Source: Bdellovibrionales bacterium
GTDB lineage: Bacteria > Bdellovibrionota > Bdellovibrionia > Bdellovibrionales > UBA1609
Direction: 5' to 3'
Assembly (NCBI GenBank): GCA_965116155.1
Contig: OZ220488.1
Span: 977,103-1,041,102, forward strand
DNA: 64,000 nucleotides
In this document: positions 1 to 64,000 of the stretch, piece by piece
How the letters are laid out: each line of letters begins with the position of its first letter
Position numbering within the stretch: position 1 is the stretch's first letter
The notes under the pieces: model-generated
Told to the model about the DNA's origin: nothing
Database searches by the model: none
The model's input: only the letters and a program-made list of their open reading frames with translations
Program-made: the position numbers and the translations under genes

Positions 1-1
1 A

Positions 2-520
2 ATTATTGCCAACATGCGCAAAGGCGTTCTGGATGTCGTGGTGTTGCCGGACCTCAAAACAGAGTTCGGCCTGAGCTTAGATAAATACAGCTCGCGCTTT
101 ATGTTTGAAGACGAAATGTGGCTCGTGGGCTCCTCTAAGGACATTACCATGCCCGATCATATTGAAGGGCTCAAAAATTTGTTCTCTCGACCTGTCGCGT
201 CTCTCATACAGTCGTATCCGAGCTTTCACCGCTTGCTTGAGAGCGAGCTGCGCCGTCACCCTGCTAATGCGGATAAGAGACCGGTTTTTGAGACCGACAA
301 TGTGGGTACGTTAAAGCGTGTGATTGAGTCCGGCCTGGGGTGGGGCTTTGTGCCTGCCCACTCGGTGCGTAAACAGGTGCGCACGCGGCGCCTGACCCGT
401 GTGTCTGTGGACGATCTTAAATACAGTGTGAACATCAACCTGTACTGGCTTAAAAACGACGACGTCAGCCAAAAGGCCGACACTTTTTACCGCGCTGTGC
501 ACCAACAAACCCTAGGTTAG
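2..520 (+). CDS. LysR-family transcriptional regulator, C-terminal effector-binding part (5' end outside window)
   Basis: The frame stays open to the window edge. The sequence ...FETDNVGTLKRVIESGLGWGFVPAHSVRKQV... resembles a LysR substrate-binding domain. The TAG stop at 518-520 lies in TTAG/GTGCGTAAGCAT repeat sequence. Confidence 0.6.
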   Translation: MIANMRKGVLDVVVLPDLKTEFGLSLDKYSSRFMFEDEMWLVGSSKDITMPDHIEGLKNLFSRPVASLIQSYPSFHRLLESELRRHPANADKRPVFETDNVGTLKRVIESGLGWGFVPAHSVRKQVRTRRLTRVSVDDLKYSVNINLYWLKNDDVSQKADTFYRAVHQQTLG

Positions 521-614
521 GTGCGTAAGCATCAGAACGTTAGTTAGCAGCGGCCTCTCACACCTCTAGGCACGGGAGATGCGCTTTGTGCCTGTGCATG
601 GTAGGTTCTCCCTC

Positions 615-704
615 GGAGAGGTGGCTGAGCGGTTGAAAGCACCGGTCTTGAAAACCGGCGGGCCTTTGCGGGCCTCGAGGGTTCGAATCCCTCCCTCTCC
701 GCCA
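615..704 (+). tRNA. tRNA-Ser (anticodon UGA)
   Basis: Cloverleaf read by eye. Acceptor stem GGAGAGG/CCTCTCC, anticodon loop CTTGAAA, long variable arm CGGGCCTTTGCGGGCCTCG, T arm GAGGGTTCGAATCCCTC, discriminator G plus encoded CCA. Confidence 0.9.
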
Positions 705-706
705 AG

Positions 707-895
707 TTAGAGTGCTAGCTGCGTAAGCATCAGAGCGCTAGTAAAATTCTCTGAGGTAGAGTGGCGGCACACTGATAGCCCCAACGGGGCGGCCATCAGG
801 GTGCCAAGCTTGTATCAGAGAATTTTGCGGCCTATGAAGCTTCTACGAGCCTGTGGCCTTGGGTGCTCTCTAGGCCCAAGGCGACCAGATTGCCG
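707..895. repeat. Mosaic hairpin-repeat array starting 2 nt after the tRNA-Ser CCA
   Basis: TTAGAGTGCTAG + CTGCGTAAGCATCAGAGCGCTAG + AAAATTCTCTGAGG...CTGATAGCCCC-loop-GGGGCGGCCATCAG...TCAGAGAATTTT + GGCCTTGGG...CCCAAGGC. The same modules recur at 10991-11394 and elsewhere. Boundaries approximate. Confidence 0.85.
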
Positions 896-936
896 CAAAA
901 GGGATGGAGCACGTAAGTGTAAATTAAGGAGAGGTT

Positions 937-1626
937 ATGAAAAAACAACTCACCTGGGTCGCTTTGGGAACACTGACCTGCGTAGCGGTGTACTGGGGCT
1001 TTTGGCACACGACACGCTCTTGGCAGGAGGCGGAGTATTTTTTAGACCCTGCGCAAGAACGAGGGCTGGCAGCACAAAGCGCCACCCACATTAAAAAGCA
1101 TTCAAAAAGTGCGGCCAGCGTAGATAATTTATCTAAAGGGCTCAGTTGGGTGCGCACCAGGCCAGGCTACCTAGGGGTACGCTTAAAGCATCCGGTACTA
1201 GAAGTAGCCGGTGGGCAAAAAGCTTATGCCTGCGATGTATACACTTCTATAAGCTTAGAGTTTTTGTCTGAAGGGGTTTATGTATCGGGAGACCCCTCTA
1301 AAATGACGGCCAAAGGACCTTGCAAAAGCACTAAAGACAACCAACATATCGAAACCCTGTGGCTGCCGTTGGGAGAGGTGTTTAAAAAACCGCGCCGAGA
1401 CCTCGCCAATTATGTGTCTGCAGGAGAAAAAACCACCGTCTCCCTAAGCAACATAGGCCATACCTGGCCCAAGTCCTGGGTGCTAAGTGGGGTGGAGTTT
1501 TTACGCAACCCCACCCCGGGGCCACGCAAACCCACAGACACCATGAGTAACGCAAAACCCATCCGCATTGGCTTAAAAGGCCTGCGCAACCCTCAAGGCC
1601 TAGCCCCTGTGTTTCAATACGATTAG
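937..1626 (+). CDS. hypothetical membrane-anchored/secreted protein
   Basis: ATG preceded by AAGGAGAGG. N-terminal hydrophobic segment VALGTLTCVAVYWGFW. No family recognised. The TAG stop is the TAG of a TTAGAGCGCTAG repeat terminus. Confidence 0.6.
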   Translation: MKKQLTWVALGTLTCVAVYWGFWHTTRSWQEAEYFLDPAQERGLAAQSATHIKKHSKSAASVDNLSKGLSWVRTRPGYLGVRLKHPVLEVAGGQKAYACDVYTSISLEFLSEGVYVSGDPSKMTAKGPCKSTKDNQHIETLWLPLGEVFKKPRRDLANYVSAGEKTTVSLSNIGHTWPKSWVLSGVEFLRNPTPGPRKPTDTMSNAKPIRIGLKGLRNPQGLAPVFQYD

Positions 1627-1735
1627 AGCGCTAGGAAAATGCCCTGGGACTAAGCGCAGTCTCTAGCGCAGCCCCCTTTAGGGGGTGTCCGCGATAGAGA
1701 CAAGCGTCCCACAGAATTTTGGGCTAGCACTCTAA
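1623..1735. repeat. Compact complete repeat element (113 bp) with TTAGAGCGCTAG / CTAGCACTCTAA inverted termini
   Basis: It fills the whole gap between two convergent genes and supplies both stop codons (1624-1626 TAG; 1732-1734 CTA = TAG on minus). The interior is nested hairpins (GGGAC...GTCCC, GCAGCCCCC TTTA GGGGGTGTCCGC). Confidence 0.85.
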
Positions 1736-2190
1736 TTCAAATACAGTTCGCGGCTAATGCGATACAGCAAACTAAGCTCCTCCATGCCGTCGCTTCGCAG
1801 CTCTTCGGGTCGGTCTGTAAAGTCTTCGCGTTTAATAATATGCTTGGTAATATGCACTTCTACTGTGGCAGGAAGGCTCTCAGGAGGTAATTTTATAATT
1901 TGTATTCTAATATAATACGGCCATACGAGGTGCTGGCTTTCTAAACGGCTATAAAATTTAAAACTCTCAGGCGAATGGCGGTTGAGTTCGGTTACTATAT
2001 CGCCTGTATCTATGTCGCCGTTTTTTATAGTGTAACCCTGCGTGGCTTTGCGCATGGCAAACCACACGCTTTTGTAGTCTGACACAAATTGCTTTTTATA
2101 TGTCTTGGGCCGTATGGATTGTGGCAACGATACACAGCCCAAGGACAAAAAAACAATACACCCCAAAAAAATGCAGCCCTTTTTGTTCAT
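1732..2190 (-). CDS. hypothetical lipoprotein
   Basis: Signal peptide with lipobox FLSLGC. No family recognised. The stop lies inside a repeat terminus. Confidence 0.6.
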   Translation of the reverse strand: MNKKGCIFLGCIVFLSLGCVSLPQSIRPKTYKKQFVSDYKSVWFAMRKATQGYTIKNGDIDTGDIVTELNRHSPESFKFYSRLESQHLVWPYYIRIQIIKLPPESLPATVEVHITKHIIKREDFTDRPEELRSDGMEELSLLYRISRELYLN

Positions 2191-2195
2191 AGTAT

Positions 2196-2990
2196 TTACT
2201 CAAGCTCTAATTTTTTTTGTTGATCCCACCAGGCTAACCAAATGCGCTGTCGCTCCTTTAGGCCAATATGGTTGTGGGGTTTTCTTAAGTAACCCGGCGC
2301 CCGTACACTAGAAAACACCCCGCGGGGGGTGATGTTTTCTAAAGCCGTAACAGCAGGTTTGTGCAATCGTACATCTTTGTCTGTTAGCATTTTTATAAAG
2401 CGCGCGGTGTCTTGAGAGCTTGCCACGACACCTAGAGCTTGGGCGATGTTTTTACGCACCCAAAGGCTCTGACCGTTTTTAAAATTTTCACTCGCATAGA
2501 GTTTTTCCCATAAAATGGGTCGGGCTTTTTTAGATTTTAGCTGCATAAGACTTTTGGCTGCCGCAGCTCGTACTACTAGTGCAGCGTCGTCTAATAATTT
2601 TATACACAGGTCTTCACTCCAAGGCTTGGGCCCATAGGCCAGGGCTATAGCTGCTGAATTGCGCAAAAACCACTCGCTGCTTTGTGTGGCCTGTTGGATT
2701 AACCCCATGGATTTTTGCGGAAAGCTACGCCCCGCTATGGTTAAGGCGCGCCAGCGTTGATTGATATTCCACTCGGATGAAAAGACCATTTGTTCTAACA
2801 AGGGCAACACATCTGGGCCGCGTTTTTTGATAATACGCAAACGGTCTTCTAAAGGCAGGCTTAGACTTGCAGCAAGTGCGTTTAAGTCTTTAGAGTCTGA
2901 CTGTGTTAACGTGCTTTTAGGCACGGCATTTACAGGTGCCCCACTCCCTATAAAAATACTAAAAAATACAGCTATAAAACAAAAACGCAT
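2196..2990 (-). CDS. secreted HEAT/armadillo-like repeat protein
   Basis: N-terminal signal peptide (MRFCFIAVFFSIFIGSGAPVNA). Repeated helical motifs of HEAT type (RNSAAIALA, VRAAAAKSL, VRKNIAQALG). Confidence 0.5.
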   Translation of the reverse strand: MRFCFIAVFFSIFIGSGAPVNAVPKSTLTQSDSKDLNALAASLSLPLEDRLRIIKKRGPDVLPLLEQMVFSSEWNINQRWRALTIAGRSFPQKSMGLIQQATQSSEWFLRNSAAIALAYGPKPWSEDLCIKLLDDAALVVRAAAAKSLMQLKSKKARPILWEKLYASENFKNGQSLWVRKNIAQALGVVASSQDTARFIKMLTDKDVRLHKPAVTALENITPRGVFSSVRAPGYLRKPHNHIGLKERQRIWLAWWDQQKKLELE

Positions 2991-3131
2991 GGTCTTGACC
3001 CCCCATTATTGCAAGATTTGAAACTCTCTTTTTCATTCTGAGCCACGCACGAACTCAAGTCACCGCAGCGGCTAGTCTATGGACGTGCTTGCTTTAGTAG
3101 AAAAATTTGTAGTACAGCTGTTGTGTATAGT

Positions 3132-3208
3132 GGCGGGGTAGCTCAGCTGGTTAGAGCAGTGGAATCATAATCCACGTGTCGGGGGTTCAAGTCCCTCCCT
3201 CGCTACCA
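3132..3208 (+). tRNA. tRNA with CAU anticodon (elongator Met, or Ile2 if lysidine-modified)
   Basis: GGCGGGG TA GCTC AGCTGGTTA GAGC A GTGGA ATCATAA TCCAC GTGTC GGGGG TTCAAGT CCCTC CCTCGCT A CCA. There is no C1xA72 mismatch, so it is not an initiator. Met versus Ile2 cannot be decided by eye. Confidence 0.85.
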
Positions 3209-4462
3209 ATTCAGCCTGCAGGGCTGTTCGTAGGCTAAAAACTCAGCGTCCTCTAACAAAGGTCCGTACTTTTGTAGTGAGTTTAAATACTGCTGCATGA
3301 GCATGTTTTTTTTGCGCTCTATTTTTTTTTGGATATTTGGGTCTGCTGTGCGGCAGAGCTGTTTTTCTAATTGTGCCATCCCGCGCCATAGGTCTAGCTG
3401 CTGGGTGTGGATTTTTTGCTTAAGCTCTGGTTCACTTAATGGCTCTAAAGCCACAAGGGCGTTAGCACTAGGCTCTTGAGGCGGCTGTGAACTAAGCGCC
3501 TGCTGCAGCATGGGGTATAGCAAGGGCCAGTGGTTATAGAGCATGTGGCTTGTTTCGTACACGGCACCCACGCCTAGCAATAAGCCCGAACTCAAATACA
3601 AAACCCGCGCCGTGGTTTGTATTGGCAGGTAGATTTGCTCACGCTTAATATGGGCCTCTATGCTAGAGGCTAATTTTTGTTTAAATCTTTCTGCTCCATG
3701 GAAAGTTAAAAGCGCGGCCTTATTGTTTTGAAGCTGTATTTGGCTCGCTCGCCATGCCCAATGGGTAAAGCCCGCAAAACGTGCTGCCAAGCCTTTTTGC
3801 GGAGGCTCTGGCATATGAGCTGCAAAAGACTTGTCCGATAGGTGCATGGTTTCTAACCTGTAAGCCAAAACATGCAGATGCAAAATCAGCTCCGCCTGAT
3901 GTTGAGCTAGCTTTTTAATGGCATCTCTCATCCCCGCCTCTTGGCCGTGGTAGTGCCGCGCCACACTAGCGCGCAAACCCACAACAAAGGGAGCTTCTAA
4001 AAGCGCTTGCGCCAACTTCCATGTAAAGTGGTGCAAGGTGTTATCCAATGTGTCACAAGTTGGCACCCGCAAAAACAAGTCACTAGAGCCTTTGCCTCGC
4101 GTGATATCCCACTGATTATATGGGGCGTAGGGGTGCTGGCACTCTTCTGGCTCTACTAGCTCCAACGCAACTTGGGCATAGTACCGATCTAAAAGCGCTG
4201 TGCTGATTGCAAAGTACCGGCTATTAAAGCGCGCATCTAGCAGTTGTGCTAGCGTGTGCAAGTCATAAGCTCTTTCCCCATGGCGCGCTTTGGCTGGAGC
4301 CAACAGCAAAATCCCAGGGCCTGCATTTTTTGAGGATTTTAAAAGCGCACCACAAGGCTCGCTCGCATAGCTGCTAGCAGCAAAAACAACCACCAGCACC
4401 CAATATGCTACGAAGCTCAAACAAGAACCCCATGGATCCACTTTGTGCTGCTCCTTATTCAT
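3203..4462 (-). CDS. hypothetical secreted protein
   Basis: Start trimmed to the internal ATG at 4462, giving the signal peptide MNKEQHKVDPWGSCLSFVAYWVLVVVFAASSYA. The upstream 60 codons of the ORF look non-coding. The stop codon overlaps the tRNA 3' end by 6 nt. Confidence 0.5.
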   Translation of the reverse strand: MNKEQHKVDPWGSCLSFVAYWVLVVVFAASSYASEPCGALLKSSKNAGPGILLLAPAKARHGERAYDLHTLAQLLDARFNSRYFAISTALLDRYYAQVALELVEPEECQHPYAPYNQWDITRGKGSSDLFLRVPTCDTLDNTLHHFTWKLAQALLEAPFVVGLRASVARHYHGQEAGMRDAIKKLAQHQAELILHLHVLAYRLETMHLSDKSFAAHMPEPPQKGLAARFAGFTHWAWRASQIQLQNNKAALLTFHGAERFKQKLASSIEAHIKREQIYLPIQTTARVLYLSSGLLLGVGAVYETSHMLYNHWPLLYPMLQQALSSQPPQEPSANALVALEPLSEPELKQKIHTQQLDLWRGMAQLEKQLCRTADPNIQKKIERKKNMLMQQYLNSLQKYGPLLEDAEFLAYEQPCRLNW

Positions 4463-4616
4463 ATGAACAAAAAATAGACGCCCTCTTTGTTGCCAAAAGC
4501 CACTAAATACCCTACCAGGGGGCATTATACAGAACCTTAATTGGCATGGGGATTGCATGCAAATGTTGCACTGTGGCACGTTGTTGCGCCGTGTCATATT
4601 AGAAGGAAATTGGCTT

Positions 4617-5141
4617 ATGTCTGTCTTTAAAAAAAACCTCAAAAAGTCGCTTAAAAGGGTACCGTTTTTAAAAAAGCGGCCTTCTGCCAGAAAGCTTTGT
4701 TTGGAATTTTTACGCTATACGAGTTTTGCGGGGTTTATGTTTTGTTGTTTATCGGTTGCTTTGTATTTTCAAAAAAACGCTGTACAAAAAATAGAGCTAA
4801 GTGCTGCTTATGTATTGCATGCGCCGTATCCGCCTTTTAAGCAGATTATCGCCCGTATCAAGTGGCCTACGCCGCAGATTTTGTGCCAAAATTATCACTT
4901 GCCTCAAGAGTTTGATGGTTGTGTTAGGAACACCCATGTGCAGCAGTATGCTATGATTCTTATGAACGAGCGTGATTGCATTATGCAGCTGCGGCTTACG
5001 GGTTTGCAGCATAATGACGAGCTGGAGAAAAACCTTTGCATCTTGCAAAAACTACAAAACGTCAAATCACCTCGTATCGAAAAAACCATCACTGTCGCCC
5101 CACACTCTCCGCGCCCTCCCAAGCCCCAACACACCATTTAA
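4617..5141 (+). CDS. hypothetical membrane protein
   Basis: ATG at 4617 preceded by AGAAGGAAA. One TM segment (SFAGFMFCCLSVALYF). The TAA stop lies in TTAAGTGCGTAAGCAT repeat sequence. Confidence 0.45.
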   Translation: MSVFKKNLKKSLKRVPFLKKRPSARKLCLEFLRYTSFAGFMFCCLSVALYFQKNAVQKIELSAAYVLHAPYPPFKQIIARIKWPTPQILCQNYHLPQEFDGCVRNTHVQQYAMILMNERDCIMQLRLTGLQHNDELEKNLCILQKLQNVKSPRIEKTITVAPHSPRPPKPQHTI

Positions 5142-5653
5142 GTGCGTAAGCATTAGAGTGTTAGAAAAATGCCATGTGGGACGCTGTGTGGTATCCTTGT
5201 CTTTGACGATAATGTGGCAAATGAGGTCACGTTTCATTCACTTGCTTCGAGCAAACCCTGACACAGGCGACAATATTTGCCTCGATCTAGAATATCCTCA
5301 CTTCAGGTACGCACTTAGACCCCATTTGCAGGGCCATAAAGAGCTGTCTAGTGCACAAAAATGCCTCAGGCCGAACCACTTGTCCCGTAAGGATAAAAGC
5401 GCCAGCAAAAACACTTTGATCAGAGACGCAGACACATTGGCAGCCCCTGCAAGGGGCGCCAGCCAAGGTGGCAAGCGAGGCTCCCATTTAAAGTGTTTTT
5501 GCGCGCTAGACAGCCCTCAACGCGCCGATAGCTTTGGACGATCTGTAGGTCCAAAGCGTACACACTCTCGTAGATGACCCGCTTCTCGCGGCGCTATCAG
5601 GTAGACGGCGTAGGGCTGAGGACATTTTTGCTGGCACTTTTATGCTCGCGCTA
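5139..5653. repeat. Mosaic hairpin-repeat array between convergent genes (stop to stop)
   Basis: Contains GTGCGTAAGCATTAGAGTGTTAG, a long-hairpin module (5216-5351), CAGCCCCTGCAAGGGGCGCCAGCCAAGGTGG, GCTTTGGACGATCTGTAGGTCCAAAGC and TTTTTGCTGGCACTTTTATGCT. All have homologs elsewhere in the window. Confidence 0.85.
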
Positions 5654-8509
5654 CTCGCACTTAAAGAACAGGTGCTTGTCGGGTGTGCCAGAGACAGCAG
5701 TGTCGCCGGTGCCCGAAAGTGCGGTGAGCGTGTTGTTAGAGTCCACCGTAAGACGCACGCCGAAGCATCTGTCATCTAACTTAGTGCCAGACACAGGGCA
5801 AGTGCTCGGTGTGACTTTCTTAGAAACCGCAGCCTCGGCAAATGTCGTAGCACTTAACACTACCATTTTAAGCGTTTTACTACTGTCCTCACACTTGATC
5901 TTGCTTGTTTTGCCCGTAAGACTAAGCCGCTTTTCTAAACCACCCAGCCTGTCCCAAGAAAACCCGTCAATCAAGTACGTAAGCTCTGTGGCGGCATTGT
6001 TGCTGTCATACAAATAATCGTTCCCCTTACCACCATACAGCACCTGAACATTAGCATGGTACGAATGCAGCTCGTCTGCCTTATCCGTAAAACCCCACAA
6101 CCTTGTGTGCTCATTAGGGTCTACAATCCAAGGCGTAACCCAATAACCATCCTCCCCCTTGGTTTTGTCTTTAGCATGAATCCGCAAACGGGTATAATGA
6201 CGCACATTCTCCGCCACTTTATGCGGCACACTAGAAGACCACGTCACCTTCTCCTCACCGGTACCTGTGCACCAATCGTCCCCTTGCACATCCCCTGAAG
6301 GCGCATCACCCACATTACCCGTCTTTTGACAGTGCGTATACTCCCTCCTAATTTGATCGTCCGATGTATATGGCGGATTAAAAATATACAGCCTAGCATA
6401 TTTTGCAAAACCTATAGGGTTATCTCTAACGGAGGCATCAAGACTTGTAACAACAGGGACTTTAGTCGCACGCCTTGCCTCAAGCCCAGCTTTGTTTGTA
6501 CACAAATTATTTAAAACCAATCCATCTGTAAAATGTGTAGAGGTGGTTCTAAACTTACACTCACAGGCTGTTCCGTCATCAGCTGTCACCTTCTTTCTAC
6601 CACAACGCTCGGTAGCGTCCGGACACAAATTAATCGCTTTGTTGTCTTTATCCACAGTAAATAATTTAGGACTGTTATATGTTCTATGTGCTGTGTACTG
6701 GTTACATGCAAGAAGCTTGTAAGTTCCGCTTGGCGCTGTTGTAACCGGCATAACTACAGACAAATGATCCTTCCACGATAAATCATCCTCTGCCTTGGCC
6801 GGCGCTAGAGCATAAGTGTAAGAATATCCCGTATCCACACCGGTTAACGTATAGGTAAATGTATCGTCGGACTTAGTAACAGACGCCGCCGCAACATAAC
6901 CCGCCTTAGCCCACATAGCACCATGGGTCACGGGCTTTCTTAAAATATGCACACCCGCTAACTTACGCTCCAAATTAGGCGTGGCTTCTACACTCACTTC
7001 GTCACAACTGTCTAACTCACCCGCATTAGACGCCAAATGGTACATGCTATTTGCTGCCGCATCATCACACTCCCACGTAAACACCAAACTCCCTACGGCC
7101 GTGCCGGGCTTCACCTTTGCCTCAGCAAAGGGCGCCGCCAGTGCAGGACCCTGAGCAAGAGTCGACACCTGACACACATCATTAGAATCAACAAAACCCG
7201 CGGTGTCTTGCGTAGCAGTCACTGTGGCTTTACACGTACAGCTTGCACCAACTGTACCCGTTGCCGTTTTATGCCCACACACATCTGCTTTGTTGTGGCA
7301 TTCATTAGATGCAACTAAGCCCGGCACCTCTTGCGTAGCACCAGCCGTAGCTTTACACGTACAATCTGCGTTATCAGTTGCTACGTGGGTTTTTGTGCCG
7401 CAAACATTGTTTGCCACACACATGCCTGAATCAATAACACCCGCGGCATCAGTGGCATCTGCAACCGCGAGCTTACACGTGCAGCTCGTGCCATTGGTAC
7501 CCGTTTGGGGCTTTTGACCACATACCACTTCGCTCAATGTGCATTTGCCTGCAGCAACCACACCTTTTTTGGTTGCGCCGCTCTCAGTACAAGCACACGC
7601 ATCATCGTCATCTAAGCCAGCAGGAGCCGCCTTCTCACCACACACCTCACTAGGCGTATCGTCACCATCATCACCGTCGTCATTATCGTCATTGTTATCG
7701 CTGTTGTCGTCATCATCATTGTCATCGTTGTTATTACCGGATGCGGGCTTTGTGATGTTGTCCTCTTCATCCTCACCTAGACCAAAAGCCTCATCAGCGT
7801 CGTCATCCCCGCCCCAGTGCACAGCTACAAACAAATACCCATCGCCCGTTGCAGCACCACCATCATCTGTAGACTTCACCGTTACATCTTCACCACCAAA
7901 AGCTAGCACCGCACCTACGTCTTCAGATTCCGTATCCTCATCTTCACCCGTAAACCGAACCGCTTGCTTGCCGAGCTTTTTTGTTTTATCCAAATCATCA
8001 GAATCTATAAGAAAAAACAGCATATCCCCTGTGTTGATTTCCACCTCGTCATCGTCACCGTCATTATCATCCAACTCGTACATATAGATTTTTTCATCCG
8101 ACAACGCGAGCAAACCTTTAGCCACTTTTTCAGGCAAATCTTCTGCAGAATCCGCACACTCTATATCAAGCGTGTGATCCTTGGCGTTAACCTGATACTC
8201 TAACTCGTAGGTCTCTGTAGCATCGTTAGGGCAGTCTTCAGCATCAAACTCCACACCTGCCTCGCTTTGAGACATGCGGACCTTGGCTACCGCCACACCA
8301 TGCAGCGACGCTAAAAAGGGCTTTAGGTCATAGTCAGTACCACCGCTCGGCACGACCAAGGTGTCGTGGTCTTTAAGCACCGCTGCACTAAGGTCTTTCG
8401 ACGCCGCAACGGTTACTGTTGTCTCATCACCACAGGCCCCCACCATAAAAGCACAAGCCAAAACCGTACAAAAAATAGCAATTAGCTGCTTACTCACAAA
8501 ACCCTCCAT
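5651..8509 (-). CDS. large acidic lipoprotein with five Cys-rich repeats (unknown family)
   Basis: Lipobox FMVGAC. Asp/Asn tract NNNDDNDDDDNSDNNDDNDDGDDGDD. Repeat units of type VCG-K-x(9-11)-C-x-CK-x(n)-C occur four times in tandem plus one distal copy. Start could be GTG 8518 or ATG 8509. Confidence 0.7.
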   Translation of the reverse strand: MEGFVSKQLIAIFCTVLACAFMVGACGDETTVTVAASKDLSAAVLKDHDTLVVPSGGTDYDLKPFLASLHGVAVAKVRMSQSEAGVEFDAEDCPNDATETYELEYQVNAKDHTLDIECADSAEDLPEKVAKGLLALSDEKIYMYELDDNDGDDDEVEINTGDMLFFLIDSDDLDKTKKLGKQAVRFTGEDEDTESEDVGAVLAFGGEDVTVKSTDDGGAATGDGYLFVAVHWGGDDDADEAFGLGEDEEDNITKPASGNNNDDNDDDDNSDNNDDNDDGDDGDDTPSEVCGEKAAPAGLDDDDACACTESGATKKGVVAAGKCTLSEVVCGQKPQTGTNGTSCTCKLAVADATDAAGVIDSGMCVANNVCGTKTHVATDNADCTCKATAGATQEVPGLVASNECHNKADVCGHKTATGTVGASCTCKATVTATQDTAGFVDSNDVCQVSTLAQGPALAAPFAEAKVKPGTAVGSLVFTWECDDAAANSMYHLASNAGELDSCDEVSVEATPNLERKLAGVHILRKPVTHGAMWAKAGYVAAASVTKSDDTFTYTLTGVDTGYSYTYALAPAKAEDDLSWKDHLSVVMPVTTAPSGTYKLLACNQYTAHRTYNSPKLFTVDKDNKAINLCPDATERCGRKKVTADDGTACECKFRTTSTHFTDGLVLNNLCTNKAGLEARRATKVPVVTSLDASVRDNPIGFAKYARLYIFNPPYTSDDQIRREYTHCQKTGNVGDAPSGDVQGDDWCTGTGEEKVTWSSSVPHKVAENVRHYTRLRIHAKDKTKGEDGYWVTPWIVDPNEHTRLWGFTDKADELHSYHANVQVLYGGKGNDYLYDSNNAATELTYLIDGFSWDRLGGLEKRLSLTGKTSKIKCEDSSKTLKMVVLSATTFAEAAVSKKVTPSTCPVSGTKLDDRCFGVRLTVDSNNTLTALSGTGDTAVSGTPDKHLFFKCE

Positions 8510-8559
8510 GGATAGCACATGACCTTGTAAAAGGATCGGACAAAAGTGGCCAGTAGCTC

Positions 8560-9148
8560 AAGGTGTCCATGGCGTTAAGATAATCTGGCAGGTCAGGTCA
8601 CGTCTGGGTGTATCGCGATCCATACAGCCTTGCCCTAGGCGACAGCGCTACCCTCAATTTACATAAATTGCACTTGCGGGTACGGGCTTGGACCTAACCT
8701 GCAGGGCCATAGATAGCTGTCTAGCGCGCAAAAATGCTTAACCTAGTGCGCCACCGCTTTGCTTCAGAGAATTTTACTAGCACTCTGATTGTATTTACCC
8801 GAACGCACGGAGCTTTGACGGCAGTCTGGTCGCCTTGTGCCTAACGATCGCACAAGGCTACAGGCTCATAGTAGCTTCATAGGTCGCAAAATTCTCTGTA
8901 AGACGCTTGGCACCCTGATGGCCGCCCCTTCACAGGGGCTATCAGGATGCCGGCGTGAGCTATCCAGCACGTGAGGGTGCCCTGGAATAGCCGCTTGCCT
9001 TGCACACCTTTAGGTGTGTCAGCAGGCTGCGCTCTCTGGCCAGGGCACCCTCACTAACACTTTTATGCTTACGCACTTAGCTTCAGAGAATTTTACTAGC
9101 ACTCTGATGCTTACGCACTTTGTCCCAGGGCATTTTCCTAGCGCTCTA
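8560..9148. repeat. Mosaic hairpin-repeat array
   Basis: Long-hairpin module at 8585-8723, a short-hairpin module (GCCTTGTGC...GCACAAGGC), a reverse-oriented AAAATTCTCTG...CAGAGAATTTT module with extra DNA inside it (8956-9080), and a CTAGCGCTCTAA terminus supplying the stop of the next gene. Confidence 0.85.
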
Positions 9149-10972
9149 ATGATTGCATGTAGCTGTGCCGTTGGGAGAAACGTGCCAACCACCTGCGGGC
9201 GGATGAGAGCCAGGGAGCCGATTGGATTTCCCCAGATCATCCTCGCGGCTGTCACCACTACCATCATCACCACCAGCAAAGCCATTTAAATGCGCTTGCA
9301 AAAGCGAACGCTCTAAAACGCCCCCGCCCGACACAGCACCTAAAGCCACACCCGGCATGCCAGGCTTCGTAAATACACCCGTCAAACTAGAACCCGTGCC
9401 CGTATTATCATTACCACCATACACGCACCTAAAGGCCTCAATGTCACTGGAATGCAAGCCCTTTTTCTCACCCACACTAATACTAGGGTACATAATACTA
9501 TCCGGGTCATCACTATGCCCCATACCCAAAGCATGACCCAACTCGTGCAGCATCACAGTACGAAAATGATACCTAATAGCACTAACAGTTTCGCCAAAAT
9601 CAAACCAATTGGTCACGGCGCTCAAGGAGCTAGTAGCATACACGCGCCCTTGGTCGATAATACCAATGTCCACATCGCTAATCAAAAACTTCTCATAGCA
9701 AAGCGTTTTAGTCCTATCTCTACAAACGGAAGGAAAAGCCATATAAGCCGTAGCTAACGCTCCGCGGGTTGAGCGCACATTGTAGTATGCATCTGGAATG
9801 ACCTTAATTACATTGATCCCATCTGACTCAGTAAATCTCTCATACCTTGCAGAACTCAATTTAAACACGCGGTCCCAAGAAGATATGCCCTCTACAGCAT
9901 CGTTCCACACCTGCATTACATGCTCTAGGTCTGCCTTCATTTCATCAGTAATGTTTTCATGCAAACGAAACAACAATCTATTTCGTATACGAAGAGGCCC
10001 TAAAGAAAACCGCGTATTAAAACCACACGAAGCAATTGGATAAATATCCGGATCTTTGGGGCTGGTTTTTTTAAACCTCTTTACAAAAGCATCGTAATGC
10101 AAACGACGCTTAACCTCATGCAAACCCCTTAGTGAGCTGGATGGGTCCCAAAGCAAATTTACATTGTTTGCTGACTTAAAGCTCCACTCTGACCAATCGG
10201 GAAACAAAAAATCATTCGCCCCATAAAACATCCCATCCATAAGACGCACATTTTCTACATAACTTGGTTTGGGCACACTCACAAAACCCAGCTTAGGAGT
10301 GTTGTAAAAAGCTGCAGTTAAGTCCACCCACTGCATATCGCCTAAGCTCTTAACTGCTACCAGTTTGTTGTTGTCTTTGCTATTTTTCCAGTGTGGTGAA
10401 TTTGCTAATAAACCACCCCAAGCCTGCAACCTGCCCCTAATACGCACCTCGTAAAACCCTGGGCTTTTATACGTATGCCGAGCTGAAGAAAGCGCTCTGC
10501 GACTTGTAATATGCTGAATTTTAGTCCCATCACCCCAATCTACATAAAAATCGTAAGCATCTGGCAATTCTAATTGACTCAAGTGAGCCGCTTCACGAAG
10601 CGGCAGTCTGAGGGTTAAAGAATCCGCAGGAATGTCCCACAAGGTAACAAAAGAGCTCTTATACTCGGCGCGCCCTTCTAAACGCTGCACCTTGTTTAGT
10701 TTATCGCCTTCGCCGCTTGAAGCTGCTAAAGCCGCCATGTCTAATTTGCGCATCTGTTGCAAGCAGAGCAAATGCTCCCCAGCACTGCCACAAGCCTTTA
10801 AGCTCGCAGTGTCCGAGTCATCGTCATCGTCATTATCGTCGTCGTTGTCATCGTCGTCGTCGTCTGGATTGTTTACAGATGTGCCCGGCCCAGCATTAAA
10901 AGACTCGCAGGCGGCAAAAAACAATAAAAGGCCCATAAGAGCCAACAGGATCAAAAACCGGCTGCTTTTCAC
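9146..10972 (-). CDS. lipoprotein with DUF285/BspA-like N-terminal region and matrixin-type (M10 metzincin) zinc protease domain
   Basis: GTG start. Lipobox LLFFAAC. Poly-Asp/Asn linker. YDFYVDWGDGT...HTYKSPGFYEVRIRG motif. HELGHALGMGHS zinc motif with SIMYP Met-turn. Paralog of 11693-13339. Confidence 0.8.
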   Translation of the reverse strand: MKSSRFLILLALMGLLLFFAACESFNAGPGTSVNNPDDDDDDNDDDNDDDDDSDTASLKACGSAGEHLLCLQQMRKLDMAALAASSGEGDKLNKVQRLEGRAEYKSSFVTLWDIPADSLTLRLPLREAAHLSQLELPDAYDFYVDWGDGTKIQHITSRRALSSARHTYKSPGFYEVRIRGRLQAWGGLLANSPHWKNSKDNNKLVAVKSLGDMQWVDLTAAFYNTPKLGFVSVPKPSYVENVRLMDGMFYGANDFLFPDWSEWSFKSANNVNLLWDPSSSLRGLHEVKRRLHYDAFVKRFKKTSPKDPDIYPIASCGFNTRFSLGPLRIRNRLLFRLHENITDEMKADLEHVMQVWNDAVEGISSWDRVFKLSSARYERFTESDGINVIKVIPDAYYNVRSTRGALATAYMAFPSVCRDRTKTLCYEKFLISDVDIGIIDQGRVYATSSLSAVTNWFDFGETVSAIRYHFRTVMLHELGHALGMGHSDDPDSIMYPSISVGEKKGLHSSDIEAFRCVYGGNDNTGTGSSLTGVFTKPGMPGVALGAVSGGGVLERSLLQAHLNGFAGGDDGSGDSREDDLGKSNRLPGSHPPAGGWHVSPNGTATCNH

Positions 10973-10990
10973 AAAAGGCTTGTCGGCAAA

Positions 10991-11394
10991 TTAGAGCGCT
11001 AGTAAAATTCTCTGAGGCACAGAGCGGCGGCACACTGATAGCCCCTCAAAGAGGGGCAGCCATCAGGGTGCCAAGCTTGTATCAGAGAATTTTGCGGCCT
11101 ATAAGAGATCTATGGCCCTGTAGCCTTGGACGATCTTTAGGTCCAAGGCGACCACACTTTCGTCACAGCCCCGTGCATTGAGCAAAAACAAATTAGAGCG
11201 CTAGTAAAATTCTCTGAGGCACAGAGCGGCAGCACACTGATAGCCCCTCAAAGAGGGGCGGCCATCAGGGTGCCAAGCTTGTATCAGAGAATTTTGCGGC
11301 CTATAAGAGATCTATGGCCCTGTAGCCTTGGACGATCTTTAGGTCCAAGGCGACCACACTTTCGTCACAGCCCCGTGCATTGAGCAAAAACCAA
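10991..11394. repeat. Tandem duplication, 2 x 202 bp, of a composite repeat unit
   Basis: Units 10991-11192 and 11193-11394 differ at about 3 positions. Each unit is TTAGAGCGCTAG-AAAATTCTCTGAGG hairpin-GGCCTATAAG-short hairpin GCCTTGGAC...GTCCAAGGC-tail. Confidence 0.95.
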
Positions 11395-11697
11395 TTAGAG
11401 CGCTAGGAAAATGCCATGTGGGACGCTTGTCTGGTATCCTTGGCTTTGACGGGAGTGTAGCAAATGAGGTCACGTTTCATTCGTTTCCTCTGAGCAAGAC
11501 CGGGTGCAGGCGGCATTATTTACCTCGATTTAGAGTATCCTCATTTCAGGTACGCACTTAGCCCTCATTTGCAGGGCCATAGATAGCTGCATAGACCGCC
11601 AAAGCACCTCTTGGTTTTCCACTTGCCTGACGCACCCAAAGGTGCATTGCCAGGCTGCGCTGCATGCAAGAGGTGCTTGGGCTAGTCTGTAATTAAT
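11395..11697. repeat. Mosaic hairpin-repeat array
   Basis: TTAGAGCGCTAGGAAAATGCC terminus, long-hairpin module at 11460-11593, and a CCAAAGCACCTCTTG...CAAGAGGTGCTTGGGCTAGTCTGTAA hairpin ending at the stop of the next gene. Confidence 0.85.
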
Positions 11698-13339
11698 GAC
11701 CACACGTAGCGACGCCGTCGGGAGAGACGTGCCAGCCGCCTTTGGACTTATGATCAGGAAGTCGTGCATCTTCACTACTAACACTATCCACCAGACCACC
11801 CAAATGTGTCCGCAGCATAGAAAGCTCTAAATTTTCACCACTGTACATGCAATGAAAAGCCTGCGCATCACTAGCATGCACCTCCTTAACCACGCCCCTA
11901 GGCACTGAAGGATACATGATGCTGCTGCGCGAATCACTATGAACCAAACCCAACGCGTGGCCCAGCTCATGCAGCATCACAGTACGAAAATGAAACTTAT
12001 CTCTACTCGGCACAGCCCCGAACTGAAAGTTCGCCCTGCCCTTTTCGCCATAAAGCTTAAAACCTATGTCCATATCCGTCACATTAAACACTGCATCGCA
12101 CAATGGCCCGCCCCCCAAACACCGTCCTCCAGAACCCACATAGGTAGAAGCCAAAACTCCCGGCGCAAAACGCGCACCCTCGTCTGAATCAGAGAGCACT
12201 TTAATAAAATTTTTCCCATCAATGGCAATGGCATCCAAACCATTGGGGTTGGTTTTTAATACCCTTATCACCTCCATACCCAAAGCCGCATTCCAAGCCT
12301 CGGCCAGATACGCTAAATCCAAGCGAGCAAAATTACCCATATCGCGGTCTAAAATAAAATCGAGCGGAAACGCGCTCTTGGGCCATGCCAAAGGGCGCCA
12401 GGCGCGCTTTACCTTAAATCCACAAGACTGCGCCGGGTACCTAGCACCTGGCTGTGTCTTATGAAACCTTTTGACATAAGCATCGTAATGCAAACGCCGC
12501 TTAACCTCGAGCAAGGCCCCAGCAGGCTGCTCAGTGTTCCAAAAATACGTTGCGCTCTTTACGCTTTTAAAACTCCACTCCGACCAGTCTGGCAATAAAG
12601 ACTCAAAAGTTCCATAAAAAGCATAATCTATAAAGCGCACATTTTTTGTATACTGGGCCTCGGGCACTTGAACTTGACGCAAATTTTGCGCATTAAAAAA
12701 AGCAAAACTCAAATCACGCCACTGCATATCGCCCAGGCTTTTAACTTTTACTAGCTTATCGTTACTCGTGCTATTCTCCCACACGAGCCCACGCCTGCCT
12801 CCCCAAGCCTTAAGCACACCCCTTAAACGCACCTCATACGTACCAGCGCGAGAGTAAGTGTGCCCCGCGCCCGCGCCATTTTCCGTTACATGCTCAATAG
12901 CGCTCCCATCGCCCCAGTCTACATAAAAATCATACGCATCCTGTATGTTAACCTTGCGCAAATACGCCGCGCTCCTTAAAGGCAAAGCCACAGCCCACGA
13001 GCGCCGGCTCACACGCCACTCGGTCACCATGGAGCTCTTGTATGTATCCAAAGCCTGCAGCACTGTGGTATCGATTTGCCGCATGGCTTCAAGACACTTT
13101 TTGTGCTGTGCAGATGAGTCTGAACAAAGTGGGAGCAGCGATTTTTTAGCAACCTCAATGGCGCTGTCTTTTTCGGTATCTTTTGCCGTATTGCCTGCGG
13201 CGTCTTGACTGCCTGCTACGAGGTGCTTTTGTGCTGCGCCAGCACCAGGAGGTGCCAGAGGCTCAAAAGCGCCACAGGCAGCAACCCAAAACACTCCACA
13301 AATAACGCCAAAACGAACCCCACGCCCCCTAATAGACAA
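11693..13339 (-). CDS. lipoprotein with DUF285/BspA-like region and matrixin-type zinc protease domain (paralog)
   Basis: TTG start preceded by GGGGGGA. Lipobox FWVAAC. YDFYVDWGDGS...HTYSRAGTYEVRLRG. HELGHALGLVHS with SIMYP. Its C-terminus GGWHVSPDGVATCGH matches that of its neighbour. Confidence 0.8.
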   Translation of the reverse strand: MSIRGRGVRFGVICGVFWVAACGAFEPLAPPGAGAAQKHLVAGSQDAAGNTAKDTEKDSAIEVAKKSLLPLCSDSSAQHKKCLEAMRQIDTTVLQALDTYKSSMVTEWRVSRRSWAVALPLRSAAYLRKVNIQDAYDFYVDWGDGSAIEHVTENGAGAGHTYSRAGTYEVRLRGVLKAWGGRRGLVWENSTSNDKLVKVKSLGDMQWRDLSFAFFNAQNLRQVQVPEAQYTKNVRFIDYAFYGTFESLLPDWSEWSFKSVKSATYFWNTEQPAGALLEVKRRLHYDAYVKRFHKTQPGARYPAQSCGFKVKRAWRPLAWPKSAFPLDFILDRDMGNFARLDLAYLAEAWNAALGMEVIRVLKTNPNGLDAIAIDGKNFIKVLSDSDEGARFAPGVLASTYVGSGGRCLGGGPLCDAVFNVTDMDIGFKLYGEKGRANFQFGAVPSRDKFHFRTVMLHELGHALGLVHSDSRSSIMYPSVPRGVVKEVHASDAQAFHCMYSGENLELSMLRTHLGGLVDSVSSEDARLPDHKSKGGWHVSPDGVATCGH

Positions 13340-13452
13340 TTAATATCCCCCCAATAAGAGCCAGCAGCAAGAACCAAGCGGCAAAAACTAACAGAACCCC
13401 AATGATACCCCAAAGCGCCTTGGGGTTAAAAGCCTACACATAGCGGCATGCA

Positions 13453-14145
13453 TCAAAAGTGAGCATGGTATTTTTGTGCAATAAACTGTTTTGCCTTTGA
13501 GAAGGGCTTATGACCAAAAAATCCCCTATGGGCACTTAGGGGCGACGGATGCGGAGCCTCTAACACCAAATGCTGCGCCCCCACCAAAGTACGAAAAGCA
13601 CGCGCATGCCGGCCCCACAAAAAAAACACCATTCGTCGCTTGCGCGCCCCCAAAACCTTAAGGGCACAGCGCGTAAACTCCTCCCACCCTATGCCCTGGT
13701 GCGATGCCGTTTGACCAGCCCGCACACTTAAGACCGTGTTAAGCAGCAAAACACCCTTTTGAGTCCAAGGGTATAGATCACCGCTAGCAGGAGGAGGCTG
13801 GTTTAAATCCGCTGCGTATTCTTTAAAAATGTTACTTAGTGATTGAGGCAAAGGCTTAACCCCCAAGGGCACGCTAAAACTTAAACCACAAGCATGCTGC
13901 GGGTTAGGGTACGGGTCTTGACCCACAATAACCACACGCACCTTACTAAAAGGCGTGCAATCAAATGCCCTAAACAGCTGATCGTAACGCGGCAAAATCC
14001 GGCGCCCCTGCTTTAGATCACGCTTTAGTGTGTGTTCAATTTTTTTAAACCACCGCTCCACCTCATAAGGCTGCAGGGCTGCGCACCATTCAGGCTCGCG
14101 CCACAACTTAGCTAAATGCACCTCATCAGGACTCGGCCAAGACAT
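13453..14145 (-). CDS. ung: uracil-DNA glycosylase (family 1)
   Basis: GQDPYP, LLLNTVLSV and HPSPLSA motifs, at a typical length. Confidence 0.9.
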   Translation of the reverse strand: MSWPSPDEVHLAKLWREPEWCAALQPYEVERWFKKIEHTLKRDLKQGRRILPRYDQLFRAFDCTPFSKVRVVIVGQDPYPNPQHACGLSFSVPLGVKPLPQSLSNIFKEYAADLNQPPPASGDLYPWTQKGVLLLNTVLSVRAGQTASHQGIGWEEFTRCALKVLGARKRRMVFFLWGRHARAFRTLVGAQHLVLEAPHPSPLSAHRGFFGHKPFSKAKQFIAQKYHAHF

Positions 14146-14175
14146 AACGGCTCCTCAAAAAACTACTAAAGCGGT

Positions 14176-15888
14176 TTATTGTGACTGAGCAGGTGCCTCT
14201 TTGGGAGCTGCCTGTTTAGCTGCTTGTTTAAGTCGGCTTAAAAACTCAGCAGCATCCACAAAGCCTGTTAAACGCAAATCGGGGCGCAAACGGCCTGCGG
14301 CATCGTAAAACATCACCCACGGCAAGCCTACCACATTGTAGCGTTTTTTAAACTTAGTTAATTTTGCAGAGCTCTTGGTAGCATTTACCTTTAACCACAG
14401 CACGTTATACTCTGCGCCAAACTGCACCACATCCGGATGGGTGAAGGTTTTTTGCTCTAGCTCTACACAGGCCACGCACCAAGAGGCAAAGACATCTATC
14501 ACCACCAGGCGTTTATTTTGCAAGGCCTGGTACAGTTTTTGATCTGTATAATCCTGCCAAGGCACGCCTTTTTGAGCTACTGGCGTATGATCTTTAGACG
14601 AAAAGGCAAAGTCCACCCCCGGCCCCGTAGGCCAAAGCTTACTCACCCAAGGCCAAGCAAAAAACACCCCCACTCCCAACAAACTAACTCCTAGGACTTT
14701 TTTTAAACCCCCCATCCAAGCCCCAGGGCGTAACAAAAACTTCGACCCCCCCAAGCTGCCATACACAACAAACAGCAAACCCAAGCCTAAAGAAAAAACA
14801 AACATCAACGCAAAACCCAATAGCAAATTCTGCGTTGTACCTATATAAATGAGCACGCTCACTAAAACCGGCCCCACGCAAGGGCTTGCAACCAAACCCA
14901 CACCCATCCCCATAACAAAAAACCTTAACCCCTGAGGAAGTTTGGCTAGTGCCCGATCTAGAGTGGGCGCGTTATTAGAAAACACCGACCAATCCAATAC
15001 CCCTAATAAATTAAGCCCCATCGCAAAAAAACAAGCACAAATAAACACCAGCACCAAAGGATGCGACAGCAAAGAGCCAAAAAGCACACCCATACTGGCC
15101 GCCAAAACTCCCAAAACAGAGTACGTAAGCCCCATGCCCAAAACATAAAACACACTGTTTAAAAAAGCCCTCGCCCTTGTAGAGTCAGATTTTAAAATCA
15201 AAAGCGTCACCGGCAGCATTGGTAACACACAAGGTGTCAGGCTGGTTAAAAAACCCGCCAAAAAAACCAGTACAAATAGCCACCACCAACCGCCAGAGCG
15301 CAAAGCCTGGTCAAAGGCGGCGCTTAGTTTTTGTGGCCTAAATAAATCCCTCCAACCTAAGCTACCTTCTTGCATCTGTACCACTAGGGGAGCCTCAAAC
15401 ACTTCAGTCGAAGGAAACAAGCAGTGTTTTTTAGTGCAAGCCTGATAACTTAGCTCCAAACTTAACGAGTAAAGACCCGGCCTTATAGGCAAGGCTCCCG
15501 CAGGTTTAAGCCAAACACTTGCTCGCCCTTGGCCCGATGTGCCCTCTCGGCTTTGGCCAGTGATGGTGTCAAAAAAAGTATGCACCGGTGCAATGCGCCA
15601 CTCTCCCAGTGTGAACTCGGTTTTTTGATTTAATAAGCGAAAGTTGAATTTTTCTAAATACGCAGTATACGGCGGCTCAATATGCCAAAAAACCTCTAAA
15701 AGAAAATCCTCCCCGTCACCTGTAGGGGCTTGAGCAAATTGCACTTTGGTAATTTCTAAGGGCCGGGGGTTAATGACTCCCTCAGCTAAAGCAACAGGCA
15801 TGGCGCTTAGGCCAAAAAACCAAGCCACAACGCACAAACCAGCCCAACTCCAAGGCTTTAAGCTCCAACACCTGCGCCGTATCACCAC
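14176..15888 (-). CDS. dsbD: thiol:disulfide interchange protein DsbD-like
   Basis: N-terminal periplasmic domain, polytopic core with TPCVLPMLP and SPCVGP motifs, and a C-terminal thioredoxin fold with WCVAC. GTG start. Confidence 0.8.
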   Translation of the reverse strand: MVIRRRCWSLKPWSWAGLCVVAWFFGLSAMPVALAEGVINPRPLEITKVQFAQAPTGDGEDFLLEVFWHIEPPYTAYLEKFNFRLLNQKTEFTLGEWRIAPVHTFFDTITGQSREGTSGQGRASVWLKPAGALPIRPGLYSLSLELSYQACTKKHCLFPSTEVFEAPLVVQMQEGSLGWRDLFRPQKLSAAFDQALRSGGWWWLFVLVFLAGFLTSLTPCVLPMLPVTLLILKSDSTRARAFLNSVFYVLGMGLTYSVLGVLAASMGVLFGSLLSHPLVLVFICACFFAMGLNLLGVLDWSVFSNNAPTLDRALAKLPQGLRFFVMGMGVGLVASPCVGPVLVSVLIYIGTTQNLLLGFALMFVFSLGLGLLFVVYGSLGGSKFLLRPGAWMGGLKKVLGVSLLGVGVFFAWPWVSKLWPTGPGVDFAFSSKDHTPVAQKGVPWQDYTDQKLYQALQNKRLVVIDVFASWCVACVELEQKTFTHPDVVQFGAEYNVLWLKVNATKSSAKLTKFKKRYNVVGLPWVMFYDAAGRLRPDLRLTGFVDAAEFLSRLKQAAKQAAPKEAPAQSQ

Positions 15889-15947
15889 CCCTCCCTTATA
15901 TATCAGGTACCTTGTAGGCGCTTATAGTTTTGCATGGGTTGCTGTAA

Positions 15948-18900
15948 GTGTATAGCCCGACTATATTATTAAGTGCAGTGAGGAGTATTATACGGTTTTT
16001 TGTTAGGGAGCATCTGCTAAGCAATGTTTTAACTTTGCTGTGTGTTTTTGCAGGTGTGGTTTCTATAAGCGGCATGCGGCGTGCTATTTGGCCCGATGTA
16101 GAGTTTAACATAACAGTACTGAGCACTATTTTGCCTGGCGCGTCTTCTGAAAAAGTAGAGCAACTGGTAACCGTGCCTTTAGAAGAAAGCCTGCGCCCTT
16201 TAAAAGGCATTAAAAGCGTCAGCTCTACTTCCACCCAAAACCAAAGCTTTATTGCCATAGAGCTAGACATCGACGCACAAGATCCCAGGCGCACTAATGC
16301 TGATATTCGCCGCGCCATTGACCAGGTCACTGACTTGCCGGAGGACAGCCTTAAAACACAGATTGATGAACTAGATGCAGACGATAATGGCGTGCTAGAG
16401 GTAGCACTATCCGTGCGGGACGATGCTAAAATATCCGACTTAGACCTGGCCATACAAGCCAAACGCGTAAGAGACGAGCTCAGCCTCTTGCGAGAGAGCT
16501 CTCTTGTTGTGCCCAATGGCTTAAGAGACAGAGAATATATTGTAGAGGCCAGCTTGGAGCAATTAAAACGCAAGCGGGTATCTTTGCAGGAGCTTTTAGC
16601 GGCTCTCAAGCTAACGAATGTGTCTTTGCCCTCTGGAACGCTCACACAAGCCAATGGCGAAGAGGTGCTGTTACGGTCTTCAGGAGAGTTTTACGGGGTT
16701 TCGGATATTGAAAATGCCGTATTGCGGTCGAATGCCTCAGGCTACCATGTGCGGGTAAAAGATGTAGCCCGTGTGCGTAAGGGCTTGGCCCCGGCTACGC
16801 GCTTATACCGTGCGGGGGGGAGCCCCTCTATTAACCTTATGGTGAGCAAAAAAAAATCCGTAGATGTCTACGATTTGGTTGCGGGCATTAAAAACCGCAT
16901 GGCAGAGCTTAGACCCAGTATCCCCGAAGGCATTAAAATCGACTATATTAATGACCTTTCGATTTATCTAACCAACCGTATTAGCACCCTTAGGGGCAAC
17001 CTAATTTTGGGGCTGGTGCTGGTGGTGCTTTTGCTTATGATATTTGTACCCTGGCCTGTGGCTTTAGTAGTAGCTGTGGGCATTCCGATTGCCTTTTTTG
17101 CCGCTTTAAGTGCCGCGTATGCTATTGGTTTTTCTATTAATGTTGTCAGCCTTTTGGGACTGATATTGGTTTTAGGCATGCTGGTGGACGACGCCATTGT
17201 TGTAAGCGAAAACATCTGGCGCCACGTGCAGCAAGGAGGCGAAAGCCTGGTAGATAGCATAGTAGAGGGCACATATGAGGTATTTGGCGCAGTAGTGGCC
17301 TCTGTTATGACAACGGTTTCGGTGTTTTCGCCCATGCTGGTCATGAGCGGCGTGATGGGGTCGTTTATTTTTGAAATCCCCTCTATGGTGATACTGGCGC
17401 TGGTGTTTTCATTGTTAGAGGTGTTTATAATTATGCCGGCGCATTTTATTTCGTGGGTGGGGCCATTTGCAAGGCGCGTTAAAGCGCGCGAAAAAGCCGG
17501 CCACGGTGCTTACGAAAAAGCCCAGTGGTTTAAAAAGCTCACCAAAATATATGTACGCTTTGTGGGTTGGAGCCTAAAGTGGCGCTGGGCAATGGGCTTT
17601 GGGCTTGTAGCCTTTACGGCTGCAACTGCGGTACTGGTTTACAAAACCAACAAGTTTAAGTTGTTTCCAACGGATGGGGCGGATGTTTTTTTTATAGCCC
17701 TGCACGCTCCCAAGGGCTCCTCACTAGAGCATACCGCAGCGCTTGCAGTGCCTTTAGAAAAACTTGTGTCGCAATTGCCAAGACATGAGTTGGTGGATTT
17801 TAGTACCAGCATAGGCATTGTGCAGCAAAGCCCTAGCGACCCTTTTACGCAGCGGGGGTCTCACTTTGCCAACCTTAGAATCCGGCTATCGCCTATTAAT
17901 AAACGCACACGCACGGCAGATGAGATTATGGCAGAAATCAAAGCCCAAACCCCTTCGCTTAAAGAGCTGGGTTTAGAAAAAATAGTATATTTTAAAGCAC
18001 AAAACGGCCCACCCCAAGGGCGGGATATTCAGTTTAGCCTATTGGGTGATGAGCTAAATGTGCTAAAAAAAATCGCCCTTAAGCTAGAGCGCACCATGCA
18101 AGGTGTTGCTGGTGTGCAAGAGGTGCAAAACTCTTACGCTGAAGGCAAAGTGGAATACAGTGTTGAGGTGTTGCCCTTGCGTGCAGCCCAAATGGGTTTA
18201 AGCGCTTTTGATATTGCCCAAGGCGTACGCTTAGCGGTTGAGGGGAATACAGTAAGCGAAATCGTGCATGCAAATGAGTCATGGGACATTCGGGTAAAAT
18301 CTGTGCCTCGCTATGGAGAGGATTTTTTAGGTAGCAGCACTCATACAGACTTAGAAAAACAACTTCGTGGCCTTGTCATAGGCAACGCCCGTGGAGCCTT
18401 AATACCCTTAAGGGAGGTAAGCCGCATTAAGCAGGCGCGCTCCTTAAGCAGCATTAGGCGCAAAGACTACAAACGCGCGGTCAGCTTAGCAGCTGAGGTG
18501 GATTTAACTAAAAGCACTCCCATTAAAGCAACAGCAGAGCTTAAAAAGCTCTTTAAGCCTATAATAGCAAAGCACCCGAATTACAGTGTGGTGTGGGGAG
18601 GGCAAGACCAAGACACCAAAGAGAGCATGGCATCACTCATGCGGGCTTTTGGGTTTTCTATCTTTTTTGTATTTATGCTGCTTTTGATTACTTTTAAAAA
18701 TATTGTACAGCCCCTTATTATATTAAGCTCTATACCTTTGGGTTTTGCGGGGGTATCTTATGCTATGCTGCTGCACAACCGGCCATTTAGTTTTATGGCC
18801 ATGTTAGGCATGATTGCCCTAGGGGGAGTGATTGTAAATAACTCTATTGTGTTTATTGATTTTACCAATAAAATGCTAAAAAAAGGCGCAGCCTTAAGAG

Positions 18901-19181
18901 AGGCTATTTTATCTACTTCTGAGGTGCGCTTGAGGCCAATTTTTCTCACCACTATGACCACAGTGTTTGGCCTTATGCCTACTGTGTATGGGCAGCAATT
19001 GAGTCAGCTCACCGGATGGGGCGGCAGTGACCCTTTTATTGTGCCTATTGCCATGTCGCTAGCCTGGGGATTGGCAATAGGGACTTTTTTGGTAACGCTT
19101 TTTATGCCCGCGTTGGTTCACATAACGCATGACATTTACGCAGCACTGGACAAAGTACAAAAAAGAGCATTCAGGGGCTAA
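15948..19181 (+). CDS. RND-family efflux transporter permease (AcrB/HAE-type)
   Basis: 1077 aa with 12-TM RND architecture and two large periplasmic loops. GTG start. No adaptor or outer-membrane factor gene is adjacent. Confidence 0.85.
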   Translation: MYSPTILLSAVRSIIRFFVREHLLSNVLTLLCVFAGVVSISGMRRAIWPDVEFNITVLSTILPGASSEKVEQLVTVPLEESLRPLKGIKSVSSTSTQNQSFIAIELDIDAQDPRRTNADIRRAIDQVTDLPEDSLKTQIDELDADDNGVLEVALSVRDDAKISDLDLAIQAKRVRDELSLLRESSLVVPNGLRDREYIVEASLEQLKRKRVSLQELLAALKLTNVSLPSGTLTQANGEEVLLRSSGEFYGVSDIENAVLRSNASGYHVRVKDVARVRKGLAPATRLYRAGGSPSINLMVSKKKSVDVYDLVAGIKNRMAELRPSIPEGIKIDYINDLSIYLTNRISTLRGNLILGLVLVVLLLMIFVPWPVALVVAVGIPIAFFAALSAAYAIGFSINVVSLLGLILVLGMLVDDAIVVSENIWRHVQQGGESLVDSIVEGTYEVFGAVVASVMTTVSVFSPMLVMSGVMGSFIFEIPSMVILALVFSLLEVFIIMPAHFISWVGPFARRVKAREKAGHGAYEKAQWFKKLTKIYVRFVGWSLKWRWAMGFGLVAFTAATAVLVYKTNKFKLFPTDGADVFFIALHAPKGSSLEHTAALAVPLEKLVSQLPRHELVDFSTSIGIVQQSPSDPFTQRGSHFANLRIRLSPINKRTRTADEIMAEIKAQTPSLKELGLEKIVYFKAQNGPPQGRDIQFSLLGDELNVLKKIALKLERTMQGVAGVQEVQNSYAEGKVEYSVEVLPLRAAQMGLSAFDIAQGVRLAVEGNTVSEIVHANESWDIRVKSVPRYGEDFLGSSTHTDLEKQLRGLVIGNARGALIPLREVSRIKQARSLSSIRRKDYKRAVSLAAEVDLTKSTPIKATAELKKLFKPIIAKHPNYSVVWGGQDQDTKESMASLMRAFGFSIFFVFMLLLITFKNIVQPLIILSSIPLGFAGVSYAMLLHNRPFSFMAMLGMIALGGVIVNNSIVFIDFTNKMLKKGAALREAILSTSEVRLRPIFLTTMTTVFGLMPTVYGQQLSQLTGWGGSDPFIVPIAMSLAWGLAIGTFLVTLFMPALVHITHDIYAALDKVQKRAFRG

Positions 19182-19541
19182 TGTGCGTAAGCATAAAAGT
19201 GGCCTCTTGAAATCTTGGGCGGGTAGCGTAGCCACCTGCTCCCCTATATGGGGTGCTGCGGGTGGCAAGCGAAAAGCCCCAGGATTTCAAGGGAGAACTG
19301 GATAGCTCGTCGACTATCGGGAAGATGCGCTTAATCCCATGGCACGAGGCTTTGACGGGAGTGTCGCGGCCTTGGGCTTAAAGATCGCCCAAAGCCGCAG
19401 GGCCGTAGTAGCTTCATAGGTCGCCACATGCTCTGTGGGACACTTGTCTCCAGCGTGGTCGCCCCTTTAAAAAGGGGCTACACTGGAGACTGCGCTTAGC
19501 CCAGAGCATGTGACTAGCGCTCTGATGCTTACGCATATCTA
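19180..19541. repeat. Mosaic hairpin-repeat array filling the convergent gap stop-to-stop
   Basis: TAATGTGCGTAAGCATAAAAGTGG + CTTGAAATCTTGGG...CCCCAGGATTTCAAG hairpin (homolog at 60944-61080) + short hairpin GGCCTTGGGC...GCCCAAAGCC + ACATGCTCTGTGGGAC...CCCAGAGCATGT hairpin + CTAGCGCTCTGATGCTTACGCA. Confidence 0.85.
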
Positions 19542-20600
19542 ACTTGCTACATTAAAGGAGGTGCGTACGCAGTTGCGGCCGGCATGTTTGGCGTCGTAAA
19601 GGGCCTTGTCGGCACGCTTGAAAAGCTGCTCCCATTTTGTATCGCCCGGCACTAGCGTCGCCACACCCACCGATACACTCACCGACAAAGGCCGCACGCC
19701 GCTTTCTGTAATGCCAGATAAAAACTTATGCGACGACACTGTTTTGCAAATATGCCTCGCCATCACAGCCCCATCTATACCGGACCGACCCGAAAGCAAA
19801 ATTACAAACTCCTCACCCCCAAAGCGCGCAAAAAAATCATCCTCACGCTTGAGCTCTTTTTGCACCACCTGCACCATCTCTTTAAGCACGTAGTCTCCCA
19901 ACTGGTGACCATAGGTGTCGTTAATTTTTTTAAAGTGGTCTACATCTAAAACTAGCAGACTAAAATCCTCGCCATATTTTTGTGCATGCATAAACTGCCT
20001 TTTGGCGTGCGACATCAAGCTTGCACGATTAAACACCCCTGTTAAAGCATCCAATCGCATAAGATTAAACAAATGCGGGTCAAAAGTGTTTTGAGGAAAA
20101 AACTGCAACACCAATCGGCCCATCTGAATACGGCTCACTCCATAAGAGTTCAACTCATACGGCACATAGGGCACGAGCTCGTGAATACGTTTTTTGCCCT
20201 TCAAGCCCAAATCACCCGTCACAATAACCCGTGTTCCATTAACAGACTCTTGATCCGATATAAATACACGCTGACTGGACTCGTCCCCCCTGACATCAAT
20301 AAGAGCATGCGACTTGCTCACGCCGCTCCCCACTCCATAAGCCACTATGTCGGCATCAGACGAACTGCCTACCATGTACTCTTTGGGCTCTAAGTTCCAA
20401 ATGCTTAAGTCATCAAAGTTCACCAGCACCGGAGGGTGAGACAGCTTGGTTTCAGGCGCGAGGCTATCTACTGTTAGCATCATGGTTTTATCTACAACAC
20501 TCGTATCGCCGCTCCTTTTTTGCTGAGGCTCTGCTGCCGGCTGATCAGAAAACAAACCCTGTTTGTTGTCAATTTTGTTGGTGTTGATTTTTTTGCCCAT
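19539..20600 (-). CDS. diguanylate cyclase with N-terminal FHA-like domain
   Basis: GGDEF domain (RFGGEEF, DHFKKINDTYGH). The preceding segment resembles FHA (GSSSDADIV...VSKSHALID...FISDQESVNGTRV). Confidence 0.8.
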   Translation of the reverse strand: MGKKINTNKIDNKQGLFSDQPAAEPQQKRSGDTSVVDKTMMLTVDSLAPETKLSHPPVLVNFDDLSIWNLEPKEYMVGSSSDADIVAYGVGSGVSKSHALIDVRGDESSQRVFISDQESVNGTRVIVTGDLGLKGKKRIHELVPYVPYELNSYGVSRIQMGRLVLQFFPQNTFDPHLFNLMRLDALTGVFNRASLMSHAKRQFMHAQKYGEDFSLLVLDVDHFKKINDTYGHQLGDYVLKEMVQVVQKELKREDDFFARFGGEEFVILLSGRSGIDGAVMARHICKTVSSHKFLSGITESGVRPLSVSVSVGVATLVPGDTKWEQLFKRADKALYDAKHAGRNCVRTSFNVAS

Positions 20601-20635
20601 CTACTGTATTCGCTTTTTTGGCTAGTTTTTGGTTA

Positions 20636-21292
20636 TCAGTCTCGCTTAAGTAACGTTAGCCCCACCCGCATGGTTTGCTCGATGCGTTCTAAAAGCTTTT
20701 GCTGATCCTCGCGCTCTTGATCCAAATGCTCCGATCTAGCAGCAGCTTCTTTTATGCTGTTTTCGTACTTGCTGATTTGAGATTTTAAGTCCCAAATACG
20801 GCGCTCTTTATCTTCTATTAAAACCTTGGTGTCTGCTTTTAGTGTTTCTAGCTGATGCTCTATCTGCGACACCCGTCCCGAACCCCCTCCAGGCAAGGCG
20901 CTATAATCCCCATTTAAAACATTATTCCACTGAACCTGGTGGGCTTTCAAGCTCGTCTCTAGCTCTTTAATTTGCATGCTTTTTTTTTGCATTCTTTTAC
21001 TAAAAACGAGCTGCTCTTTTTGGAGAAGTTTTTCTAAATGCTCTAGCCGCTGCTCTTGCTTGCGGCAATGCCGCTCCCAGTGCTCTGCGCGGGAACGAGC
21101 GCTCTCATACTCGGCCTTTAAATATAAACCTCGCATATAAAGGGCATCTTCTGCTTGCTCAGTGTCTTTTTCTAATGCAGCTAAAATCGCAGCCCGCTCT
21201 TCAGGGAGCAATATGTCTTGCTCTAAGATAGATGCGTCCATAAGCTCACTTAAAAAAATGTCCCACAATGGGGCATGTGCATTTGCTGGCAT
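20636..21292 (-). CDS. coiled-coil protein, unknown function
   Basis: Start trimmed to ATG 21292 to avoid overlap with the upstream gene. The sequence has long heptad-like E/K/Q/L-rich stretches. Confidence 0.45.
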   Translation of the reverse strand: MPANAHAPLWDIFLSELMDASILEQDILLPEERAAILAALEKDTEQAEDALYMRGLYLKAEYESARSRAEHWERHCRKQEQRLEHLEKLLQKEQLVFSKRMQKKSMQIKELETSLKAHQVQWNNVLNGDYSALPGGGSGRVSQIEHQLETLKADTKVLIEDKERRIWDLKSQISKYENSIKEAAARSEHLDQEREDQQKLLERIEQTMRVGLTLLKRD

Positions 21293-21326
21293 ACCCACAT
21301 AACATCGGCAAAATGCGCACTTAGGT

Positions 21327-22256
21327 TCAACTGAACCAGTTAGAGATACGGGCCCACAAAGAACGCAACCACGACTTAAACTCCATCCAAAAGGCGCTAC
21401 CTTCGCTTTCAGCGACAGAGGCCAAACCACGAGCAGCTATTCGGCCATCTACTGGCAAAATAGCACGGGCTTTTTTACAAAAGGCTTTAGCCTTTTCGTA
21501 ATAACAGCTCTCATGCTGCGGCAGGCTTTGCGAAAATGGATGCAGCTGCCACAACGTGGGCCATGGGTGGGTACTGCGATATACAGCAGGGCTAACTTCA
21601 AAAGGAGGCAATAACAAGGTGTCTGTAGCTACCATCACCAAGCCAGAGTCTCCCGGCTTAAAATAAACCACATCCATTGCTTGGTAATTTTGGCTGACCC
21701 CCCTTAACAAAATAAAATACTCCCTAAAAAAGTGCTCCACATTAGATAGCACTCCACCGGACTGCAAAACAAAATCACTTAGAACCTGAAAACTTAATTG
21801 TGACGAACCCAGGCTATGCGCCACATTTGTATTACGACCAGACACTACTGCAATATTCGACCAAGGCGCCCGCGGGGTACGCTCGCCGCGTGTGTCTATG
21901 CCCCAAGGGTAAAAAGCCACAACCATTTGCGGATCCTGCTGCAAAAACGCTCCTGAATTAAAAGACAACCACACATCATTGGGATGTGAAAGCCCATAAC
22001 CCACAGATCCAGAAAAAAACCCTGCACTCGAACGCAGCAGGTTGCACTGTGTCACCAAAGGCCCTGTAGTATTTGTTGTGTCTGGAGCGGGGCAAGTCTC
22101 TTGCGCCTGCTGCAAAGTGCCCTGTGGGGCACAGCCCTGTAGCATTAACAAACACACAGCGCCCAGCAAACTATAAAAATAAAAACAAGGCCTCGCAGTA
22201 TTGCAGGCCTTGTTTTTTTTAACTCTGTCAGAGTTTTTAGATTTCATAGTCCGCAA
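21327..22256 (-). CDS. hypothetical lipoprotein
   Basis: Lipobox LMLQGC. Overlaps the upstream protease gene by 20 nt, suggesting an operon. No family recognised. Confidence 0.5.
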   Translation of the reverse strand: MRTMKSKNSDRVKKNKACNTARPCFYFYSLLGAVCLLMLQGCAPQGTLQQAQETCPAPDTTNTTGPLVTQCNLLRSSAGFFSGSVGYGLSHPNDVWLSFNSGAFLQQDPQMVVAFYPWGIDTRGERTPRAPWSNIAVVSGRNTNVAHSLGSSQLSFQVLSDFVLQSGGVLSNVEHFFREYFILLRGVSQNYQAMDVVYFKPGDSGLVMVATDTLLLPPFEVSPAVYRSTHPWPTLWQLHPFSQSLPQHESCYYEKAKAFCKKARAILPVDGRIAARGLASVAESEGSAFWMEFKSWLRSLWARISNWFS

Positions 22257-23187
22257 GTGATAAGAGTTCGTCTAAAAAAGAAGACCCATCTAAATGCGGA
22301 TACAGAACTGAAATTTGTGTGGACAAAGTTTTGGGACAAAAGAAATTATTCTCACCACACTGCAAAGACACCTGGCACCCTAAGTCAGGGTCGCGATAAA
22401 AAGATATTGGTCCCGCATGCACGATGCCCATAATTTCTAAGGTGTCGGCATTAAACACGGGGCTGCCGGAGTTTCCGGGGTAGATATCTAAGGTAGACGA
22501 AAAAGTATAACGGTTTAGCTTGCCTAAAACGCGGTTGCGTTTAATACGTGCTCCATCTGCCACTTTTAAAGGTAAACCTTTGGGGTGGCCAGCCACCAAA
22601 ACCGGAGTGCCGTTTTCGATGGACAGATTGTGATCAATACGCAAAGGCGTGCGATCTGTCACAGGGCGATCCAAGCGCACTAATGCGTAATCCGGTCGGC
22701 GCAGCATAAGGCCAGCTCGGCCAGGAGCCTTCATGCTGATCACCTCTTGGCAAGAGTACACGTTGTTAGGCGATGTATCAGAAGGGTACACGCCTTCTGC
22801 GTCTACTCTCCAATCGAACACAAAGCGTGTGGATTCACAGGGAATAAACTTTACACAATGCCCAGCTGTAGCCACAAGATCCGGCCCAACCAAAAAGCCT
22901 GTACAGTGCCCTGACATGGGTTCGTTATAAAAACGCTCTGTTTTGCATAGTTCTAAAGCCTCACCGTGGTGACGCGTGCTAACGGACACTAAGCCAGATT
23001 TGTTTTGCGACAGGCGATCTGCTCTTATAAGCATATTGACCGAACGCATAATTTCCAAAACTCCCTCGTCTGTAACTTCGTAGGCGTTTTGGATATCATC
23101 GTTACCATAAATAGCCTTAGGCGCATGCGCATGCGACACACCCACGCTCAAGGAAAAAACCAATAAACACAGTAATCCTTTTAGCAT
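22237..23187 (-). CDS. secreted trypsin-like (S1 family) serine endopeptidase
   Basis: Signal peptide. Catalytic motifs TAGHC (His) and PGNSGSPVF (Ser). Resembles V8/Glu-specific endopeptidase-type proteases. Confidence 0.75.
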   Translation of the reverse strand: MLKGLLCLLVFSLSVGVSHAHAPKAIYGNDDIQNAYEVTDEGVLEIMRSVNMLIRADRLSQNKSGLVSVSTRHHGEALELCKTERFYNEPMSGHCTGFLVGPDLVATAGHCVKFIPCESTRFVFDWRVDAEGVYPSDTSPNNVYSCQEVISMKAPGRAGLMLRRPDYALVRLDRPVTDRTPLRIDHNLSIENGTPVLVAGHPKGLPLKVADGARIKRNRVLGKLNRYTFSSTLDIYPGNSGSPVFNADTLEIMGIVHAGPISFYRDPDLGCQVSLQCGENNFFCPKTLSTQISVLYPHLDGSSFLDELLSLADYEI

Positions 23188-23271
23188 TTCTACCCCCTTG
23201 TTAGCTTTTTTGTAAGCCCCTTACCTCAGGAGAGCATACCTTGCAGACTAAAGTCAGGGGCGCCATGGACC

Positions 23272-23715
23272 TTGGTCTGTATGGAATCAAATGTATACAT
23301 GCGCTTTAGGGGCGCTTTAGAGTTTTCTGACTTTGGTCCGAAACCAGTTACGTATATGGATTTTTACAAATTTTCATTAGCTGTGTGTTTGTGGGCTTTT
23401 TTTATGTATGCCTTGGGCGGGTGGTTTTTAATTAAAAACTCTACCCCGGGCGCCACATTGGCAAATGACAAAAACATAGGAAAAGTTGCGCCCACCCATG
23501 GTTATGCGGTGGGGTTTCCGTTTGAAGTATATGTATCTAAACACAATCCCCAAGCCCACGCAGGCAAGGCTGTGTCCCGTAGACGCGTGCCAGCAAGCGA
23601 AAGCCTCACGGCACAAGAGCTCTTGGACCCCAATGCCGTGCAAGACGAATCAGAGCTCCAGCCCTCTGACGATTACCCTATGATGTACGATTTAGAGGAA
23701 CAATTAGAGCGCTAG
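23272..23715 (+). CDS. hypothetical single-TM protein
   Basis: TM segment FSLAVCLWAFFMYALGGWFLI. The true start may be ATG 23356. The last codons LER-stop are read from TTAGAGCGCTAG. Confidence 0.4.
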   Translation: MVCMESNVYMRFRGALEFSDFGPKPVTYMDFYKFSLAVCLWAFFMYALGGWFLIKNSTPGATLANDKNIGKVAPTHGYAVGFPFEVYVSKHNPQAHAGKAVSRRRVPASESLTAQELLDPNAVQDESELQPSDDYPMMYDLEEQLER

Positions 23716-23878
23716 TAAAGTTAAAGACTAGCCCTTTGGCAGCCTCCGTAGGAGGCGCATGCCAAGAGGGCAAACGACAGTCCCAAAGTGACAAAGGGGA
23801 ACTGGATAGCTCTCTCAAGCGGCGGCCATCAGGATGCCGCCGCTTAGCTTCAGAGAATTTTACTAGCGCTCTGATTTA
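23704..23878. repeat. Mosaic hairpin-repeat array between convergent genes
   Basis: TTAGAGCGCTAG ... GCAGCCTCC GTA GGAGGCGC hairpin ... GGCGGCCATCAGGATGCCGCCGCTTAGCTTCAGAGAATTTTACTAGCGCTCTGATTTAA. It carries both flanking stop codons. Confidence 0.85.
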
Positions 23879-25585
23879 AGCTAAAATGGCGCTGAGCAGT
23901 TGCTTGGTGTAGGGGTGCTGAGGCCGCTCGTAAACAGAAAGCGCATCCGATAGCTCCACTATCTTGCCTTGGTTCATAACAGCCAGCTCGTGCGAAATAA
24001 ACTTTACCACTGCTAGATCGTGCGAAATAAAAATATACGTCAAATTGTACCGCTCTTGAAGATCGCGCAATAGATTTAAAATCTGCGCCTGCACCGAAAC
24101 ATCCAAAGCCGAAACCGATTCGTCACAAATAATAAACTCCGGCTCCGTGCTTAAAGCTCTAGCAATACACACCCGCTGCCTTTGTCCTCCAGAGAACTCA
24201 TGCGGATAACGGCTTAACATACCGGCACTAAGCTCCACGCGCTCCAACAAAGCCGCCGCACGGTCACGCCTATCGGCCGCAGTGCCAATACCATGCACGC
24301 GCATAGGCTCCGCAATAGCCTCACCCACTGTCATGCGCGGGTTCAAAGAGGCATAAGGATCTTGAAAGATGATCTGCATTTTTTTACGCCACTGCCTTAG
24401 TGCCTGCGGTTTGAGCGTACGCAAATTAACACCATTATAAATAACATCACCCGCATGCGGCTCCACCAACCTTAACACAGATCTACCCAAAGTGGTTTTG
24501 CCACAACCCGACTCCCCTACAAGCCCAAAGGTTGTACCTTTATGCACCTTAAACGAAACCCCATCTACAGCCTTAAGCCAGCCTATGGCTTTGCCAAAAA
24601 AATTGCGCTTCGTACAAAAGTGCGTGCTTAAAGATTTAACCTCTAAAAGCACAGGGTGCTCCTTGCCTCCCATTTTAGGTATGGTTTTGGGGGTTTTGAT
24701 TTTTTCTAAATCAAACTCCTTAGCCTGTCCGTCAAGTGTCATAAAGTCGTTCACCGTAGCCAGACGAAGGGGATTTTTTTGCAAAGAGGGCCGGCACATA
24801 ATCAAACCCTTGGTATAGGGGTGCTTATGCCGCGTAAAAATCTGCGCGGTCGGCCCCTGCTCTACCACTGAACCCCTAAACATAACCACCACACGGTCTG
24901 CAATATGCGACACCACACCAAGGTCGTGAGTGATAAATAGCACGCTCATATTAAACTGCTGCTGCAAGCTCGCAATAAGATCTAAAATTTGCTTCTGTAT
25001 AGTAACATCTAGAGCAGTTGTGGGTTCATCTGCAATCAACAGCTCCGGCTTGCAAGCAATGGCCATGGCAATCATCACCCTTTGCCTTTGACCACCCGAC
25101 ATCTCATGCGGATAAGATTGCACACGGCTTTGAGGCTTAGGTATACCCACCTGGTGCAACAGATCCACACTGGCTTGCAAGGCCTCCTTGCGGCCCATAC
25201 CCTCATGCAGCATGAGGCTTTCTGCAATTTGATCCCCCACTGTAAAAACCGGGTTAAGCGATGTCATAGGCTCTTGAAAAATCATACCAATACGCTTGCC
25301 ACGCACACGCCGCATACTGCGCGCATCCAGCGACAGCAGATCTACAGGCTTGTCTTTGGCAGAAGAACAAAAACGCACCTCACCCGAATCAATACTCGCC
25401 ACAGGTGCCGCCAAAAGACGCATAATAGATAAAGCCGAAACCGATTTGCCCGAACCAGACTCCCCTACCAGGCCCAGGGTGCTTTTGGGTGCAATATCAA
25501 AGCTCACCCCTTTAAGGGCACGCACAACACCCTCGTCTGTGTTAAAGCTCACTTTTAAATCTTTAACCGACAGCAAGGCGTTCAT
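23876..25585 (-). CDS. ABC transporter ATP-binding protein with two fused ATPase domains (oligopeptide/GsiA/YejF-like)
   Basis: Walker A motifs GESGSGKS and GESGCGKT. Signature motifs SGGQRQR twice. No permease or binding-protein gene is adjacent. Confidence 0.9.
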   Translation of the reverse strand: MNALLSVKDLKVSFNTDEGVVRALKGVSFDIAPKSTLGLVGESGSGKSVSALSIMRLLAAPVASIDSGEVRFCSSAKDKPVDLLSLDARSMRRVRGKRIGMIFQEPMTSLNPVFTVGDQIAESLMLHEGMGRKEALQASVDLLHQVGIPKPQSRVQSYPHEMSGGQRQRVMIAMAIACKPELLIADEPTTALDVTIQKQILDLIASLQQQFNMSVLFITHDLGVVSHIADRVVVMFRGSVVEQGPTAQIFTRHKHPYTKGLIMCRPSLQKNPLRLATVNDFMTLDGQAKEFDLEKIKTPKTIPKMGGKEHPVLLEVKSLSTHFCTKRNFFGKAIGWLKAVDGVSFKVHKGTTFGLVGESGCGKTTLGRSVLRLVEPHAGDVIYNGVNLRTLKPQALRQWRKKMQIIFQDPYASLNPRMTVGEAIAEPMRVHGIGTAADRRDRAAALLERVELSAGMLSRYPHEFSGGQRQRVCIARALSTEPEFIICDESVSALDVSVQAQILNLLRDLQERYNLTYIFISHDLAVVKFISHELAVMNQGKIVELSDALSVYERPQHPYTKQLLSAILA

Positions 25586-25601
25586 CTGTCCACACTATAT
25601 C

Positions 25602-26204
25602 CTATTTCACCCACACCACTCTATCTTGTATTTTCCGCGGAGCCTTAGGAGGCTCATGGTCTGGGTAGCCCATAACCAAAGCGCATAGCAGCTTTAGGCT
25701 CTCGTCAGCTTTAATCGGCTGCTGGGGTATATTTAAAAACGCATTTACCTCGTTTTCTATTTCTAAAGGCGCCCCCATGGCGCAGGTGCCCAAGCCTTCG
25801 CAAGTTGCAGCCAAAATAATATTTTGCACACACATATAAACACTACCCACACTGGTTAAATAACGCTCCTCACGGCTGCAAAGGGCGTAAAAAAAAACCA
25901 TCACCGGAGCATATCCCAGGGTATAAAAAAACCTCTCGGTAAACTTGTACAAAGAGGGCTTGAGGCGTTTTTCTAGCACCGGCCTTAAAGGCTCCCAGCT
26001 TTTTTGAGAAAGCTTTAAATAACTTTGCAACTTGGAGTCCTGCAAAACAAACAGCCTCCAGTTTTGCAAATTCTTGCCAGAGGGCGCATGCATACCTGCC
26101 ATAAGAATTTTTTCTAAAAGTTCTCTGGGCACAGGCTTTTGCTGATAACGCCTTATAGATTTGCGAGACTCTACCAACTTATAAAAAGCCTCTGTGTCTA
26201 GCAT
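25602..26204 (-). CDS. nitroreductase-family protein
   Basis: RKSIRRY...PSGKNLQNWRF-like N-terminal nitroreductase signature, at about 200 aa. Confidence 0.7.
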   Translation of the reverse strand: MLDTEAFYKLVESRKSIRRYQQKPVPRELLEKILMAGMHAPSGKNLQNWRLFVLQDSKLQSYLKLSQKSWEPLRPVLEKRLKPSLYKFTERFFYTLGYAPVMVFFYALCSREERYLTSVGSVYMCVQNIILAATCEGLGTCAMGAPLEIENEVNAFLNIPQQPIKADESLKLLCALVMGYPDHEPPKAPRKIQDRVVWVK

Positions 26205-27592
26205 GGGGGCTCGCTGGGGCGGATCTGACCTGCCTTGAGCCGGGCAAAATAGCCATTAGCCTCAGCACGCAGCTTGGGGAACAGCAAAAACAAAGCCAGC
26301 GCATTAGGCAATGTCATCAGGCCTATGCAAATGTCCGAAAAACTCAGCACAGGCCCCAGCTTCCAAATAGCACCCACAAAAACCAAAGCACTAAACAATA
26401 CACGATAACCCAGCAAAGCACGGGTCGAGTTTTTAAATATAAAATCCACGCAGCGGTCCCCATAGTACGACCAACTGATCAAAGTGCTATAAGCAAACAA
26501 GCACACGGCAATAGGTATAAAATACGCCCCAAAACCCGGCAACACTGTATCAAAAGCCGCTGCTGTCAGCTTGACCCCATTTAAACTGCCCTCGCCAGCA
26601 AAAGGCACACCTGAAAATAAAATCACTAACGCCGTCATACTACAAATGCACACGGTGTCTATGAAGGGCTCCATCAATGCCACAACACCTTCGCGCACGG
26701 GCTCCTTTGTGGCCGCAGCACTATGCGCAATCGCAGCCGACCCCATGCCCGCCTCGTTCGAAAAACATCCCCGTCTTATCCCTTGCAACAAAGCCGTTTT
26801 AATAGCAAAGCCTGTGCCGCCCCCAGCAACAGCCCAGCCCGAAAAAGCACCTTGCAGCACCATGCCCACAGTCTCTGGCAAGCGCTCTATATTAACTAAA
26901 ATCACATACAAGGCTCCTAAAACATAAGTCCCCGCCATAAAAGGCACTAACACAGACGTAACACTCGCAATGCGCTTAATGCCCCCCAAAATAACAATAG
27001 CCGTAAGCACCATCAGCACAGCACCCATCACGGCGGGCGGCACCCCAAAAGACTCCTGCCATATGCTAGCCACTTGGTTGGCTTGAAACATATTAGCCGC
27101 GCCAAAAGAAGCAAAAATACACATCACGGCAAAAGCCAAAGCCAAAGGCCTCCATGGCTTCCCCAGGCCACGCTCTATATAATGCATAGGCCCACCATGT
27201 ACGGTGCCTTGGGAATCGATTTTGCGGTACATGACCCCAAGGGTGCACTCTGTAAACTTAGTCGCCATACCCAAAAGACCAGCCACGATCATCCAAAACA
27301 CAGCCCCAGGCCCACCCATGCTCAGAGCCACTGCAACCCCTGCAATATTACCCAGACCCACCGTTGCAGAAAGCGCTGTAGTAAGGGCTTTAAAGTGCGA
27401 TATTTCCCCAGGGTCATTGGGGTTGTCGAATTTACCTAATAGCACCAACACCGCATGCCAGGCCCCCTTAATCTGCGGCACTCCTAAAGCTATTGTAAAA
27501 AAACACCCCATACCTACGAACAAAATCACCAGCGGCAGGCTCCACACATAACCCACCACAATCCCTAACCAGGCATTTATGCTCTCTATCAT
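26198..27592 (-). CDS. alanine/glycine:cation symporter (AGCS family)
   Basis: Polytopic, with conserved AGCS stretches (ALSATVGLGNIAGVAVA, GIRRGCFSNEAGMGSAAIAH). Start trimmed to ATG 27592. Confidence 0.85.
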   Translation of the reverse strand: MIESINAWLGIVVGYVWSLPLVILFVGMGCFFTIALGVPQIKGAWHAVLVLLGKFDNPNDPGEISHFKALTTALSATVGLGNIAGVAVALSMGGPGAVFWMIVAGLLGMATKFTECTLGVMYRKIDSQGTVHGGPMHYIERGLGKPWRPLALAFAVMCIFASFGAANMFQANQVASIWQESFGVPPAVMGAVLMVLTAIVILGGIKRIASVTSVLVPFMAGTYVLGALYVILVNIERLPETVGMVLQGAFSGWAVAGGGTGFAIKTALLQGIRRGCFSNEAGMGSAAIAHSAAATKEPVREGVVALMEPFIDTVCICSMTALVILFSGVPFAGEGSLNGVKLTAAAFDTVLPGFGAYFIPIAVCLFAYSTLISWSYYGDRCVDFIFKNSTRALLGYRVLFSALVFVGAIWKLGPVLSFSDICIGLMTLPNALALFLLFPKLRAEANGYFARLKAGQIRPSEPPC

Positions 27593-27715
27593 AAGGTGTT
27601 TACCCCCCTTGTATTTTTGGGCTTTGCCCTCATACGCCACGCCTTGGAGCCATGCGCAGACTGCTTAAACGCATGCCACATCAGTAGTGCAGGAATTGAA
27701 GTGTATGTCATGTCG

Positions 27716-28398
27716 CTTTGCGTAAGCATAAAAGTGCCAGCAAAAATGTGTGAGCATAAAAGTGTTAGTGAGGGCGCTCGCACGTGCTGGATAGCTTCTG
27801 ACTTCAGCCCTACGCAGTCCAGCTGATAACGAAGGGCCCCGCAGGGGAACGAAGCGTCCAAACTCACTTCAAAGGCAGGGAGGCTGCGCTTCATACTCAA
27901 GTTTTCCATAGCGTTAAGACAATCTGGCAGGTCAGGTCACGCCTGGTTTTTTCGCGATCAATAAAGCCCGGCCGCAGGCGACATTACTTGTCTCAATTTA
28001 CCTACAATTGCACTTGCGAGTACGGGCTTAGACCTAACCTGCAGGGCCATAGATAGCTGCATAGACCGCCAAAACACCTTGTTATTCCACTTGCCTGAAG
28101 CGCCTGAAGGCACTTTACCAGGCTGCGCTTCATACTCAAGTTTTCCATAGCGTTAAGACAATCTGGCAGGTCAGGTCACGCCTGGTTTTTTCGCGATCAA
28201 TAAAGCCCGGCCGCAGGCGACATTACTTGTCTCAATTTACCTACAATTGCACTTGCGAGTACGGGCTTAGACCTAACCTGCAGGGCCATAGATAGCTGCA
28301 TAGACCGCCAAAACACCTTGTTATTCCACTTGCCTGAAGCGCCTGAAGGCACTTTACCAGGCTGCGCTTCATACTCAAGGTGTTTTGGCTAGTCTGTA
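27716..28398. repeat. Mosaic hairpin-repeat array containing a perfect 2 x 239 bp tandem duplication
   Basis: Units 27882-28120 and 28121-28359 look identical by eye. Each holds a long-hairpin module (27924-28063, 28163-28302). The array ends in CAAGGTGTTTTGGCTAGTCTGTAA, which encodes the last residues of the S41 protease. Confidence 0.95.
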
Positions 28399-30534
28399 AA
28401 GATCTCTCGCGATGTTGATGGCTTCTTGGATGCGGGCCTGCTCCATGTACTCTTTGTCTCGATCGGCTTGCTCACGTTTGTACTTTTGAGCACTCGTCAA
28501 AGAGGCACGCTGTTGCTTGGTTTTTTTCTTTTTGCTCTTTGCCTTTTGGTCGTCCTCTTTTAGCTCTTTTAAGATTTCGGACAAATAAATAAATTTAGCC
28601 CTTTTTTTGTTTTTGTCTTTTTTTACCTGGGTTAAGATTTTTTTAAATTTTTTGTCCTGCTTTAACCTTTTGCGCGAAGCCGCTTTTAGTTTAGACACCA
28701 CGGCTCGGCTTAGCTTTTGCCAGGTGGGCTTTCTATGCTCGGCCTTATCCACAAAACTTGCGATTCTGGCAGACCCTAACACATAATCCAAACTCTGCTC
28801 GCCCCATTTGCTCATAGCATCATAACGGCTAGGCAAAACCACATCACCCATAACTCCCACATTTTGTGTAGACTGCCCACCTGCTGTAAAAAATAAGCCC
28901 GAAGTCACTTTTAAGGCCCCCAGCTTACCCTTAGGGCAACCCACGGCATTTACCTCCTGCACACTGCCCTTGCCAAAAGTGCGCGCACTGCCCACCACCA
29001 AGGCGCGGCCGTAATCACGCAAAGTGCCCGCCACAATCTCACTCGCACTAGCGCTGCCACGAGAGGTCAGCACCACCAATGGGCCCGACCACACCACATC
29101 GGCGTCTTTATCCAAGTAGTCTATATATTTGTAACGCACCTCCTTAGAGCGCCGACGCGTTTTTTGCCTCTGCGACTGCTTTACGACATTGGGTTTGCGC
29201 AAAAACAAACCCGCCACCTTAACGGCTTCGTCTAACAACCCACCACCATTAAAAGACACATCCAGCACCACCGCCTTAGCGCCCCGCAACTTTGCCGCTT
29301 GAAGCAATTTGCGCACATCTTTCGACGCTGCTACATCACGCGAACCCTGATAAAAAGACGGCAAATCAATCACCGCCACACTGACCTCTTGGCCACCCAG
29401 CTTGCGCGTACGGTAATGCACCTTGGCCCGCTGCTCCTCGAGGCTGATTTTTTTGCGGGTTAACGCAATAACAAACTGCTCAGGACCTTTGTCTGTTGTG
29501 CGCAAAATACCCAGCCGCACCACCGTGCCAGCAGGGCCACGGATTTTTTTAACCACATCATTCAAGTCTACGTCCCGCACTAGCTCCATAGGGCCACTCA
29601 CCCCCTGACCCACTTGCACGATTTTATCCTCTGCCTCCATTTGGCCCGACTCCATAGCCGCGCCCCCCGGCAACAAACGGTTTACAACCGTAAAGCCATC
29701 CTGAAAACTCAACTCCGCCCCAATTCCAGAAAGCGACAGCTGTGTGTTAATTTGCAAAGACTCCAGATCAGACTGTGTCATATACAAAGAGTGCGGATCC
29801 AAGGCCTTTGTAAAAGCCTGCAAATACGACTCGAGCAGCACTTGGCCAGAGGCGTCCTTTTGAGCCTTTTGCAGCATGCGCTCGTAGCGCCTTAAAATTC
29901 TGCCTTTAACTTTTTTCAGCTCATCGCCCGACGCCACCAGCTGAGCCACCAATAACTGCAAGTTGCGCCTAGTCTCTAGCCTCTGCACCGATACCGTTTT
30001 AGGCCACTGGCGATCCTTAGTATCTAGCAAAACACGGGTCCTAGGCTCCAAACGAAAAGTCTCCGGCGCCAGCTCCCGACGCACAAAGTTCACCACCTCT
30101 TGTAGGCGCTTTACATAAAGAGCATGCACCTTTTGCAAAACGGAGCAGTTTTTTCTGTCAACCTGCGCAAACACCCCTCGCATCCATTTGCGCACCTGCC
30201 TAGTATCGCTTTTTAAAAAAAACCTTTTCGAAGGGTCTAGGTGATCAATATAACGCTCAATGGTGCGGTTCTCTAGCTCTGTATTAAGGCCCACAAAACT
30301 CACATGCCGCGACAGGGCTTCGGATTTAATATATTTGACCGAAGCGCAAGAGAGCTCCCTTTGTTCCACCGGGCACATAAAGCTAAGGCTCTTGGCAATA
30401 GCCGACAAGGCCTGAGCCTCAGCGCGCGCACCAAAAGCCCCAAGGCTTAAAAAGAGCATGCAAGTGGCAAAAAACACCCACCAGTTGCGTGCCTTACGTC
30501 CAAACCCCATAGCCCTTACAGCACCATCCAACAC
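28375..30534 (-). CDS. prc: carboxy-terminal processing (tail-specific) protease, S41 family
   Basis: PDZ-like region followed by the S41 catalytic region (LTSRGSASASEIVAG, Ser; FGKGSVQ, Lys) and a lysine-rich C-terminal extension. Confidence 0.8.
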   Translation of the reverse strand: MLDGAVRAMGFGRKARNWWVFFATCMLFLSLGAFGARAEAQALSAIAKSLSFMCPVEQRELSCASVKYIKSEALSRHVSFVGLNTELENRTIERYIDHLDPSKRFFLKSDTRQVRKWMRGVFAQVDRKNCSVLQKVHALYVKRLQEVVNFVRRELAPETFRLEPRTRVLLDTKDRQWPKTVSVQRLETRRNLQLLVAQLVASGDELKKVKGRILRRYERMLQKAQKDASGQVLLESYLQAFTKALDPHSLYMTQSDLESLQINTQLSLSGIGAELSFQDGFTVVNRLLPGGAAMESGQMEAEDKIVQVGQGVSGPMELVRDVDLNDVVKKIRGPAGTVVRLGILRTTDKGPEQFVIALTRKKISLEEQRAKVHYRTRKLGGQEVSVAVIDLPSFYQGSRDVAASKDVRKLLQAAKLRGAKAVVLDVSFNGGGLLDEAVKVAGLFLRKPNVVKQSQRQKTRRRSKEVRYKYIDYLDKDADVVWSGPLVVLTSRGSASASEIVAGTLRDYGRALVVGSARTFGKGSVQEVNAVGCPKGKLGALKVTSGLFFTAGGQSTQNVGVMGDVVLPSRYDAMSKWGEQSLDYVLGSARIASFVDKAEHRKPTWQKLSRAVVSKLKAASRKRLKQDKKFKKILTQVKKDKNKKRAKFIYLSEILKELKEDDQKAKSKKKKTKQQRASLTSAQKYKREQADRDKEYMEQARIQEAINIARDLYRLAKTP

Positions 30535-30644
30535 AGCATACTCCTTGAAAACACCACCTGTACCACATCAGTATACCCGCACAAACACAAAAGCGCACGA
30601 GGCTGTGACGGCAATCTAGCAGATCATACGAGCCTCAGACACAA

Positions 30645-30947
30645 TGTTTCCATAGCGTTAAGACAGTCTGGTCGCGATAGGCCTAAAGATCACCTATCGC
30701 TACAGGCTCATAGATAGCTGTCTAGCGCGCAATATTACCTTGAAGCCTACGTTTGCCATCTTGGCTAATGCCCTATGGGCAGCCAAGATGGCTGCACTCT
30801 CAGGTTCAAGGGTAACATTGCTGGCGCTTTTATGCTTACGCCAGCTGCATAGACCGCCAAAACACCTTTTTATTCCGCTGGCCTGGCGCACCTAAAGGCG
30901 CTTGACCAGGCTGCACTTCATGCTAAGGTGTTTTGGCTAGTCTTTAA
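30645..30947. repeat. Mosaic hairpin-repeat array
   Basis: CCATAGCGTTAAGACAGTCTGG + short hairpin + CAGGCTCATAGATAGCTGTCTAGCGCGC + GCCATCTTGGCT...AGCCAAGATGGC hairpin + TTTTATGCTTACGCC + CCAAAACACC...GGTGTTTTGGCTAGTCTTTAA. The final TTA is the ybgF stop. Confidence 0.85.
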
Positions 30948-31675
30948 TTATTTAAGCTAAGCTGGTACTCAGCTTTTTTTTCCCACCGAGACCGCGGGTA
31001 TTTTAGTATTACCTCTTCGTAGCTCTTTTTGGCTTGATCGATAAAGCCGATTTTTTCAAAACTCACACCCAATCTGTAAGTAACTTTATCCAACATGCGC
31101 CCTTGAGGGTGTTGCAATTTATACTGCTCATAAGCCTCAATAGCTTCAGCCCACTTTTGCTGCTTAAATGCACGCTCGCCCCGAGCGTAAGGCCCTAAAC
31201 GCAAGCCACCCTTTTTTTGGGGTACAGCCTTCGCCACCCGCTTGGTGCCAGATTTTTTTTTAAGCCGCGCGCTTGTGCCGCTGGCTTTGTTGCCGGATTT
31301 TAAACCCTCCAGTTTGGTGTCTAAATCTAACAAGGCTTTTTCAAAAAGCTCTAATTTATCTTTAATGCCCTGCAAGTCTGTTGCTTGCTGCGACTCTTGC
31401 AACTGCCTCAGCTTTTGCTCCAACACCTGCACCCGGCCCACTAGCTCACGCCAACGCTGATTAGAACTTTGTAGCTCAGACTTTAAACGCGCCTGGGTTT
31501 TGCCGGCAGCAGGCTCATCACCCCTTGCTAGCACAGTGCCCCGCGCAGCCCCCTCAGGCAGCTGCACCTCTAAAGCAGACCGCTCTCCCTTTTGCAACCT
31601 TTGCTTCAAACTCGACAAGCAACCTGTTGCTCCAAAAACCACCGCCACCACCAGAAGCATCTTGCGCCCAAGCAC
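30944..31675 (-). CDS. ybgF: Tol-Pal system protein YbgF/CpoB-like
   Basis: Lipoprotein-type signal (GATGC), N-terminal coiled coil, and C-terminal TPR-like region (YEQYKLQHPQG...YRLGVSFEKIG...ILKYPRS). Sits downstream of pal. Confidence 0.65.
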   Translation of the reverse strand: MLGRKMLLVVAVVFGATGCLSSLKQRLQKGERSALEVQLPEGAARGTVLARGDEPAAGKTQARLKSELQSSNQRWRELVGRVQVLEQKLRQLQESQQATDLQGIKDKLELFEKALLDLDTKLEGLKSGNKASGTSARLKKKSGTKRVAKAVPQKKGGLRLGPYARGERAFKQQKWAEAIEAYEQYKLQHPQGRMLDKVTYRLGVSFEKIGFIDQAKKSYEEVILKYPRSRWEKKAEYQLSLNN

Positions 31676-31971
31676 TATATGCCCCCCTCTTTAACCTTTT
31701 TTAGCCTGCTGTGATTCTCTGCCGCCTCAAATCTGAACCTAGCTTGCTTAAAAAAAGCCCGCGCCACCTTGTATTGCCTGTGGTTAAAAGCCACCTCCGC
31801 CTTAGTGTAAAGTTTTTCGCCCTCTAGCCATAATCGTGGTGCCGCCACCCGAGCGCCCGACACCACCGCCGCCTGACGCGCTGTGCGTGCCAAAACATAA
31901 TCCGAGCGCGAAGGCGCGCCCGCACAGCTCACAACACCCAGCAACAATACAGCTAATACACCCCGCAGCAT
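31675..31971 (-). CDS. small lipoprotein (DUF4398-like)
   Basis: Start trimmed to ATG 31971, giving the lipobox LLGVVSC. The helical remainder (YTKAEVAFNHRQYKVARAFFKQARFRFEAAE) resembles DUF4398. Confidence 0.5.
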   Translation of the reverse strand: MLRGVLAVLLLGVVSCAGAPSRSDYVLARTARQAAVVSGARVAAPRLWLEGEKLYTKAEVAFNHRQYKVARAFFKQARFRFEAAENHSRLKKVKEGGI

Positions 31972-31987
31972 AACACCGCCAAGGGCA

Positions 31988-32503
31988 TTACCGGGGCAAG
32001 GGTACGAAATTGACTCTGCGGTTCTGAGCATGGTCAGCCTCAGTACTGCCATTAGACAGCAGCCTTTCTTTACCATAGCTAATGGTCTGCAAACGCTCCC
32101 CTGCAACACCTAGCTCGATCATGTAGTTTCTTACCATTTCGGCACGGCGTTGCCCCAAAGACAAATTGTACTGCGAGGATCCCCGCTCGTCACAATGCCC
32201 CTCGAGCTGCAAGTTTTGGCCTGTATTATTCTCTAACCACAAGACGTTCTCTTTTAAAATACCCCGCGCAACAATGCTAATATCCGACCTATCGTACGCA
32301 AAATTCACCGTACGCAAACCCTCTATCGCACCCGAGTCACTGCCTTGCAGGCCCATGGCATCATCCTGAGCCGCAGAAAAAGCCCCCCCTCCGGTATCTT
32401 TAGGAGCACTCGAACACCCCAGCACAAAAAATCCTGCACACAGCAGCAGCATGCCAGATTTTAAAACTTTCCCTAAACCCCACGGGCAACAGGCTTGCAG
32501 CAT
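31988..32503 (-). CDS. pal: peptidoglycan-associated lipoprotein (OmpA-family C-terminal domain)
   Basis: ATG 32503 preceded by AAGGAG. Lipobox FVLGCSS. OmpA-like motifs (FAYDRSDI, LEGHCDERGSSQYNLSLGQRRA). Confidence 0.8.
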   Translation of the reverse strand: MLQACCPWGLGKVLKSGMLLLCAGFFVLGCSSAPKDTGGGAFSAAQDDAMGLQGSDSGAIEGLRTVNFAYDRSDISIVARGILKENVLWLENNTGQNLQLEGHCDERGSSQYNLSLGQRRAEMVRNYMIELGVAGERLQTISYGKERLLSNGSTEADHAQNRRVNFVPLPR

Positions 32504-32610
32504 AAAAAAGCTCCTTTCTTCCACACGTCTCAAAAAAACTCCACCCAAATTTTAAAAGGCTTAGCCACTAATAGCAAGTTCGCTTTACATGCGTTAGCCG
32601 AAAACTGTAC

Positions 32611-33642
32611 ATGGCTTTTATGCTTGTTTTGGGGATCGAAACCAGTTGCGACGACACCAGCGTAGCAATCGTCAACCAAAACCACCAGGTGCTGGCCCAA
32701 GTCTCTCAGCACCAAAACCTCACCCATGCTCCTTTTAAGGGAGTTCTCCCCGAACTCGCAAGCCGCCAGCATGCCATGCGCCTAGTGCCACAAGTGCACG
32801 AGTGCCTCAAGCTCGCAGGACTCCAAATCTCCCAACTAGACGCCATTGTGGCCACATCCCGACCCGGCCTGCTAGGCTCCCTAATTGTAGGAGTGCTAAC
32901 AGCCAAAACCCTCGCTTTTGCTACGGGCAAAGCCTTTTTGGGCGTCAATCACATGGAGGCCCATGTGCTGAGCATGTTCTTGCGCGACTCCCAATACGCA
33001 CCCCCCGCAGGTTGGCGTTTTCCCTACTGCGTACTAGCCGCCAGCGGAGGGCATACGCACCTCGTCTACGCCCGGGGCATTGGGCAGTACCAGCTCCTAG
33101 GACGCACGCTAGATGATGCGGCAGGAGAGGCTTTTGACAAATTTGGTAAACTGCTTGGGCTCGGCTTTCCTGCCGGGCCCTTGGTAGATCAGCTCGCACA
33201 AAGCGGCGACCCAAAGGCCTATGAACTCCCCCGCCCCCTTATGCAAAAATCCAACTACGATTTTAGTTTTTCAGGCCTTAAAGCCTCGGCGGCTAGGCTC
33301 ATAGAAACACTCACCCCAAAAGAAATCGAGCAACACAAGCACCACCTGTGCGCCAGCTTTCAGCAAGCGGTTGTGGATGTCTTACTACACAAACTCTACA
33401 AGGCTGCCGAGGAGCTCAAGGCCCAGCGCGTCGCTATAGTGGGAGGGGTCAGCGCCAATCAAGGGCTCAGGGCACAAGCTGCAGAAAAAGCGGCGTGTCA
33501 TAACAGGCTGCTAGCCGTGCCACCCTTGCGCTACTGCACGGACAACGCCGCCATGGTGGCACTAACAGGCTTGGAGCATTTAGCCTTGGGCGAAACCTCT
33601 CCCTTAGACCTTAAGCCTCTTGCGCGATCACAATTAGATTAG
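32611..33642 (+). CDS. tsaD: tRNA N6-adenosine threonylcarbamoyltransferase
   Basis: LGIETSCDDTSVAIV N-terminus, GVNHMEAH metal motif and GGVSAN motif. Confidence 0.9.
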   Translation: MAFMLVLGIETSCDDTSVAIVNQNHQVLAQVSQHQNLTHAPFKGVLPELASRQHAMRLVPQVHECLKLAGLQISQLDAIVATSRPGLLGSLIVGVLTAKTLAFATGKAFLGVNHMEAHVLSMFLRDSQYAPPAGWRFPYCVLAASGGHTHLVYARGIGQYQLLGRTLDDAAGEAFDKFGKLLGLGFPAGPLVDQLAQSGDPKAYELPRPLMQKSNYDFSFSGLKASAARLIETLTPKEIEQHKHHLCASFQQAVVDVLLHKLYKAAEELKAQRVAIVGGVSANQGLRAQAAEKAACHNRLLAVPPLRYCTDNAAMVALTGLEHLALGETSPLDLKPLARSQLD

Positions 33643-33654
33643 TAAACCTGGCTT

Positions 33655-34530
33655 GTGTTTGAAGGCATCATTACAGCCCTAGCCACTCCCTTTAAAGAAG
33701 ACGGCAGCTTCGATCCGGAGTCCTTTAAGCGCCTACTCCAATTACAGGTTAACGGGGGGGTGAAGAACTTTGTCGTTAATGGCACAACAGGCGAAAGCCC
33801 CTGTCTGAGCTGGCAAGAGGTGCGCTCCATGTGCGAACTAGTACGCAGCGAGGTGCCACAGAGCCGTATCATTTTAGGTGCCGGTAGCAACTGCACACAA
33901 AAAACCATACACAATGCTAAACAAGCCTTGGGCATGCATGTAGACGGCTTGCTGCTCGTAACCCCCTACTACAACAAACCTACCCAAGCGGGTTTGGTGG
34001 AACATTTTTTAGCTGTAGCCCGCAGCACTCCTTTGCCTATTGTGCTGTACAATGTGCCGGGCCGCACCCTTTGCCACATAGAGGCAGAAACTCTTATTAC
34101 ACTTGCACACGAGCCTAACATCGTGGGTGTTAAAGAGGCCAGTGGCACAACAGAGCTGCTGCGGCATGCCCGGCTTAAGTGCCCTAATACGTTTAAATTT
34201 TTAAGCGGCGACGATCCTAGCTGCGTGGAGTTTTGTTTGGCAGGAGGGTGCGGCGCGATTTCGGTTTTGTCTAATATTTTACCCTCAAAACTAAAGGACT
34301 TTTATGAGGCCGCCATTATGCGCGACCTCGTGCGCACAAATGCTTATACCCAATATGGCAATATCAATGCTTTGCTGTTTTGCGAAACCAATCCCATACC
34401 TGTAAAAATGGCCCTTCACAAAATGAGAGTGTTTAGCACTCCCAATATGCGCCTGCCTTTGGTGCGCATGTCAGAGCCCGCTACTACAAAGCTGGTGCAA
34501 GAACTTAAAACACTGGGCCTTGTACCATGA
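33655..34530 (+). CDS. dapA: 4-hydroxy-tetrahydrodipicolinate synthase
   Basis: ALATPF...VNGTTGES...YYNKP...YNVPGRT motifs. GTG start. Followed by dapB. Confidence 0.9.
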   Translation: MFEGIITALATPFKEDGSFDPESFKRLLQLQVNGGVKNFVVNGTTGESPCLSWQEVRSMCELVRSEVPQSRIILGAGSNCTQKTIHNAKQALGMHVDGLLLVTPYYNKPTQAGLVEHFLAVARSTPLPIVLYNVPGRTLCHIEAETLITLAHEPNIVGVKEASGTTELLRHARLKCPNTFKFLSGDDPSCVEFCLAGGCGAISVLSNILPSKLKDFYEAAIMRDLVRTNAYTQYGNINALLFCETNPIPVKMALHKMRVFSTPNMRLPLVRMSEPATTKLVQELKTLGLVP

Positions 34531-35246
34531 GCCAAGAGGGTGCTGTTTTACCTATTGTTTTACCTATTGTTTTGTCGGGCGCAACGGGGCGCATGGGCAA
34601 AAGCATAAAGCACTGTGCCCCTAAAATGCACGCGCGCATTGTTTTAGAGCTCAGCCGCTCTAAGCCGCCTAGTGCTTGTGCAGGTTTTAAGCCCACGCCT
34701 GGCATGGTGGTGGTGGATTTTTCTTTGCCACAAGCTTTTGCAGGGGTGTTGGAGTTTTGCCTAAAACACTCTTTGGCTTTAGTGAGCGGTACAACGGGTT
34801 TAAACGCCGAGCAGATGAGCCACATGCGACAAGCCGCTAAAACCCTGCCCTTGTTATGGGCGCCCAATATGAGCCTCGGCATACACTGGCTTAAGCAAGT
34901 GGCCCAAAAATACTCTTTGTTAAAGGGCTCGGGGTTTAGATTTTTAATAGAAGAAACCCATCACGTGCATAAAAAAGACTCCCCCAGCGGGACGGCGCTT
35001 TTTTTAAAGCAAAGCCTTAAAGAGCACATAGGTGATATGCCTATTGAGGCCCACCGCCAAGGCGAGTGCTTGGGCGAACACAGTATCAAGGCAATAAGTT
35101 CGGATGAAGAAATCACCATCACACACAGGGCCCTAAGCCGCGGGCTTTTTGCATGTGGCGCTTTAAAAGCCGCGCACTGGATTAGCGAAAAAAAACCCGG
35201 CACCTACACCATAGACCAAATGCTTGAGCAAGCTCACAAAAGGTAA
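34527..35246 (+). CDS. dapB: 4-hydroxy-tetrahydrodipicolinate reductase
   Basis: GATGRMG dinucleotide-binding motif and E-HH-KKDSPSGTA catalytic motif. ATGA overlap with dapA. Carries a 12-bp tandem duplication near the N-terminus. Confidence 0.8.
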   Translation: MSQEGAVLPIVLPIVLSGATGRMGKSIKHCAPKMHARIVLELSRSKPPSACAGFKPTPGMVVVDFSLPQAFAGVLEFCLKHSLALVSGTTGLNAEQMSHMRQAAKTLPLLWAPNMSLGIHWLKQVAQKYSLLKGSGFRFLIEETHHVHKKDSPSGTALFLKQSLKEHIGDMPIEAHRQGECLGEHSIKAISSDEEITITHRALSRGLFACGALKAAHWISEKKPGTYTIDQMLEQAHKR

Positions 35247-35251
35247 CACGT

Positions 35252-35902
35252 ATGCTGTTTTATATTGATAGCGCTAACTTAGCAGACATCAAGCAAGCCA
35301 AAAAAAACCACCTGCTCGATGGAGTAACCACTAACCCCAGCCTAATAGCTAAAGCCGGCACAGATCCACAAAAGCTTTTAAAAAGCATTTGTGACACCTG
35401 TGCGCCCTTACCAGTTTCGGTAGAGGTGCTTAGCACCGACACACAGGGCATGTTGCGCGAGGCGGAGCGTTTTTGCCAAATGGCTTCTAATGTGGTGATT
35501 AAAATCCCTATGACCTTGCCTGGCATGGAGGCGGTGCGGGTACTAGCTCATAAGGGTATTAAAACCAATGTCACCCTTGTGTTTAATGTGCTGCAGGCTC
35601 TTTTGGCGGCGCGTGCAGGAGCTACAATGGTGTCGCCATTTGTGGGGCGCCTGGACGACACAGGCACAGATGGCATGCAGCTTGTGGAGGAGATTTTGCT
35701 TTGTTACCAAAACTACGCCCTTAAGACCCAAGTGTTGGTGGCTAGTGTGCGCCATGTGGGGCACCTTAAGCAGGCGGCTCTTTTGGGGGCTCATATTGCA
35801 ACAGTGCCGTTTAAACTTATGCAAAGTTTGGCTAAGCACCCCCTTAGTGACTCTGGTTTGGAGCGCTTTTTAAAAGATGCTAAGCGTTTTTCAAAAAACT
35901 AA
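35252..35902 (+). CDS. transaldolase-family enzyme (type 3B / fructose-6-phosphate aldolase-like)
   Basis: 216 aa. FYIDSANL...GVTTNPSL...IKIPMT...SPFVGR motifs. Confidence 0.85.
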   Translation: MLFYIDSANLADIKQAKKNHLLDGVTTNPSLIAKAGTDPQKLLKSICDTCAPLPVSVEVLSTDTQGMLREAERFCQMASNVVIKIPMTLPGMEAVRVLAHKGIKTNVTLVFNVLQALLAARAGATMVSPFVGRLDDTGTDGMQLVEEILLCYQNYALKTQVLVASVRHVGHLKQAALLGAHIATVPFKLMQSLAKHPLSDSGLERFLKDAKRFSKN

Positions 35903-35933
35903 CGCCAAAGCCGCGCATTTTTTGAGCCCTCAC

Positions 35934-36605
35934 ATGCTACAGATCAGTGCATGGGCGCGAAGGTGCCTTAAGTGCGGCACCCTTTGGGGAGAGTCGGATC
36001 CTTTTTGTAAAGTATGTTGGCAGGTTGTTCTTATGCATCAATTGCATAAAAAAAACCAAGCTCGCCTGCCGCAAATGCATAGAAAGGATTTTTTATTTGT
36101 GTACGATGACGCTGCAGCAGATGTTAAAGGCTTGCTGCTATACCTTAAAAACTTTTCCCATAGTACGGCTTATATCAGACTGGCGTCACACTTTGTGCCG
36201 GGGGAGGATTTTTTTTATCAGCTTGAGCAAAGGCCACGCGCGAAATTGTGGTTCATAGCTCCGCCTGCACAGACGGAGGGCGGAGGCAGCCATGCTCAAG
36301 AGTGGGCTAAGGCTTTAGCCCATAATTACGGTGGAGAGTTTTGCCATGACCTGTTGCAATACACCGAGCGGCGCGTATCGCAAAAACTACTTACCAAAAA
36401 GGCGCGCCAGGGTCTTAGGTTTAAACGCACTGGCCGTTTCCCCGGTTCGCTAGAAGAGGATGTGGTTATTTTTTGTGACGACCTACTTACAACGGGATCC
36501 AGCGCCCATGCCGCCTGGCTCGCCCTCAACAAACCTCCGCACTTTTTTGCTTGGACCATCGCATTTAGGCAATTACAGACTAGCCAAAACACCTTGAGCA
36601 TGTAG
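35934..36605 (+). CDS. ComF-family phosphoribosyltransferase-like protein
   Basis: N-terminal Cys pairs (CLKCG...CKVCW) and a C-terminal PRTase-type loop (VVIFCDDLLTTGSS). The last ~10 residues (QTSQNTLSM) are read from a repeat terminus. Confidence 0.6.
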   Translation: MLQISAWARRCLKCGTLWGESDPFCKVCWQVVLMHQLHKKNQARLPQMHRKDFLFVYDDAAADVKGLLLYLKNFSHSTAYIRLASHFVPGEDFFYQLEQRPRAKLWFIAPPAQTEGGGSHAQEWAKALAHNYGGEFCHDLLQYTERRVSQKLLTKKARQGLRFKRTGRFPGSLEEDVVIFCDDLLTTGSSAHAAWLALNKPPHFFAWTIAFRQLQTSQNTLSM

Positions 36606-36690
36606 TGCAGCCGCCTTGGCAGTCCCTGCAAGGGGCGCCAGCCAAGGTGGTGCGCGGAATATTATCAAGGTGTTTTGGCTAGTCTTTAAA
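36573..36690. repeat. Compact complete repeat element (118 bp) with TTACAGACTAGCCAAAACACCTTG / CAAGGTGTTTTGGCTAGTCTTTAA inverted termini
   Basis: It spans the gap between convergent genes. The inner hairpin is GCCGCCTTGGC AGTCCCTGCAAGGGGCGCC AGCCAAGGTGG. The right-hand TTA is the stop of 36686-38458. Confidence 0.85.
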
Positions 36691-38458
36691 TTGCTGCACA
36701 TTGGTACTTAAATTTGTACTGGCCACTGTCTAGAGGGCCAGAGCATGTGGTGGCACCATTAGACTCTACACATTTTTTGCAGTCCACTTTTAGATTATCG
36801 ATAAGCGTACATTGGGGCTGGGGCGACAAAGGCTGGTCCGATGCATCCAAAACCTCAACCAACCTATGCCCAGCATTTCGCGCATCATAAGGATCAGCGT
36901 TTTTGTAGTTTAAAGGCTGACACTCTAGCTCCACCTGCATCACCATGCGACGCGCTTTGCCTGCCACCTCTTGCAAAACAGAGGCATAAGTATCCATAAT
37001 TTCCACATCACCAAACAAGCCGCCTGTTAATTGGGTCATAACCTGGTAGCGCCCGTCTCTTCTGTTGTCTTCGCGCTTATTTAAAATGCTATGCCACACG
37101 AAAGACGCCTGAGGAAAAATTGACACCGCAGCGTCTCGTACCTCTGCAGAAGTTAAGTGTGTGAGCGGTTGTTTTAGTTTTTGCTGCTCTTTTTTTGTCT
37201 CCCAAATATATTCATCACCCTCATCTGTAAGCAACACCACAACCAAGTGGCGCAGATTTTGAAAAAACCAAAGCCCACTGCTATCGAGTATTGCCTGCTT
37301 AGTTTTGTTATTATCGTACGCGCGGATAAGTTTTAAAAAACTCGCTAGCGCACTTTCAATAGGCGACCCCTGCTCCATACACAAGAGCGTTTGCTTGAGA
37401 GAGTTTTTGGCACTTAAAAAATTCGCAGCATCGTTTCTATTAGCTTGTTCTCCATCCAGCAAGGGCGCACGATCTAAAACAAAACGGCCCTTGTTACTTG
37501 GAGGCTCTCTAAAGTTTTGGCAAGCTGGCCCGCCCCTTTGTGTAAACGCATTGCCCAGAGGATCCACCAAGGCTCTAAAAGGTTGCCCCACACCCTCTTG
37601 TGAAACCCTATAATAATCCGTAGTAGTAACCGCGACCCTATACTTTAAACCCTGCATAGCCTTTAATAACCTTGGCACACCCCGCTTAGCCAGCGCATCC
37701 TGTTTGTCCTCCATAGATTCTGAGTTATCTACCATCAAAAGCAGGCCCACGCGCTCAAGCTCGGTGCTACTATTAGCCGTAATTTGCTTATCTGTACGCC
37801 CGCAGTCCACACCGTAACACCAGCTGTGGTCTTGCACGGGGCTTGTGTTGCCCGCGACATCTGTAGCCTTAACCTCAAACTTATACGCTCCGCCAGTGGT
37901 ATGCGAAAAACTATACGGACTGGTGCATGCAACAAAATCCTCGCCATCTAAAGCCTCTACTGTAGCCGCGCGGCATAGTACTGTTGCAATACCCGAGCCA
38001 TCTGCATCATCCACTACAAAATGCACCTCTGCTGTGGGTGCTTGTGTAACACTCGCAACACTTTGTTCGACTGTAATAGTCACAACAGGCGCTGTAGAAT
38101 CCACTGTGGCAGGTGGCGTTTGAGCAGGCGGGATTTTCTTAGGGGGTGTTTTGCCAGAGAGCGGATTTGCTGGTGGTGTTTTAGAGGGAGATTTTTTTGA
38201 GGCCGGCCTTTTTTGTGGAGGATTTGCAACAAACTTTACATCTTCACAAGAGTTATAAAAAAATGGCAAAGCTAAAAACGCAGCAGCCAGTAATGCTAAA
38301 AAAAGCCTTGAGCCCCAAAAGGCTGCTTCTTTGGGGGTTTTGTTTTTTGCACGTTTGTTTGTCTTTTTGTGATTAAAGGGTGCCGCTTTTGAGGCTTTAT
38401 GCTTTTTTGCCTTGCTGCGCCGTACAGCTTTTTTTGACCTATAATTTTTTTGACTCAT
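36686..38458 (-). CDS. membrane-anchored surface protein with Ig-like and VWA-like domains
   Basis: Poly-basic N-terminal tail, a TM segment, and a conserved LALPFFYNSCED segment. Ig-like segment (DSTAPVVTI...KFEVKATDVAGN). VWA-like segment with a DxSxS-type VDNSES motif. Paralog of 47247-49421. Confidence 0.6.
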   Translation of the reverse strand: MSQKNYRSKKAVRRSKAKKHKASKAAPFNHKKTNKRAKNKTPKEAAFWGSRLFLALLAAAFLALPFFYNSCEDVKFVANPPQKRPASKKSPSKTPPANPLSGKTPPKKIPPAQTPPATVDSTAPVVTITVEQSVASVTQAPTAEVHFVVDDADGSGIATVLCRAATVEALDGEDFVACTSPYSFSHTTGGAYKFEVKATDVAGNTSPVQDHSWCYGVDCGRTDKQITANSSTELERVGLLLMVDNSESMEDKQDALAKRGVPRLLKAMQGLKYRVAVTTTDYYRVSQEGVGQPFRALVDPLGNAFTQRGGPACQNFREPPSNKGRFVLDRAPLLDGEQANRNDAANFLSAKNSLKQTLLCMEQGSPIESALASFLKLIRAYDNNKTKQAILDSSGLWFFQNLRHLVVVLLTDEGDEYIWETKKEQQKLKQPLTHLTSAEVRDAAVSIFPQASFVWHSILNKREDNRRDGRYQVMTQLTGGLFGDVEIMDTYASVLQEVAGKARRMVMQVELECQPLNYKNADPYDARNAGHRLVEVLDASDQPLSPQPQCTLIDNLKVDCKKCVESNGATTCSGPLDSGQYKFKYQCAAI

Positions 38459-38490
38459 TTAGAAACATATCGGCAAAATTACACTATAAC

Positions 38491-38582
38491 TAAAGACTAG
38501 CCACAACACCTTGAGTATGAAGCGCAGCCTGGTAAAGCGCCTTCAGGTGCTTCATGCAAGAGACGTTTTGGCTAGTCTTTAA
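38491..38582. repeat. Compact complete repeat element (92 bp), TAAAGACTAGCC...GGCTAGTCTTTA
   Basis: Near-perfect long palindrome, TAAAGACTAGCCACAACACCTTGAGTATGAAGCGCAGCC...GGTGCTTCATGCAAGAGACGTTTTGGCTAGTCTTTA. Followed by a solo CTAGCGCTCTAA at 38588-38599. Confidence 0.85.
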
Positions 38583-38600
38583 CTTAACTAGCGCTCTAAA

Positions 38601-38643
38601 TTGCGACAATCTTACGACAAACTTGCGACAAAAAATGTCGTAA
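38601..38643. promoter_or_regulatory. Phased 9-mer array TTGCGACAA / TTACGACAA / TTGCGACAA plus inverted TGTCGTAA, about 90 bp upstream of fic
   Basis: Direct copies start at 38601, 38612 and 38623, an exact 11-bp spacing. The inverted partner is at 38636-38643. Candidate operator or iteron-like site. The function is inferred only. Confidence 0.4.
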
Positions 38644-38730
38644 CAGGCAGTATAAGATACTAAAAATACGAGATTTGGTGCTAGCATTACATGCGTGTAA
38701 GGTAGCGGTTTTCACCCCGCATATAAAGTT

Positions 38731-39831
38731 ATGAAAAAACCATTCGACCCCCAATTTAACATAAGTCCCCAGCTGCTAAAGTATTTAATGCAAATCGAAA
38801 AAGCCAGGGGCTTTTTAGAAGCAGCTAACCTATCGCCAAAATGGCTCAAGCAAATGAGCCAAAACGCTCTGCTGCTAGAAACACACCATACAACGCACAT
38901 AGAAGGCACTGAGCTGACTTTGGAACAATCTAAAAAGATACTATCCGGCAAAAAAATACCTGGCGTCAGTGAGCACGATATAAAAGAAGTTAAAAACTAT
39001 AGAGACGCTTTTGGAGTTTTGTCTGATTATTTAAAAACAAACACTAATATTAGCGAAGCCTTGATTAAATCAGTGCACAAAGAACTAGTTAAGGGCGTGC
39101 GCGGAGGCCAGGCCAAACCGGGTAAATATAGAGACATACAAAACTATGTAGGCAACTCGGTTACAAAAAAAATTATCTACATGCCCCCCAAGCCAGCTGC
39201 AGTACCTGCTCTTATGAAAAACTTTGTAGCTTGGGCCAACCAAGAGTCAGACCTACACCCTGTTATAAAAAGTGGCATCATTCAGTTTCAATTTGTACAT
39301 ATTCATCCTTTTGTTGATGGCAATGCACGGACATCTAGGCTGCTGTGTGCGTTTTACCTGTATAAGTCAGATTATGATTTTAAAAGGCTTTTTTCTATTA
39401 GTGAGTATTATGACAAGGACAGGGTTAATTTTTATAATGCTATTCAGTCCGTAAGAGAAAACAACATGGATATGACACCATGGCTAGAGTATTTTGCCAA
39501 AGGACTTTTGTTTCAAATGACTAGCGTTATAGATATAGGAAAAAAAGTAATTCTGAAAGATGCTCTAAAACAAAACCGCAACCTTTCAAATAGGCAAACT
39601 CTAATTTTAGAGCACATTCTTGAAAACGGAACACTAAAACCACAAGATTTTAAAACCTTATGCAATAAAATAGAAAAAACAAAAAACACCCCTAATAAGC
39701 CCATTAACATAAGAACATTGCAAAGAGACATAAAGGACTTAATAGATAAAAAAATCATAATATCTTACGGCGCCACCAGCAAAAGGTCTTATAGCTTAAA
39801 ACCGAGTTGGCTTAAGGGGCCTTCTAAGTGA
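38731..39831 (+). CDS. fic: Fic-family protein (class II, N-terminal inhibitory motif) with C-terminal winged-helix-like region
   Basis: Fic motif HPFVDGNARTSR (Ala where the canonical motif has the second Gly). N-terminal TTHIEG fits the (S/T)xxxE(G/N) auto-inhibition motif. AT-rich relative to neighbours by eye. Confidence 0.85.
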   Translation: MKKPFDPQFNISPQLLKYLMQIEKARGFLEAANLSPKWLKQMSQNALLLETHHTTHIEGTELTLEQSKKILSGKKIPGVSEHDIKEVKNYRDAFGVLSDYLKTNTNISEALIKSVHKELVKGVRGGQAKPGKYRDIQNYVGNSVTKKIIYMPPKPAAVPALMKNFVAWANQESDLHPVIKSGIIQFQFVHIHPFVDGNARTSRLLCAFYLYKSDYDFKRLFSISEYYDKDRVNFYNAIQSVRENNMDMTPWLEYFAKGLLFQMTSVIDIGKKVILKDALKQNRNLSNRQTLILEHILENGTLKPQDFKTLCNKIEKTKNTPNKPINIRTLQRDIKDLIDKKIIISYGATSKRSYSLKPSWLKGPSK

Positions 39832-39843
39832 GACCCGATTTTA

Positions 39844-40000
39844 TTTTGCAACCTATACAGCTTACGCCCAATTAAAGCGCTAGCAAAAACTCTTTAAGCA
39901 GTAAGTGCAGTCCCCTTGGCCCCCATAAGAGGGCAGTTAAGGGGACGAAACGAAGGCCTTAAAGAGTTTTTGCGACCTATACAGCTATCAACGCGCCGGT
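39844..40000. repeat. Mosaic hairpin-repeat array, left part (interrupted by the IS3 element)
   Basis: TTAAAGCGCTAGCAAAAACTCTTTAAG...CTTAAAGAGTTTTTGC hairpin, then GACCTATACAGCTATCAACGCGCCGGT. The uninterrupted continuation ...CGCGCCGGTAGCTTTGGG is seen at 63528-63547. Confidence 0.8.
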
Positions 40001-40068
40001 TGGACTTCCCCAAATTTCATGGACACTTTTTATCGCTTGAGCGAAGGTGTATGACCCTTCCTTAAAGT

Positions 40069-40953
40069 TTAGACAGATTTCAGAGTTAGTTTTGGCCTTA
40101 CTCTGGCTCTGTTTTTCCCTAGAAAGCTGTTAATAAAGGCTTCTGGGGTAGAGTTACCGAGCGATGAGTGCGGCCTACATTTGTTATAGTCTTTTCTCCA
40201 CGTTTCCACAATAGATCTAGCATCATCCAAGCTTGAAAAGCAATTTCCCCTAAGGCACTCGTCTCGCATTTTTCCATTAAAACTCTCTATAAATCCATTT
40301 TGACTCGGCTTTCCTGGCTCAATATAACTGAGCTCAACCTTATTCTCAAAGGCCCATTGATCAAAGTTTTTACTTGTAAACTCTGTCCCATTATCCACCC
40401 GTATAAACTCAGGCACAGGATAATAGCGCCTCTTGGAATTTAAAAAACCCACCAGCTTCCTTGAATCAATTGCGTAGTCAACAAAAGAACCTATGCATTT
40501 TCTCGAAAAAATATCCAATACATTCAGTATACGAATTTTCTTTCCATCGCGAAGCCTGTCTTGCATAAAGTCCATTGCCCAAACCTGATGAGGACGCTCC
40601 GCAAGTGGCAGAGTATGCCGTATATGCTTCGCCCTTTTCTTTTTGTTCTTTCTACGAAGCTGAAGCCCTGCCGAAACATAGTAACGATAAAGAGTATTCC
40701 TAGCCACCTTCACTCCCTCTCGCATTAAAAGCACGTGCAAACGCTCATAGCCAAATCTCGGCCGATCCCCAGAAAGCTCTATAAGACGCTTCATAATCAC
40801 TTCCCTTTTAGACCTCTGCCTATGCCTCTTCTTATAATAAAAAGACGCCCTGTTGAGCCCTAAGACCTTGCAAACCCTTTTGACTGAAACTTTATACCTA
40901 GATATTAAAACTTTAGCCGCATTGGTACGAATGCAAGGTCTTAGAACTTTTTT
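40069..40953 (-). CDS. IS3 transposase OrfB (DDE catalytic part, expressed as OrfAB by -1 frameshift)
   Basis: The -1 frame is open from the heptamer A_AAA_AAG at 40947-40953. DDE region: WAMDFMQD ... [10 protein letters not shown] ... [17 protein letters not shown]. Confidence 0.85.
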
Positions 40954-41210
40954 TCAAGAACATCCTGCAGCATCTGCTTGTCTAAAGTCAGATTAGCAAC
41001 AATTTTCTTCAACCTTGAATTCTCATCCCTCAAACTCCTTAGCTCTTTTATTTCACTCACATCCATACCAGAATAAAGCTTTTTCCAGCGATACAATGTA
41101 GTCTCTGTAACCTCAAGCCTCCTGCATAGATCTTTGCCCGAAATCCCGTTCTCCAATTGCTTCAAGGCACATATAATCTGACCATCACTAAACTTTCTGC
41201 CTCTTGCCAT
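40941..41210 (-). CDS. IS3 transposase OrfA (HTH)
   Basis: 89 aa with a helix-turn-helix region and a leucine-zipper-like C-terminus. The frame ends just after the slippery site at 40947-40953. Confidence 0.85.
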
Positions 41211-41272
41211 ACATCCCTCCTAAAATACGAACCCACTAACATTATCAAGTCCAGATTTTTAAGAGAAGGTCA

Positions 41273-41380
41273 GGTAGCTTTGGGCGGTCAGTAGGCCCAA
41301 AGCGTTCAGACTCTCTTTAAAAGCACTGAGGCTGTTCCAGGAGCGCCGCTTAGTCCCAGAAAATTCTGCTAGCGCTCTAA
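41273..41380. repeat. Mosaic hairpin-repeat array, right part
   Basis: GGTAGCTTTGGGCGGTCAGTAGGCCCAAAGCG...CCCAGAAAATTCTGCTAGCGCTCTAA, homologous to 61212-61320 and 63534-63643. The terminal CTA is the htrA stop. Confidence 0.85.
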
Positions 41381-42987
41381 CTTTCTAGAAAAACGGGGTA
41401 GCGGCGGTGTTGGCGCTGAATTAATAGCACGTTTACTTGCCCCTTTTTTAACCCACGAGCCACGTTTTTAGGAGACAGGGTTTTCTTTTTGTTTACCTGT
41501 AAAATAACATCCCCCGACTGCAGGCCCGCACGCGCTGCGGGCGAATTGGCATAAACCTGCACCACCACTACACCCACATTAGGCACGGTGTCCGGCAAGT
41601 TAAACTTGCTCTTTAAACGCGAATTTAAAGCCGACATCAAAAACCCAAAGTTATGCGGCGCTGGCTGCCCCTTTTCGCCCGTGCCTTTACGATAAAGCCG
41701 ATCCACCTTTTCGTCCCTTGGGTCTTTAACCAAAACCACACTCAACTCTAACTCCTTAGGAGCCGCTCCCTGCGAGTGTGGACGCAAAACCTTGAGTGAC
41801 AATTTTTTATCCACCGGACTGTCTTGCACCACATTGCGTAAGTCCATAAAGCTTTTAACAGCTTTGCCACCTAGCTCCACAATCAAATCGTATGTGCTCA
41901 CCCCAGCTCGAGCCGCTGGGCTGTCCGCCTGCACTTGCGTAATAAAAGCCCCCCTAACCACCGACCCACGGCCATCTTTAAAACCAAAATACTGCGCAGC
42001 CTGCAAATTTAGGTCCTGACCCCCCACGCCTAACCAAGCGCGTATGATCTTGCCATACCTTTTTAAGGCCGGCAAAATCTCTCTTACCTCATCAATAGGT
42101 ATGGCATAACCTATGCCCTGAGCGGCCGCGTTAATGGCAGTGTTAACACCCACAGCCTCGCCGTTTAAATTTAAAAGCGGCCCCCCAGAGTTACCAGGAT
42201 TAATGCTCGCGTCTGTCTGTATAAAAGGTATAGAGTTCAGCTGCTCGATCTTCCTGCCAATATAAGACACCACACCCACAGTGACCGTATTGCTTTGTCC
42301 CAAAGGGTTCCCTATAGCCGCTACCCATTCTCCCACCTCTAGGTTAGAGCTTTTGCCCAAAACCACCGTGGGCAATTTGCGATCCACATTAACCTTAATC
42401 AAAGCAATGTCCGTGCGGGCATCTTGACCCACTACATCGGCTTTGTAAGTTTTTGTATCCCCCATAAATTGCACCAAAATACTACTGCCACGACCCATAA
42501 TCACATGGTTGTTGGTAATAATGTGCCCGTCAGACCCTATGACAAAGCCCGAGCCATTGCCCAAAACCCTGCCAGGCGGCGCCGACTGTGCAGGGCGCAC
42601 GTCACCCGCGGCAGGAGGCGCACTCATAGGGCGCAAGTGCTTAAAAAGTTCCTGAAAAGGATCTAAATGAAAAAACGGATGCGTCTGCGGCCCAGGGTGC
42701 GGGCTAAAAAACGGATTCCCCGGTCTAACGCCAGGTGCACCACTACTATCGGTTAAAGTAATACTCACAACCGCAGGGTTTGCCTTGCGTGCCAGGCGTA
42801 TAAATTGATCCGACGCAATGGGATCGCCTTTTTTAACCCGCTTAAAATCCGGGCGCGCTCCCACCAAGGGCACCCAAGAGCCCCCAAAAGCAAGCGCCAA
42901 AACAAAGCCCAGCCCCACAAGCCCAAAAGAGAGGGCCGCTTTTTTTAGCTTATAAAGCGCTAGCCACAATTTAACCTGTGCCTTCAA
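41377..42987 (-). CDS. htrA: periplasmic serine endoprotease DegP/HtrA family with two PDZ domains
   Basis: Catalytic motifs (ITNNHV, TDIALIK, GNSGGPL) followed by two PDZ-like segments. Confidence 0.85.
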   Translation of the reverse strand: MKAQVKLWLALYKLKKAALSFGLVGLGFVLALAFGGSWVPLVGARPDFKRVKKGDPIASDQFIRLARKANPAVVSITLTDSSGAPGVRPGNPFFSPHPGPQTHPFFHLDPFQELFKHLRPMSAPPAAGDVRPAQSAPPGRVLGNGSGFVIGSDGHIITNNHVIMGRGSSILVQFMGDTKTYKADVVGQDARTDIALIKVNVDRKLPTVVLGKSSNLEVGEWVAAIGNPLGQSNTVTVGVVSYIGRKIEQLNSIPFIQTDASINPGNSGGPLLNLNGEAVGVNTAINAAAQGIGYAIPIDEVREILPALKRYGKIIRAWLGVGGQDLNLQAAQYFGFKDGRGSVVRGAFITQVQADSPAARAGVSTYDLIVELGGKAVKSFMDLRNVVQDSPVDKKLSLKVLRPHSQGAAPKELELSVVLVKDPRDEKVDRLYRKGTGEKGQPAPHNFGFLMSALNSRLKSKFNLPDTVPNVGVVVVQVYANSPAARAGLQSGDVILQVNKKKTLSPKNVARGLKKGQVNVLLIQRQHRRYPVFLES

Positions 42988-42999
42988 ATGCCCCTCCTC

Positions 43000-43437
43000 C
43001 TACGCCTTGTCTGCCGCCCCATTAAGCGACTCCTTGGCCGCCTTTGCGTCTGCTGCTTTTTGTTTTTCTGCCACAAATTTAATCTGTAAATCTTGCACAA
43101 CCTTAGACAAAAACTCATTCTCCCCCGCGTCTAGGTTGCCTTTGGTTTTGTCTTGCAACATTAGCAGCAGATCAATATTAAACCTAGCCGTGTTGAGATC
43201 TACTTTTTTCTCATTAGTACCAGGGTGCGGCACCAGGCCCATAAAAACAGTGGCCGAGCTCGCAATCGACACCACCAAGGCATTAAAATTAGCCTTGCCC
43301 AAAACGGCAGCCCTATCAGGCGCACGCGGCGCCTCGTTTTTAGCCGCTGCGGGCTTTTCTTCTGGCGACACTTCCAAAACCTCCTCCCAAAACAAACAGG
43401 CCATTTGTATCTTAGTTTCTAAGTTTGCGCAAGGCAC
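43000..43437 (-). CDS. DUF1844-like protein
   Basis: FNALVVSIASSATVFMGLVPHP...DLNTARFNIDLLLMLQDKTKGNL...FLSKVVQDLQIKF resembles DUF1844. The start is uncertain (GTG 43437 or ATG 43404). Confidence 0.55.
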   Translation of the reverse strand: MPCANLETKIQMACLFWEEVLEVSPEEKPAAAKNEAPRAPDRAAVLGKANFNALVVSIASSATVFMGLVPHPGTNEKKVDLNTARFNIDLLLMLQDKTKGNLDAGENEFLSKVVQDLQIKFVAEKQKAADAKAAKESLNGAADKA

Positions 43438-43488
43438 TTTGGTAATTCAGTTTCGACAAATAATGCAGCCATTTCAAGTGGTTATCCT

Positions 43489-43608
43489 GTCTCTGCCTTT
43501 TGACATCTGCCTTTTAATCAGATTAGACCGCACAAACTCTTGCGGGCAGGGGGCCACCACCTGAGCCCCTTTCAGGGGCGCTCGGAGGCATGTAACGCGG
43601 CGCATTAA
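43489..43608 (+). repeat. Direct repeat copy 1 flanking the AbiE cassette (120 bp, with a 14-bp internal duplication)
   Basis: GTCTCTGCCTTTT(GACATCTGCCTTTT)AATCAGATTAGACCGCACAAACTCTTGCGGGCAGGGGGCCACCACCTGAGCCCCTTTCAGGGGCGCTCGGAGGCATGTAACGCGGCGCATTAA. The terminal TTA is the abiEii stop. Confidence 0.9.
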
Positions 43609-44462
43609 TAGTGCTCTAGCATTTTGTTGATAGTCAAAATTGTATCTTGAAATGTCTTTGGCAGCTTGAGGTTTGTAGCCATTGGCCCCAAACCATTAAT
43701 ATGCCTTGACCACTGCCTCTCCAAATTTTTAAGTGCAACTTCAGAGTATTGTATTGGAAAATCCTTTTGAGTTTTGCGCCTTCTAAAGGTTTCCTCTATA
43801 GCTGTGAGTAGGGTTTTTTTATCTAAAAGCTCGCCCTTTTTTGTCAAAAGATAAAGATCATGGAAGTCCTTCATTCTACTATTTATGCCGCCTCTTATTA
43901 CAAGGGTTTGCAGTTTTTCTGCAAAAATATTTTCAACAGGATAACAATTGAGTTTGATTTTTTCTTCAAAAATAGGCTCATCTTTATATGCCAACAAGGG
44001 CATGGTAATAATTTTTGGATTTATTTTGTCTCCAACACCAAGATCCATTTGCAAATGATCTTTTATTGGCCACACACTGTGCCAAATGACTAAATTAACT
44101 CTGAAGCCATTACAAATCATATGATTATGCGCCAATATATCAACCTTATGAAGATCAAAACTAAACCCATCACCAACATCTATCGAACATATCTTTTTAA
44201 AAACAGACTCCAGTTTTTTAATTTCTAAATTGATATAGGTTAGTTCAAAATCTAAGTCCTTTGTTTCTCGACCAATGAAAATATAGTAATTTAATAGGTG
44301 ACCACCCTTGAGCAAAAACTGGCCTTTAAATTGAGACTTGGACAGTCTGACCAAAAACCTCTCAAGAAAACATTTTTTTAAAACCTCGTTAAATCTTTGG
44401 TTGTTTGAAGCTGCAATGTTTCTTATTTTATCTTTAAAGACTTGCTGAGAAATGTTCCTCAT
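43605..44462 (-). CDS. abiEii: AbiEii/AbiGii-family nucleotidyltransferase toxin (type IV TA)
   Basis: 285 aa. The N-terminal FLLKGG...D.DF-type nucleotidyltransferase pattern (FLLKGGHLLN...TKDLDFE) is typical of AbiEii. 4-nt overlap with the upstream antitoxin gene. AT-rich by eye. Confidence 0.75.
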   Translation of the reverse strand: MRNISQQVFKDKIRNIAASNNQRFNEVLKKCFLERFLVRLSKSQFKGQFLLKGGHLLNYYIFIGRETKDLDFELTYINLEIKKLESVFKKICSIDVGDGFSFDLHKVDILAHNHMICNGFRVNLVIWHSVWPIKDHLQMDLGVGDKINPKIITMPLLAYKDEPIFEEKIKLNCYPVENIFAEKLQTLVIRGGINSRMKDFHDLYLLTKKGELLDKKTLLTAIEETFRRRKTQKDFPIQYSEVALKNLERQWSRHINGLGPMATNLKLPKTFQDTILTINKMLEHY

Positions 44463-45070
44463 ATGGTTGTTGCCATTTCAATATACGGTGTTATGTTAAT
44501 ACGAAGCTTTCTTGAAAGTGTTTCTAGTTTGTTCATATCAATGTCTACCTTGGTTGAAGAAAAAGCAGACCTCAGTGCTTTAATAGCAGTTTCTAGACTG
44601 AGAAATTTAAAAGACTCTAGTATCACTCGCTCAACACAGTATATTGAAATAGAGACATCCCCAATATCTATGCTGCTTATACCAACACTATGATTGCGAG
44701 ACCGTATTATTTTAACACTCGCCCTTTTTTTAAGAGAGGTTGCATGAGGAACCGATATCCAGTGAAAACGAGGAATCTCTTCTGTCAGATTGTATAGCGC
44801 CAGTGCAGAAGTTCCTGTAACAACCGCGCTTGGTATTTCAAGCGCACAAAAGACTAGGTCTTCCCACTCAATACTAATCTGAGGCGGATGGCCCTTGGGG
44901 ATGTACAGACCTCGCCCGATCTTTTCAAGTGCGCCAAGTTTTTTATAATGGTATAGCAGGCTTGCGGAAAACCCGTTTTCTACAAAGTCAGCGGTGGTGA
45001 TAATCTTTTTTTGAAGAATACCTTTAACTGCATCTAGTTTAACGGTGTGAGATGCGCTGTTTTTGCCCAT
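44459..45070 (-). CDS. abiEi: AbiEi-family antitoxin / transcriptional regulator
   Basis: 203 aa with an N-terminal wHTH-like segment (ITTADFVENGFSASLLYHYKKLGALEKIGRGLY). The position and ATGA overlap with abiEii match the AbiE operon layout. Confidence 0.65.
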   Translation of the reverse strand: MGKNSASHTVKLDAVKGILQKKIITTADFVENGFSASLLYHYKKLGALEKIGRGLYIPKGHPPQISIEWEDLVFCALEIPSAVVTGTSALALYNLTEEIPRFHWISVPHATSLKKRASVKIIRSRNHSVGISSIDIGDVSISIYCVERVILESFKFLSLETAIKALRSAFSSTKVDIDMNKLETLSRKLRINITPYIEMATTI

Positions 45071-45077
45071 ATCCTAT

Positions 45078-45122
45078 CTTAATAAATAAACCCATTGCTG
45101 TCAAATGGGTTTATTTATTAAG
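45078..45122. promoter_or_regulatory. Perfect 19-bp inverted repeat (7-nt spacer) 8 nt upstream of the abiEi start
   Basis: CTTAATAAATAAACCCATT gctgtca AATGGGTTTATTTATTAAG. No adjacent U-tract on either strand, so an operator or 5'-UTR structure is more likely than a terminator. Confidence 0.45.
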
Positions 45123-45160
45123 CCCTGGGCCTGTGGCGCAGGGCCAAAGGGAGCATCACG

Positions 45161-45264
45161 GTCTCTGCCTTTTAATCAGATTAGACCGCACAAACTCTTG
45201 CGGGCAGGGGGCCACCACCTGAGCCCCTTTCAGGGCGCTCGGAGGCATTAACGCGGCGCATTAA
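45161..45264 (+). repeat. Direct repeat copy 2 flanking the AbiE cassette (104 bp)
   Basis: Same sequence as 43489-43608, minus the 14-bp internal duplication and two 1-nt indels. Confidence 0.9.
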
Positions 45265-45283
45265 AGTTTTGAAAAAATGCCCC

Positions 45284-45323
45284 CTTTTCTTTTCTTTTCT
45301 TTTCTTTTCTTTTCTTTTCTTTT
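45284..45323. repeat. Pentanucleotide microsatellite (CTTTT)8
   Basis: Eight perfect units, ending 72 nt upstream of the ATG of ankyrin gene 45395. Confidence 0.95.
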
Positions 45324-45394
45324 AAGAAAAGCGGAATTGGATCGGTTTTTTTAACAATTTTATTGATTCGCGCACCGCGCGAAGGGAGCTAAAA

Positions 45395-47272
45395 ATGTTT
45401 CACACTTCTCAAAAAATGGTTTTGGGCAAAATGGCTTTGGGGCTTGTGTTTTTTGTAGGCCTTGCTTTTAGTAATTTAGGCATCGCCGACACAAAGACCA
45501 CCACTACCGACTACACAAGCCAAATCAACCAAGCCGTGGACAAAGATGGCCGTACCGCTTTACTGACGGCGCTAGACGTATATCAAAGGTGGGATCTAGA
45601 GCTAGATAAAGTAGAATCTCTTCTGGCCGCAGGTGCGGACCCTAATATCGCGAATAACGATGGCTACACTCCGCTGATGGCAGCGAGCTACCATTGGCTC
45701 AAAAAGGAAATGAAGCTCTTGCTTGAGCATGGCGCGGACCCTAATGCAAAGGATAAGCGCGGTCACACTGCCTTGTACTATTTTATGCATCACGTTGGGG
45801 ATCAATTTGCCAACGAGTCCTATATGGAAATTAAGCACGATGCAATTTGGATGCAAGAACTCATCAGCGCCGCAAGCCTCTTGATTGAGGCAGGTGCTGA
45901 TATCAATATGGCGGACAAATATGACCGCACGCCCTTAATTTTTGCAGCACGAAGGGGCTACACGCGGTTGGTAAAATACTTGCTCCAACAGGGCGCTAAC
46001 CCCAATCCACAATCTAAAGTACATCATAGGCCCGTACTTTCAGGTCCACCTCAGAGACAAGATGGCGCTTCGGCCCTTATACATGCCATAAACGACGGCA
46101 GATCCGCTAAATCGGCAACTGCCTTAATTAAAGCAGGGGCCGATGTCAATGCAGTGGACGCCGACAACTACACAGCCCTTATGCATGCTGTTCAGTACGG
46201 TGTTTTGCACGGTGAGCTCCGCAACCTAATAGAGCCTTTAATTGACGCTGGAGCTGATGTAAACGCAGTAAATAACGAAGGCTACACTGCACTAGAAATG
46301 GCAGTATCCCTGAATGATCCGTATGCAGTAACACGATTGCTGGGGCGTGGACTTAGTTTGGGCGTTAAAACTGATGGCGTTAACACGACTAAGGCTATCA
46401 TTATGGCGGCTCGCGACAACTATGCAGAGGTGTTAAGAACTATTATTGACGACAGCACCGCCGATGTGAATGCAGTCCTTCACGACGACAGCATAGTTGA
46501 CACGCCATCGGGATCACCGGCTCTTGTGGTAGCGGCTGCAAACGATTCAAAAGATGCCGTATGGGATTTGTTATACGCAAAAGCTGACCCCAATAAAACG
46601 GATGCATCTGGAAGAACAGCCCTTATGCTATCAACCAGTACAGATGTGATGGGCCTTTTAATTAAGCACGGGGCGGATGTCGATGCTACTGATAACAGGG
46701 GCCAAACGGCCTTAATAAGGAGCATTATTGACCGTCAAGATACGAAACTTGCGCAGTTCTTACTAATCCATCGCGCGAACCCTAACGTAGCCGATACAGT
46801 GAACGGCAAGACTGCTCTCATGTATGCAGCAGAACTAGGTAAAGAAAAAACAGTTAAATACTTGCTTGCAGCAGGTGCGGATGTAAATTCCCTTGGCGGG
46901 ATAAGAACCTCCAGCAAAACCCCAGCCTTAATATACGCCGCACGTGCTCACAAAAAACAAAAAAGCGTAGGCATTGCAAGGGCCTTACTTGCAATGGGAG
47001 CTGATCCTAATGCAAGAGACCTCAGTGGAGACACCGCCCTTATGTATGCAGCCCTCCAAGGTAATAAAGAACTAATCTCTCTTCTAATAGCTAATGGCGC
47101 CAGGCTGAGCGCCACAAACAACGGGCGTACAGCTATGATGGTAAACCGGACAAACCTAACCAGATCCGAAAGACTAAAAATATCAAAACATCTATTTAAG
47201 CAAAGTCTAAAGAGCATAGATGCAAAAATCACCACCGCACCCTGTGCTAACTTGCTCCGCACTGGTACTTAA
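45395..47272 (+). CDS. secreted ankyrin-repeat protein (about 14 or more ANK repeats)
   Basis: AAGGGAG RBS. Signal peptide MALGLVFFVGLAFSNLGIA. Many G-TALM-A...G....V..LL..GAD.N units. The last 26 nt overlap the convergent gene. Confidence 0.85.
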   Translation: MFHTSQKMVLGKMALGLVFFVGLAFSNLGIADTKTTTTDYTSQINQAVDKDGRTALLTALDVYQRWDLELDKVESLLAAGADPNIANNDGYTPLMAASYHWLKKEMKLLLEHGADPNAKDKRGHTALYYFMHHVGDQFANESYMEIKHDAIWMQELISAASLLIEAGADINMADKYDRTPLIFAARRGYTRLVKYLLQQGANPNPQSKVHHRPVLSGPPQRQDGASALIHAINDGRSAKSATALIKAGADVNAVDADNYTALMHAVQYGVLHGELRNLIEPLIDAGADVNAVNNEGYTALEMAVSLNDPYAVTRLLGRGLSLGVKTDGVNTTKAIIMAARDNYAEVLRTIIDDSTADVNAVLHDDSIVDTPSGSPALVVAAANDSKDAVWDLLYAKADPNKTDASGRTALMLSTSTDVMGLLIKHGADVDATDNRGQTALIRSIIDRQDTKLAQFLLIHRANPNVADTVNGKTALMYAAELGKEKTVKYLLAAGADVNSLGGIRTSSKTPALIYAARAHKKQKSVGIARALLAMGADPNARDLSGDTALMYAALQGNKELISLLIANGARLSATNNGRTAMMVNRTNLTRSERLKISKHLFKQSLKSIDAKITTAPCANLLRTGT

Positions 47273-49421
47273 ATTTGTACTGAGTGCGGTCTAGGGGAGT
47301 GGTGCAAGTAATATCACCCGATTGACCTGCTTCGCATGCGTTGCAGGTCACTCGTCTGTTATCCACAGTGCATTCTGGTTGGGGATCCAAGCGCTGGCTG
47401 GGAGTGGATTTATCCCACACCTCCACCAGGCGGTGCTGGGAGTTTTGTGGGTCATAGGTGTCGTCGCTACCGTAATTTAAAGGATCGCATATTAGCTCCA
47501 CCTGAACTTGCTTCACTTGGTTTCGCGCGTGGATGGCGACACGCCTTAACATACTTGCAAAAGTATCTGGGCTGGCCACATCGGCCTTGAGACCGCCTGT
47601 CAATGCAGTAAGCTGGCGGTTAAAATGACCGTTTTCTGCATCAAAAATAGAGTGCCAAGTAAAGGACGTCTGTGATGGTGGAAGATACAACTCGACCTTA
47701 CTTTTGAACCTTTTAGCATGCTCCTTTGATATTACACCCAGTACAGACTGTTTTACACTTGGAGCAGGATTGCCATTTAACCTGTCCATGTTGTCATTGT
47801 CTTGATATACAGGATCGTACCGGTTTGTCAGTGCTATTACAGAAAGGTGGCGAAGGTTGTCAAAAAACCACAACCCTGTATGCAGCCGCTCGAAGTCTCC
47901 ATGAAGCTTCGGCAGTGAGCGGTGAACATTTTTTGAGCTCTGGTAAGCTTCTAGGCGGCTTAAAAAGCTTTTTCCTAAACTTGTGCCCCATACTGTATTT
48001 ATGCATGCAAGAGTGTGCTTGATGGAGTTTTGAATGTTTAACAAGCTGGAATCATTATGCCCAGAGCTACGGTTTAAAACATAAATATTACCTAGATTGT
48101 TTTCCCACCGTTCCTGCGCAAGCCCTCCCCCAGCACCAAAAAAAGCCGCAGGGTAGCCCATCCATTCGATGGGATCAGCCTTAAATGCATTTTTAAGCTT
48201 TGTTGCTTTATTTTCCGAGCGCCAAGGAGTGCTACACGAGGAGCTTGGTGGCGCGTTAGGGTCTACAAAAGATTTAAATTTAGTTTTTATTCTGTCATAT
48301 TTTTGTTCATAAACGGCTGCAGGAACAACGGCGACTTTGTAGTTCAGGCCTTCCATTGCATTTAGTAAGCGCGGCACACCATCAGATGATTCTTGAGACA
48401 GCCTGGTTCGCACCTCCCTCAAGCGACTAGAAGGGTCCACGATGAACAAAAAGCCTACAGGACCGGTTTGGGGAGCGGCGCTCGCTGTAGCGATAAGGTC
48501 TCGACGGCTGCAACCCAATCCATAGCACCAGCTGTGTTCTGCAACGGCGCCCTCATTACCCGCAGCATCTACGGCCTTAACTTCAAACTTATAATTTCCT
48601 GCACCGCCAGTGTGCGCCACACTATGCGGGCTTGTGCAATCCGCAAAACTTGCACTAGCTATTGCATCGGCTTTAGCTGCGCGACAAAGTGTGGATATCC
48701 GCGCAGGGTCAGGGCTAGATCCGCCCGTGTCACTGGGCGTAAAGTGCACCTGAGCTGTGGATTCCTGCGTAACGCTCGCAACGCTTTGGGCGGTAATGGT
48801 TACAGTGGGGGCTGCGGTGTCTTGTATGATAGAGTCTGTAATGCAGTCTGATACATTTTCTACCTTGATGCCAGGCCGTGTATTGGGTACGAGGTGTTTG
48901 TATTTTACAAAAACATTTAACGTCGTGTTCCCTTGGTCGTTTTCGAGAGATACCAAGTTGCTCATAGTTTTACTCGGAGCAAAGTTTTCGCAGGCTTCGT
49001 CTTGCAAGCACGCAGCATCCGTGTAAAAACACATGCGCGAGGCATCTGCTGCTACAAAGCTTACCTCTAAGGTACTGGTGCGCGTAAAGGACTTGCCGCT
49101 TTCAATGGTTACTCGGCCTGCAATTTCTTGGGGCTCAGGGGGAGGTGGCGGTGGGGGGTCGACGGGTCTTTTGCGTGGCTCAGCTGCGGGCGTTTTAATA
49201 AAGCTTATGTCTTCGCAAGAGTTATAAAAAAACGGCAGCGCCAAAAATCCACATGCGCCTACCAGCAGCGCTAAGCGCCCTAACTGAAAGGCCATGCCCC
49301 TGTGAGAGTGACTCTGTTTGGCGCGTTTTGTAGCCCTCTTGCGCCTAGGAGCCTTACGTGAGGATGTAGCTTTTTTTACCCCACTGCTGCGCCTGGAGGG
49401 TGGTTTTTGAGATTTTCCCAT
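47247..49421 (-). CDS. membrane-anchored surface protein with Ig-like and degenerate VWA-like domains (paralog of 36686-38458)
   Basis: Shares the poly-basic tail, LALPFFYNSCED, the Ig-like block (DTAAPTVTI...KFEVKAVDAAGN), and a C-terminus QYKFKYQCGAS that matches QYKFKYQCAAI. The MIDAS position reads VDPSSR. Confidence 0.6.
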   Translation of the reverse strand: MGKSQKPPSRRSSGVKKATSSRKAPRRKRATKRAKQSHSHRGMAFQLGRLALLVGACGFLALPFFYNSCEDISFIKTPAAEPRKRPVDPPPPPPPEPQEIAGRVTIESGKSFTRTSTLEVSFVAADASRMCFYTDAACLQDEACENFAPSKTMSNLVSLENDQGNTTLNVFVKYKHLVPNTRPGIKVENVSDCITDSIIQDTAAPTVTITAQSVASVTQESTAQVHFTPSDTGGSSPDPARISTLCRAAKADAIASASFADCTSPHSVAHTGGAGNYKFEVKAVDAAGNEGAVAEHSWCYGLGCSRRDLIATASAAPQTGPVGFLFIVDPSSRLREVRTRLSQESSDGVPRLLNAMEGLNYKVAVVPAAVYEQKYDRIKTKFKSFVDPNAPPSSSCSTPWRSENKATKLKNAFKADPIEWMGYPAAFFGAGGGLAQERWENNLGNIYVLNRSSGHNDSSLLNIQNSIKHTLACINTVWGTSLGKSFLSRLEAYQSSKNVHRSLPKLHGDFERLHTGLWFFDNLRHLSVIALTNRYDPVYQDNDNMDRLNGNPAPSVKQSVLGVISKEHAKRFKSKVELYLPPSQTSFTWHSIFDAENGHFNRQLTALTGGLKADVASPDTFASMLRRVAIHARNQVKQVQVELICDPLNYGSDDTYDPQNSQHRLVEVWDKSTPSQRLDPQPECTVDNRRVTCNACEAGQSGDITCTTPLDRTQYKFKYQCGAS

Positions 49422-49450
49422 AAGAGCGTGTCGGCAAAATTAAACCAAAA

Positions 49451-50159
49451 TTAGAGTGCTAGGAAAATGCCATGGGATTAAGCGCATCTTCCTGGTAACC
49501 CCTGAAAGGGGTGTCCACCAGGAAGATAAGCGTCCCACATGGCATTTTCCGGCCTATAAGGAGTCTATGGCCCTGTAAATCGAGTGAAAGCGGCGCACCT
49601 GAAATGAAGCTCGTGTAGAACAAGGCAAATAACCACGCCTGCGGCCGGATGCGCTTGGTTAAGGTGAGCTGAGCGGACTCGATTTACCACACTTCCGTCA
49701 AAGATATGAACACCTCTTGCATGAAGCGCAGCCTCCTTGGCTAACGCGTCTTAAGGCGCTGCCAATGGGACACATAGTCGCTTCATAGGTCGCCACATGC
49801 TCTGATGCTTACGCAGCTAGCGCTCTGATTTGGGTTTACTCAATGCACGGGGCCTTGACGGGAGTGTGGTAGCCTTGGGTCTATCGAGCACCCAAGGCTA
49901 CAGGCTCATAGATCCCTTATTAGCTGTCTAGCGCGCAAAAATGCTTCAGGCAGGACCACTTGTCCATCTGATGGCCCGCGCCTAGAGGCGCTATCAGCTG
50001 GACTGCGTAGGGCTGAAGTCATTTTTGCTGGCGCTTTTATGCTTACGCTTATAGGTCGCAGAATTTTCTGCGGGACGCTTGCTACCATCGCGGCCGCACC
50101 CTACAGGGTGCTGCGATGATAGCGCCGCTTTGTCCCAGAAAATTCTGCTAGCACTCTAA
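49451..50159. repeat. Mosaic hairpin-repeat array (about 0.7 kb)
   Basis: TTAGAGTGCTAGGAAAATGCC...GGCATTTTCC hairpin, reverse-oriented long-hairpin module (~49565-49715), GCTCTGATGCTTACGCAGCTAGCGCTCTGA, short hairpin GCCTTGGGT...ACCCAAGGC, TTTTGCTGGCGCTTTTATGCTTACGC, and terminal CTAGCACTCTAA inside the 3' end of the next ORF. Confidence 0.85.
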
Positions 50160-50904
50160 TACTGGTGTATTTCTCTATAGAGGATCTGAGCAAAAAAGTC
50201 GCATGCTTAAGTGATACGGCTTGGGTGGTTAAAAGCAACTCTATTGCACCCGTGCCATAGGCATCGTTATGCGCATACACACCGCGCACAAAATGCATCC
50301 CAAAACACCTCATAAGACCACGCCAAAAACAAGCCCACAAATGAGTCGCTATATGTGTAGAAGGCAAGCGCGGATGGTATTGCTCGAATAACAAAAACCT
50401 CACCACAGCATCTATTTTGCGGGTTATAAAAAACCCCGCCCCCATAGCCTGCATAATAAACAAACCATAAAAGCTCGCCCTATGGGTTAAAAAACACATC
50501 TGATACGCCAGCAGCGCCTTTATATCCATCGGCAGTAAATTATTCAGCAAATGCTCTGACAGCACAATATGCCCTTGCCGAGTAAAAGACGAAAACGCAT
50601 AACAAAGCACCTTTGTACCCGGCACAATATGCAAATGCGGCCTAGATAACTTAAAGCCTTTTTGTTGCAAAATTTTGTGCCATTTTTCTATCTCAACCTG
50701 CACCCCCCAAGGATCGCGCCCCAGTGTTACGGGCGGCAGCGCCGACACAGATATCCTATACGCAAAATAAACCCCATACGCCCACGCACCGAGCACCAGT
50801 ATAAAAAACAGCGCCCCCATCGAGTACAAACTTTGCCCCAACACCCCTGCACCCACAGCCATGCCAAAGCAAATCGCTCCCAATACCAGCGCACGCCAAC
50901 TCAT
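50101..50904 (-). CDS. membrane protein with M48/HtpX-like fold but degenerate zinc motif
   Basis: Start trimmed to ATG 50904. ALLAYQMCFLTHRA sits where M48 peptidases have xxxAHELGHxxxxx. The C-terminal ~20 residues are read from repeat DNA. Confidence 0.4.
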   Translation of the reverse strand: MSWRALVLGAICFGMAVGAGVLGQSLYSMGALFFILVLGAWAYGVYFAYRISVSALPPVTLGRDPWGVQVEIEKWHKILQQKGFKLSRPHLHIVPGTKVLCYAFSSFTRQGHIVLSEHLLNNLLPMDIKALLAYQMCFLTHRASFYGLFIMQAMGAGFFITRKIDAVVRFLLFEQYHPRLPSTHIATHLWACFWRGLMRCFGMHFVRGVYAHNDAYGTGAIELLLTTQAVSLKHATFLLRSSIEKYTSIRVLAEFSGTKRRYHRSTL

Positions 50905-50939
50905 AAAAGACTGGTCCTTTTTAGTGCACAATACACCCG

Positions 50940-51110
50940 TGAAGCCTACGTTGGCCACCTTGGCGCTCCTGCGTTGCAAATGGCTGCACTCTAATGCTTA
51001 CGCACTTATAGGTCACCAAAACACCTCTTGCTTTTTCGCTTGCCTGGTGCTCCAAAGGCGCTTTACCAGGTTGCGCTACACGGCACGAGGTGTTTTGACT
51101 AGTCTTTAAA
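50940..51110. repeat. Mosaic hairpin-repeat array
   Basis: GCACTCTAATGCTTACGCACTTATAGGTCACCAAAACACC...GGTGTTTTGACTAGTCTTTAA. Ends 1 nt before the stop codon (51111-51113) of the next gene. Confidence 0.8.
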
Positions 51111-51686
51111 CTATTCGAAAATCAAGTTGTGACTGACGGAAATTTTGGGCCCCTTAAACTCAGGGAACTTCGCACGCGAAAACACACTGAGCACACACTC
51201 TTTAAGTTGCGTGCTTCTTAAACTAGAACTCAGCGCATGCACCGAGTCTACCTTGCCCGAAGACTCCACACCCAAACGCACCAAAAGCTCACCACGAGGA
51301 AAAGCCTTTTTATTAAGCAGCTCGCGACTTTGACAGTTTTTAAACTCCACCGTCTGCGCGACTATGACTTTTTCAACATCCTGACGGCTCAAAGACTCCC
51401 GAGCGCCCACAGGCTCTTGCGCGCCCGCCTCCTTGGACTGATCTGCTACTCGCTCAGCCGGAGCCGCATCAGAAGCCGCGCCACTCCCCCCTTGCACATC
51501 CTTAGCACCAAGCTCCGCTTCGGGCTCGGCTACAGGTTGAGCCTTGTTAGTGGTCTCAAGCTGGCTTAAGTGCAAAGCCCACTGGTTTGCCAGTACCAAA
51601 AAGGTCAGCGAAACCACACACAAGGCACTAATAACAACCATAACGACCTTAGTTTTGCGCTCACGCGCCGCGCGCAAACCTGACAT
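51111..51686 (-). CDS. membrane-anchored protein with AgmX/PglI-type C-terminal domain
   Basis: Start trimmed to ATG 51686. TM anchor, a low-complexity linker, and a C-terminal ~90 aa (IVAQTVEFKNCQ...GKVDSVHA...LKECVLSVFSRAKFPEFKG) of AgmX/PglI type. Confidence 0.5.
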   Translation of the reverse strand: MSGLRAARERKTKVVMVVISALCVVSLTFLVLANQWALHLSQLETTNKAQPVAEPEAELGAKDVQGGSGAASDAAPAERVADQSKEAGAQEPVGARESLSRQDVEKVIVAQTVEFKNCQSRELLNKKAFPRGELLVRLGVESSGKVDSVHALSSSLRSTQLKECVLSVFSRAKFPEFKGPKISVSHNLIFE

Positions 51687-51871
51687 GTCACCCCACTCAC
51701 ATAAACACCCGCACCATAAAGGCCGGAACAGGCGCATTAATTACACCCTACATTATATGCTTCGAGAGAATTGACGCGCCACGCCGCAAGGCCCGTGCGC
51801 CTACAAAAGCCCAGGGGTCAAAGGACTAGCTGGGGGAGATTTTTGTACCTTGGTCGATAAGAGCCTGGCGC

Positions 51872-52297
51872 CTAGGGAGAGCCCTGTGCTGGTTCCTCTT
51901 TTGCTCTTGGTTCTGCCTCTTCTTGCAAACCCACGCCGGTTTGTTGTGGTGCGGCTGCTTCGCCCGCCTCTGCTGCGCCTGCTGTGCCGGTATCGGCACC
52001 AGGCATGGGGGAGGAAGAGGTGGTAGGCACGGTGTCAAATACGCTTGTGGTGCCTTTATTGGCAATGTACCAATTTAGGCTCAAGCAAGTAACAGCAAAA
52101 AAAATCGCGAGCCACTTGGTGACCTGCGCCAAAAAGCCCCCTGCACCGGCCCCACCAAAAACAGACTGCGAACCTCCCGTGCCTAAAGCTCCTAAGGCCC
52201 CGCCTTTGGAGTCCTGCAGTAGCACAAAAATAATCAAAAACACAGCCAAGGCCACGTGGGCCCAAGTGACCAAAAACATCAACAAACTGCCTTGCAT
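51872..52297 (-). CDS. secG: preprotein translocase subunit SecG with extended acidic tail
   Basis: FLIIFVLLQDSKGGALG...FGGAGAGGFL...KWLAIFFAVTCLSL is the SecG pattern. The ~60-aa C-terminal tail is low complexity. Confidence 0.8.
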   Translation of the reverse strand: MQGSLLMFLVTWAHVALAVFLIIFVLLQDSKGGALGALGTGGSQSVFGGAGAGGFLAQVTKWLAIFFAVTCLSLNWYIANKGTTSVFDTVPTTSSSPMPGADTGTAGAAEAGEAAAPQQTGVGLQEEAEPRAKEEPAQGSP

Positions 52298-52367
52298 GTT
52301 AACTCTCTCCCTCTAGTAGACTTTTATGGATGACTTTGGGGCCTGTCAAAACATAAACCTTATTATA

Positions 52368-53057
52368 ATGGCCTTTTTGGTTTTTGAAGGTATTGACGGC
52401 GCGGGTAAAAGCACTTTGATCCAAAAGACAAAGCAGTACCTACACGCAGAGCAGGGTTTAGATGTGGTGGTGTCGCGAGAGCCTGGAGGCACCCCTTTGG
52501 GCGAGGCGATCCGCCCCTTGCTGCTGCAAAAAGGGCCCACAGCCCCTTGCCCCAAGGCCGAGCTGCTGCTCTACCAAGCCTCACGCGCCCAGCACAGCGC
52601 ACAGCATATAGAGCCTGCACTAAAGCAAGGCAAGTGGGTGATAAGCGATCGCTTTGCCGCAAGTTCGCTGGCTTTTCAAGCTGGGGGGCGCGGCCTAAAA
52701 GAGCCCGACATAAAGTGGCTCAATAACTTTGCCACAGGAGGCCTGCAGCCGCATTTGTATGTTTTACTCGATCTGCCCGTTGAACAAAGCCTTGAGCGCT
52801 TAAAAAACCGCGAACAAAACACAAACATGGACCGCTTTGAAAGCCAAAAAGCAGCCTTCCACCAAAGGGTAAGAGAGCATTATTTGTCCCAAGCACGCGC
52901 AGCATCCACACGCTGGCTGGTGATAAATGCTTCTAAAAGCCCCCAGCACAAGCTGCATACGCTCGTTGCGCGCCTACAAAAAATGGGGCTACTAAATGAC
53001 CAAGCGCCCGCCCGTACCCCAACAAACACCAGAGCCGACAGCATGAGGGATGTGTGA
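52368..53057 (+). CDS. tmk: thymidylate kinase
   Basis: FLVFEGIDGAGKST P-loop, REPGGT, and the DRF lid region. Start trimmed to ATG 52368. Confidence 0.9.
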   Translation: MAFLVFEGIDGAGKSTLIQKTKQYLHAEQGLDVVVSREPGGTPLGEAIRPLLLQKGPTAPCPKAELLLYQASRAQHSAQHIEPALKQGKWVISDRFAASSLAFQAGGRGLKEPDIKWLNNFATGGLQPHLYVLLDLPVEQSLERLKNREQNTNMDRFESQKAAFHQRVREHYLSQARAASTRWLVINASKSPQHKLHTLVARLQKMGLLNDQAPARTPTNTRADSMRDV

Positions 53058-54004
53058 GCGCCATTTTGCCCGCTGCTTTAGGGCATGGGGCCCTTAAAAA
53101 CCAGCTGCAGCGCGCCTTAGAGCAGGGGCGCTTGCCCCATTGCATGGTATTTGCTGGCCCAAAGGGAGTGGGCAAAAGCACCATGGCCCTGGCTCTAGCC
53201 CAGGGGCTTTTGTGTACCAAGAACCATGGCACAACACTTAGTGCCTGTGGAAAATGCTACGCATGCGTAAGCACAAAAAACAAACAAAACCCCGCCCTGT
53301 TGTGGCGGGTACAAACAGACTCCACAAAAATCCATCTAGCAGTGGCTAAAGAGCTTATGGGCTTTTTTGGATTAAAAGCCATGGGCCAGGCACAGGTTTG
53401 CGTATTGGGCCCGGCGGAGGATATTTTGCCCCAAGCGACCAATGCTTTGCTTAAGCTGTTAGAGCAACTGCCTGCTAAAAGTTATGTGGTACTCATTAGC
53501 CACAATCTCAGCCGGGTGCTTAGCACCTTAAGGTCGCGCGCCATAACGCTGCGGTTTGGGCCTGTGGCGACAGCCCCAGGAAATATAGCAGAAAGCGCAG
53601 CAGGCAGAGCAACAACAGCACCAAGCCCTTTGCAACAAAAATCAGCTACGCTATTAGCGCAATTAGTGAGCACTCCCCAACACCAATGGCCCAGTTTGCT
53701 TTGGTCGGATGAAGTGCAAAAAATCGCACCCGACAAACCCGCACACCTGCAACTGGTGGCGTGGTGGCAAAGCTGGCTCTCGGGTGCTGTTAAAAATAAA
53801 CTCGATGGCAAAAGCACAAACCCTATGCCCGCCCACCCCGTGCCCGCCTATTTATCTAGCCCCCACCTATCTAATAGCTTAAACAGCAAAACCTTGGAGG
53901 AGCTTTTAACACTCTGCACAGCCTGCTTGCGTCTAGAGCAGCAGATACAAAAAAACTTGCGCCCTGATATTTGTTACCCATCCCTGAGGGTACAGAAGCT
54001 TTAA
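53054..54004 (+). CDS. holB: DNA polymerase III delta-prime subunit
   Basis: GTGA overlap with tmk. HCMVFAGPKGVGKSTMA P-loop-like region, the CGKCYAC zinc module and an SRA motif (TLRSRA). Confidence 0.75.
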   Translation: MSAILPAALGHGALKNQLQRALEQGRLPHCMVFAGPKGVGKSTMALALAQGLLCTKNHGTTLSACGKCYACVSTKNKQNPALLWRVQTDSTKIHLAVAKELMGFFGLKAMGQAQVCVLGPAEDILPQATNALLKLLEQLPAKSYVVLISHNLSRVLSTLRSRAITLRFGPVATAPGNIAESAAGRATTAPSPLQQKSATLLAQLVSTPQHQWPSLLWSDEVQKIAPDKPAHLQLVAWWQSWLSGAVKNKLDGKSTNPMPAHPVPAYLSSPHLSNSLNSKTLEELLTLCTACLRLEQQIQKNLRPDICYPSLRVQKL

Positions 54005-54061
54005 CGGCAGTCTGGACATTTTTGTTGGCACCTTGATGCTTACGCGTTACTCTGTACAGTT

Positions 54062-55861
54062 GTGACGGATTCCATAATACAGCACCACTCTACTTTTGTA
54101 CTCATGTGTGCCGGCATAGCAGCGTTTTTGTATGGCATGGGGCTTGTAAGCTCGAACCTTAAAAAACTCACAGCCAACCGCACAAAAGACCTTTTGCAAA
54201 ATCTGAGCAAACGTCCCCTTTGGGGTTGTGCAGTAGGGGCATTGCTTTCGGCCCTTATGCAGAGTGCAGGAGCGGTGAACACCATGCTAGTAGGCCTTGC
54301 CCAGGCTAGGGTGGTGAGCCTAAAGCAGGTCATCGGCGTGGTGCTAGGTGCCTCGGTGGGCAGCACTCTGACGGTGCAGCTGATCTCTTTGCAAGTTTAT
54401 CACTATGGGCTGGGGATTTTTGCCATAAGTTTTGCAGGGATGTTTTTTGCTAAGAAAATGCTCCTTAAAAGTAGCTGTCACGCGGCCATGGGAGTGGGGC
54501 TTTTGTTTATGGGCCTTGAGTGGATCAGCTTTAGCAGCATGGCGCTTAAACAGTCGCCGTTGTTTTTAAGCGCACTGGAGCAGCTATCGCATATGCCCTG
54601 GGCTGCCATGTTGGCTATGGCGGCTTTTTCGGCTTTGGCGCAATCGGCAACAGCGGGCTTAGGGCTTACGATCTCTTTTGCTACGGCGGGTGTTATTAAT
54701 TTTGAGCAAGCTCTTTACTGGGTGTATGGAGCCAATATTGGATCTACTGCTACGGCCCTTATGGCAGCTATTGGAGGCACAGCCGCTGCACGCCAAGTGG
54801 CTTGGTCGAACTGTGCTTTTAAAATCTGCTGCGTTGGGGTGTTTTACTTTTTAACTCCTTATGTTGCTGGATTTGTGCCTGGCTCTACTCCGCAGCGTTT
54901 AGTAGCTAATGCCCATACTTTGTTTAATCTTTTGGGTGTGTGCATGGCGCTACCCATAAGCCACTGGGTGGTGGGTTGGCTAGAGCGTAGTATTGGGCCT
55001 TCGGCAGCAGAGCGTAAATTTGATGTGCAATTTTTAAACAAGCCGCACTTTAACTCACTGCCTGTTAGGTTAACCCATGCGCGCCGCGAGGCCCTGCGCA
55101 CAGCGGATGTGTTTTTGTCGGTGCTAGATGATGCTATTTTGTTAATTCAAAACGAAAACACCGAGCTATGGTCTAGTGTAAAAAAACGCGTCAGGCATAT
55201 TGATTTTTTAAGTCTCGAGGTGAGTCGGTTTTTGGCTCGTGTTGCCCATAAGGCGCCCCCTCCCTTGGATACAGAGGTGATAAACGTTGTAGCCTTTGTG
55301 ACGGATGTTAAAAATGCCGCCAGTGTTATAGACAAACAACTGCGGGGCCAGGCGAAAAAAAAGCACAAACTCAAGCTTAATTTTCATGCGCAAAGTTTTA
55401 GCGAAATCCGCCGGCTCCACAAAGAAAGCCTCAACCTGTGCACTTTGTCTTTTAGTGCTTTTCAAAACTCCTTGCAAAGCCATGCTACGCACGAGCAGGC
55501 CATGCAGATTATGCGTCTTAAACGGCATATTAAAAAGTTCGAAGCCACTTTTAGGGTGCAGCATCTTAAGCGCGTGGCGGAGGGCAAAGAGCACTCTTCT
55601 GTAAGCCCGATGTATTTTGATATCATCACCAGCTTTCGCAAAATTTCCGGCCTGCTCAGCAACCACCTTAAGCCCTTACAGACTAGCCCAATATTCTGGG
55701 ATAAAGCGGCGGCGCGAGAGCAGCACCCTCAAAAGGGTGCGCCCGCGATGGCGCCAAGCGTCCCGCAGAATATTGGGCGGTCTATGCAGCAATCTATGGC
55801 CCTGCAGGTTAGACCTAAGCCCGTACCCGCAAGTGCAATTGATATTAACCAAGGCCAATAA
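54062..55861 (+). CDS. Na/Pi cotransporter family protein with PhoU-like C-terminal region
   Basis: Polytopic N-terminal half (QSAGAVNTMLVGLA, QSATAGLGLTISFA repeats) and a helical PhoU-like half. Roughly the last 60 codons (from ~55677) are read from repeat DNA, so the native C-terminus is uncertain. Confidence 0.8.
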   Translation: MTDSIIQHHSTFVLMCAGIAAFLYGMGLVSSNLKKLTANRTKDLLQNLSKRPLWGCAVGALLSALMQSAGAVNTMLVGLAQARVVSLKQVIGVVLGASVGSTLTVQLISLQVYHYGLGIFAISFAGMFFAKKMLLKSSCHAAMGVGLLFMGLEWISFSSMALKQSPLFLSALEQLSHMPWAAMLAMAAFSALAQSATAGLGLTISFATAGVINFEQALYWVYGANIGSTATALMAAIGGTAAARQVAWSNCAFKICCVGVFYFLTPYVAGFVPGSTPQRLVANAHTLFNLLGVCMALPISHWVVGWLERSIGPSAAERKFDVQFLNKPHFNSLPVRLTHARREALRTADVFLSVLDDAILLIQNENTELWSSVKKRVRHIDFLSLEVSRFLARVAHKAPPPLDTEVINVVAFVTDVKNAASVIDKQLRGQAKKKHKLKLNFHAQSFSEIRRLHKESLNLCTLSFSAFQNSLQSHATHEQAMQIMRLKRHIKKFEATFRVQHLKRVAEGKEHSSVSPMYFDIITSFRKISGLLSNHLKPLQTSPIFWDKAAAREQHPQKGAPAMAPSVPQNIGRSMQQSMALQVRPKPVPASAIDINQGQ

Positions 55862-56035
55862 TCACGCCTGCAACTGAACCTTATTAATCATATAAAACCA
55901 AGGCGTGGTCTGACCTGCCAGATTGCCTTAACGCCATGAACACCTGGAGTATGCAGCGCAGCCACCCTGACAGCCTCCTTTAGGAGGCGAGCACTCAGGA
56001 GTGGCAAACGGAATGTTATCAAGGTGTTTGGGGGA
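55677..56035. repeat. Mosaic hairpin-repeat array overlapping the 3' end of the Na/Pi cotransporter ORF
   Basis: TTACAGACTAGCCCAATATTCTGGGA...TCCCGCAGAATATTGGGCGG hairpin, reverse-oriented long-hairpin module (55794-55921), GCAGCCTCC TTTA GGAGGCGAGC hairpin, and CAAGGTGTTTGG. Confidence 0.85.
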
Positions 56036-56048
56036 ATTCCATTAAGCA

Positions 56049-56258
56049 CTAGACGGCTCGGGCGGATTTTTTTGCGTGGACCCAGCTGTGCTTTTTGCGC
56101 TTATCCCATACTGTCACTATGAACAAAGCCCTACCATTCGAACCAAAAGCTATAACCACAACGTAGTAATTTGTGTGCAGCCTGTATCGATAGCTGCCCC
56201 TTGTCAGCTCACCGGGCTCATTTAAAATATATTGATCCTTTTTCGCGCATGATGTTCG
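56049..56258 (-). pseudogene. possible remnant of a small RelE/ParE-like toxin gene (no start codon)
   Basis: A 69-codon open frame lacking ATG/GTG/TTG: ...ELTRGSYRYRLHTNYYVVVIAFGSNGRALFIVTVWDKRKKHS... The R-G-x-Y-R-x-x pattern followed by a beta-strand-like block is only loosely RelE-like. Confidence 0.2.
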
Positions 56259-56401
56259 CTACAAGCTTTCTTGCGCTCTAAATTAACAATACACTGCCGC
56301 AAGAATAAAGCATGCTTTATCCTGCAATCTCACGTCTCACCATGTCCCGCTGGCAGGGGCCAAAGGGCCCGGATCCCAGTGGGACCAATAACGGCCAACA
56401 A

Positions 56402-56450
56402 CACTGCCGCAAGAATAAAGGATATTTTATCCTTTATTCTTGCGGCAGTG
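56402..56450 (-). terminator. Perfect 23-bp stem / 3-nt loop hairpin overlapping the stop codon of 56434-57750
   Basis: CACTGCCGCAAGAATAAAGGATA ttt TATCCTTTATTCTTGCGGCAGTG. On the minus strand it is followed by TTGTTGG, a weak U-tract. A direct copy of the 19-mer lies at 56292-56310. Confidence 0.4.
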
Positions 56451-57750
56451 GTATGACGGGAGGCAAGCCCAAGCCTTTGGCGGGAGGGTATTCGGGACGG
56501 CGACGGTTTCGGGGGTTGCATTTGGGGTCTTTGTTGGGGTCACAAGGCACACGCCCATCGGTGCGCCTTTTTACAGGCGGTGCAGGCGACACGCTGTCCA
56601 CCATGCCGCGTGTCATTTTATCGACGATGCGTTTCATGCTTGTGGTTTCAGCTTTTTCTACCATCCCCGGCAGTTGGTCTGTGCCTAAAATAATCCCTCC
56701 ACTCGCATGCACCTCTAAACCTGTTGCGGCATCGCGCAAAGCAAAGCCCCCCAGCTCCACCGCCGTGCTGGCGTAGAAAAAATCCACCCCCGTCACTCCT
56801 CCAGGCAAATCCTTATTCACCAAGACTCCTGCTTTATAGCTAGCCGTGCGGCCTTTTAAAGCATGGGTCGCCGCGGCTCCCAGCATTAAGCCTTTAAATT
56901 GATCAGGCGAGTTGAAGTTCTTGCCCCCCCAAATGAGTCCACCACCCAAGCGCAGGCGGTTTTTGGATTTCGCATTATCTACACGCGCACCATAACTCAC
57001 TCCAGGTGAAGTCCACAGCACTAAACTGGTGCGCATATTCCAGCCCGAGCTCATCTCGTGAGGCGGGAACTTGTTGATCCTTTGCACCCACACCGGCATA
57101 AATACCACGCCCAGACTTACACTTACACCAGCGCCCAAGCGGGGCCTGAACACTTTGGTTAAAGCGTTTAGCGCCATGGTGTAGCTTTTTTTCGACTGCG
57201 CCTCATTAGACTTCCACCCCAAAAAAAGCATAAACGCATCGGGAGCCAAAAGCTTGGCGCGGGTTTTGTTTTCTGCCAGCTGCATGCTAAGAGCATCGGC
57301 CTCAAAGAGCTCATTCAGCTCGCGGCAACGCTCGGCAATAATTTGCACCCCCTTTAGCACTTCGCGAAAAGCAAGCCGATTTTTAGGAAAACCCTTCACC
57401 AAGGGAGTGCGAACGTTGGTGGGCTCCCCATCCGCTTCGCCATCTTGCTCATCGCCATCTGAGGACTGGGAGTTTGGGGAGGCAAGCGCATCTTGGTTAG
57501 GCACCCAGTACATAGGCGGCGTACCATCGTCGTATTCAGCAAAGATAATATCCTGCAAACTCAGCGCAGCGGACTCCATCATCTTTTTAAATCTGGCATC
57601 ATCGCGCAGAATATACTGCCCCCAGGGCACAACCTGATACACATACTGGCTGTCTTGCAAAAGCTCCACTCCCCACGCACCCCAACCCCAAGGAGCAAAG
57701 TAAGCAAACAAAGCCAAAACCACAATCCGCAAACGCAAAACAAACAACAT
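56434..57750 (-). CDS. hypothetical secreted/membrane protein
   Basis: 438 aa with an N-terminal hydrophobic segment, an acidic stretch, Gly-rich beta-like C-terminal two-thirds and a basic Pro-rich tail. No family recognised. Confidence 0.55.
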   Translation of the reverse strand: MLFVLRLRIVVLALFAYFAPWGWGAWGVELLQDSQYVYQVVPWGQYILRDDARFKKMMESAALSLQDIIFAEYDDGTPPMYWVPNQDALASPNSQSSDGDEQDGEADGEPTNVRTPLVKGFPKNRLAFREVLKGVQIIAERCRELNELFEADALSMQLAENKTRAKLLAPDAFMLFLGWKSNEAQSKKSYTMALNALTKVFRPRLGAGVSVSLGVVFMPVWVQRINKFPPHEMSSGWNMRTSLVLWTSPGVSYGARVDNAKSKNRLRLGGGLIWGGKNFNSPDQFKGLMLGAAATHALKGRTASYKAGVLVNKDLPGGVTGVDFFYASTAVELGGFALRDAATGLEVHASGGIILGTDQLPGMVEKAETTSMKRIVDKMTRGMVDSVSPAPPVKRRTDGRVPCDPNKDPKCNPRNRRRPEYPPAKGLGLPPVIPLPQE

Positions 57751-57889
57751 AGAGCTTGGTTAGAGCACAAAAAACCCTCAGACGTCATGTGTTGTGAGCC
57801 TACAGGGCTTTGATGCCATGCGGCTATCGCTCTCCTCGAGCGCCATCCTAAGGGACAAAAAGGCATAGTACGTGGTAAGTTGCAGGACC

Positions 57890-59491
57890 ATGAGGCCCAT
57901 AATAGCCTGCGCACTTTTATTGGTTTGCTCTTTTGCTGCCGAAAGCCCTGCCGAGAGCCCTGCCACTTTATTGCGGCCCTTAAAACTTGAAAGCCCTAGA
58001 GACACCTTTAAAAGCTACATTACGGCCATGCAGGCCTATAGGGCCGCGCACGCAGCCGGCAAAAACACCCTGGCCTTGTCGGAGCTCGACAAAGCGGCGC
58101 GCAGTTTTAATTTGGAGCATTTGCCGGTTTTAACGCGGCGCGAGAGCGGCCGCACGGGTGCACGCCTACTGCAAGAGGTGCTCGACCGGGTAATACGCGT
58201 GGATTTGAGCCGCGTGCCAGACGACCCAAGCTTGAGCCGGTGGCGCCTTAAGGACACCGATATTGTGATTCAAAAAGAGCTTTCCGGCGATGATGCGGGG
58301 AGGTTTTTGTTTTCTCAAAACACCGTTCAGCAGCTAAGGGATTTTTACGAGCGGGTTAAGCATTTGCCTTATTTGGAAGACACGGGTGGTGGGGCGCACT
58401 ATCGTGAGCCTTGGCAGCGGGAGTATATTCCTGCTTGGGCCCAGAGCACTATGTGGGGCGTGCCTTTGTGGAAGTATTTGGGGCTGCTTTTGGGAGTTTT
58501 TTTGGGGCTCGTGCTTAAAAGGCTTCTTGTATCTTTGCTGCGTGCTATTCGGGGTGGGGTTTTGCCTCGCATCCCGGGGCCAAAGCAGTACGCGTATCAG
58601 ATGTGGGAGGCCTTGGAGCGGCCTATGGGCTTGGTGGGGGCGAGTGCTTTTTGGTTTGCTTGTGTGCAGGCTATGCATTTTGAGGGCAAGTTGCTGAGCT
58701 TTTTAGTAAGTGCTGTGCAAATATCTTTAAGCGTGGCGGTTATTGGGGGTGCTTATAGGTTGGTGGGAGTGTTGCAGGTGTATTTGCAAAAATTGGCTCA
58801 GCTTACGCAATCGGATCTCGATGACCACATGGTGCCTTTGGTGACGCGCAGTTTGCGGATTTTTTTGGTTTTAGTGGGTAGTTTGTTTGCTTTGCAAAAT
58901 TTGGGGTTTAATATTTTGTCTCTTTTGGCGGGTTTGGGTTTGGGGGGGTTGGCTTTTGCTTTGGCGGCCAAAGACACGGTAGCAAATGTGTTTGGTTCTT
59001 TGATGATCATAATAGACCAGCCTTTTCGAATGGGTGATTGGATCCGTACGCCTTCTGTTGAGGGTACGGTGGAGCATATTGGTTTTCGCTCTACACGGGT
59101 GCGTACGTTTTATCAGTCTGTGGTGTCTATACCCAACTCTAGCTTGGCTAATGAAAACATCGACAACATGGGACTGCGGCCCATGCGGCGGGTAAAGGGA
59201 ACTATTGGTTTGGTGTACTCTACTCCTACTAGTAAGATTCAGGAGTTTGTAGAGGGGGTGCGGGAGATTATTAGCTCGCACCCTCAAACAGATCATAGTA
59301 ATTACCATGTGTATTTTAATAATTATGGCGCTTCTAGTTTGGATGTTATGTTGTATTTTTTCTTGCAGGTGCCAGACTGGAGCGAGGAGCTAAAGCAAAA
59401 GGGCGTTATATACTCGCAGATTCTCGACCTTGCCAAAAAACTAAACGTACAGTTCGCCTTCCCTTCCAGAAGTATATATATGCAAAATTAG
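57890..59491 (+). CDS. mechanosensitive ion channel (MscS family)
   Basis: Signal-like N-terminus, several TM helices, then the MscS core (LAAKDTVANVFGSLMIIIDQPFRMGDWI...GTVEHIGFRSTRVRT). The TAG stop lies in TTAGAGCGCTAG. Confidence 0.8.
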   Translation: MRPIIACALLLVCSFAAESPAESPATLLRPLKLESPRDTFKSYITAMQAYRAAHAAGKNTLALSELDKAARSFNLEHLPVLTRRESGRTGARLLQEVLDRVIRVDLSRVPDDPSLSRWRLKDTDIVIQKELSGDDAGRFLFSQNTVQQLRDFYERVKHLPYLEDTGGGAHYREPWQREYIPAWAQSTMWGVPLWKYLGLLLGVFLGLVLKRLLVSLLRAIRGGVLPRIPGPKQYAYQMWEALERPMGLVGASAFWFACVQAMHFEGKLLSFLVSAVQISLSVAVIGGAYRLVGVLQVYLQKLAQLTQSDLDDHMVPLVTRSLRIFLVLVGSLFALQNLGFNILSLLAGLGLGGLAFALAAKDTVANVFGSLMIIIDQPFRMGDWIRTPSVEGTVEHIGFRSTRVRTFYQSVVSIPNSSLANENIDNMGLRPMRRVKGTIGLVYSTPTSKIQEFVEGVREIISSHPQTDHSNYHVYFNNYGASSLDVMLYFFLQVPDWSEELKQKGVIYSQILDLAKKLNVQFAFPSRSIYMQN

Positions 59492-59650
59492 AGCGCTAGC
59501 TGCGTAAGCATAAAGGCAATAGCAAAAATGTAGCCCACACGAATTACCCACCTTGGTAGCGTAATGTTTTTTCTTTCCCCCATAACAGCCCCTTTTAAAG
59601 CCTTTTTGTTTTAGTTTTTTAATTAAAAAATGCCCCAAAGGCGCGCGGGC

Positions 59651-60583
59651 TTAGGCTTTTAGTTTTGAAACCTCGTCTTGAGAGAGACCTGTTACCTCTG
59701 AAATCACAGAAAGCTTTAGCCCCTTTTTAAGCATATTTGCAGCCACCGCCACGCGTTCCTCTGCACGGCCTTCTTTTCGACCCGCCTCTTTCCATGGGTT
59801 GCCCATATTTTGCTCCCAAGCTTCAAAATATTCCTTTCTTGCCGCACCACTTGACTTTAACACACTCATCACCTCCTCATGGTCTATCCCACAAACGCTC
59901 GAAACATAAGTTACCACATGCTGCATCAGGTTTGTACTGTCATTGTCATCCAAATGGCCGAAAATTTGCCTAAAAAATTCACGCCTTTCTCTTCCTGCCA
60001 TATCACCAAACTGTTGCACCTTCAAAAGCGCGTACAAAATAGAATAAAGTGCATCCTTAGGCGGCCATAAAGGTTGGTCTAGGCGCTCAAGATCAAGTAC
60101 ATGGAACTGCAATAAAATGGAGTCTATGCTTTCTGCCTCAATATCGTGCATTACAATACCAAGCCCTGGTTTATGCCCCCTCTGCCACGAATCTCTGCCA
60201 TGGTAAAAAATGCAATTCAATACAATAGGGCGCTCCTTTTGAGGCTTAGATAACTCAAAATGCTTTATGGCTACTCCATAATCAGCCATTTGCCGGTACG
60301 TTTTTTTAGGATCGCGTTGATGCTTGTGTTCTAATAAGATATAAATTGGCCTAGTGTTTTTAAGCTTTCCTAGTAATAGCAAGTCTGCTTCTTTGCCTAT
60401 AGTAGGCAAAGAAGCATCCTGCTTAACCAGGCCTTTAATGTCCAACACCTCCTGCACGCTTTGAGGCAGCCAAAATTTTAGCAGCGCCCTCGTATAACCC
60501 TTATCCTTAAAACAACTCCGGAAGAAACGATCATGCGTGTTGGTGTAGTGTGTGTTTAAACTTGCTTTTCTTTCTGGTGCCAT
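59651..60583 (-). CDS. Rpn/YhgA-like PD-(D/E)XK recombination-promoting nuclease (putative transposase family)
   Basis: N-terminal HDRFFRSCF...LLKFWLP...EADLLLLGKL...IYILLEHKHQ pattern, typical of the Rpn/transposase_31 family. Confidence 0.7.
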   Translation of the reverse strand: MAPERKASLNTHYTNTHDRFFRSCFKDKGYTRALLKFWLPQSVQEVLDIKGLVKQDASLPTIGKEADLLLLGKLKNTRPIYILLEHKHQRDPKKTYRQMADYGVAIKHFELSKPQKERPIVLNCIFYHGRDSWQRGHKPGLGIVMHDIEAESIDSILLQFHVLDLERLDQPLWPPKDALYSILYALLKVQQFGDMAGRERREFFRQIFGHLDDNDSTNLMQHVVTYVSSVCGIDHEEVMSVLKSSGAARKEYFEAWEQNMGNPWKEAGRKEGRAEERVAVAANMLKKGLKLSVISEVTGLSQDEVSKLKA

Positions 60584-60845
60584 AATTTATTTTTCTTATC
60601 CTTTGCCGTGCCGTAAAAAAACCCCAATACCCAAGGGTGATATTGGACCGTAGTTTTTTACCAAATCAAACCCGCAAAACACTTTGCGCCATGCGTGCAT
60701 ATATGTAAAGCCACGACACGCCGTGCAAAGATCAAAAATGACGAAAAACGGGGGAGCCGCCATGCGCTTAAAGCAACTGCCGGCCCAGCACCTCCTAGGA
60801 ACATTGGGCTAGTCCTTTGCATGGGGGGAGCTGCCAAATTGATAC

Positions 60846-61080
60846 AGTGTGTGCCGGCTTAATTTTGGGGCGGCAAAGGGCCGATAGGGCATGCATGGAA
60901 GCGGTACGGTGTAGCGGAAGACACAAAAAGAACTTTCTTTCTTGCGTAAGCATAAAAGTGGACCCTTTACACCTTGGGTGGGTAGTGCAGTCACCTGCAT
61001 CCCTTTGGGGTGCTAAGCAGGTGACAAACGAAAAACCCCAAGGTGTAAAGGGGGAACTAGACAGCTATCAACGCGCCGGT
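60846..61080. repeat. Mosaic hairpin-repeat array
   Basis: GTGTGTGCCGGCTTAATTTTGGGGCGGCAAAGGGCCGATAG (homolog at 63296-63340). GCGTAAGCATAAAAGTGG + CTTTACACCTTGGG...CCCCAAGGTGTAAAG hairpin (homolog at 19186-19320), ending AACGCGCCGGT. Confidence 0.8.
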
Positions 61081-61088
61081 AGAAAAAA

Positions 61089-61128
<40 letters not shown>

Positions 61129-61211
61129 AAAGGGCTAGCGCGGTCACCTTAAGCAGCGCAAGCAAAGTTCGCCTGGTAAATAAAAAAAACCCACGACTTA
61201 TAAGATACTCT

Positions 61212-61320
61212 GGTAGCTTTGGGTGGTCAGTAGGCCCAAAGCGTTCAGACTCTCTTTAAAAGCACTGGGAGGCTGCTCTAGGAGCGCCGCTTATCCCAGA
61301 ATTTTGGACTAACACTCTAA
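61212..61320. repeat. Hairpin-repeat module ending 20 nt before an ankyrin start codon
   Basis: GGTAGCTTTGGGTGGTCAGTAGGCCCAAAGCG...CCCAGAATTTTGGACTAACACTCTAA. Same module as 41273-41380 and 63534-63643. Confidence 0.85.
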
Positions 61321-61340
61321 CTTGTTAAAGGAAACCCACC

Positions 61341-62420
61341 ATGAGCAACCTAACGCTTAATATGTGTACAATAATATTAAGCTTAACTTTTGCAACAAAT
61401 GCCTTTGCCAACGAGGAAGAGGAGGCTAATTTCTGGGCTGATCGCCTTGTCAAGGCCGTCAAGGAGAACAGCCTTAGACGAGTGAAATACTATGTTGAAA
61501 AAAAAGGAGTCCACCCAGATACGCCTGGTACCCTCTATATACATAATAGTGAGATTCCAGCAACGGCCCTAACATTAGCAGCAAGGCAAGGCAACACAGA
61601 CATAGTTGCATATCTTTTAGCTAATGGCGCCAATGTTGACATCAGAAAAAAATCCTCTGGCGAGACACCCCTTATGCGGGCATCATACGCCGCCACTCAG
61701 GAAAAGCAAATAGATAATGCCGCCGCCACTATAAAGCTCTTACTAGCAAAAGGCGCTGATATAAACGCCACTGACAAGCATGGCTACACTGCACTTATGA
61801 GAGCCGCAGAGAACCCCCTATGTGCCTACAACAAAGAGGATGGAACAAAGCCTTGTCATGAATCAAAAATGCTCAAGTTTCTGCTTGAAAATGGCGCTGA
61901 CGTTAATAAAAAAAATAACAAAGGCATCACCGCAATCGACATGGTAGAAAACAGCTACCATTGGAACCAATGGGAAACTCCCAATGAAGACCTACGACTT
62001 CTACTTAAGTACAAGAAGAAGTACAAGGAGTGTGCAGATTGTCGCAAACAACAAGCAAAAGGACTCCGCATGTTGTGTCCAAAGGGGTGCCGGTCATCTA
62101 GTTCCACAAGTACTGCACAAGGTCAGGCGGCCCACTGTGGCGCTCGCTACGATGATCAAGGATGTAGGGTGGTACGAAAGCAGTGTGTAGATGATGTTTG
62201 GTCATGTGAATCATGGAAGAAAGAAATACAACAGAAATGCCAAAAGGCTGAAGACTTGCCACAAAGATGTAAGACTGAAGATACAGTTCGTGTCCAACAA
62301 CAAGGTCAGACGCACAGCCACCACAGATGTCCAAAATGTAACCACATATGCTACCCTGGCGACAGTGCGCACAGTGCTCCAAGCTCGCGATCAGCACAAG
62401 GCGCAAGACGCGCGCAGTAA
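61341..62420 (+). CDS. secreted ankyrin-repeat protein with Cys-rich C-terminal region
   Basis: Signal peptide MCTIILSLTFATNAFA. Several ANK units (TALTLAARQGNTDIVAYLLANGANV, GYTALMRAAE...). The C-terminal ~130 aa has many Cys pairs (CADC, CPKGC, CPKC). The C-terminal reading frame was not independently verified. Confidence 0.7.
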   Translation: MSNLTLNMCTIILSLTFATNAFANEEEEANFWADRLVKAVKENSLRRVKYYVEKKGVHPDTPGTLYIHNSEIPATALTLAARQGNTDIVAYLLANGANVDIRKKSSGETPLMRASYAATQEKQIDNAAATIKLLLAKGADINATDKHGYTALMRAAENPLCAYNKEDGTKPCHESKMLKFLLENGADVNKKNNKGITAIDMVENSYHWNQWETPNEDLRLLLKYKKKYKECADCRKQQAKGLRMLCPKGCRSSSSTSTAQGQAAHCGARYDDQGCRVVRKQCVDDVWSCESWKKEIQQKCQKAEDLPQRCKTEDTVRVQQQGQTHSHHRCPKCNHICYPGDSAHSAPSSRSAQGARRAQ

Positions 62421-62620
62421 CTCTGAAGATTCTTTCACTTTCAGCCTGGCGCCCCTGGCGCCAGGTATGTGGTGGTTTGGCAGCGGACACAAAACGCCTG
62501 CTAATCACGCAACCAATAGTTTGGCTTGCATTTTTTAGCAAGCGGCGGCATAATAGTAGGTGATCGTTTCGAAATTATGGCCCCCTTGACTTGGCCCTTG
62601 GCCCTCATGGGGGTTTTTTT

Positions 62621-63223
62621 ATGTCTCAAACTAGAACAACCATTTTTTATTTTGACGCTCAAAACCTTTATAGAATGGCCCAGACCGTCTTTGCAGACGT
62701 TAAATACCCTAACTTTGATCCCATTGCCTTATCACAGTTGATCGCCAAAAAATACTTCTTGAAAATACAAACGATAAAATTTTATACAGGCATTCCATAC
62801 AAAAGAAGAAGCCCTCACTGGCACAATTTTTGGAGCAAAAAATTGGCTGCCCTGGGAAAAAACCAGCTCGTGGAGATCTTTACACGAAAAATACAACCAA
62901 GAACAAAAAACATATTACTTAATGGCGTGACACATCAAATAAAATTTGATGTTGAAAAAGGCATCGACACAAGAATAACAATTGATATTGTCAGAGACGC
63001 ATTAGATCAAAAATCCGAAGCCATTGTTATTTTTAGCGCAGACCAAGACCTTGCAGAGGCGGTAGCAGAAGTAAAAAAAATTGCGCACTCACAAAAAAGA
63101 TATATTACTATATTCTCTGCTTCACCTCGTTTTAAAAATATAACAGGCATTGCTGGATCTAAATGGATTCAAATAAAAGAAGCAGACTACAACCAATGCC
63201 TTGACTACAGGGACTACCGATAG
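62621..63223 (+). CDS. NYN/LabA-like domain protein (predicted RNase fold)
   Basis: Start trimmed to ATG 62621. FYFDAQNLY ... GIDTRITIDIV ... IVIFSADQDLAEAV fits the NYN (DUF88) acidic-residue pattern. AT-rich by eye. Confidence 0.65.
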   Translation: MSQTRTTIFYFDAQNLYRMAQTVFADVKYPNFDPIALSQLIAKKYFLKIQTIKFYTGIPYKRRSPHWHNFWSKKLAALGKNQLVEIFTRKIQPRTKNILLNGVTHQIKFDVEKGIDTRITIDIVRDALDQKSEAIVIFSADQDLAEAVAEVKKIAHSQKRYITIFSASPRFKNITGIAGSKWIQIKEADYNQCLDYRDYR

Positions 63224-63294
63224 ACGAAATCAAGAGGCTCAAGAAAACCTAGCATGGGACATGCTTCCTTCAAGTCCGCCTTGAAGATAAGGCA

Positions 63295-63643
63295 GTGTGT
63301 GCGGGCTTAAAGTTGAGGCAGCAAAGGGCCGAAAGATCACACAAGGCTACAGGCTCATAGATGCCGTATAGACTGCAAAATTCTCTGCGGGACGCTTGGT
63401 CCGTAAGGATTAGAGTGTTAGCCACATGCTCTGGGCCAAGCGCAGTCTGCCTGATAGTCCCTGCAAGGGACGACCATCAGGTAGACAAGTGCCCCACAGA
63501 GCATGTGGCGGCCTATAAGGCTAACAACGCGCCGGTAGCTTTGGGTGGTCAGTAGGCCCAAAGCGTTCAGACTCTCTTTACAAGCACTGGGAGGCTGCTC
63601 TACCGCCGCCGCTCTACCTCAGAGAATTTTACTAGCGCCCTAA
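63295..63643. repeat. Mosaic hairpin-repeat array ending 20 nt before an ankyrin start codon
   Basis: Short hairpin, AAAATTCTCTGCGGGAC, TTAGAGTGTTAGCCACATGCTCTGGG...CCCACAGAGCATGTGG hairpin, GGCCTATAAGG, AACGCGCCGGTAGCTTTGGGTGGTCAGTAGGCCCAAAGCG, and ...CAGAGAATTTTACTAGCGCCCTAA. Confidence 0.85.
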
Positions 63644-63663
63644 TTGCTTTAAAGGAGAACAAC

Positions 63664-64000
63664 ATGAAAAACCTAACACTCACTTTATTCTTAACATTAT
63701 TGAGCTTTGCTTTTGCAACAAATGCACTTGCCAATACATTTTCTCTTATAATGGCTGCACACGCAGGCGACCTAGCAAAGGTAAAAAAGCTTATTGCACA
63801 GGGGATGAGCCCAAACGCTCAGGACTCAAGTGGTACCTTTCGCGGCACAGCCCTGCACAGTGCAGCAGAAAAAGGCCACATAGACATAGTACAATACCTT
63901 TTAGAACAGGGTGCCAAGATCGATGCAAGAGACAAAGATGGCAGGACGCCCCTTATGTGGACAGTAAGTAAAGACAAAGATGCAGAGGAAATGATCAAAC
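63664..64000 (+). CDS. secreted ankyrin-repeat protein (3' end outside window)
   Basis: AAAGGAGAA RBS. The signal peptide MKNLTLTLFLTLLSFAFATNALA is paralogous to that of 61341. ANK units GTALHSAAEKGHIDIVQYLLEQGAKIDARDKDGRTPLM. The frame is open to the window end. Confidence 0.75.
   Translation, partial: MKNLTLTLFLTLLSFAFATNALANTFSLIMAAHAGDLAKVKKLIAQGMSPNAQDSSGTFRGTALHSAAEKGHIDIVQYLLEQGAKIDARDKDGRTPLMWTVSKDKDAEEMIK

Follow-up and report, generated by a model that had tools for sequence, protein, structure and literature searches.

In a Bdellovibrionales genome, an operon for an AbiE toxin–antitoxin system lies between two nearly identical direct repeats, and the locus raises the question of how the operon came to be bracketed in this way. 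We analysed it within a window of 64,000 nucleotides, the whole stretch of DNA studied here, and all positions are counted from the first base of that window. The repeat unit is present as copy A (43489-43608, plus strand, 120 nt, 57% GC), which adjoins the start of a DUF1844 gene, and copy B (45161-45264, plus strand, 104 nt, 58% GC), which adjoins the upstream region of an ankyrin-repeat protein gene. The segment between them is exactly 1552 bp long (43609-45160). An initial annotation of the DNA had described two direct, near-identical copies at these coordinates, and this was confirmed, as global alignment revealed no substitutions between the copies, only indels. The explanation that we favour, and consider moderately probable, is that the abiE operon was acquired horizontally and entered the chromosome at the end of a resident module, which was duplicated in full.

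The 1552-bp segment had also been described as AT-rich and as carrying abiEii and abiEi only, and both statements held. Its GC content is 0.372 (37%), compared with 0.567 and 0.577 in copies A and B and 0.484 (48%) in the 64-kb window, and its gene content is the abiEi-abiEii operon alone, with its own promoter. The abiEii gene (43605-44462, minus strand) encodes a full-length DUF1814 nucleotidyltransferase toxin of 285 aa that matched PF08843 (E=3.3e-36, with profile positions 1-229 of 238 covered) and the PADLOC AbiEii model (E=2.1e-66). The NTase motif KGG..x14..DLDF is intact and was invariant in an alignment with homologues, and the C-terminus, within 0-6 residues of the homologues' ends, is at its natural position. 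The abiEi gene (44459-45070, minus strand) encodes the antitoxin and transcriptional regulator of 203 aa, which matched PF17194 (E=3.2e-7) and, over its full length, the PADLOC AbiEi model (E=5.1e-51). It lies upstream of abiEii in the same orientation, and the two genes overlap by 4 nt (ATGA), as they do in the homologous operons L001 and L004. A promoter-like site (TTGACA-17 nt-TAAGAT, 45104 to 45076, minus strand) is embedded in an inverted repeat with two perfect 19-nt arms (45078-45096 / 45104-45122), which stops 8 nt ahead of the abiEi ATG. A similar palindrome (AATAAATCCA..TGGATTTATT) occurs at an equal distance in L001, whose AbiEii is 42-43% identical to that of the insert. The inverted repeat is a likely candidate for the AbiEi operator, and AbiE systems are negatively autoregulated via promoter inverted repeats bound by AbiEi (PMC7319586, PMC3985639). 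The right end of the insert is a GC-rich stretch of 38 nt (45123-45160) that contains CCCTG..CAGGG and had no match elsewhere in the window.

In its bicistronic abiEi-abiEii layout with overlapping genes, its DUF1814 NTase toxin with an intact motif and its promoter inverted repeat, the operon, known here from its sequence alone, resembles the AbiE type IV toxin–antitoxin and abortive infection systems (Dy et al. 2014, PMC3985639; Beck et al. 2020, PMC7319586). It differs in that this AbiEii is at most 47% identical to any database protein, and the closest relatives come from other lineages, many of them from Chlamydiota MAGs. At the DNA level the whole bracket gave one match, of 84 nt and 77% identity, inside abiEii on a Lactobacillus plasmid, and the same similarity search gave no phage match. 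The operon is complete, and it is foreign, because its GC content is low and its closest AbiEii relatives are so distant. We considered whether the repeat could be a general part of abiE operons. This was rejected, as no long flanking repeats were found at the homologous loci L001 and L004, and the repeat is therefore not part of the abiE operon.

Comparison of the two copies showed that copy A has 14 nt extra relative to copy B (GACATCTGCCTTTT, 43502-43515), through which TCTGCCTTTT occurs twice, and two additional G residues, one within the G-run at 43575-43578 and one at 43592. The initial annotation had listed these same indels, although the 14 nt that it took for an internal duplication are not an exact tandem, but a 10-nt repeat with a 4-nt spacer. 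Between the differences lies a core of 72 nt that is 100% identical (43506-43577 = 45164-45235). The indels may stem from consensus errors in long reads. Alternatively, the donor unit and the recipient unit may already have differed from each other, which would favour a Campbell-type event. Differences that are all indels are typical of long-read consensus error and, together with a source that appears to be a single 1.61-Mb contig, would also fit an assembly artefact, in which a contig assembled from a metagenome contains a mis-join or an insertion from a strain variant. We consider an artefact highly improbable. This is because the joints are clean on both sides, abiEi and abiEii are intact with the canonical ATGA overlap, and the operator-promoter architecture is conserved; moreover, a mis-join would not leave a complete operon enclosed by a flush duplication of 104 nt.

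When 16- to 37-nt probes derived from the unit were used, the 64-kb window gave matches at copies A and B only, and two matches were obtained in 0 of 100 shuffles. A third copy was not found in the window by probes, BLAST or nhmmer, which bounds the copy number in the 1.61-Mb genome only to fewer than roughly 75. Searches with the 23-mer CCGCACAAACTCTTGCGGGCAGG from the unit gave 0 matches in collections of genome, metagenome and viral contigs. The unit contains local palindromes (TAATC-A-GATTA; CCGCA-N8-TGCGG; GAGCCCCT..AGGGGCGCTC; TTAATGC-GCC-GCGTTAA). For the unit as a whole the description as hairpin-rich was not supported, as its folding z-scores ranged from -0.2 to -1.3 relative to shuffles, and three or four small hairpins were predicted. 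We considered whether the 3' end of an RNA gene, serving as an att site, could account for the unit, and rejected this: no tRNA or tmRNA was found, and Rfam gave only sub-threshold noise (best match E=0.09, 18.6 bits against a cutoff of 88, below the gathering threshold). A composite transposon or MITE pair was likewise rejected, as the unit has no terminal inverted repeats and no short target duplication lies outside the bracket, but with copy number counted in the window only this rejection falls short of full exclusion.

The layout of the locus resembles the toxin–antitoxin cassettes of chromosomal integrons. A two-gene cassette of ~1.5 kb with its own promoter, direct repeats of ~100-120 nt on both sides and an ORF whose stop codon is at the repeat edge would all be expected if the unit were an attC site and the cassette an integron-type remnant similar to a CALIN. 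Despite this likeness, the RYYYAAC / GTTRRRY core sites are absent from both strands of both copies, and end-to-end pairing reaches at most 7 nt, so that the unit would form several small hairpins and not one long imperfect hairpin. The unit is present just twice, with no array, the neighbours are housekeeping genes, and no IntI-like gene was present among the ORFs scanned. An attC site was rejected on the missing core sites and the lack of a single long hairpin, and we regard the integron origin, the least probable of all the explanations considered, as essentially refuted.

What, then, is the unit? The window contains abundant intergenic hairpin modules in families of 5-11 copies, and the copies inside one family are 67-93% identical to each other. 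Two of these modules were searched for in collections of genome and metagenome contigs, with 0 matches. We also observed two perfect tandem duplications of module blocks in the window. The unit is only ~50% identical to the abundant modules, a similarity in architecture only. BLAST of the unit against the rest of the window gave matches of 13-17 nt only, and the best nhmmer match to another locus in the window had E=0.14, compared with >20 matches for a true module used as a control. The unit and the modules nevertheless share a common plan, TAGRYCGC-loop-YGCGGG ... CCCT-loop-AGGG hairpin inside an outer stem ... GCGCCGC. A regular expression for this plan matched only both units and the modules at 50052 (plus strand) and 55784 (minus strand), and their alignment was co-linear. 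Judged by this plan, the unit is native-style sequence, a diverged, private variant of the abundant modules.

The abiEii stop codon (TAA, the complement of 43605-43607) lies inside TTAA, the last four bases of copy A, as the initial annotation had noted. It had added that native genes show the same arrangement, and this proved to be general here: a module begins at most 12 nt from the stop codon in 15 of 48 genes, and in five genes a TAG stop lies inside TTAGAGCGCTAG.

These similarities raise the possibility that the unit is a subfamily of dispersed, possibly mobile modules and that the bracket is coincidental or driven by the modules, either because two copies landed around the cassette or because the cassette landed between existing copies. 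The latter corresponds to the class of chance insertion between repeated sequences of Furuta et al. (PMC2853133). The module architecture of the unit is consistent with such an origin, as are the frequent start of modules at stop codons and the tendency of module blocks to duplicate, as in the two tandem cases. Pairs of modules in direct orientation around ordinary genes are a further point in its favour, and the initial annotation had held that, if these were common, the bracket would be mere coincidence. Such pairs do exist, for example the modules at 28294-28399 and 30843-30947 that flank the Tsp protease gene. The pairs around ordinary genes are, however, 80-88% identical, compared with ~100% for the abiE pair, which sets the abiE bracket apart from coincidences of this type. 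More broadly, the abiE copies have 0 substitutions where dispersed module pairs are 67-88% identical, the abundant families have 5-11 copies in the 64 kb where the unit has only two, and the unit has neither terminal inverted repeats nor a target duplication of its own. It is improbable that a cassette would have landed precisely where two units already in tandem meet. We therefore consider a coincidental or module-driven bracket unlikely. In the window there were 73 repeat HSPs of at least 50 nt with a median identity of 80%, and identity of at least 95% was reached only by the abiE-flanking pair and the two tandem module duplications. As the abiE pair is among these few, its duplication is recent and local.

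A connection between abiE and the repeat system had been suggested from the layout, and it receives weak support: the shared architecture stands in its favour, and the ~50% identity and the lack of a third copy in 64 kb stand against it. Nothing observed here shows the modules themselves moving cassettes.

The genes around the bracket provide additional information on the event. On the native left flank is the DUF1844 gene (43000-43437, minus strand), followed by an HtrA/DegP gene (41377-42987), and on the native right flank, divergent from DUF1844, is the ankyrin-repeat protein gene (45395-47272, plus strand). Other neighbours at the locus are also housekeeping in nature (TsaD, DapA/B, SecG, Tmk, HolB). 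The closest relatives of the DUF1844 protein are at most 63% identical. The DUF1844-HtrA order is kept in a distant relative, L005, which has no abiE and whose DUF1844 is 44% identical. We considered L005 as an empty site, but it is too distant to serve as one, because the spacer at that locus is unrelated AT-rich DNA. Two further features, outside the bracket, are a foreign SoFic gene (38731-39831) and an IS3 element (40069-41210) that is 2.3 kb away. No long direct repeats were found around either, so that imported DNA at this locus is not bracketed in general.

The bracket itself contains no mobility gene. The Pfam scan, which took in every ORF called between ~23.9 and 63.2 kb, identified no tyrosine or serine recombinase and no IntI-like gene among 32 large ORFs. 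This bears on the possibility that the unit is an attachment site, at which a circle of abiE plus one unit recombined with a resident unit to leave copies similar to attL and attR. The recombinase would then be encoded elsewhere, as for a cis-mobilisable element that has no integrase, or RecA would act instead. Campbell-type integration yields exactly such a bracket, with direct repeats that are flush with the ends of the cassette, and the differences between the copies flank the perfect 72-nt core on both sides, as expected from one crossover between slightly different units. The unit also holds an 11-nt palindrome, TAATCAGATTA, that could be a protein-binding site, and, of the three classes that Furuta et al. 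(PMC2853133) list for direct repeats at R-M genes, one is site-specific recombination. Apart from the lack of a recombinase among the large ORFs scanned, however, the window has no third copy of the unit and no other cassette beside one, scans of genome, metagenome and viral collections did not find the unit, and 104 nt of identity is long compared with a typical att core. Integration from such a circle would also only shift the question to how the donor acquired the same arrangement. On balance we consider an attachment site rather unlikely, if somewhat less so than coincidence. The locus is similar to cis-mobilisable elements (CIMEs) and the minimal mobile elements (MMEs) of Neisseria (PMC3787668, PMC10745880) in being a small accessory cassette without mobility genes of its own, positioned between conserved core genes in a repeat-rich genome. 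The two types differ from the locus in what they require: for MMEs, several strains have to show allelic cassettes within conserved flanks, with no need for direct repeats around them, and for CIMEs, a cognate integrase and an att core have to be present; here one genome was compared.

[quoted passage not shown] A self-contained abiEi-abiEii would have entered between the DUF1844-HtrA operon and the ankyrin gene, in the intergenic region from which these are divergently transcribed. The inserted operon would span from promoter/operator to stop codon, with no spare 3' sequence, and the insertion point would be exactly the TTAA end of the resident ~104-nt module, which is now on both sides. The duplication would have arisen in the insertion event itself, where target duplication is a term that we infer from a single genome. 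There are two routes by which this may have occurred. A break spanning ~104 nt, either staggered or re-replicated, may have been joined to the foreign DNA, with one of the joints formed at TTAA microhomology, or a circle carrying one copy of the unit may have entered by a Campbell-type single crossover. After the duplication the DUF1844 and ankyrin genes each have a complete copy of the unit upstream, and the insertion was probably tolerated because each of these divergent genes keeps its upstream unit intact. The gain or loss of the cassette by recombination between the copies is plausible because they have 72 nt of perfect identity, and through this core the cassette could be deleted or amplified by a RecA-type process. 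The toxin–antitoxin pair could counteract loss; for AbiE, a contribution to the stability of an integrative conjugative element has been reported (PMC11062541).

There is precedent for this reading in R-M systems, for which insertions with direct duplications of 46-423 bp and no mobility genes have been described, some with low-GC inserts and, in both Haemophilus influenzae cases, with a repeat that is unique in the genome (PMC2853133; PMC3874152). Several of the features by which Furuta et al. (2010) recognised such insertions are present at the abiE locus: an insert of <20 kb with a complete addiction module (1552 bp), direct repeats of >30 bp with high identity (104/120 nt, no substitutions, a 72-nt core), no linked mobility gene in the ORFs scanned, and a repeat that, based on Rfam, is not of the tRNA or att type. 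As in the R-M cases (Nobusato et al. 2000, Gene 259:99; PMC2853133), the insert is a small, selfish addiction-type unit of a few kb with no transposase or integrase inside, host-sequence direct repeats of ~50-400 bp on both sides that touch the 3' end of a gene, and a low GC content, as in some R-M inserts. There are also differences. The R-M cases have been rationalised by restriction-enzyme DNA breakage (PMC2853133), whereas the cargo here is an AbiE pair, in which AbiEii is a nucleotidyltransferase and not a DNase, and the proposed role of restriction-enzyme breaks therefore does not apply. Further, the target duplicated here itself belongs, as a diverged member, to a family of intergenic modules that is pervasive, and the R-M class is defined by empty-site comparison where the abiE case is known from one genome.

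Overall, the layout is one already described for R-M genes and, judged from this single genome, the abiE case would add a tidy, fairly ordinary example to a known class. [quoted passage not shown] No enzyme is known for this type of insertion. As the toxin delivered here does not cut DNA, a host-side mechanism would be indicated, and possible routes include a staggered break, re-replication at structured intergenic DNA, and microhomology joining. It would also mean that a defence module can enter the divergent promoter region of a compact 1.6-Mb genome with neither neighbour parted from its upstream element, and that the 72-nt perfect repeats provide a built-in path to deletion or amplification of the cassette. 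A more far-reaching idea, which we regard as very unlikely, is that the hairpin modules act as recombination sites for a system, as yet undescribed and either integrase-independent or trans-acting, by which defence and toxin–antitoxin operons are inserted, amplified and deleted; the same activity would then lie behind the flush joints of stop codons and modules at 15 of 48 native genes. In a weaker form, insertion with long target duplication would be host-driven and would work for non-nuclease toxin–antitoxin modules too, which would contradict the restriction-break model.

Comparison of the two sequences flanking the abiEi-abiEii operon confirmed the proposal of the initial annotation that they are direct copies of one unit, with copy A at 43489–43608 (120 nt) and copy B at 45161–45264 (104 nt), both on the forward strand. 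Their global alignment contained no substitutions. Copy A has 14 extra nt at 43502–43515, leaving TCTGCCTTTT present twice, an extra G in the run at 43575–43578 and another at 43592, and a 72-nt core of the unit is identical in both copies. All three differences are indels, and consensus errors may account for them. When three regions of the unit were used as probes, only copies A and B were matched in a window-wide search, and two matches were obtained in 0 of 100 shuffles. The description of the unit as hairpin-rich held locally, but not for the unit as a whole, whose folding was no better than that of shuffled sequences (z-scores −0.2 to −1.3). We rejected the unit as a tRNA or Rfam family, as none matched at threshold, and as an attC site, as the core sites and a single long hairpin were absent. 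Two spurious forward-strand ORFs, 43007–43564 and 45052–45222, have a common 20-residue C-terminus (LCLLIRLDRTNSCGQGATT) only because each extends into copy A or B, and an automated pipeline might wrongly annotate the two as small paralogous proteins.

The window is filled with modular repeats: its intergenic regions form a patchwork of a few hairpin-module families, each present in 5–11 copies and in both orientations (e.g., 1622–1713, 8746–8930, 10987–11430, 41273–41382, 49450–49540, 50016–50170, 55727–55970 and 63312–63653). When the window was compared with itself, 73 repeat HSPs ≥50 nt long were obtained, and their median identity was 80%. Direct module pairs around ordinary genes do exist: the Tsp protease gene lies between 28294–28399 and 30843–30947 (88% identical), and a second direct pair is found at 61212–61411 and 63534–63734 (80% identical). 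Only three pairs in the window were at least 95% identical, namely the abiE bracket and two tandem duplications of composite module blocks, both of which are followed by a partial third start (27881–28358, period 239 nt, 100% identical; 10987–11390, period 202 nt, 98–99% identical by two tools). That the bracket is one of just three such pairs, against a median of 80%, marks it as a recent local duplication and not two old dispersed copies, nor a coincidental pairing of an abundant module.

By sequence, the unit lies outside the abundant module families. BLAST matches spanned just 13–17 nt, and the best nhmmer match of the unit had E = 0.14, whereas >20 relatives were retrieved when a true module served as the control query. 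The weak nhmmer matches were mostly within module-bearing spacers, with co-linear alignments, and unit and modules have a common plan: TAGRYCGC-loop-YGCGGG, then a CCCT-loop-AGGG hairpin within an outer stem, then GCGCCGC. Apart from the two units, a regular expression for the first element matched just two modules, at 50052 (+) and 55784 (−). We conclude that the unit is native-style DNA, a private, diverged (~50%) member of the module superfamily, and its GC content of 0.57 (insert, 0.37; window, 0.48) agrees with this reading. Module probes gave no matches when one was searched against a genome collection and a different one against a metagenome collection. Of 48 genes, 15 have a module beginning no more than 12 nt from their stop codon; in five of these the stop TAG is within TTAGAGCGCTAG, and other genes end in TAA followed by AGACTAGCC or just ahead of GCGTAAGCAT. 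The remark that native genes have a similar stop/terminus arrangement to abiEii, whose TAA stop is inside the TTAA closing copy A, is therefore true, albeit with modules other than the unit.

The insert (43609–45160, 1552 bp, GC 0.37) contains two overlapping reverse-strand genes, abiEi (44459–45070; PF17194; PADLOC AbiEi, E = 5e-51) and abiEii (43605–44462; PF08843, E = 3e-36; PADLOC AbiEii, E = 2e-66). The AbiEii toxin retains the KGG...DLDF nucleotidyltransferase motif that is invariant among its homologues, and its C-terminal end is within 0–6 residues of theirs. A promoter-like site, TTGACA-17-TAAGAT (45104 to 45076), is located upstream of abiEi. As both genes are intact and the insert has this site and 90 nt of upstream but no 3' sequence, it is a complete, closely trimmed operon. 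The promoter-like site is enclosed by a perfect 19-nt inverted repeat, AATAAATAAACCCATT...AATGGGTTTATTTATT (45078–45122), ending 8 nt before the abiEi ATG. A similar palindrome is found at the same distance upstream of abiEi at the homologous locus L001 (5345–5391), whose AbiEii is 42–43% identical to that in the window, and we consider it a candidate conserved AbiEi operator of this subfamily. This fits the autoregulation of abiE via promoter inverted repeats described in PMC3985639 and PMC7319586.

The closest AbiEii proteins were ≤47% identical, many from Chlamydiota MAGs, and no DNA-level relative of the cassette was found in the plasmid, phage or viral collections searched. Long flanking direct repeats were absent from the abiE operons at L001 and L004, on two complete MAG chromosomes, making the unit a property of the recipient site and not of abiE operons. 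No close relative of the source was found in the collections queried; DUF1844 relatives include one ~61% identical entry named as a Pseudobdellovibrionaceae MAG, most being nameless. These DUF1844 relatives, two ankyrin-repeat proteins (45395–47272, 61341–62420), the 1.61-Mb source contig and the concentration of AbiEii relatives in Chlamydiota MAGs together suggest a small-genome, possibly host-associated member of the Bdellovibrionota that exchanges genes with other intracellular bacteria.

Core genes flank the bracket: to the left DUF1844 and HtrA, in an order kept in L005, a distant relative without abiE, and to the right the ankyrin-repeat gene (45395–47272), divergent from DUF1844. Farther neighbors encode TsaD, DapA/B, transaldolase, SecG, Tmk and HolB. 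After insertion, DUF1844 retains 171 nt and the ankyrin gene 234 nt of upstream DNA, each with a full unit, so neither divergent promoter region is truncated. A perfect (CTTTT)x8 microsatellite (45284–45323) between copy B and the ankyrin gene, 72 nt upstream of its start, could be a phase-variable promoter spacer. Beyond HtrA, 38731–41210 is a second low-GC import, comprising a SoFic-type Fic defence gene (38731–39831; PADLOC SoFic, E = 4e-60; GC 0.37) and an IS3 element (40069–41210; OrfA 40941–41210, rve OrfB 40069–40800), both lacking long bracketing repeats. A Fic gene is likewise just past HtrA-DHH in L005, so this neighborhood may be a recurrent landing zone. The sole other recombination-related gene among the scanned ORFs was YhgA-like/Transposase_31 (Rpn-type PD-(D/E)XK; 59651–60583, E = 2e-17).

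Insertion with duplication of the unit is the simplest account of these data, and of the possibilities raised initially it is the best supported, given a recent bracket, a native-style unit and abiE homologues without repeats. An insertion whose joints were separated by 104 nt of the ancestral spacer would have duplicated the whole unit, and the two tandem module-block duplications show that this genome does undergo local duplication of this sort. A formally equivalent alternative is that a circle with one unit integrated in Campbell fashion; it is slightly favored in that the three indels fall to either side of the perfect core, but disfavored in that the window has no further unit copy and a scan of large ORFs across ~23.9–63.2 kb revealed neither a tyrosine nor a serine recombinase. 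As for a tie between the cassette and the repeat system of the genome, the architectural resemblance of unit to modules stands, but mobilization by that system is not supported beyond it.

Insertion with duplication gives the same structure as the "insertion with long target duplication" named by Nobusato et al. (2000) and Furuta et al. (2010), which has been described for all four types of restriction-modification (R-M) system in many bacteria, with repeats of 46–423 bp, some low-GC inserts and no mobility genes; in two Haemophilus influenzae cases the repeat is unique in the genome and touches the 3' end of a gene (PMC2853133; PMC3874152). Those authors proposed that DNA breaks made by the restriction enzyme may play a part. 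The AbiEii toxin differs in being a nucleotidyltransferase, so a host-side process would be needed here. Through the 72-nt perfect core, homologous recombination could delete or amplify the cassette, and the toxin-antitoxin pair may oppose its loss; AbiE is reported to help stabilize an integrative conjugative element (PMC11062541). The abiE bracket is a further example of a known structure, with AbiE in place of R-M as its cargo.

Follow-up and report, generated by a model that had tools for sequence, protein, structure and literature searches.

Palindromic elements that reshape the 3' end of bacterial genes have two close precedents. In Erwinia carotovora, the amidase ECA3499 lost its normal stop codon to an ERIC/RU-1 element and gained 35 residues from it (Delihas 2007, PMC2759123), while in Coxiella burnetii QMITE1 and QMITE2 supply functional genes with stop codons or with at most 33 C-terminal residues (Wachter et al. 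2018, PMC5896051). A terminal TA and a target-site duplication are found in Correia, ERIC and RUP elements (PMC2229807, Table 1), a 107-bp Correia form has been found fused to ORFs, and IS630 has been proposed as the mobiliser of RUP (PMC2229807).

In the window (that is, the whole 64-kb stretch of DNA analysed here), five genes read on into interspersed repeat DNA and end within it. The first-pass annotation pointed to their C-terminal location as a difference from Rickettsia palindromic elements (RPE); such a location is not new, as the Erwinia and Coxiella examples show. These tails are a minority outcome of a broader pattern, which is that repeat ends lie on stop codons.

A dense family of palindromic repeats

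The repeats account for 11.5% of the window. Their units are palindromic, ~105-117 nt long (93-117 nt overall), with inverted ends of ~25 nt and TA flanks, and are often nested in arrays. Two types of termini, T1 and T2, occur 18 and 10 times, respectively, in 64 kb (chance expectation for T1 is 0.05), and 16 units can be aligned, sharing common ends and a GC-rich apex. Folding of four units predicts hairpins whose energies range from -52 to -73 kcal/mol (z from -5.6 to -10), and in solo units 1622-1736 and 36573-36689 one end pairs with the other. All four solo units (these two, 38490-38582 and 39871-39998) have on both sides a TA, which could belong to the inverted ends. Perfect tandem copies are present at 27881-28358 and 10987-11390.

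Bacterial MITEs are elements of ~100-600 bp, with many dispersed copies and without coding capacity of their own. The repeats agree with this description in unit size, copy number and lack of conserved frame-0 peptides, and they have the terminal inverted repeats and long stem-loop of such elements. A hidden conserved ORF, as in Coxiella DUF1658, was considered and rejected, the frame-0 translations of the 28 termini being unconserved with stops at varying places. An origin of the REP/RAYT or IS200/IS605 type (TTAC target) was set aside as well, on account of the long inverted ends and of the TA on both flanks. REPs, which are linked to RAYT transposases, are imperfect palindromes ~20-40 nt long and are not known to have TA flanks; the present units of 105-117 nt do not resemble them.

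Within the window, no autonomous element with matching ends was found, and the sole insertion sequence belongs to the IS3 family, whose members do not duplicate TA. An Rfam scan of the window returned two tRNAs only, the repeats matching no known RNA family. Scanning genome contigs for T1 ends yielded four unrelated single matches, and two metagenome scans for T1 and T2 ends yielded nothing, or chance 19-mers without wider similarity. As for the host, its proteins find their best matches in Bdellovibrionota-like metagenome-assembled genomes.

The repeat-encoded tail of the Na/Pi cotransporter

The longest of the tails belongs to a Na/Pi cotransporter gene, where the following features can be distinguished (a strand is given for coding features).

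54062..55861, + strand: Na/Pi cotransporter ORF with PhoU domain, 599 aa
54062..55675, + strand: conserved core of the Na/Pi cotransporter/PhoU-domain protein, residues 1-538, as delimited by Pfam, ortholog alignment/profile and AlphaFold2
55676..55861, + strand: repeat-encoded C-terminal tail, 61 codons and a TAA stop, a continuous ORF in repeat DNA
55677..55785: the first MITE-like unit, palindromic, whose T2-type end is TTACAGACTAGCC, encoding approximately the first 36 tail codons
55773..55969: second repeat module, holding the last ~25 codons of the tail and the stop
55939..56044: third module, T2-type with a degenerate right end, 73% identical to 36588-36678

The core has no internal stops and is recognised by Pfam (Na_Pi_cotrans, 4e-44; PhoU, 6e-6). 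The ORF covers nodes 3-531 of a 542-node ortholog profile and is full length relative to its orthologs (n=47), which are 531-548 aa long, the nearest one (46% identity) having 531 aa. The match to orthologs stops at residue 536 (node 531 of 542 in the profile of 46 orthologs). In 14 fully aligned orthologs, ~4-20 unconserved residues follow the last conserved column, which makes the tail of the Na/Pi protein ~45-55 residues longer than theirs. In the AlphaFold2 model, pLDDT is 90 overall and exceeds 90 through ~residue 540, then declines from 81 to 39 across residues 541-599 (39-61 in the tail).

The tail begins at codon 539 (TTA, 55676-55678) and terminates at 55859-55861; its junction with the core lies in unique sequence, right behind this intact high-confidence portion. 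It is an A/P/Q-rich, basic (pI 10.3) peptide of 61 residues, LQTSPIFWDK...SAIDINQGQ, which agrees with the ~60 repeat-encoded residues previously claimed. Interspersed repeat DNA at 55677-56044 holds these last 61 codons (55676-55858) and the stop. Elsewhere in the window, 55683-56032 matches other copies at 27876-28073(-) with E=1e-45, 28121-28312(-) with E=2e-43, 8557-8719(-) with E=2e-23 and 50051-50151(-) with E=8e-16, and additionally 1644-1724, 11505-11603 and 36588-36678. For the tails of all five genes, a position within repeat DNA is far beyond chance.

The first unit, which has flanking TAs at 55677-78 and 55783-84, is predicted to form a single hairpin of -59.7 kcal/mol (z=-7.3), can be aligned to 15 other family units and is 77% identical to 50051-50151(-). 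The second module shows ~80% identity to 27876-28073(-) and 28121-28312(-), and 74% to 8557-8719(-), while the third has a candidate right-hand TA at 56043-44, its right boundary being a sequence-based estimate. Excising 55679-56044 in silico keeps the gene in frame and gives a protein of 564 aa ending in ...IFLRGPSCAFCAYPILSL, which does not improve the fit to the ortholog profile (585.4 versus 585.7 bits) and whose end is superficially like the ortholog motif xFLRG.

That the tail derives from repeats, as first proposed, is borne out by the orthologs, which lack it, homology stopping where it does. Homologous tails in repeat-free genomes would have spoken for an ancestral origin, and a search of 1.84 billion representative proteins gave the tail no credible homolog: it returned the protein itself and two weak multi-stretch matches that are likely compositional. 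The repeats of the window are absent, by BLAST, from the locus of the nearest ortholog.

Tails and stop codons at other gene ends

The same DNA family contributes to the ends of other genes, either by adding residues or by providing a stop codon. The relevant features are listed below.

1622..1736: solo 115-bp MITE, each end of which gives a TAG stop to one convergent gene
9146..9150, - strand: stop rebuilt by a T1 end (TTAG), no added residues
23703..23715, + strand: LER and a TAG stop from a T1 end, within ATTAGAGCGCTAG, in ORF 23272..23715
28375..30534, - strand: S41/Tsp protease, with tail YRLAKTP
28375..28399, - strand: the YRLAKTP tail of this protease, 7 codons and a TGA stop
30944-30947, - strand: TAA rebuilt from T2
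35877..36605, + strand: ComF-like ORF, with tail LQTSQNTLSM from the T2 terminus at 36573
36573..36689: solo 117-bp MITE between convergent genes, its ends being nearly perfect inverted repeats
41377-41381, - strand: T1-rebuilt stop, no added residues
50101..50160, - strand: tail of the orphan 'M48-like' ORF 50101..50979(-), 19 codons and a TAG stop, read in the open frame of a T1 end
59489-59491, + strand: T1-rebuilt stop, no added residues

Tail lengths in the five genes that read on are 3, 7, 10, 19 and 61 residues, and the four shorter tails had also been correctly spotted by the first-pass annotation (LER; YRLAKTP, from T2 in a different frame; QTSQNTLSM, to which a leading L must be added; about 20 residues at 50101-50160). 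The 'M48-like' tail, IRVLAEFSGTKRRYHRSTL followed by the stop, is read from the T1 terminus at 50160 of unit 50051-50160, which folds into a hairpin of -54.2 kcal/mol. The label of this protein is weak (Pfam E=0.036), a homolog search with it found nothing but itself, and reconstructing the gene without the array produces an implausible 306-aa ORF that enters the next gene. The ComF label has its basis in TIGR00201 (E=0.007). MITE 36573..36689, which folds at -72.6 kcal/mol (z=-10), gives LQTSQNTLSM and a stop (36573-36605, +) to the ComF-like ORF, and a TAA stop (36686-36688) to ORF 36686..38458(-). In the S41/Tsp protease, TA followed by the C of a T2 end makes TAC (Tyr) and no stop, and the NCBIfam PRK11186 profile (661 of 663 positions) ends at residue 712 of 719.

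Which genes read on depends on frame. Two frames of T1 are closed by stops (AT/TAG and A/TTA GAG CGC TAG, the slash marking codon phase), as are two of T2 (T/TAA and TT/AAA GAC TAG), the third being open in each case. ORFs extend into a repeat when they enter its terminus in this one stop-free frame, much as originally suggested. Across 28 termini, the stop-free frame runs for 8-141 codons (typically 40-odd), which makes the 61 codons of the Na/Pi tail ordinary, while random entry into repeat DNA meets a median of 12 open codons. Intergenic copies have the same open frame, which therefore needs no selection in a gene. No peptide is common to the tails, whose source frames differ: one T2 sequence is read as LQTS... 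or YRLA..., and the phase in which related T1/T2 units are read differs between the 'M48-like' ORF and the Na/Pi ORF.

Tails are less frequent than stops. Among 49 genes (a list that we curated from mechanical ORF calls), 20 have a stop in, or abutting, a repeat end; in 12 the stop is inside repeat DNA, five of which read on and seven of which gain no residues, their stops being rebuilt by the element end as TA+G or TA+A. Repeat ends are strongly associated with stop codons: where an array boundary faces a gene 3' end (26 cases), it overlaps the stop or comes within 3 nt of it in 20, while all 13 boundaries that face a 5' end leave a gap of 6-625 nt. No internal insertion was seen in the 49 genes; a search for T1/T2 ends inside them gave a single 3-mismatch match, at chance-background level.

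Excision was reconstructed in silico, leaving one TA. Removing MITE 1622-1736, which stops 937..1626(+) and 1732..2190(-), leaves both ORFs at exactly the length they have now (229 aa and 152 aa) and makes their TAA stops overlap, as TTAA. Removing MITE 36573-36689 leaves ORF 36686..38458 at 590 aa and lengthens the ComF-like ORF from 242 aa to 247, giving it another tail.

Origin of the tails and comparison with known elements

We consider it likely that non-coding palindromic mobile elements have settled at the stops, or last codons, of genes, and that the tails are by-products of their insertion. The elements would have inserted at, or would have persisted only at, stop-codon TAs or a gene's final few codons; what follows would then be decided by the base with which the element end begins. 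With TA+G (T1 end, GAGCGCTAG...) or TA+A (T2 end, AAGACTAGCC...) the stop would be rebuilt and the protein left unchanged, while with TA+C, or a TA in another codon phase, the ORF would enter the terminus in the frame without an early stop and translation would continue through the repeat to a chance stop. The resulting tails would add to, or replace, a native and poorly conserved C-terminus, and would be neutral or mildly harmful by-products rather than functional modules. Both TA target-site duplication and the direction of events are suggested by reconstruction, and transposition is the probable origin; the reading frames suggest that the tails are translated. The exact abutment on stops could reflect selection in a compact genome and not target choice. 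A bolder version, which is possible but doubtful, is that a MITE superfamily specifically targets the stop-codon TA (T-TA-R), its G/A end bases having evolved to rebuild the stop, and thus came to occupy ~40% of the gene 3' ends of a compact genome while doing little harm; the hairpins would be the usual transcript 3' ends, and the tails a failure mode caused by a C end base or a wrong-phase TA.

The hairpin encoded by the first 36 tail codons (~-60 kcal/mol and near perfect) prompts one to ask if the Na/Pi tail is made at all. Ribosomes might stall on it, or the mRNA might be cut or terminated there, a stop-less message then being handled by tmRNA rescue, so that the extended ORF would yield the tail rarely or never and the effect would be down-regulation of the transporter. 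The folding of the whole 391-nt region (z=-4.4) is compatible with this scenario, which the Coxiella authors have proposed for QMITE2-extended enhC (PMC5896051). However, the Rickettsia gmk gene carrying an RPE is translated into an active enzyme (PMC2229807), translating ribosomes routinely unwind hairpins, and a terminator scan detected no convincing terminator inside the tail. In favour of an effect on translation, Liang, Rudd and Deutscher are said to have reported in 2015 that REP hairpins near stop codons lower it via trans-translation. On balance, we find this explanation improbable, though it is the strongest competitor. Less probable still is that the tails have come to serve a function; at the cytoplasmic, PhoU-like end of the transporter, for instance, one could act as a disordered segment for regulation or localisation, in line with the domain tinkering envisaged for RPE/RU. 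The length and composition of the Na/Pi tail, the fact that the frame used stays open longer than on random entry, and the tailed proteins standing as called in NCBI- and ENA-derived records speak in its favour, but frames differ from gene to gene, frame-0 peptides of other copies are unconserved with variable stops, intergenic copies share the open frame, and the tail combines low pLDDT with the lack of a credible homolog.

Two further readings have very little in their favour. An assembly or frameshift error in the repeats, or an incipient pseudogene, could mimic an extension, and errors are indeed likelier in repeat-rich regions such as this one, with its perfect tandem copies; we nevertheless regard this as very unlikely, since the junction sits in unique sequence behind a core free of stops, the same frame logic holds in five independent genes, and stops are exactly regenerated in seven more. 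That the tail is instead ancestral coding sequence, from which the intergenic repeats derive, has nothing beyond the shared sequence to commend it and seems scarcely credible: it is effectively refuted by the repeat matches, the ortholog alignment and the unit-family alignment. Orthologs lack the tail, which covers parts of three separate modules that are found elsewhere in other combinations, the first being a whole palindromic unit whose family has numerous copies between genes.

Insertion of mobile elements at gene ends, the reading we prefer, has practical implications. In this window, annotation has to reckon with repeat-derived C-terminal residues in 5 of 49 proteins and with a repeat-owed stop in seven more, and such C-termini should be allowed for in this lineage when orthologs are compared, domain boundaries drawn and structures modelled. 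The window is a natural illustration, and a dense one, of how C-termini can be remodelled by mobile hairpin elements, and may also be a source from which new disordered tails arise. More interesting than the tails is why repeat ends match stop codons so exactly.

How does this family compare with those described previously? The likeness to RPE put forward initially holds for palindromic shape and no further. RPE (Ogata et al. 2000, summarised in PMC2229807) are palindromes of 105-146 bp in annotated proteins, with a neutral or slightly harmful effect, but they lie in frame inside protein genes (19 reading frames), with the host frame kept on either side of the insertion, and translation has been shown for gmk (PMC2229807). 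Here, all five ORFs end in the repeat, frames vary by gene (LQTS... vs YRLA...; 'M48-like' vs Na/Pi phases) instead of encoding a shared peptide, and no internal insertion is seen in the 49 genes. Correia/NEMIS of Neisseria and RUP of pneumococcus are similar in size (~100-155 bp), inverted ends, TA termini/duplication and long hairpin transcripts (PMC2229807). However, no similarity of ends is established, the window has no matching transposase, and systematic stop-codon placement is not among the features listed for them in the review (PMC2229807). REP/BIME of enterobacteria and pseudomonads are likewise hairpin repeats clustered in mosaics directly downstream of genes.

The closest parallels are ERIC/RU-1 and the QMITEs. 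Enterobacterial ERIC/IRU/RU-1 are palindromic MITEs of ~127 bp with terminal TA and TA duplication, which are fused to gene 3' ends; orthologs are uniformly shorter, the added residues lie beyond the conserved domain, and different element frames give different peptides, the ORF being ended by a stop inside the element (PMC2759123). In contrast, no sequence relationship with the present repeats is seen, the host phylum differs, and the present repeats are far denser (11.5% of the window; 12 of 49 genes stopping inside), form nested arrays and give a 61-aa tail across parts of three modules. In Coxiella, the MITE is at the 3' end of all affected functional genes, overlaps of 1-50 bp provide a stop alone or 8-16 new residues (33 for enhC, with QMITE2, in the Dugway strain), and the authors also invoke tolerance of C-terminal change (PMC5896051). 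Element sequences and host are different, MITEs occupy ~0.9% of that genome, protein mass is little changed whereas the Na/Pi tail exceeds those of orthologs by tens of residues, and exact regeneration of the stop by the first base of the end, as seen here, is not described for QMITEs (PMC5896051). The tail-adding effect is thus already known for ERIC/RU-1 and Coxiella QMITEs, and the present family is a further case of it.

Palindromic repeats and their ends

Self-comparison places 11.5% of the window in repeats, nearly all of them intergenic. Their two end types, T1 (ATTAGAGCGCTAGKAAAAT, 18 matches vs 0.05 expected by chance) and T2 (TTAMAGACTAGCCAAAACACCTTGAG, about 10 copies), are related, and 16 units aligned from these ends make up one family of 93-117 nt with common ends and a GC-rich apex. 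The four units tested are single long hairpins (-52 to -73 kcal/mol, z=-5.6 to -10). The solo units show inverted ends and TA at both flanks.

1622-1736: solo unit
36573-36689: solo unit
38490-38582: solo unit
39871-39998: solo unit

Non-solo units are nested or concatenated in arrays, the longest of about 700 nt. Two of these, the composite arrays 27881-28358 and 10987-11390, have perfect or near-perfect tandem duplications (239 nt twice at 100% and 202 nt twice at 99%), pointing to duplication of very recent date or to misassembly of the repeat DNA. Rfam holds no family for the window's repeats. In these respects they match bacterial MITEs, among them ERIC, Correia and RUP, which typically have terminal TA and duplicate TA (PMC2229807, Table 1); the family itself is a previously uncharacterised one in a Bdellovibrionota-like genome.

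Several local arrangements were also seen. At 9042-9159 a 42-nt period (GCGTAAGCATCAGAGTGCTAGTAAAATTCTCTGAAGCTAAGT) occurs three times head to tail and is made up of T1-like ends preceded by GTGCGTAAGC, and an end with this prefix also follows the stops of 14..520, 4557..5141, 15948..19181 and 19539..20600, directly or after a few nt. At 23703-23735 and 38568-38600, a T2 end lies at the same position within a T1 end (GCTAGTAAAGT, TA, AAGACTAGCC), reflecting nesting that recurred at a preferred TA, or else the spread of an end that was already composite. A repeat unit, a spacer of about 20 nt and the downstream gene start (signal-peptide-like, MSNLTLNM... and MKNLTLTL...) are duplicated together at 61209-61411 and 63534-63734, suggesting a segmental duplication that took in gene starts and the adjoining repeat. 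Coding repeats of GAT/GAC-rich 9-nt period (7659-7749 and 10809-10872) specify Asp-rich stretches in two large (-) ORFs, 5651..8518 and 9146..10972; the latter is paralogous to 11693..13339 (10060-10390 matches 12450-12781), and both paralogues have Peptidase_M10 domains.

When the 49 curated ORFs of the window were aligned at their stops, 20 gene ends proved to be joined directly to repeats, and in 12 genes the stop lies inside repeat DNA.

Gene ends and repeats among the 49 curated ORFs
5 of 49 ORFs: TAG, then AGCGCTAG (T1 end)
2 of 49 ORFs: TAA, then AGACTAGCC (T2 end)
8 of 49 ORFs: repeat end 0-4 nt past the stop
5 of 49 ORFs: reading continues into the repeat

Of 26 array boundaries on the side of a gene 3' end, 20 overlap its stop or come within 3 nt of it, and all 13 facing a 5' end stand at a gap of 6-625 nt. 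Convergent pairs at 1622-1736, 5142-5652, 19183-19535, 23703-23875 and 36573-36689 have repeat-only intergenic regions. The tRNA gene 615-701 is directly abutted (gap 0) by array 702-901, which begins with a T1-like end (AGTTAGAGTGCTAGC), so that repeat ends adjoin RNA-gene 3' ends too. The exact placement on stop codons might reflect target choice, or the genome may be so compact that almost no TA outside the stop codon tolerates an insertion. This systematic coincidence is the part most deserving further work.

Repeat-encoded C-termini

According to the first-pass annotation, repeat DNA is translated as C-terminal tails, the longest case being a Na/Pi cotransporter with about 60 such residues at 55677-55861. 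Its gene, 54062..55861(+), encodes 599 residues with Na_Pi_cotrans (E=4e-44) and PhoU (E=6e-6) domains, and BLAST of 55600-56150 against the window identifies 55683-56032 as repeat DNA.

BLAST matches of the Na/Pi 3' region within the window
55683-55785: matches 50051-50151(-), 77% identity, E=8e-16
55773-55969: matches 27876-28073(-), about 80% identity, E=1e-45
55773-55969: matches 28121-28312(-), about 80% identity, E=2e-43
55773-55969: matches 8557-8719(-), E=2e-23
55939-56032: matches 36588-36678

Since these matches cover 55683-56032, the final 61 codons, together with the stop codon, are wholly within repeat DNA, as had been claimed. The tail is A-, P- and Q-rich, and basic. Upstream, a solo GCGTAAGC-type fragment (54013-54046) sits in the 57-nt spacer with its outer end 15 nt from the GTG start, and the gene is thus bordered by family members on both sides. 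Further downstream, a perfect 20-bp hairpin (CTGCCGCAAGAATAAAGGATA..., 56404-56448) spans the stop of ORF 56434..57750(-), with a partial second copy 110 nt off (56291-56323); it looks terminator-like but has no T-run.

Among 5.8 billion proteins searched, the hits were the identical 599-aa protein, in NCBI- and ENA-derived records, and 47 orthologs of 531-548 aa (85-91% query coverage, best identity 46%), the named ones being Bdellovibrionales-type metagenome-assembled genomes. When 14 orthologs are aligned in full, conservation extends to ...SNHLKP (residue 538), past which they have only about 4-20 unconserved residues, and residues 6-536 align to nodes 3-531 of 542 in a profile from 46 orthologs; homology ends at about residue 536-538, ahead of the tail. 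Homologous tails in repeat-free orthologs were looked for and none was found for Na/Pi: the window's repeats have no BLAST match in the locus of the closest ortholog, where an ordinary spacer with an apparent tRNA gene lies downstream of the gene. The tail alone had no match by word search, and exhaustive HMMER against 1.84 billion representatives brought up, besides its own protein, just two weak multi-stretch matches that look compositional. In an AlphaFold2 model (72-sequence alignment, mean pLDDT 90), the core keeps values above 90 as far as about residue 540, and the six 10-residue blocks of the tail score 81, 61, 50, 53, 47 and 39.

The four shorter tails had also been read correctly, as had every sequence statement made about them.

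28375..30534(-): S41/Tsp protease, C-terminus YRLAKTP and stop
35877..36605: ComF-like ORF, C-terminus LQTSQNTLSM and stop
50101..50979(-): 'M48-like' ORF, 19 C-terminal residues repeat-encoded
23272..23715: ORF ending LER and stop inside ATTAGAGCGCTAG

In the protease, exactly the seven final residues are extra, because residue 712 of 719 already aligns to position 661 of the 663 in the PRK11186 profile. The QTSQNTLSM ending stands at sequence level, with a weak ComF assignment (TIGR00201, E=0.007); the roughly 20 residues claimed for the 'M48-like' protein come to 19, its label being barely supported (Pfam E=0.036) and its homolog search matching only itself.

Tail length follows the frame of entry. 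T1 has stops in two frames (AT/TAG and A/TTA GAG CGC TAG), as does the TTAAAG form of T2 (T/TAA and TT/AAA GAC TAG), and the remaining frame stays open for 8-141 codons, within which 61 codons are ordinary; random entry into repeat DNA meets a median of 12 open codons, and at least 61 in only 2.5-4% of cases. Frame-0 translations of 28 termini give unconserved peptides with stops at varying places, and related DNA is read in one phase for the Na/Pi tail and in another for the 'M48-like' tail, hence there is no common repeat peptide.

Proposed insertion at TA and possible production of the tail

Excising the 115-bp unit 1622-1736 in silico, leaving one TA, keeps the convergent ORFs at 229 and 152 aa, their TAA stops overlapping in TTAA. 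When 36573-36689 is removed, ORF 36686..38458 still has 590 aa and ends in TAA, and the ComF-like ORF becomes one of 247 aa with a different tail, LNCCTLVLKFVLATV, so the repeat there would have replaced the native tail rather than merely added to it. These reconstructions, which stand in for a real empty site, fit insertion at a TA that is duplicated in the process; corresponding excisions at the Na/Pi gene, where the resulting 564-aa protein matches the ortholog profile no better, and at the 'M48-like' gene, where the ORF runs on into its neighbour, add nothing for or against it. Joined to the first base of the element end, the TA would create TAG (T1) or TAA (T2 with A), T2 with C would give TAC (Tyr) and the Tsp tail, and TA in codon positions 2-3 (TTA) would lead to the tails of the Na/Pi and ComF-like proteins. 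An IS3-family element (40069-41210, on the (-) strand) carries the window's only transposase, and IS3 elements produce no TA duplication. Judged by eye, its OrfA (89 aa, 40941..41210) resembles a helix-turn-helix protein of the IS3 type, and OrfB (243 aa, 40069..40800) resembles an integrase; repeat units 39871-39998 and 41270-41381 border the element.

Because the ORF is uninterrupted, a full-length mRNA is predicted to be translated through the Na/Pi tail. A reasonable alternative to a tailed protein is processing, or stalling followed by tmRNA rescue, in favour of which the first 36 tail codons form a hairpin of -59.7 kcal/mol. A similar effect was reportedly described by Liang, Rudd and Deutscher in 2015 for REP elements adjoining stop codons. 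The same fate, processing or stalling with tmRNA rescue, was proposed by the Coxiella authors for QMITE2-extended enhC (PMC5896051).

Comparison with known systems

At the level of sequence, the repeat-encoded tails are real, and they are a fresh instance of an already known consequence of MITE insertion. The likeness to Rickettsia palindromic elements drawn in the first-pass annotation holds for palindromic shape but not for in-frame fusion within genes, which in those elements comes with demonstrated translation (PMC2229807); the ORFs here end inside the repeat. In Coxiella, functional genes share 1-50 bp of their 3' ends with QMITE1 or QMITE2 and so gain a stop only or 8-16 residues, and 33 in Dugway enhC (PMC5896051). 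The closest precedent is the Erwinia amidase ECA3499, in which ERIC/RU-1 is fused to the 3' end and eliminates the normal stop, adding 35 residues past the conserved domain, other orthologs being uniformly shorter (PMC2759123).
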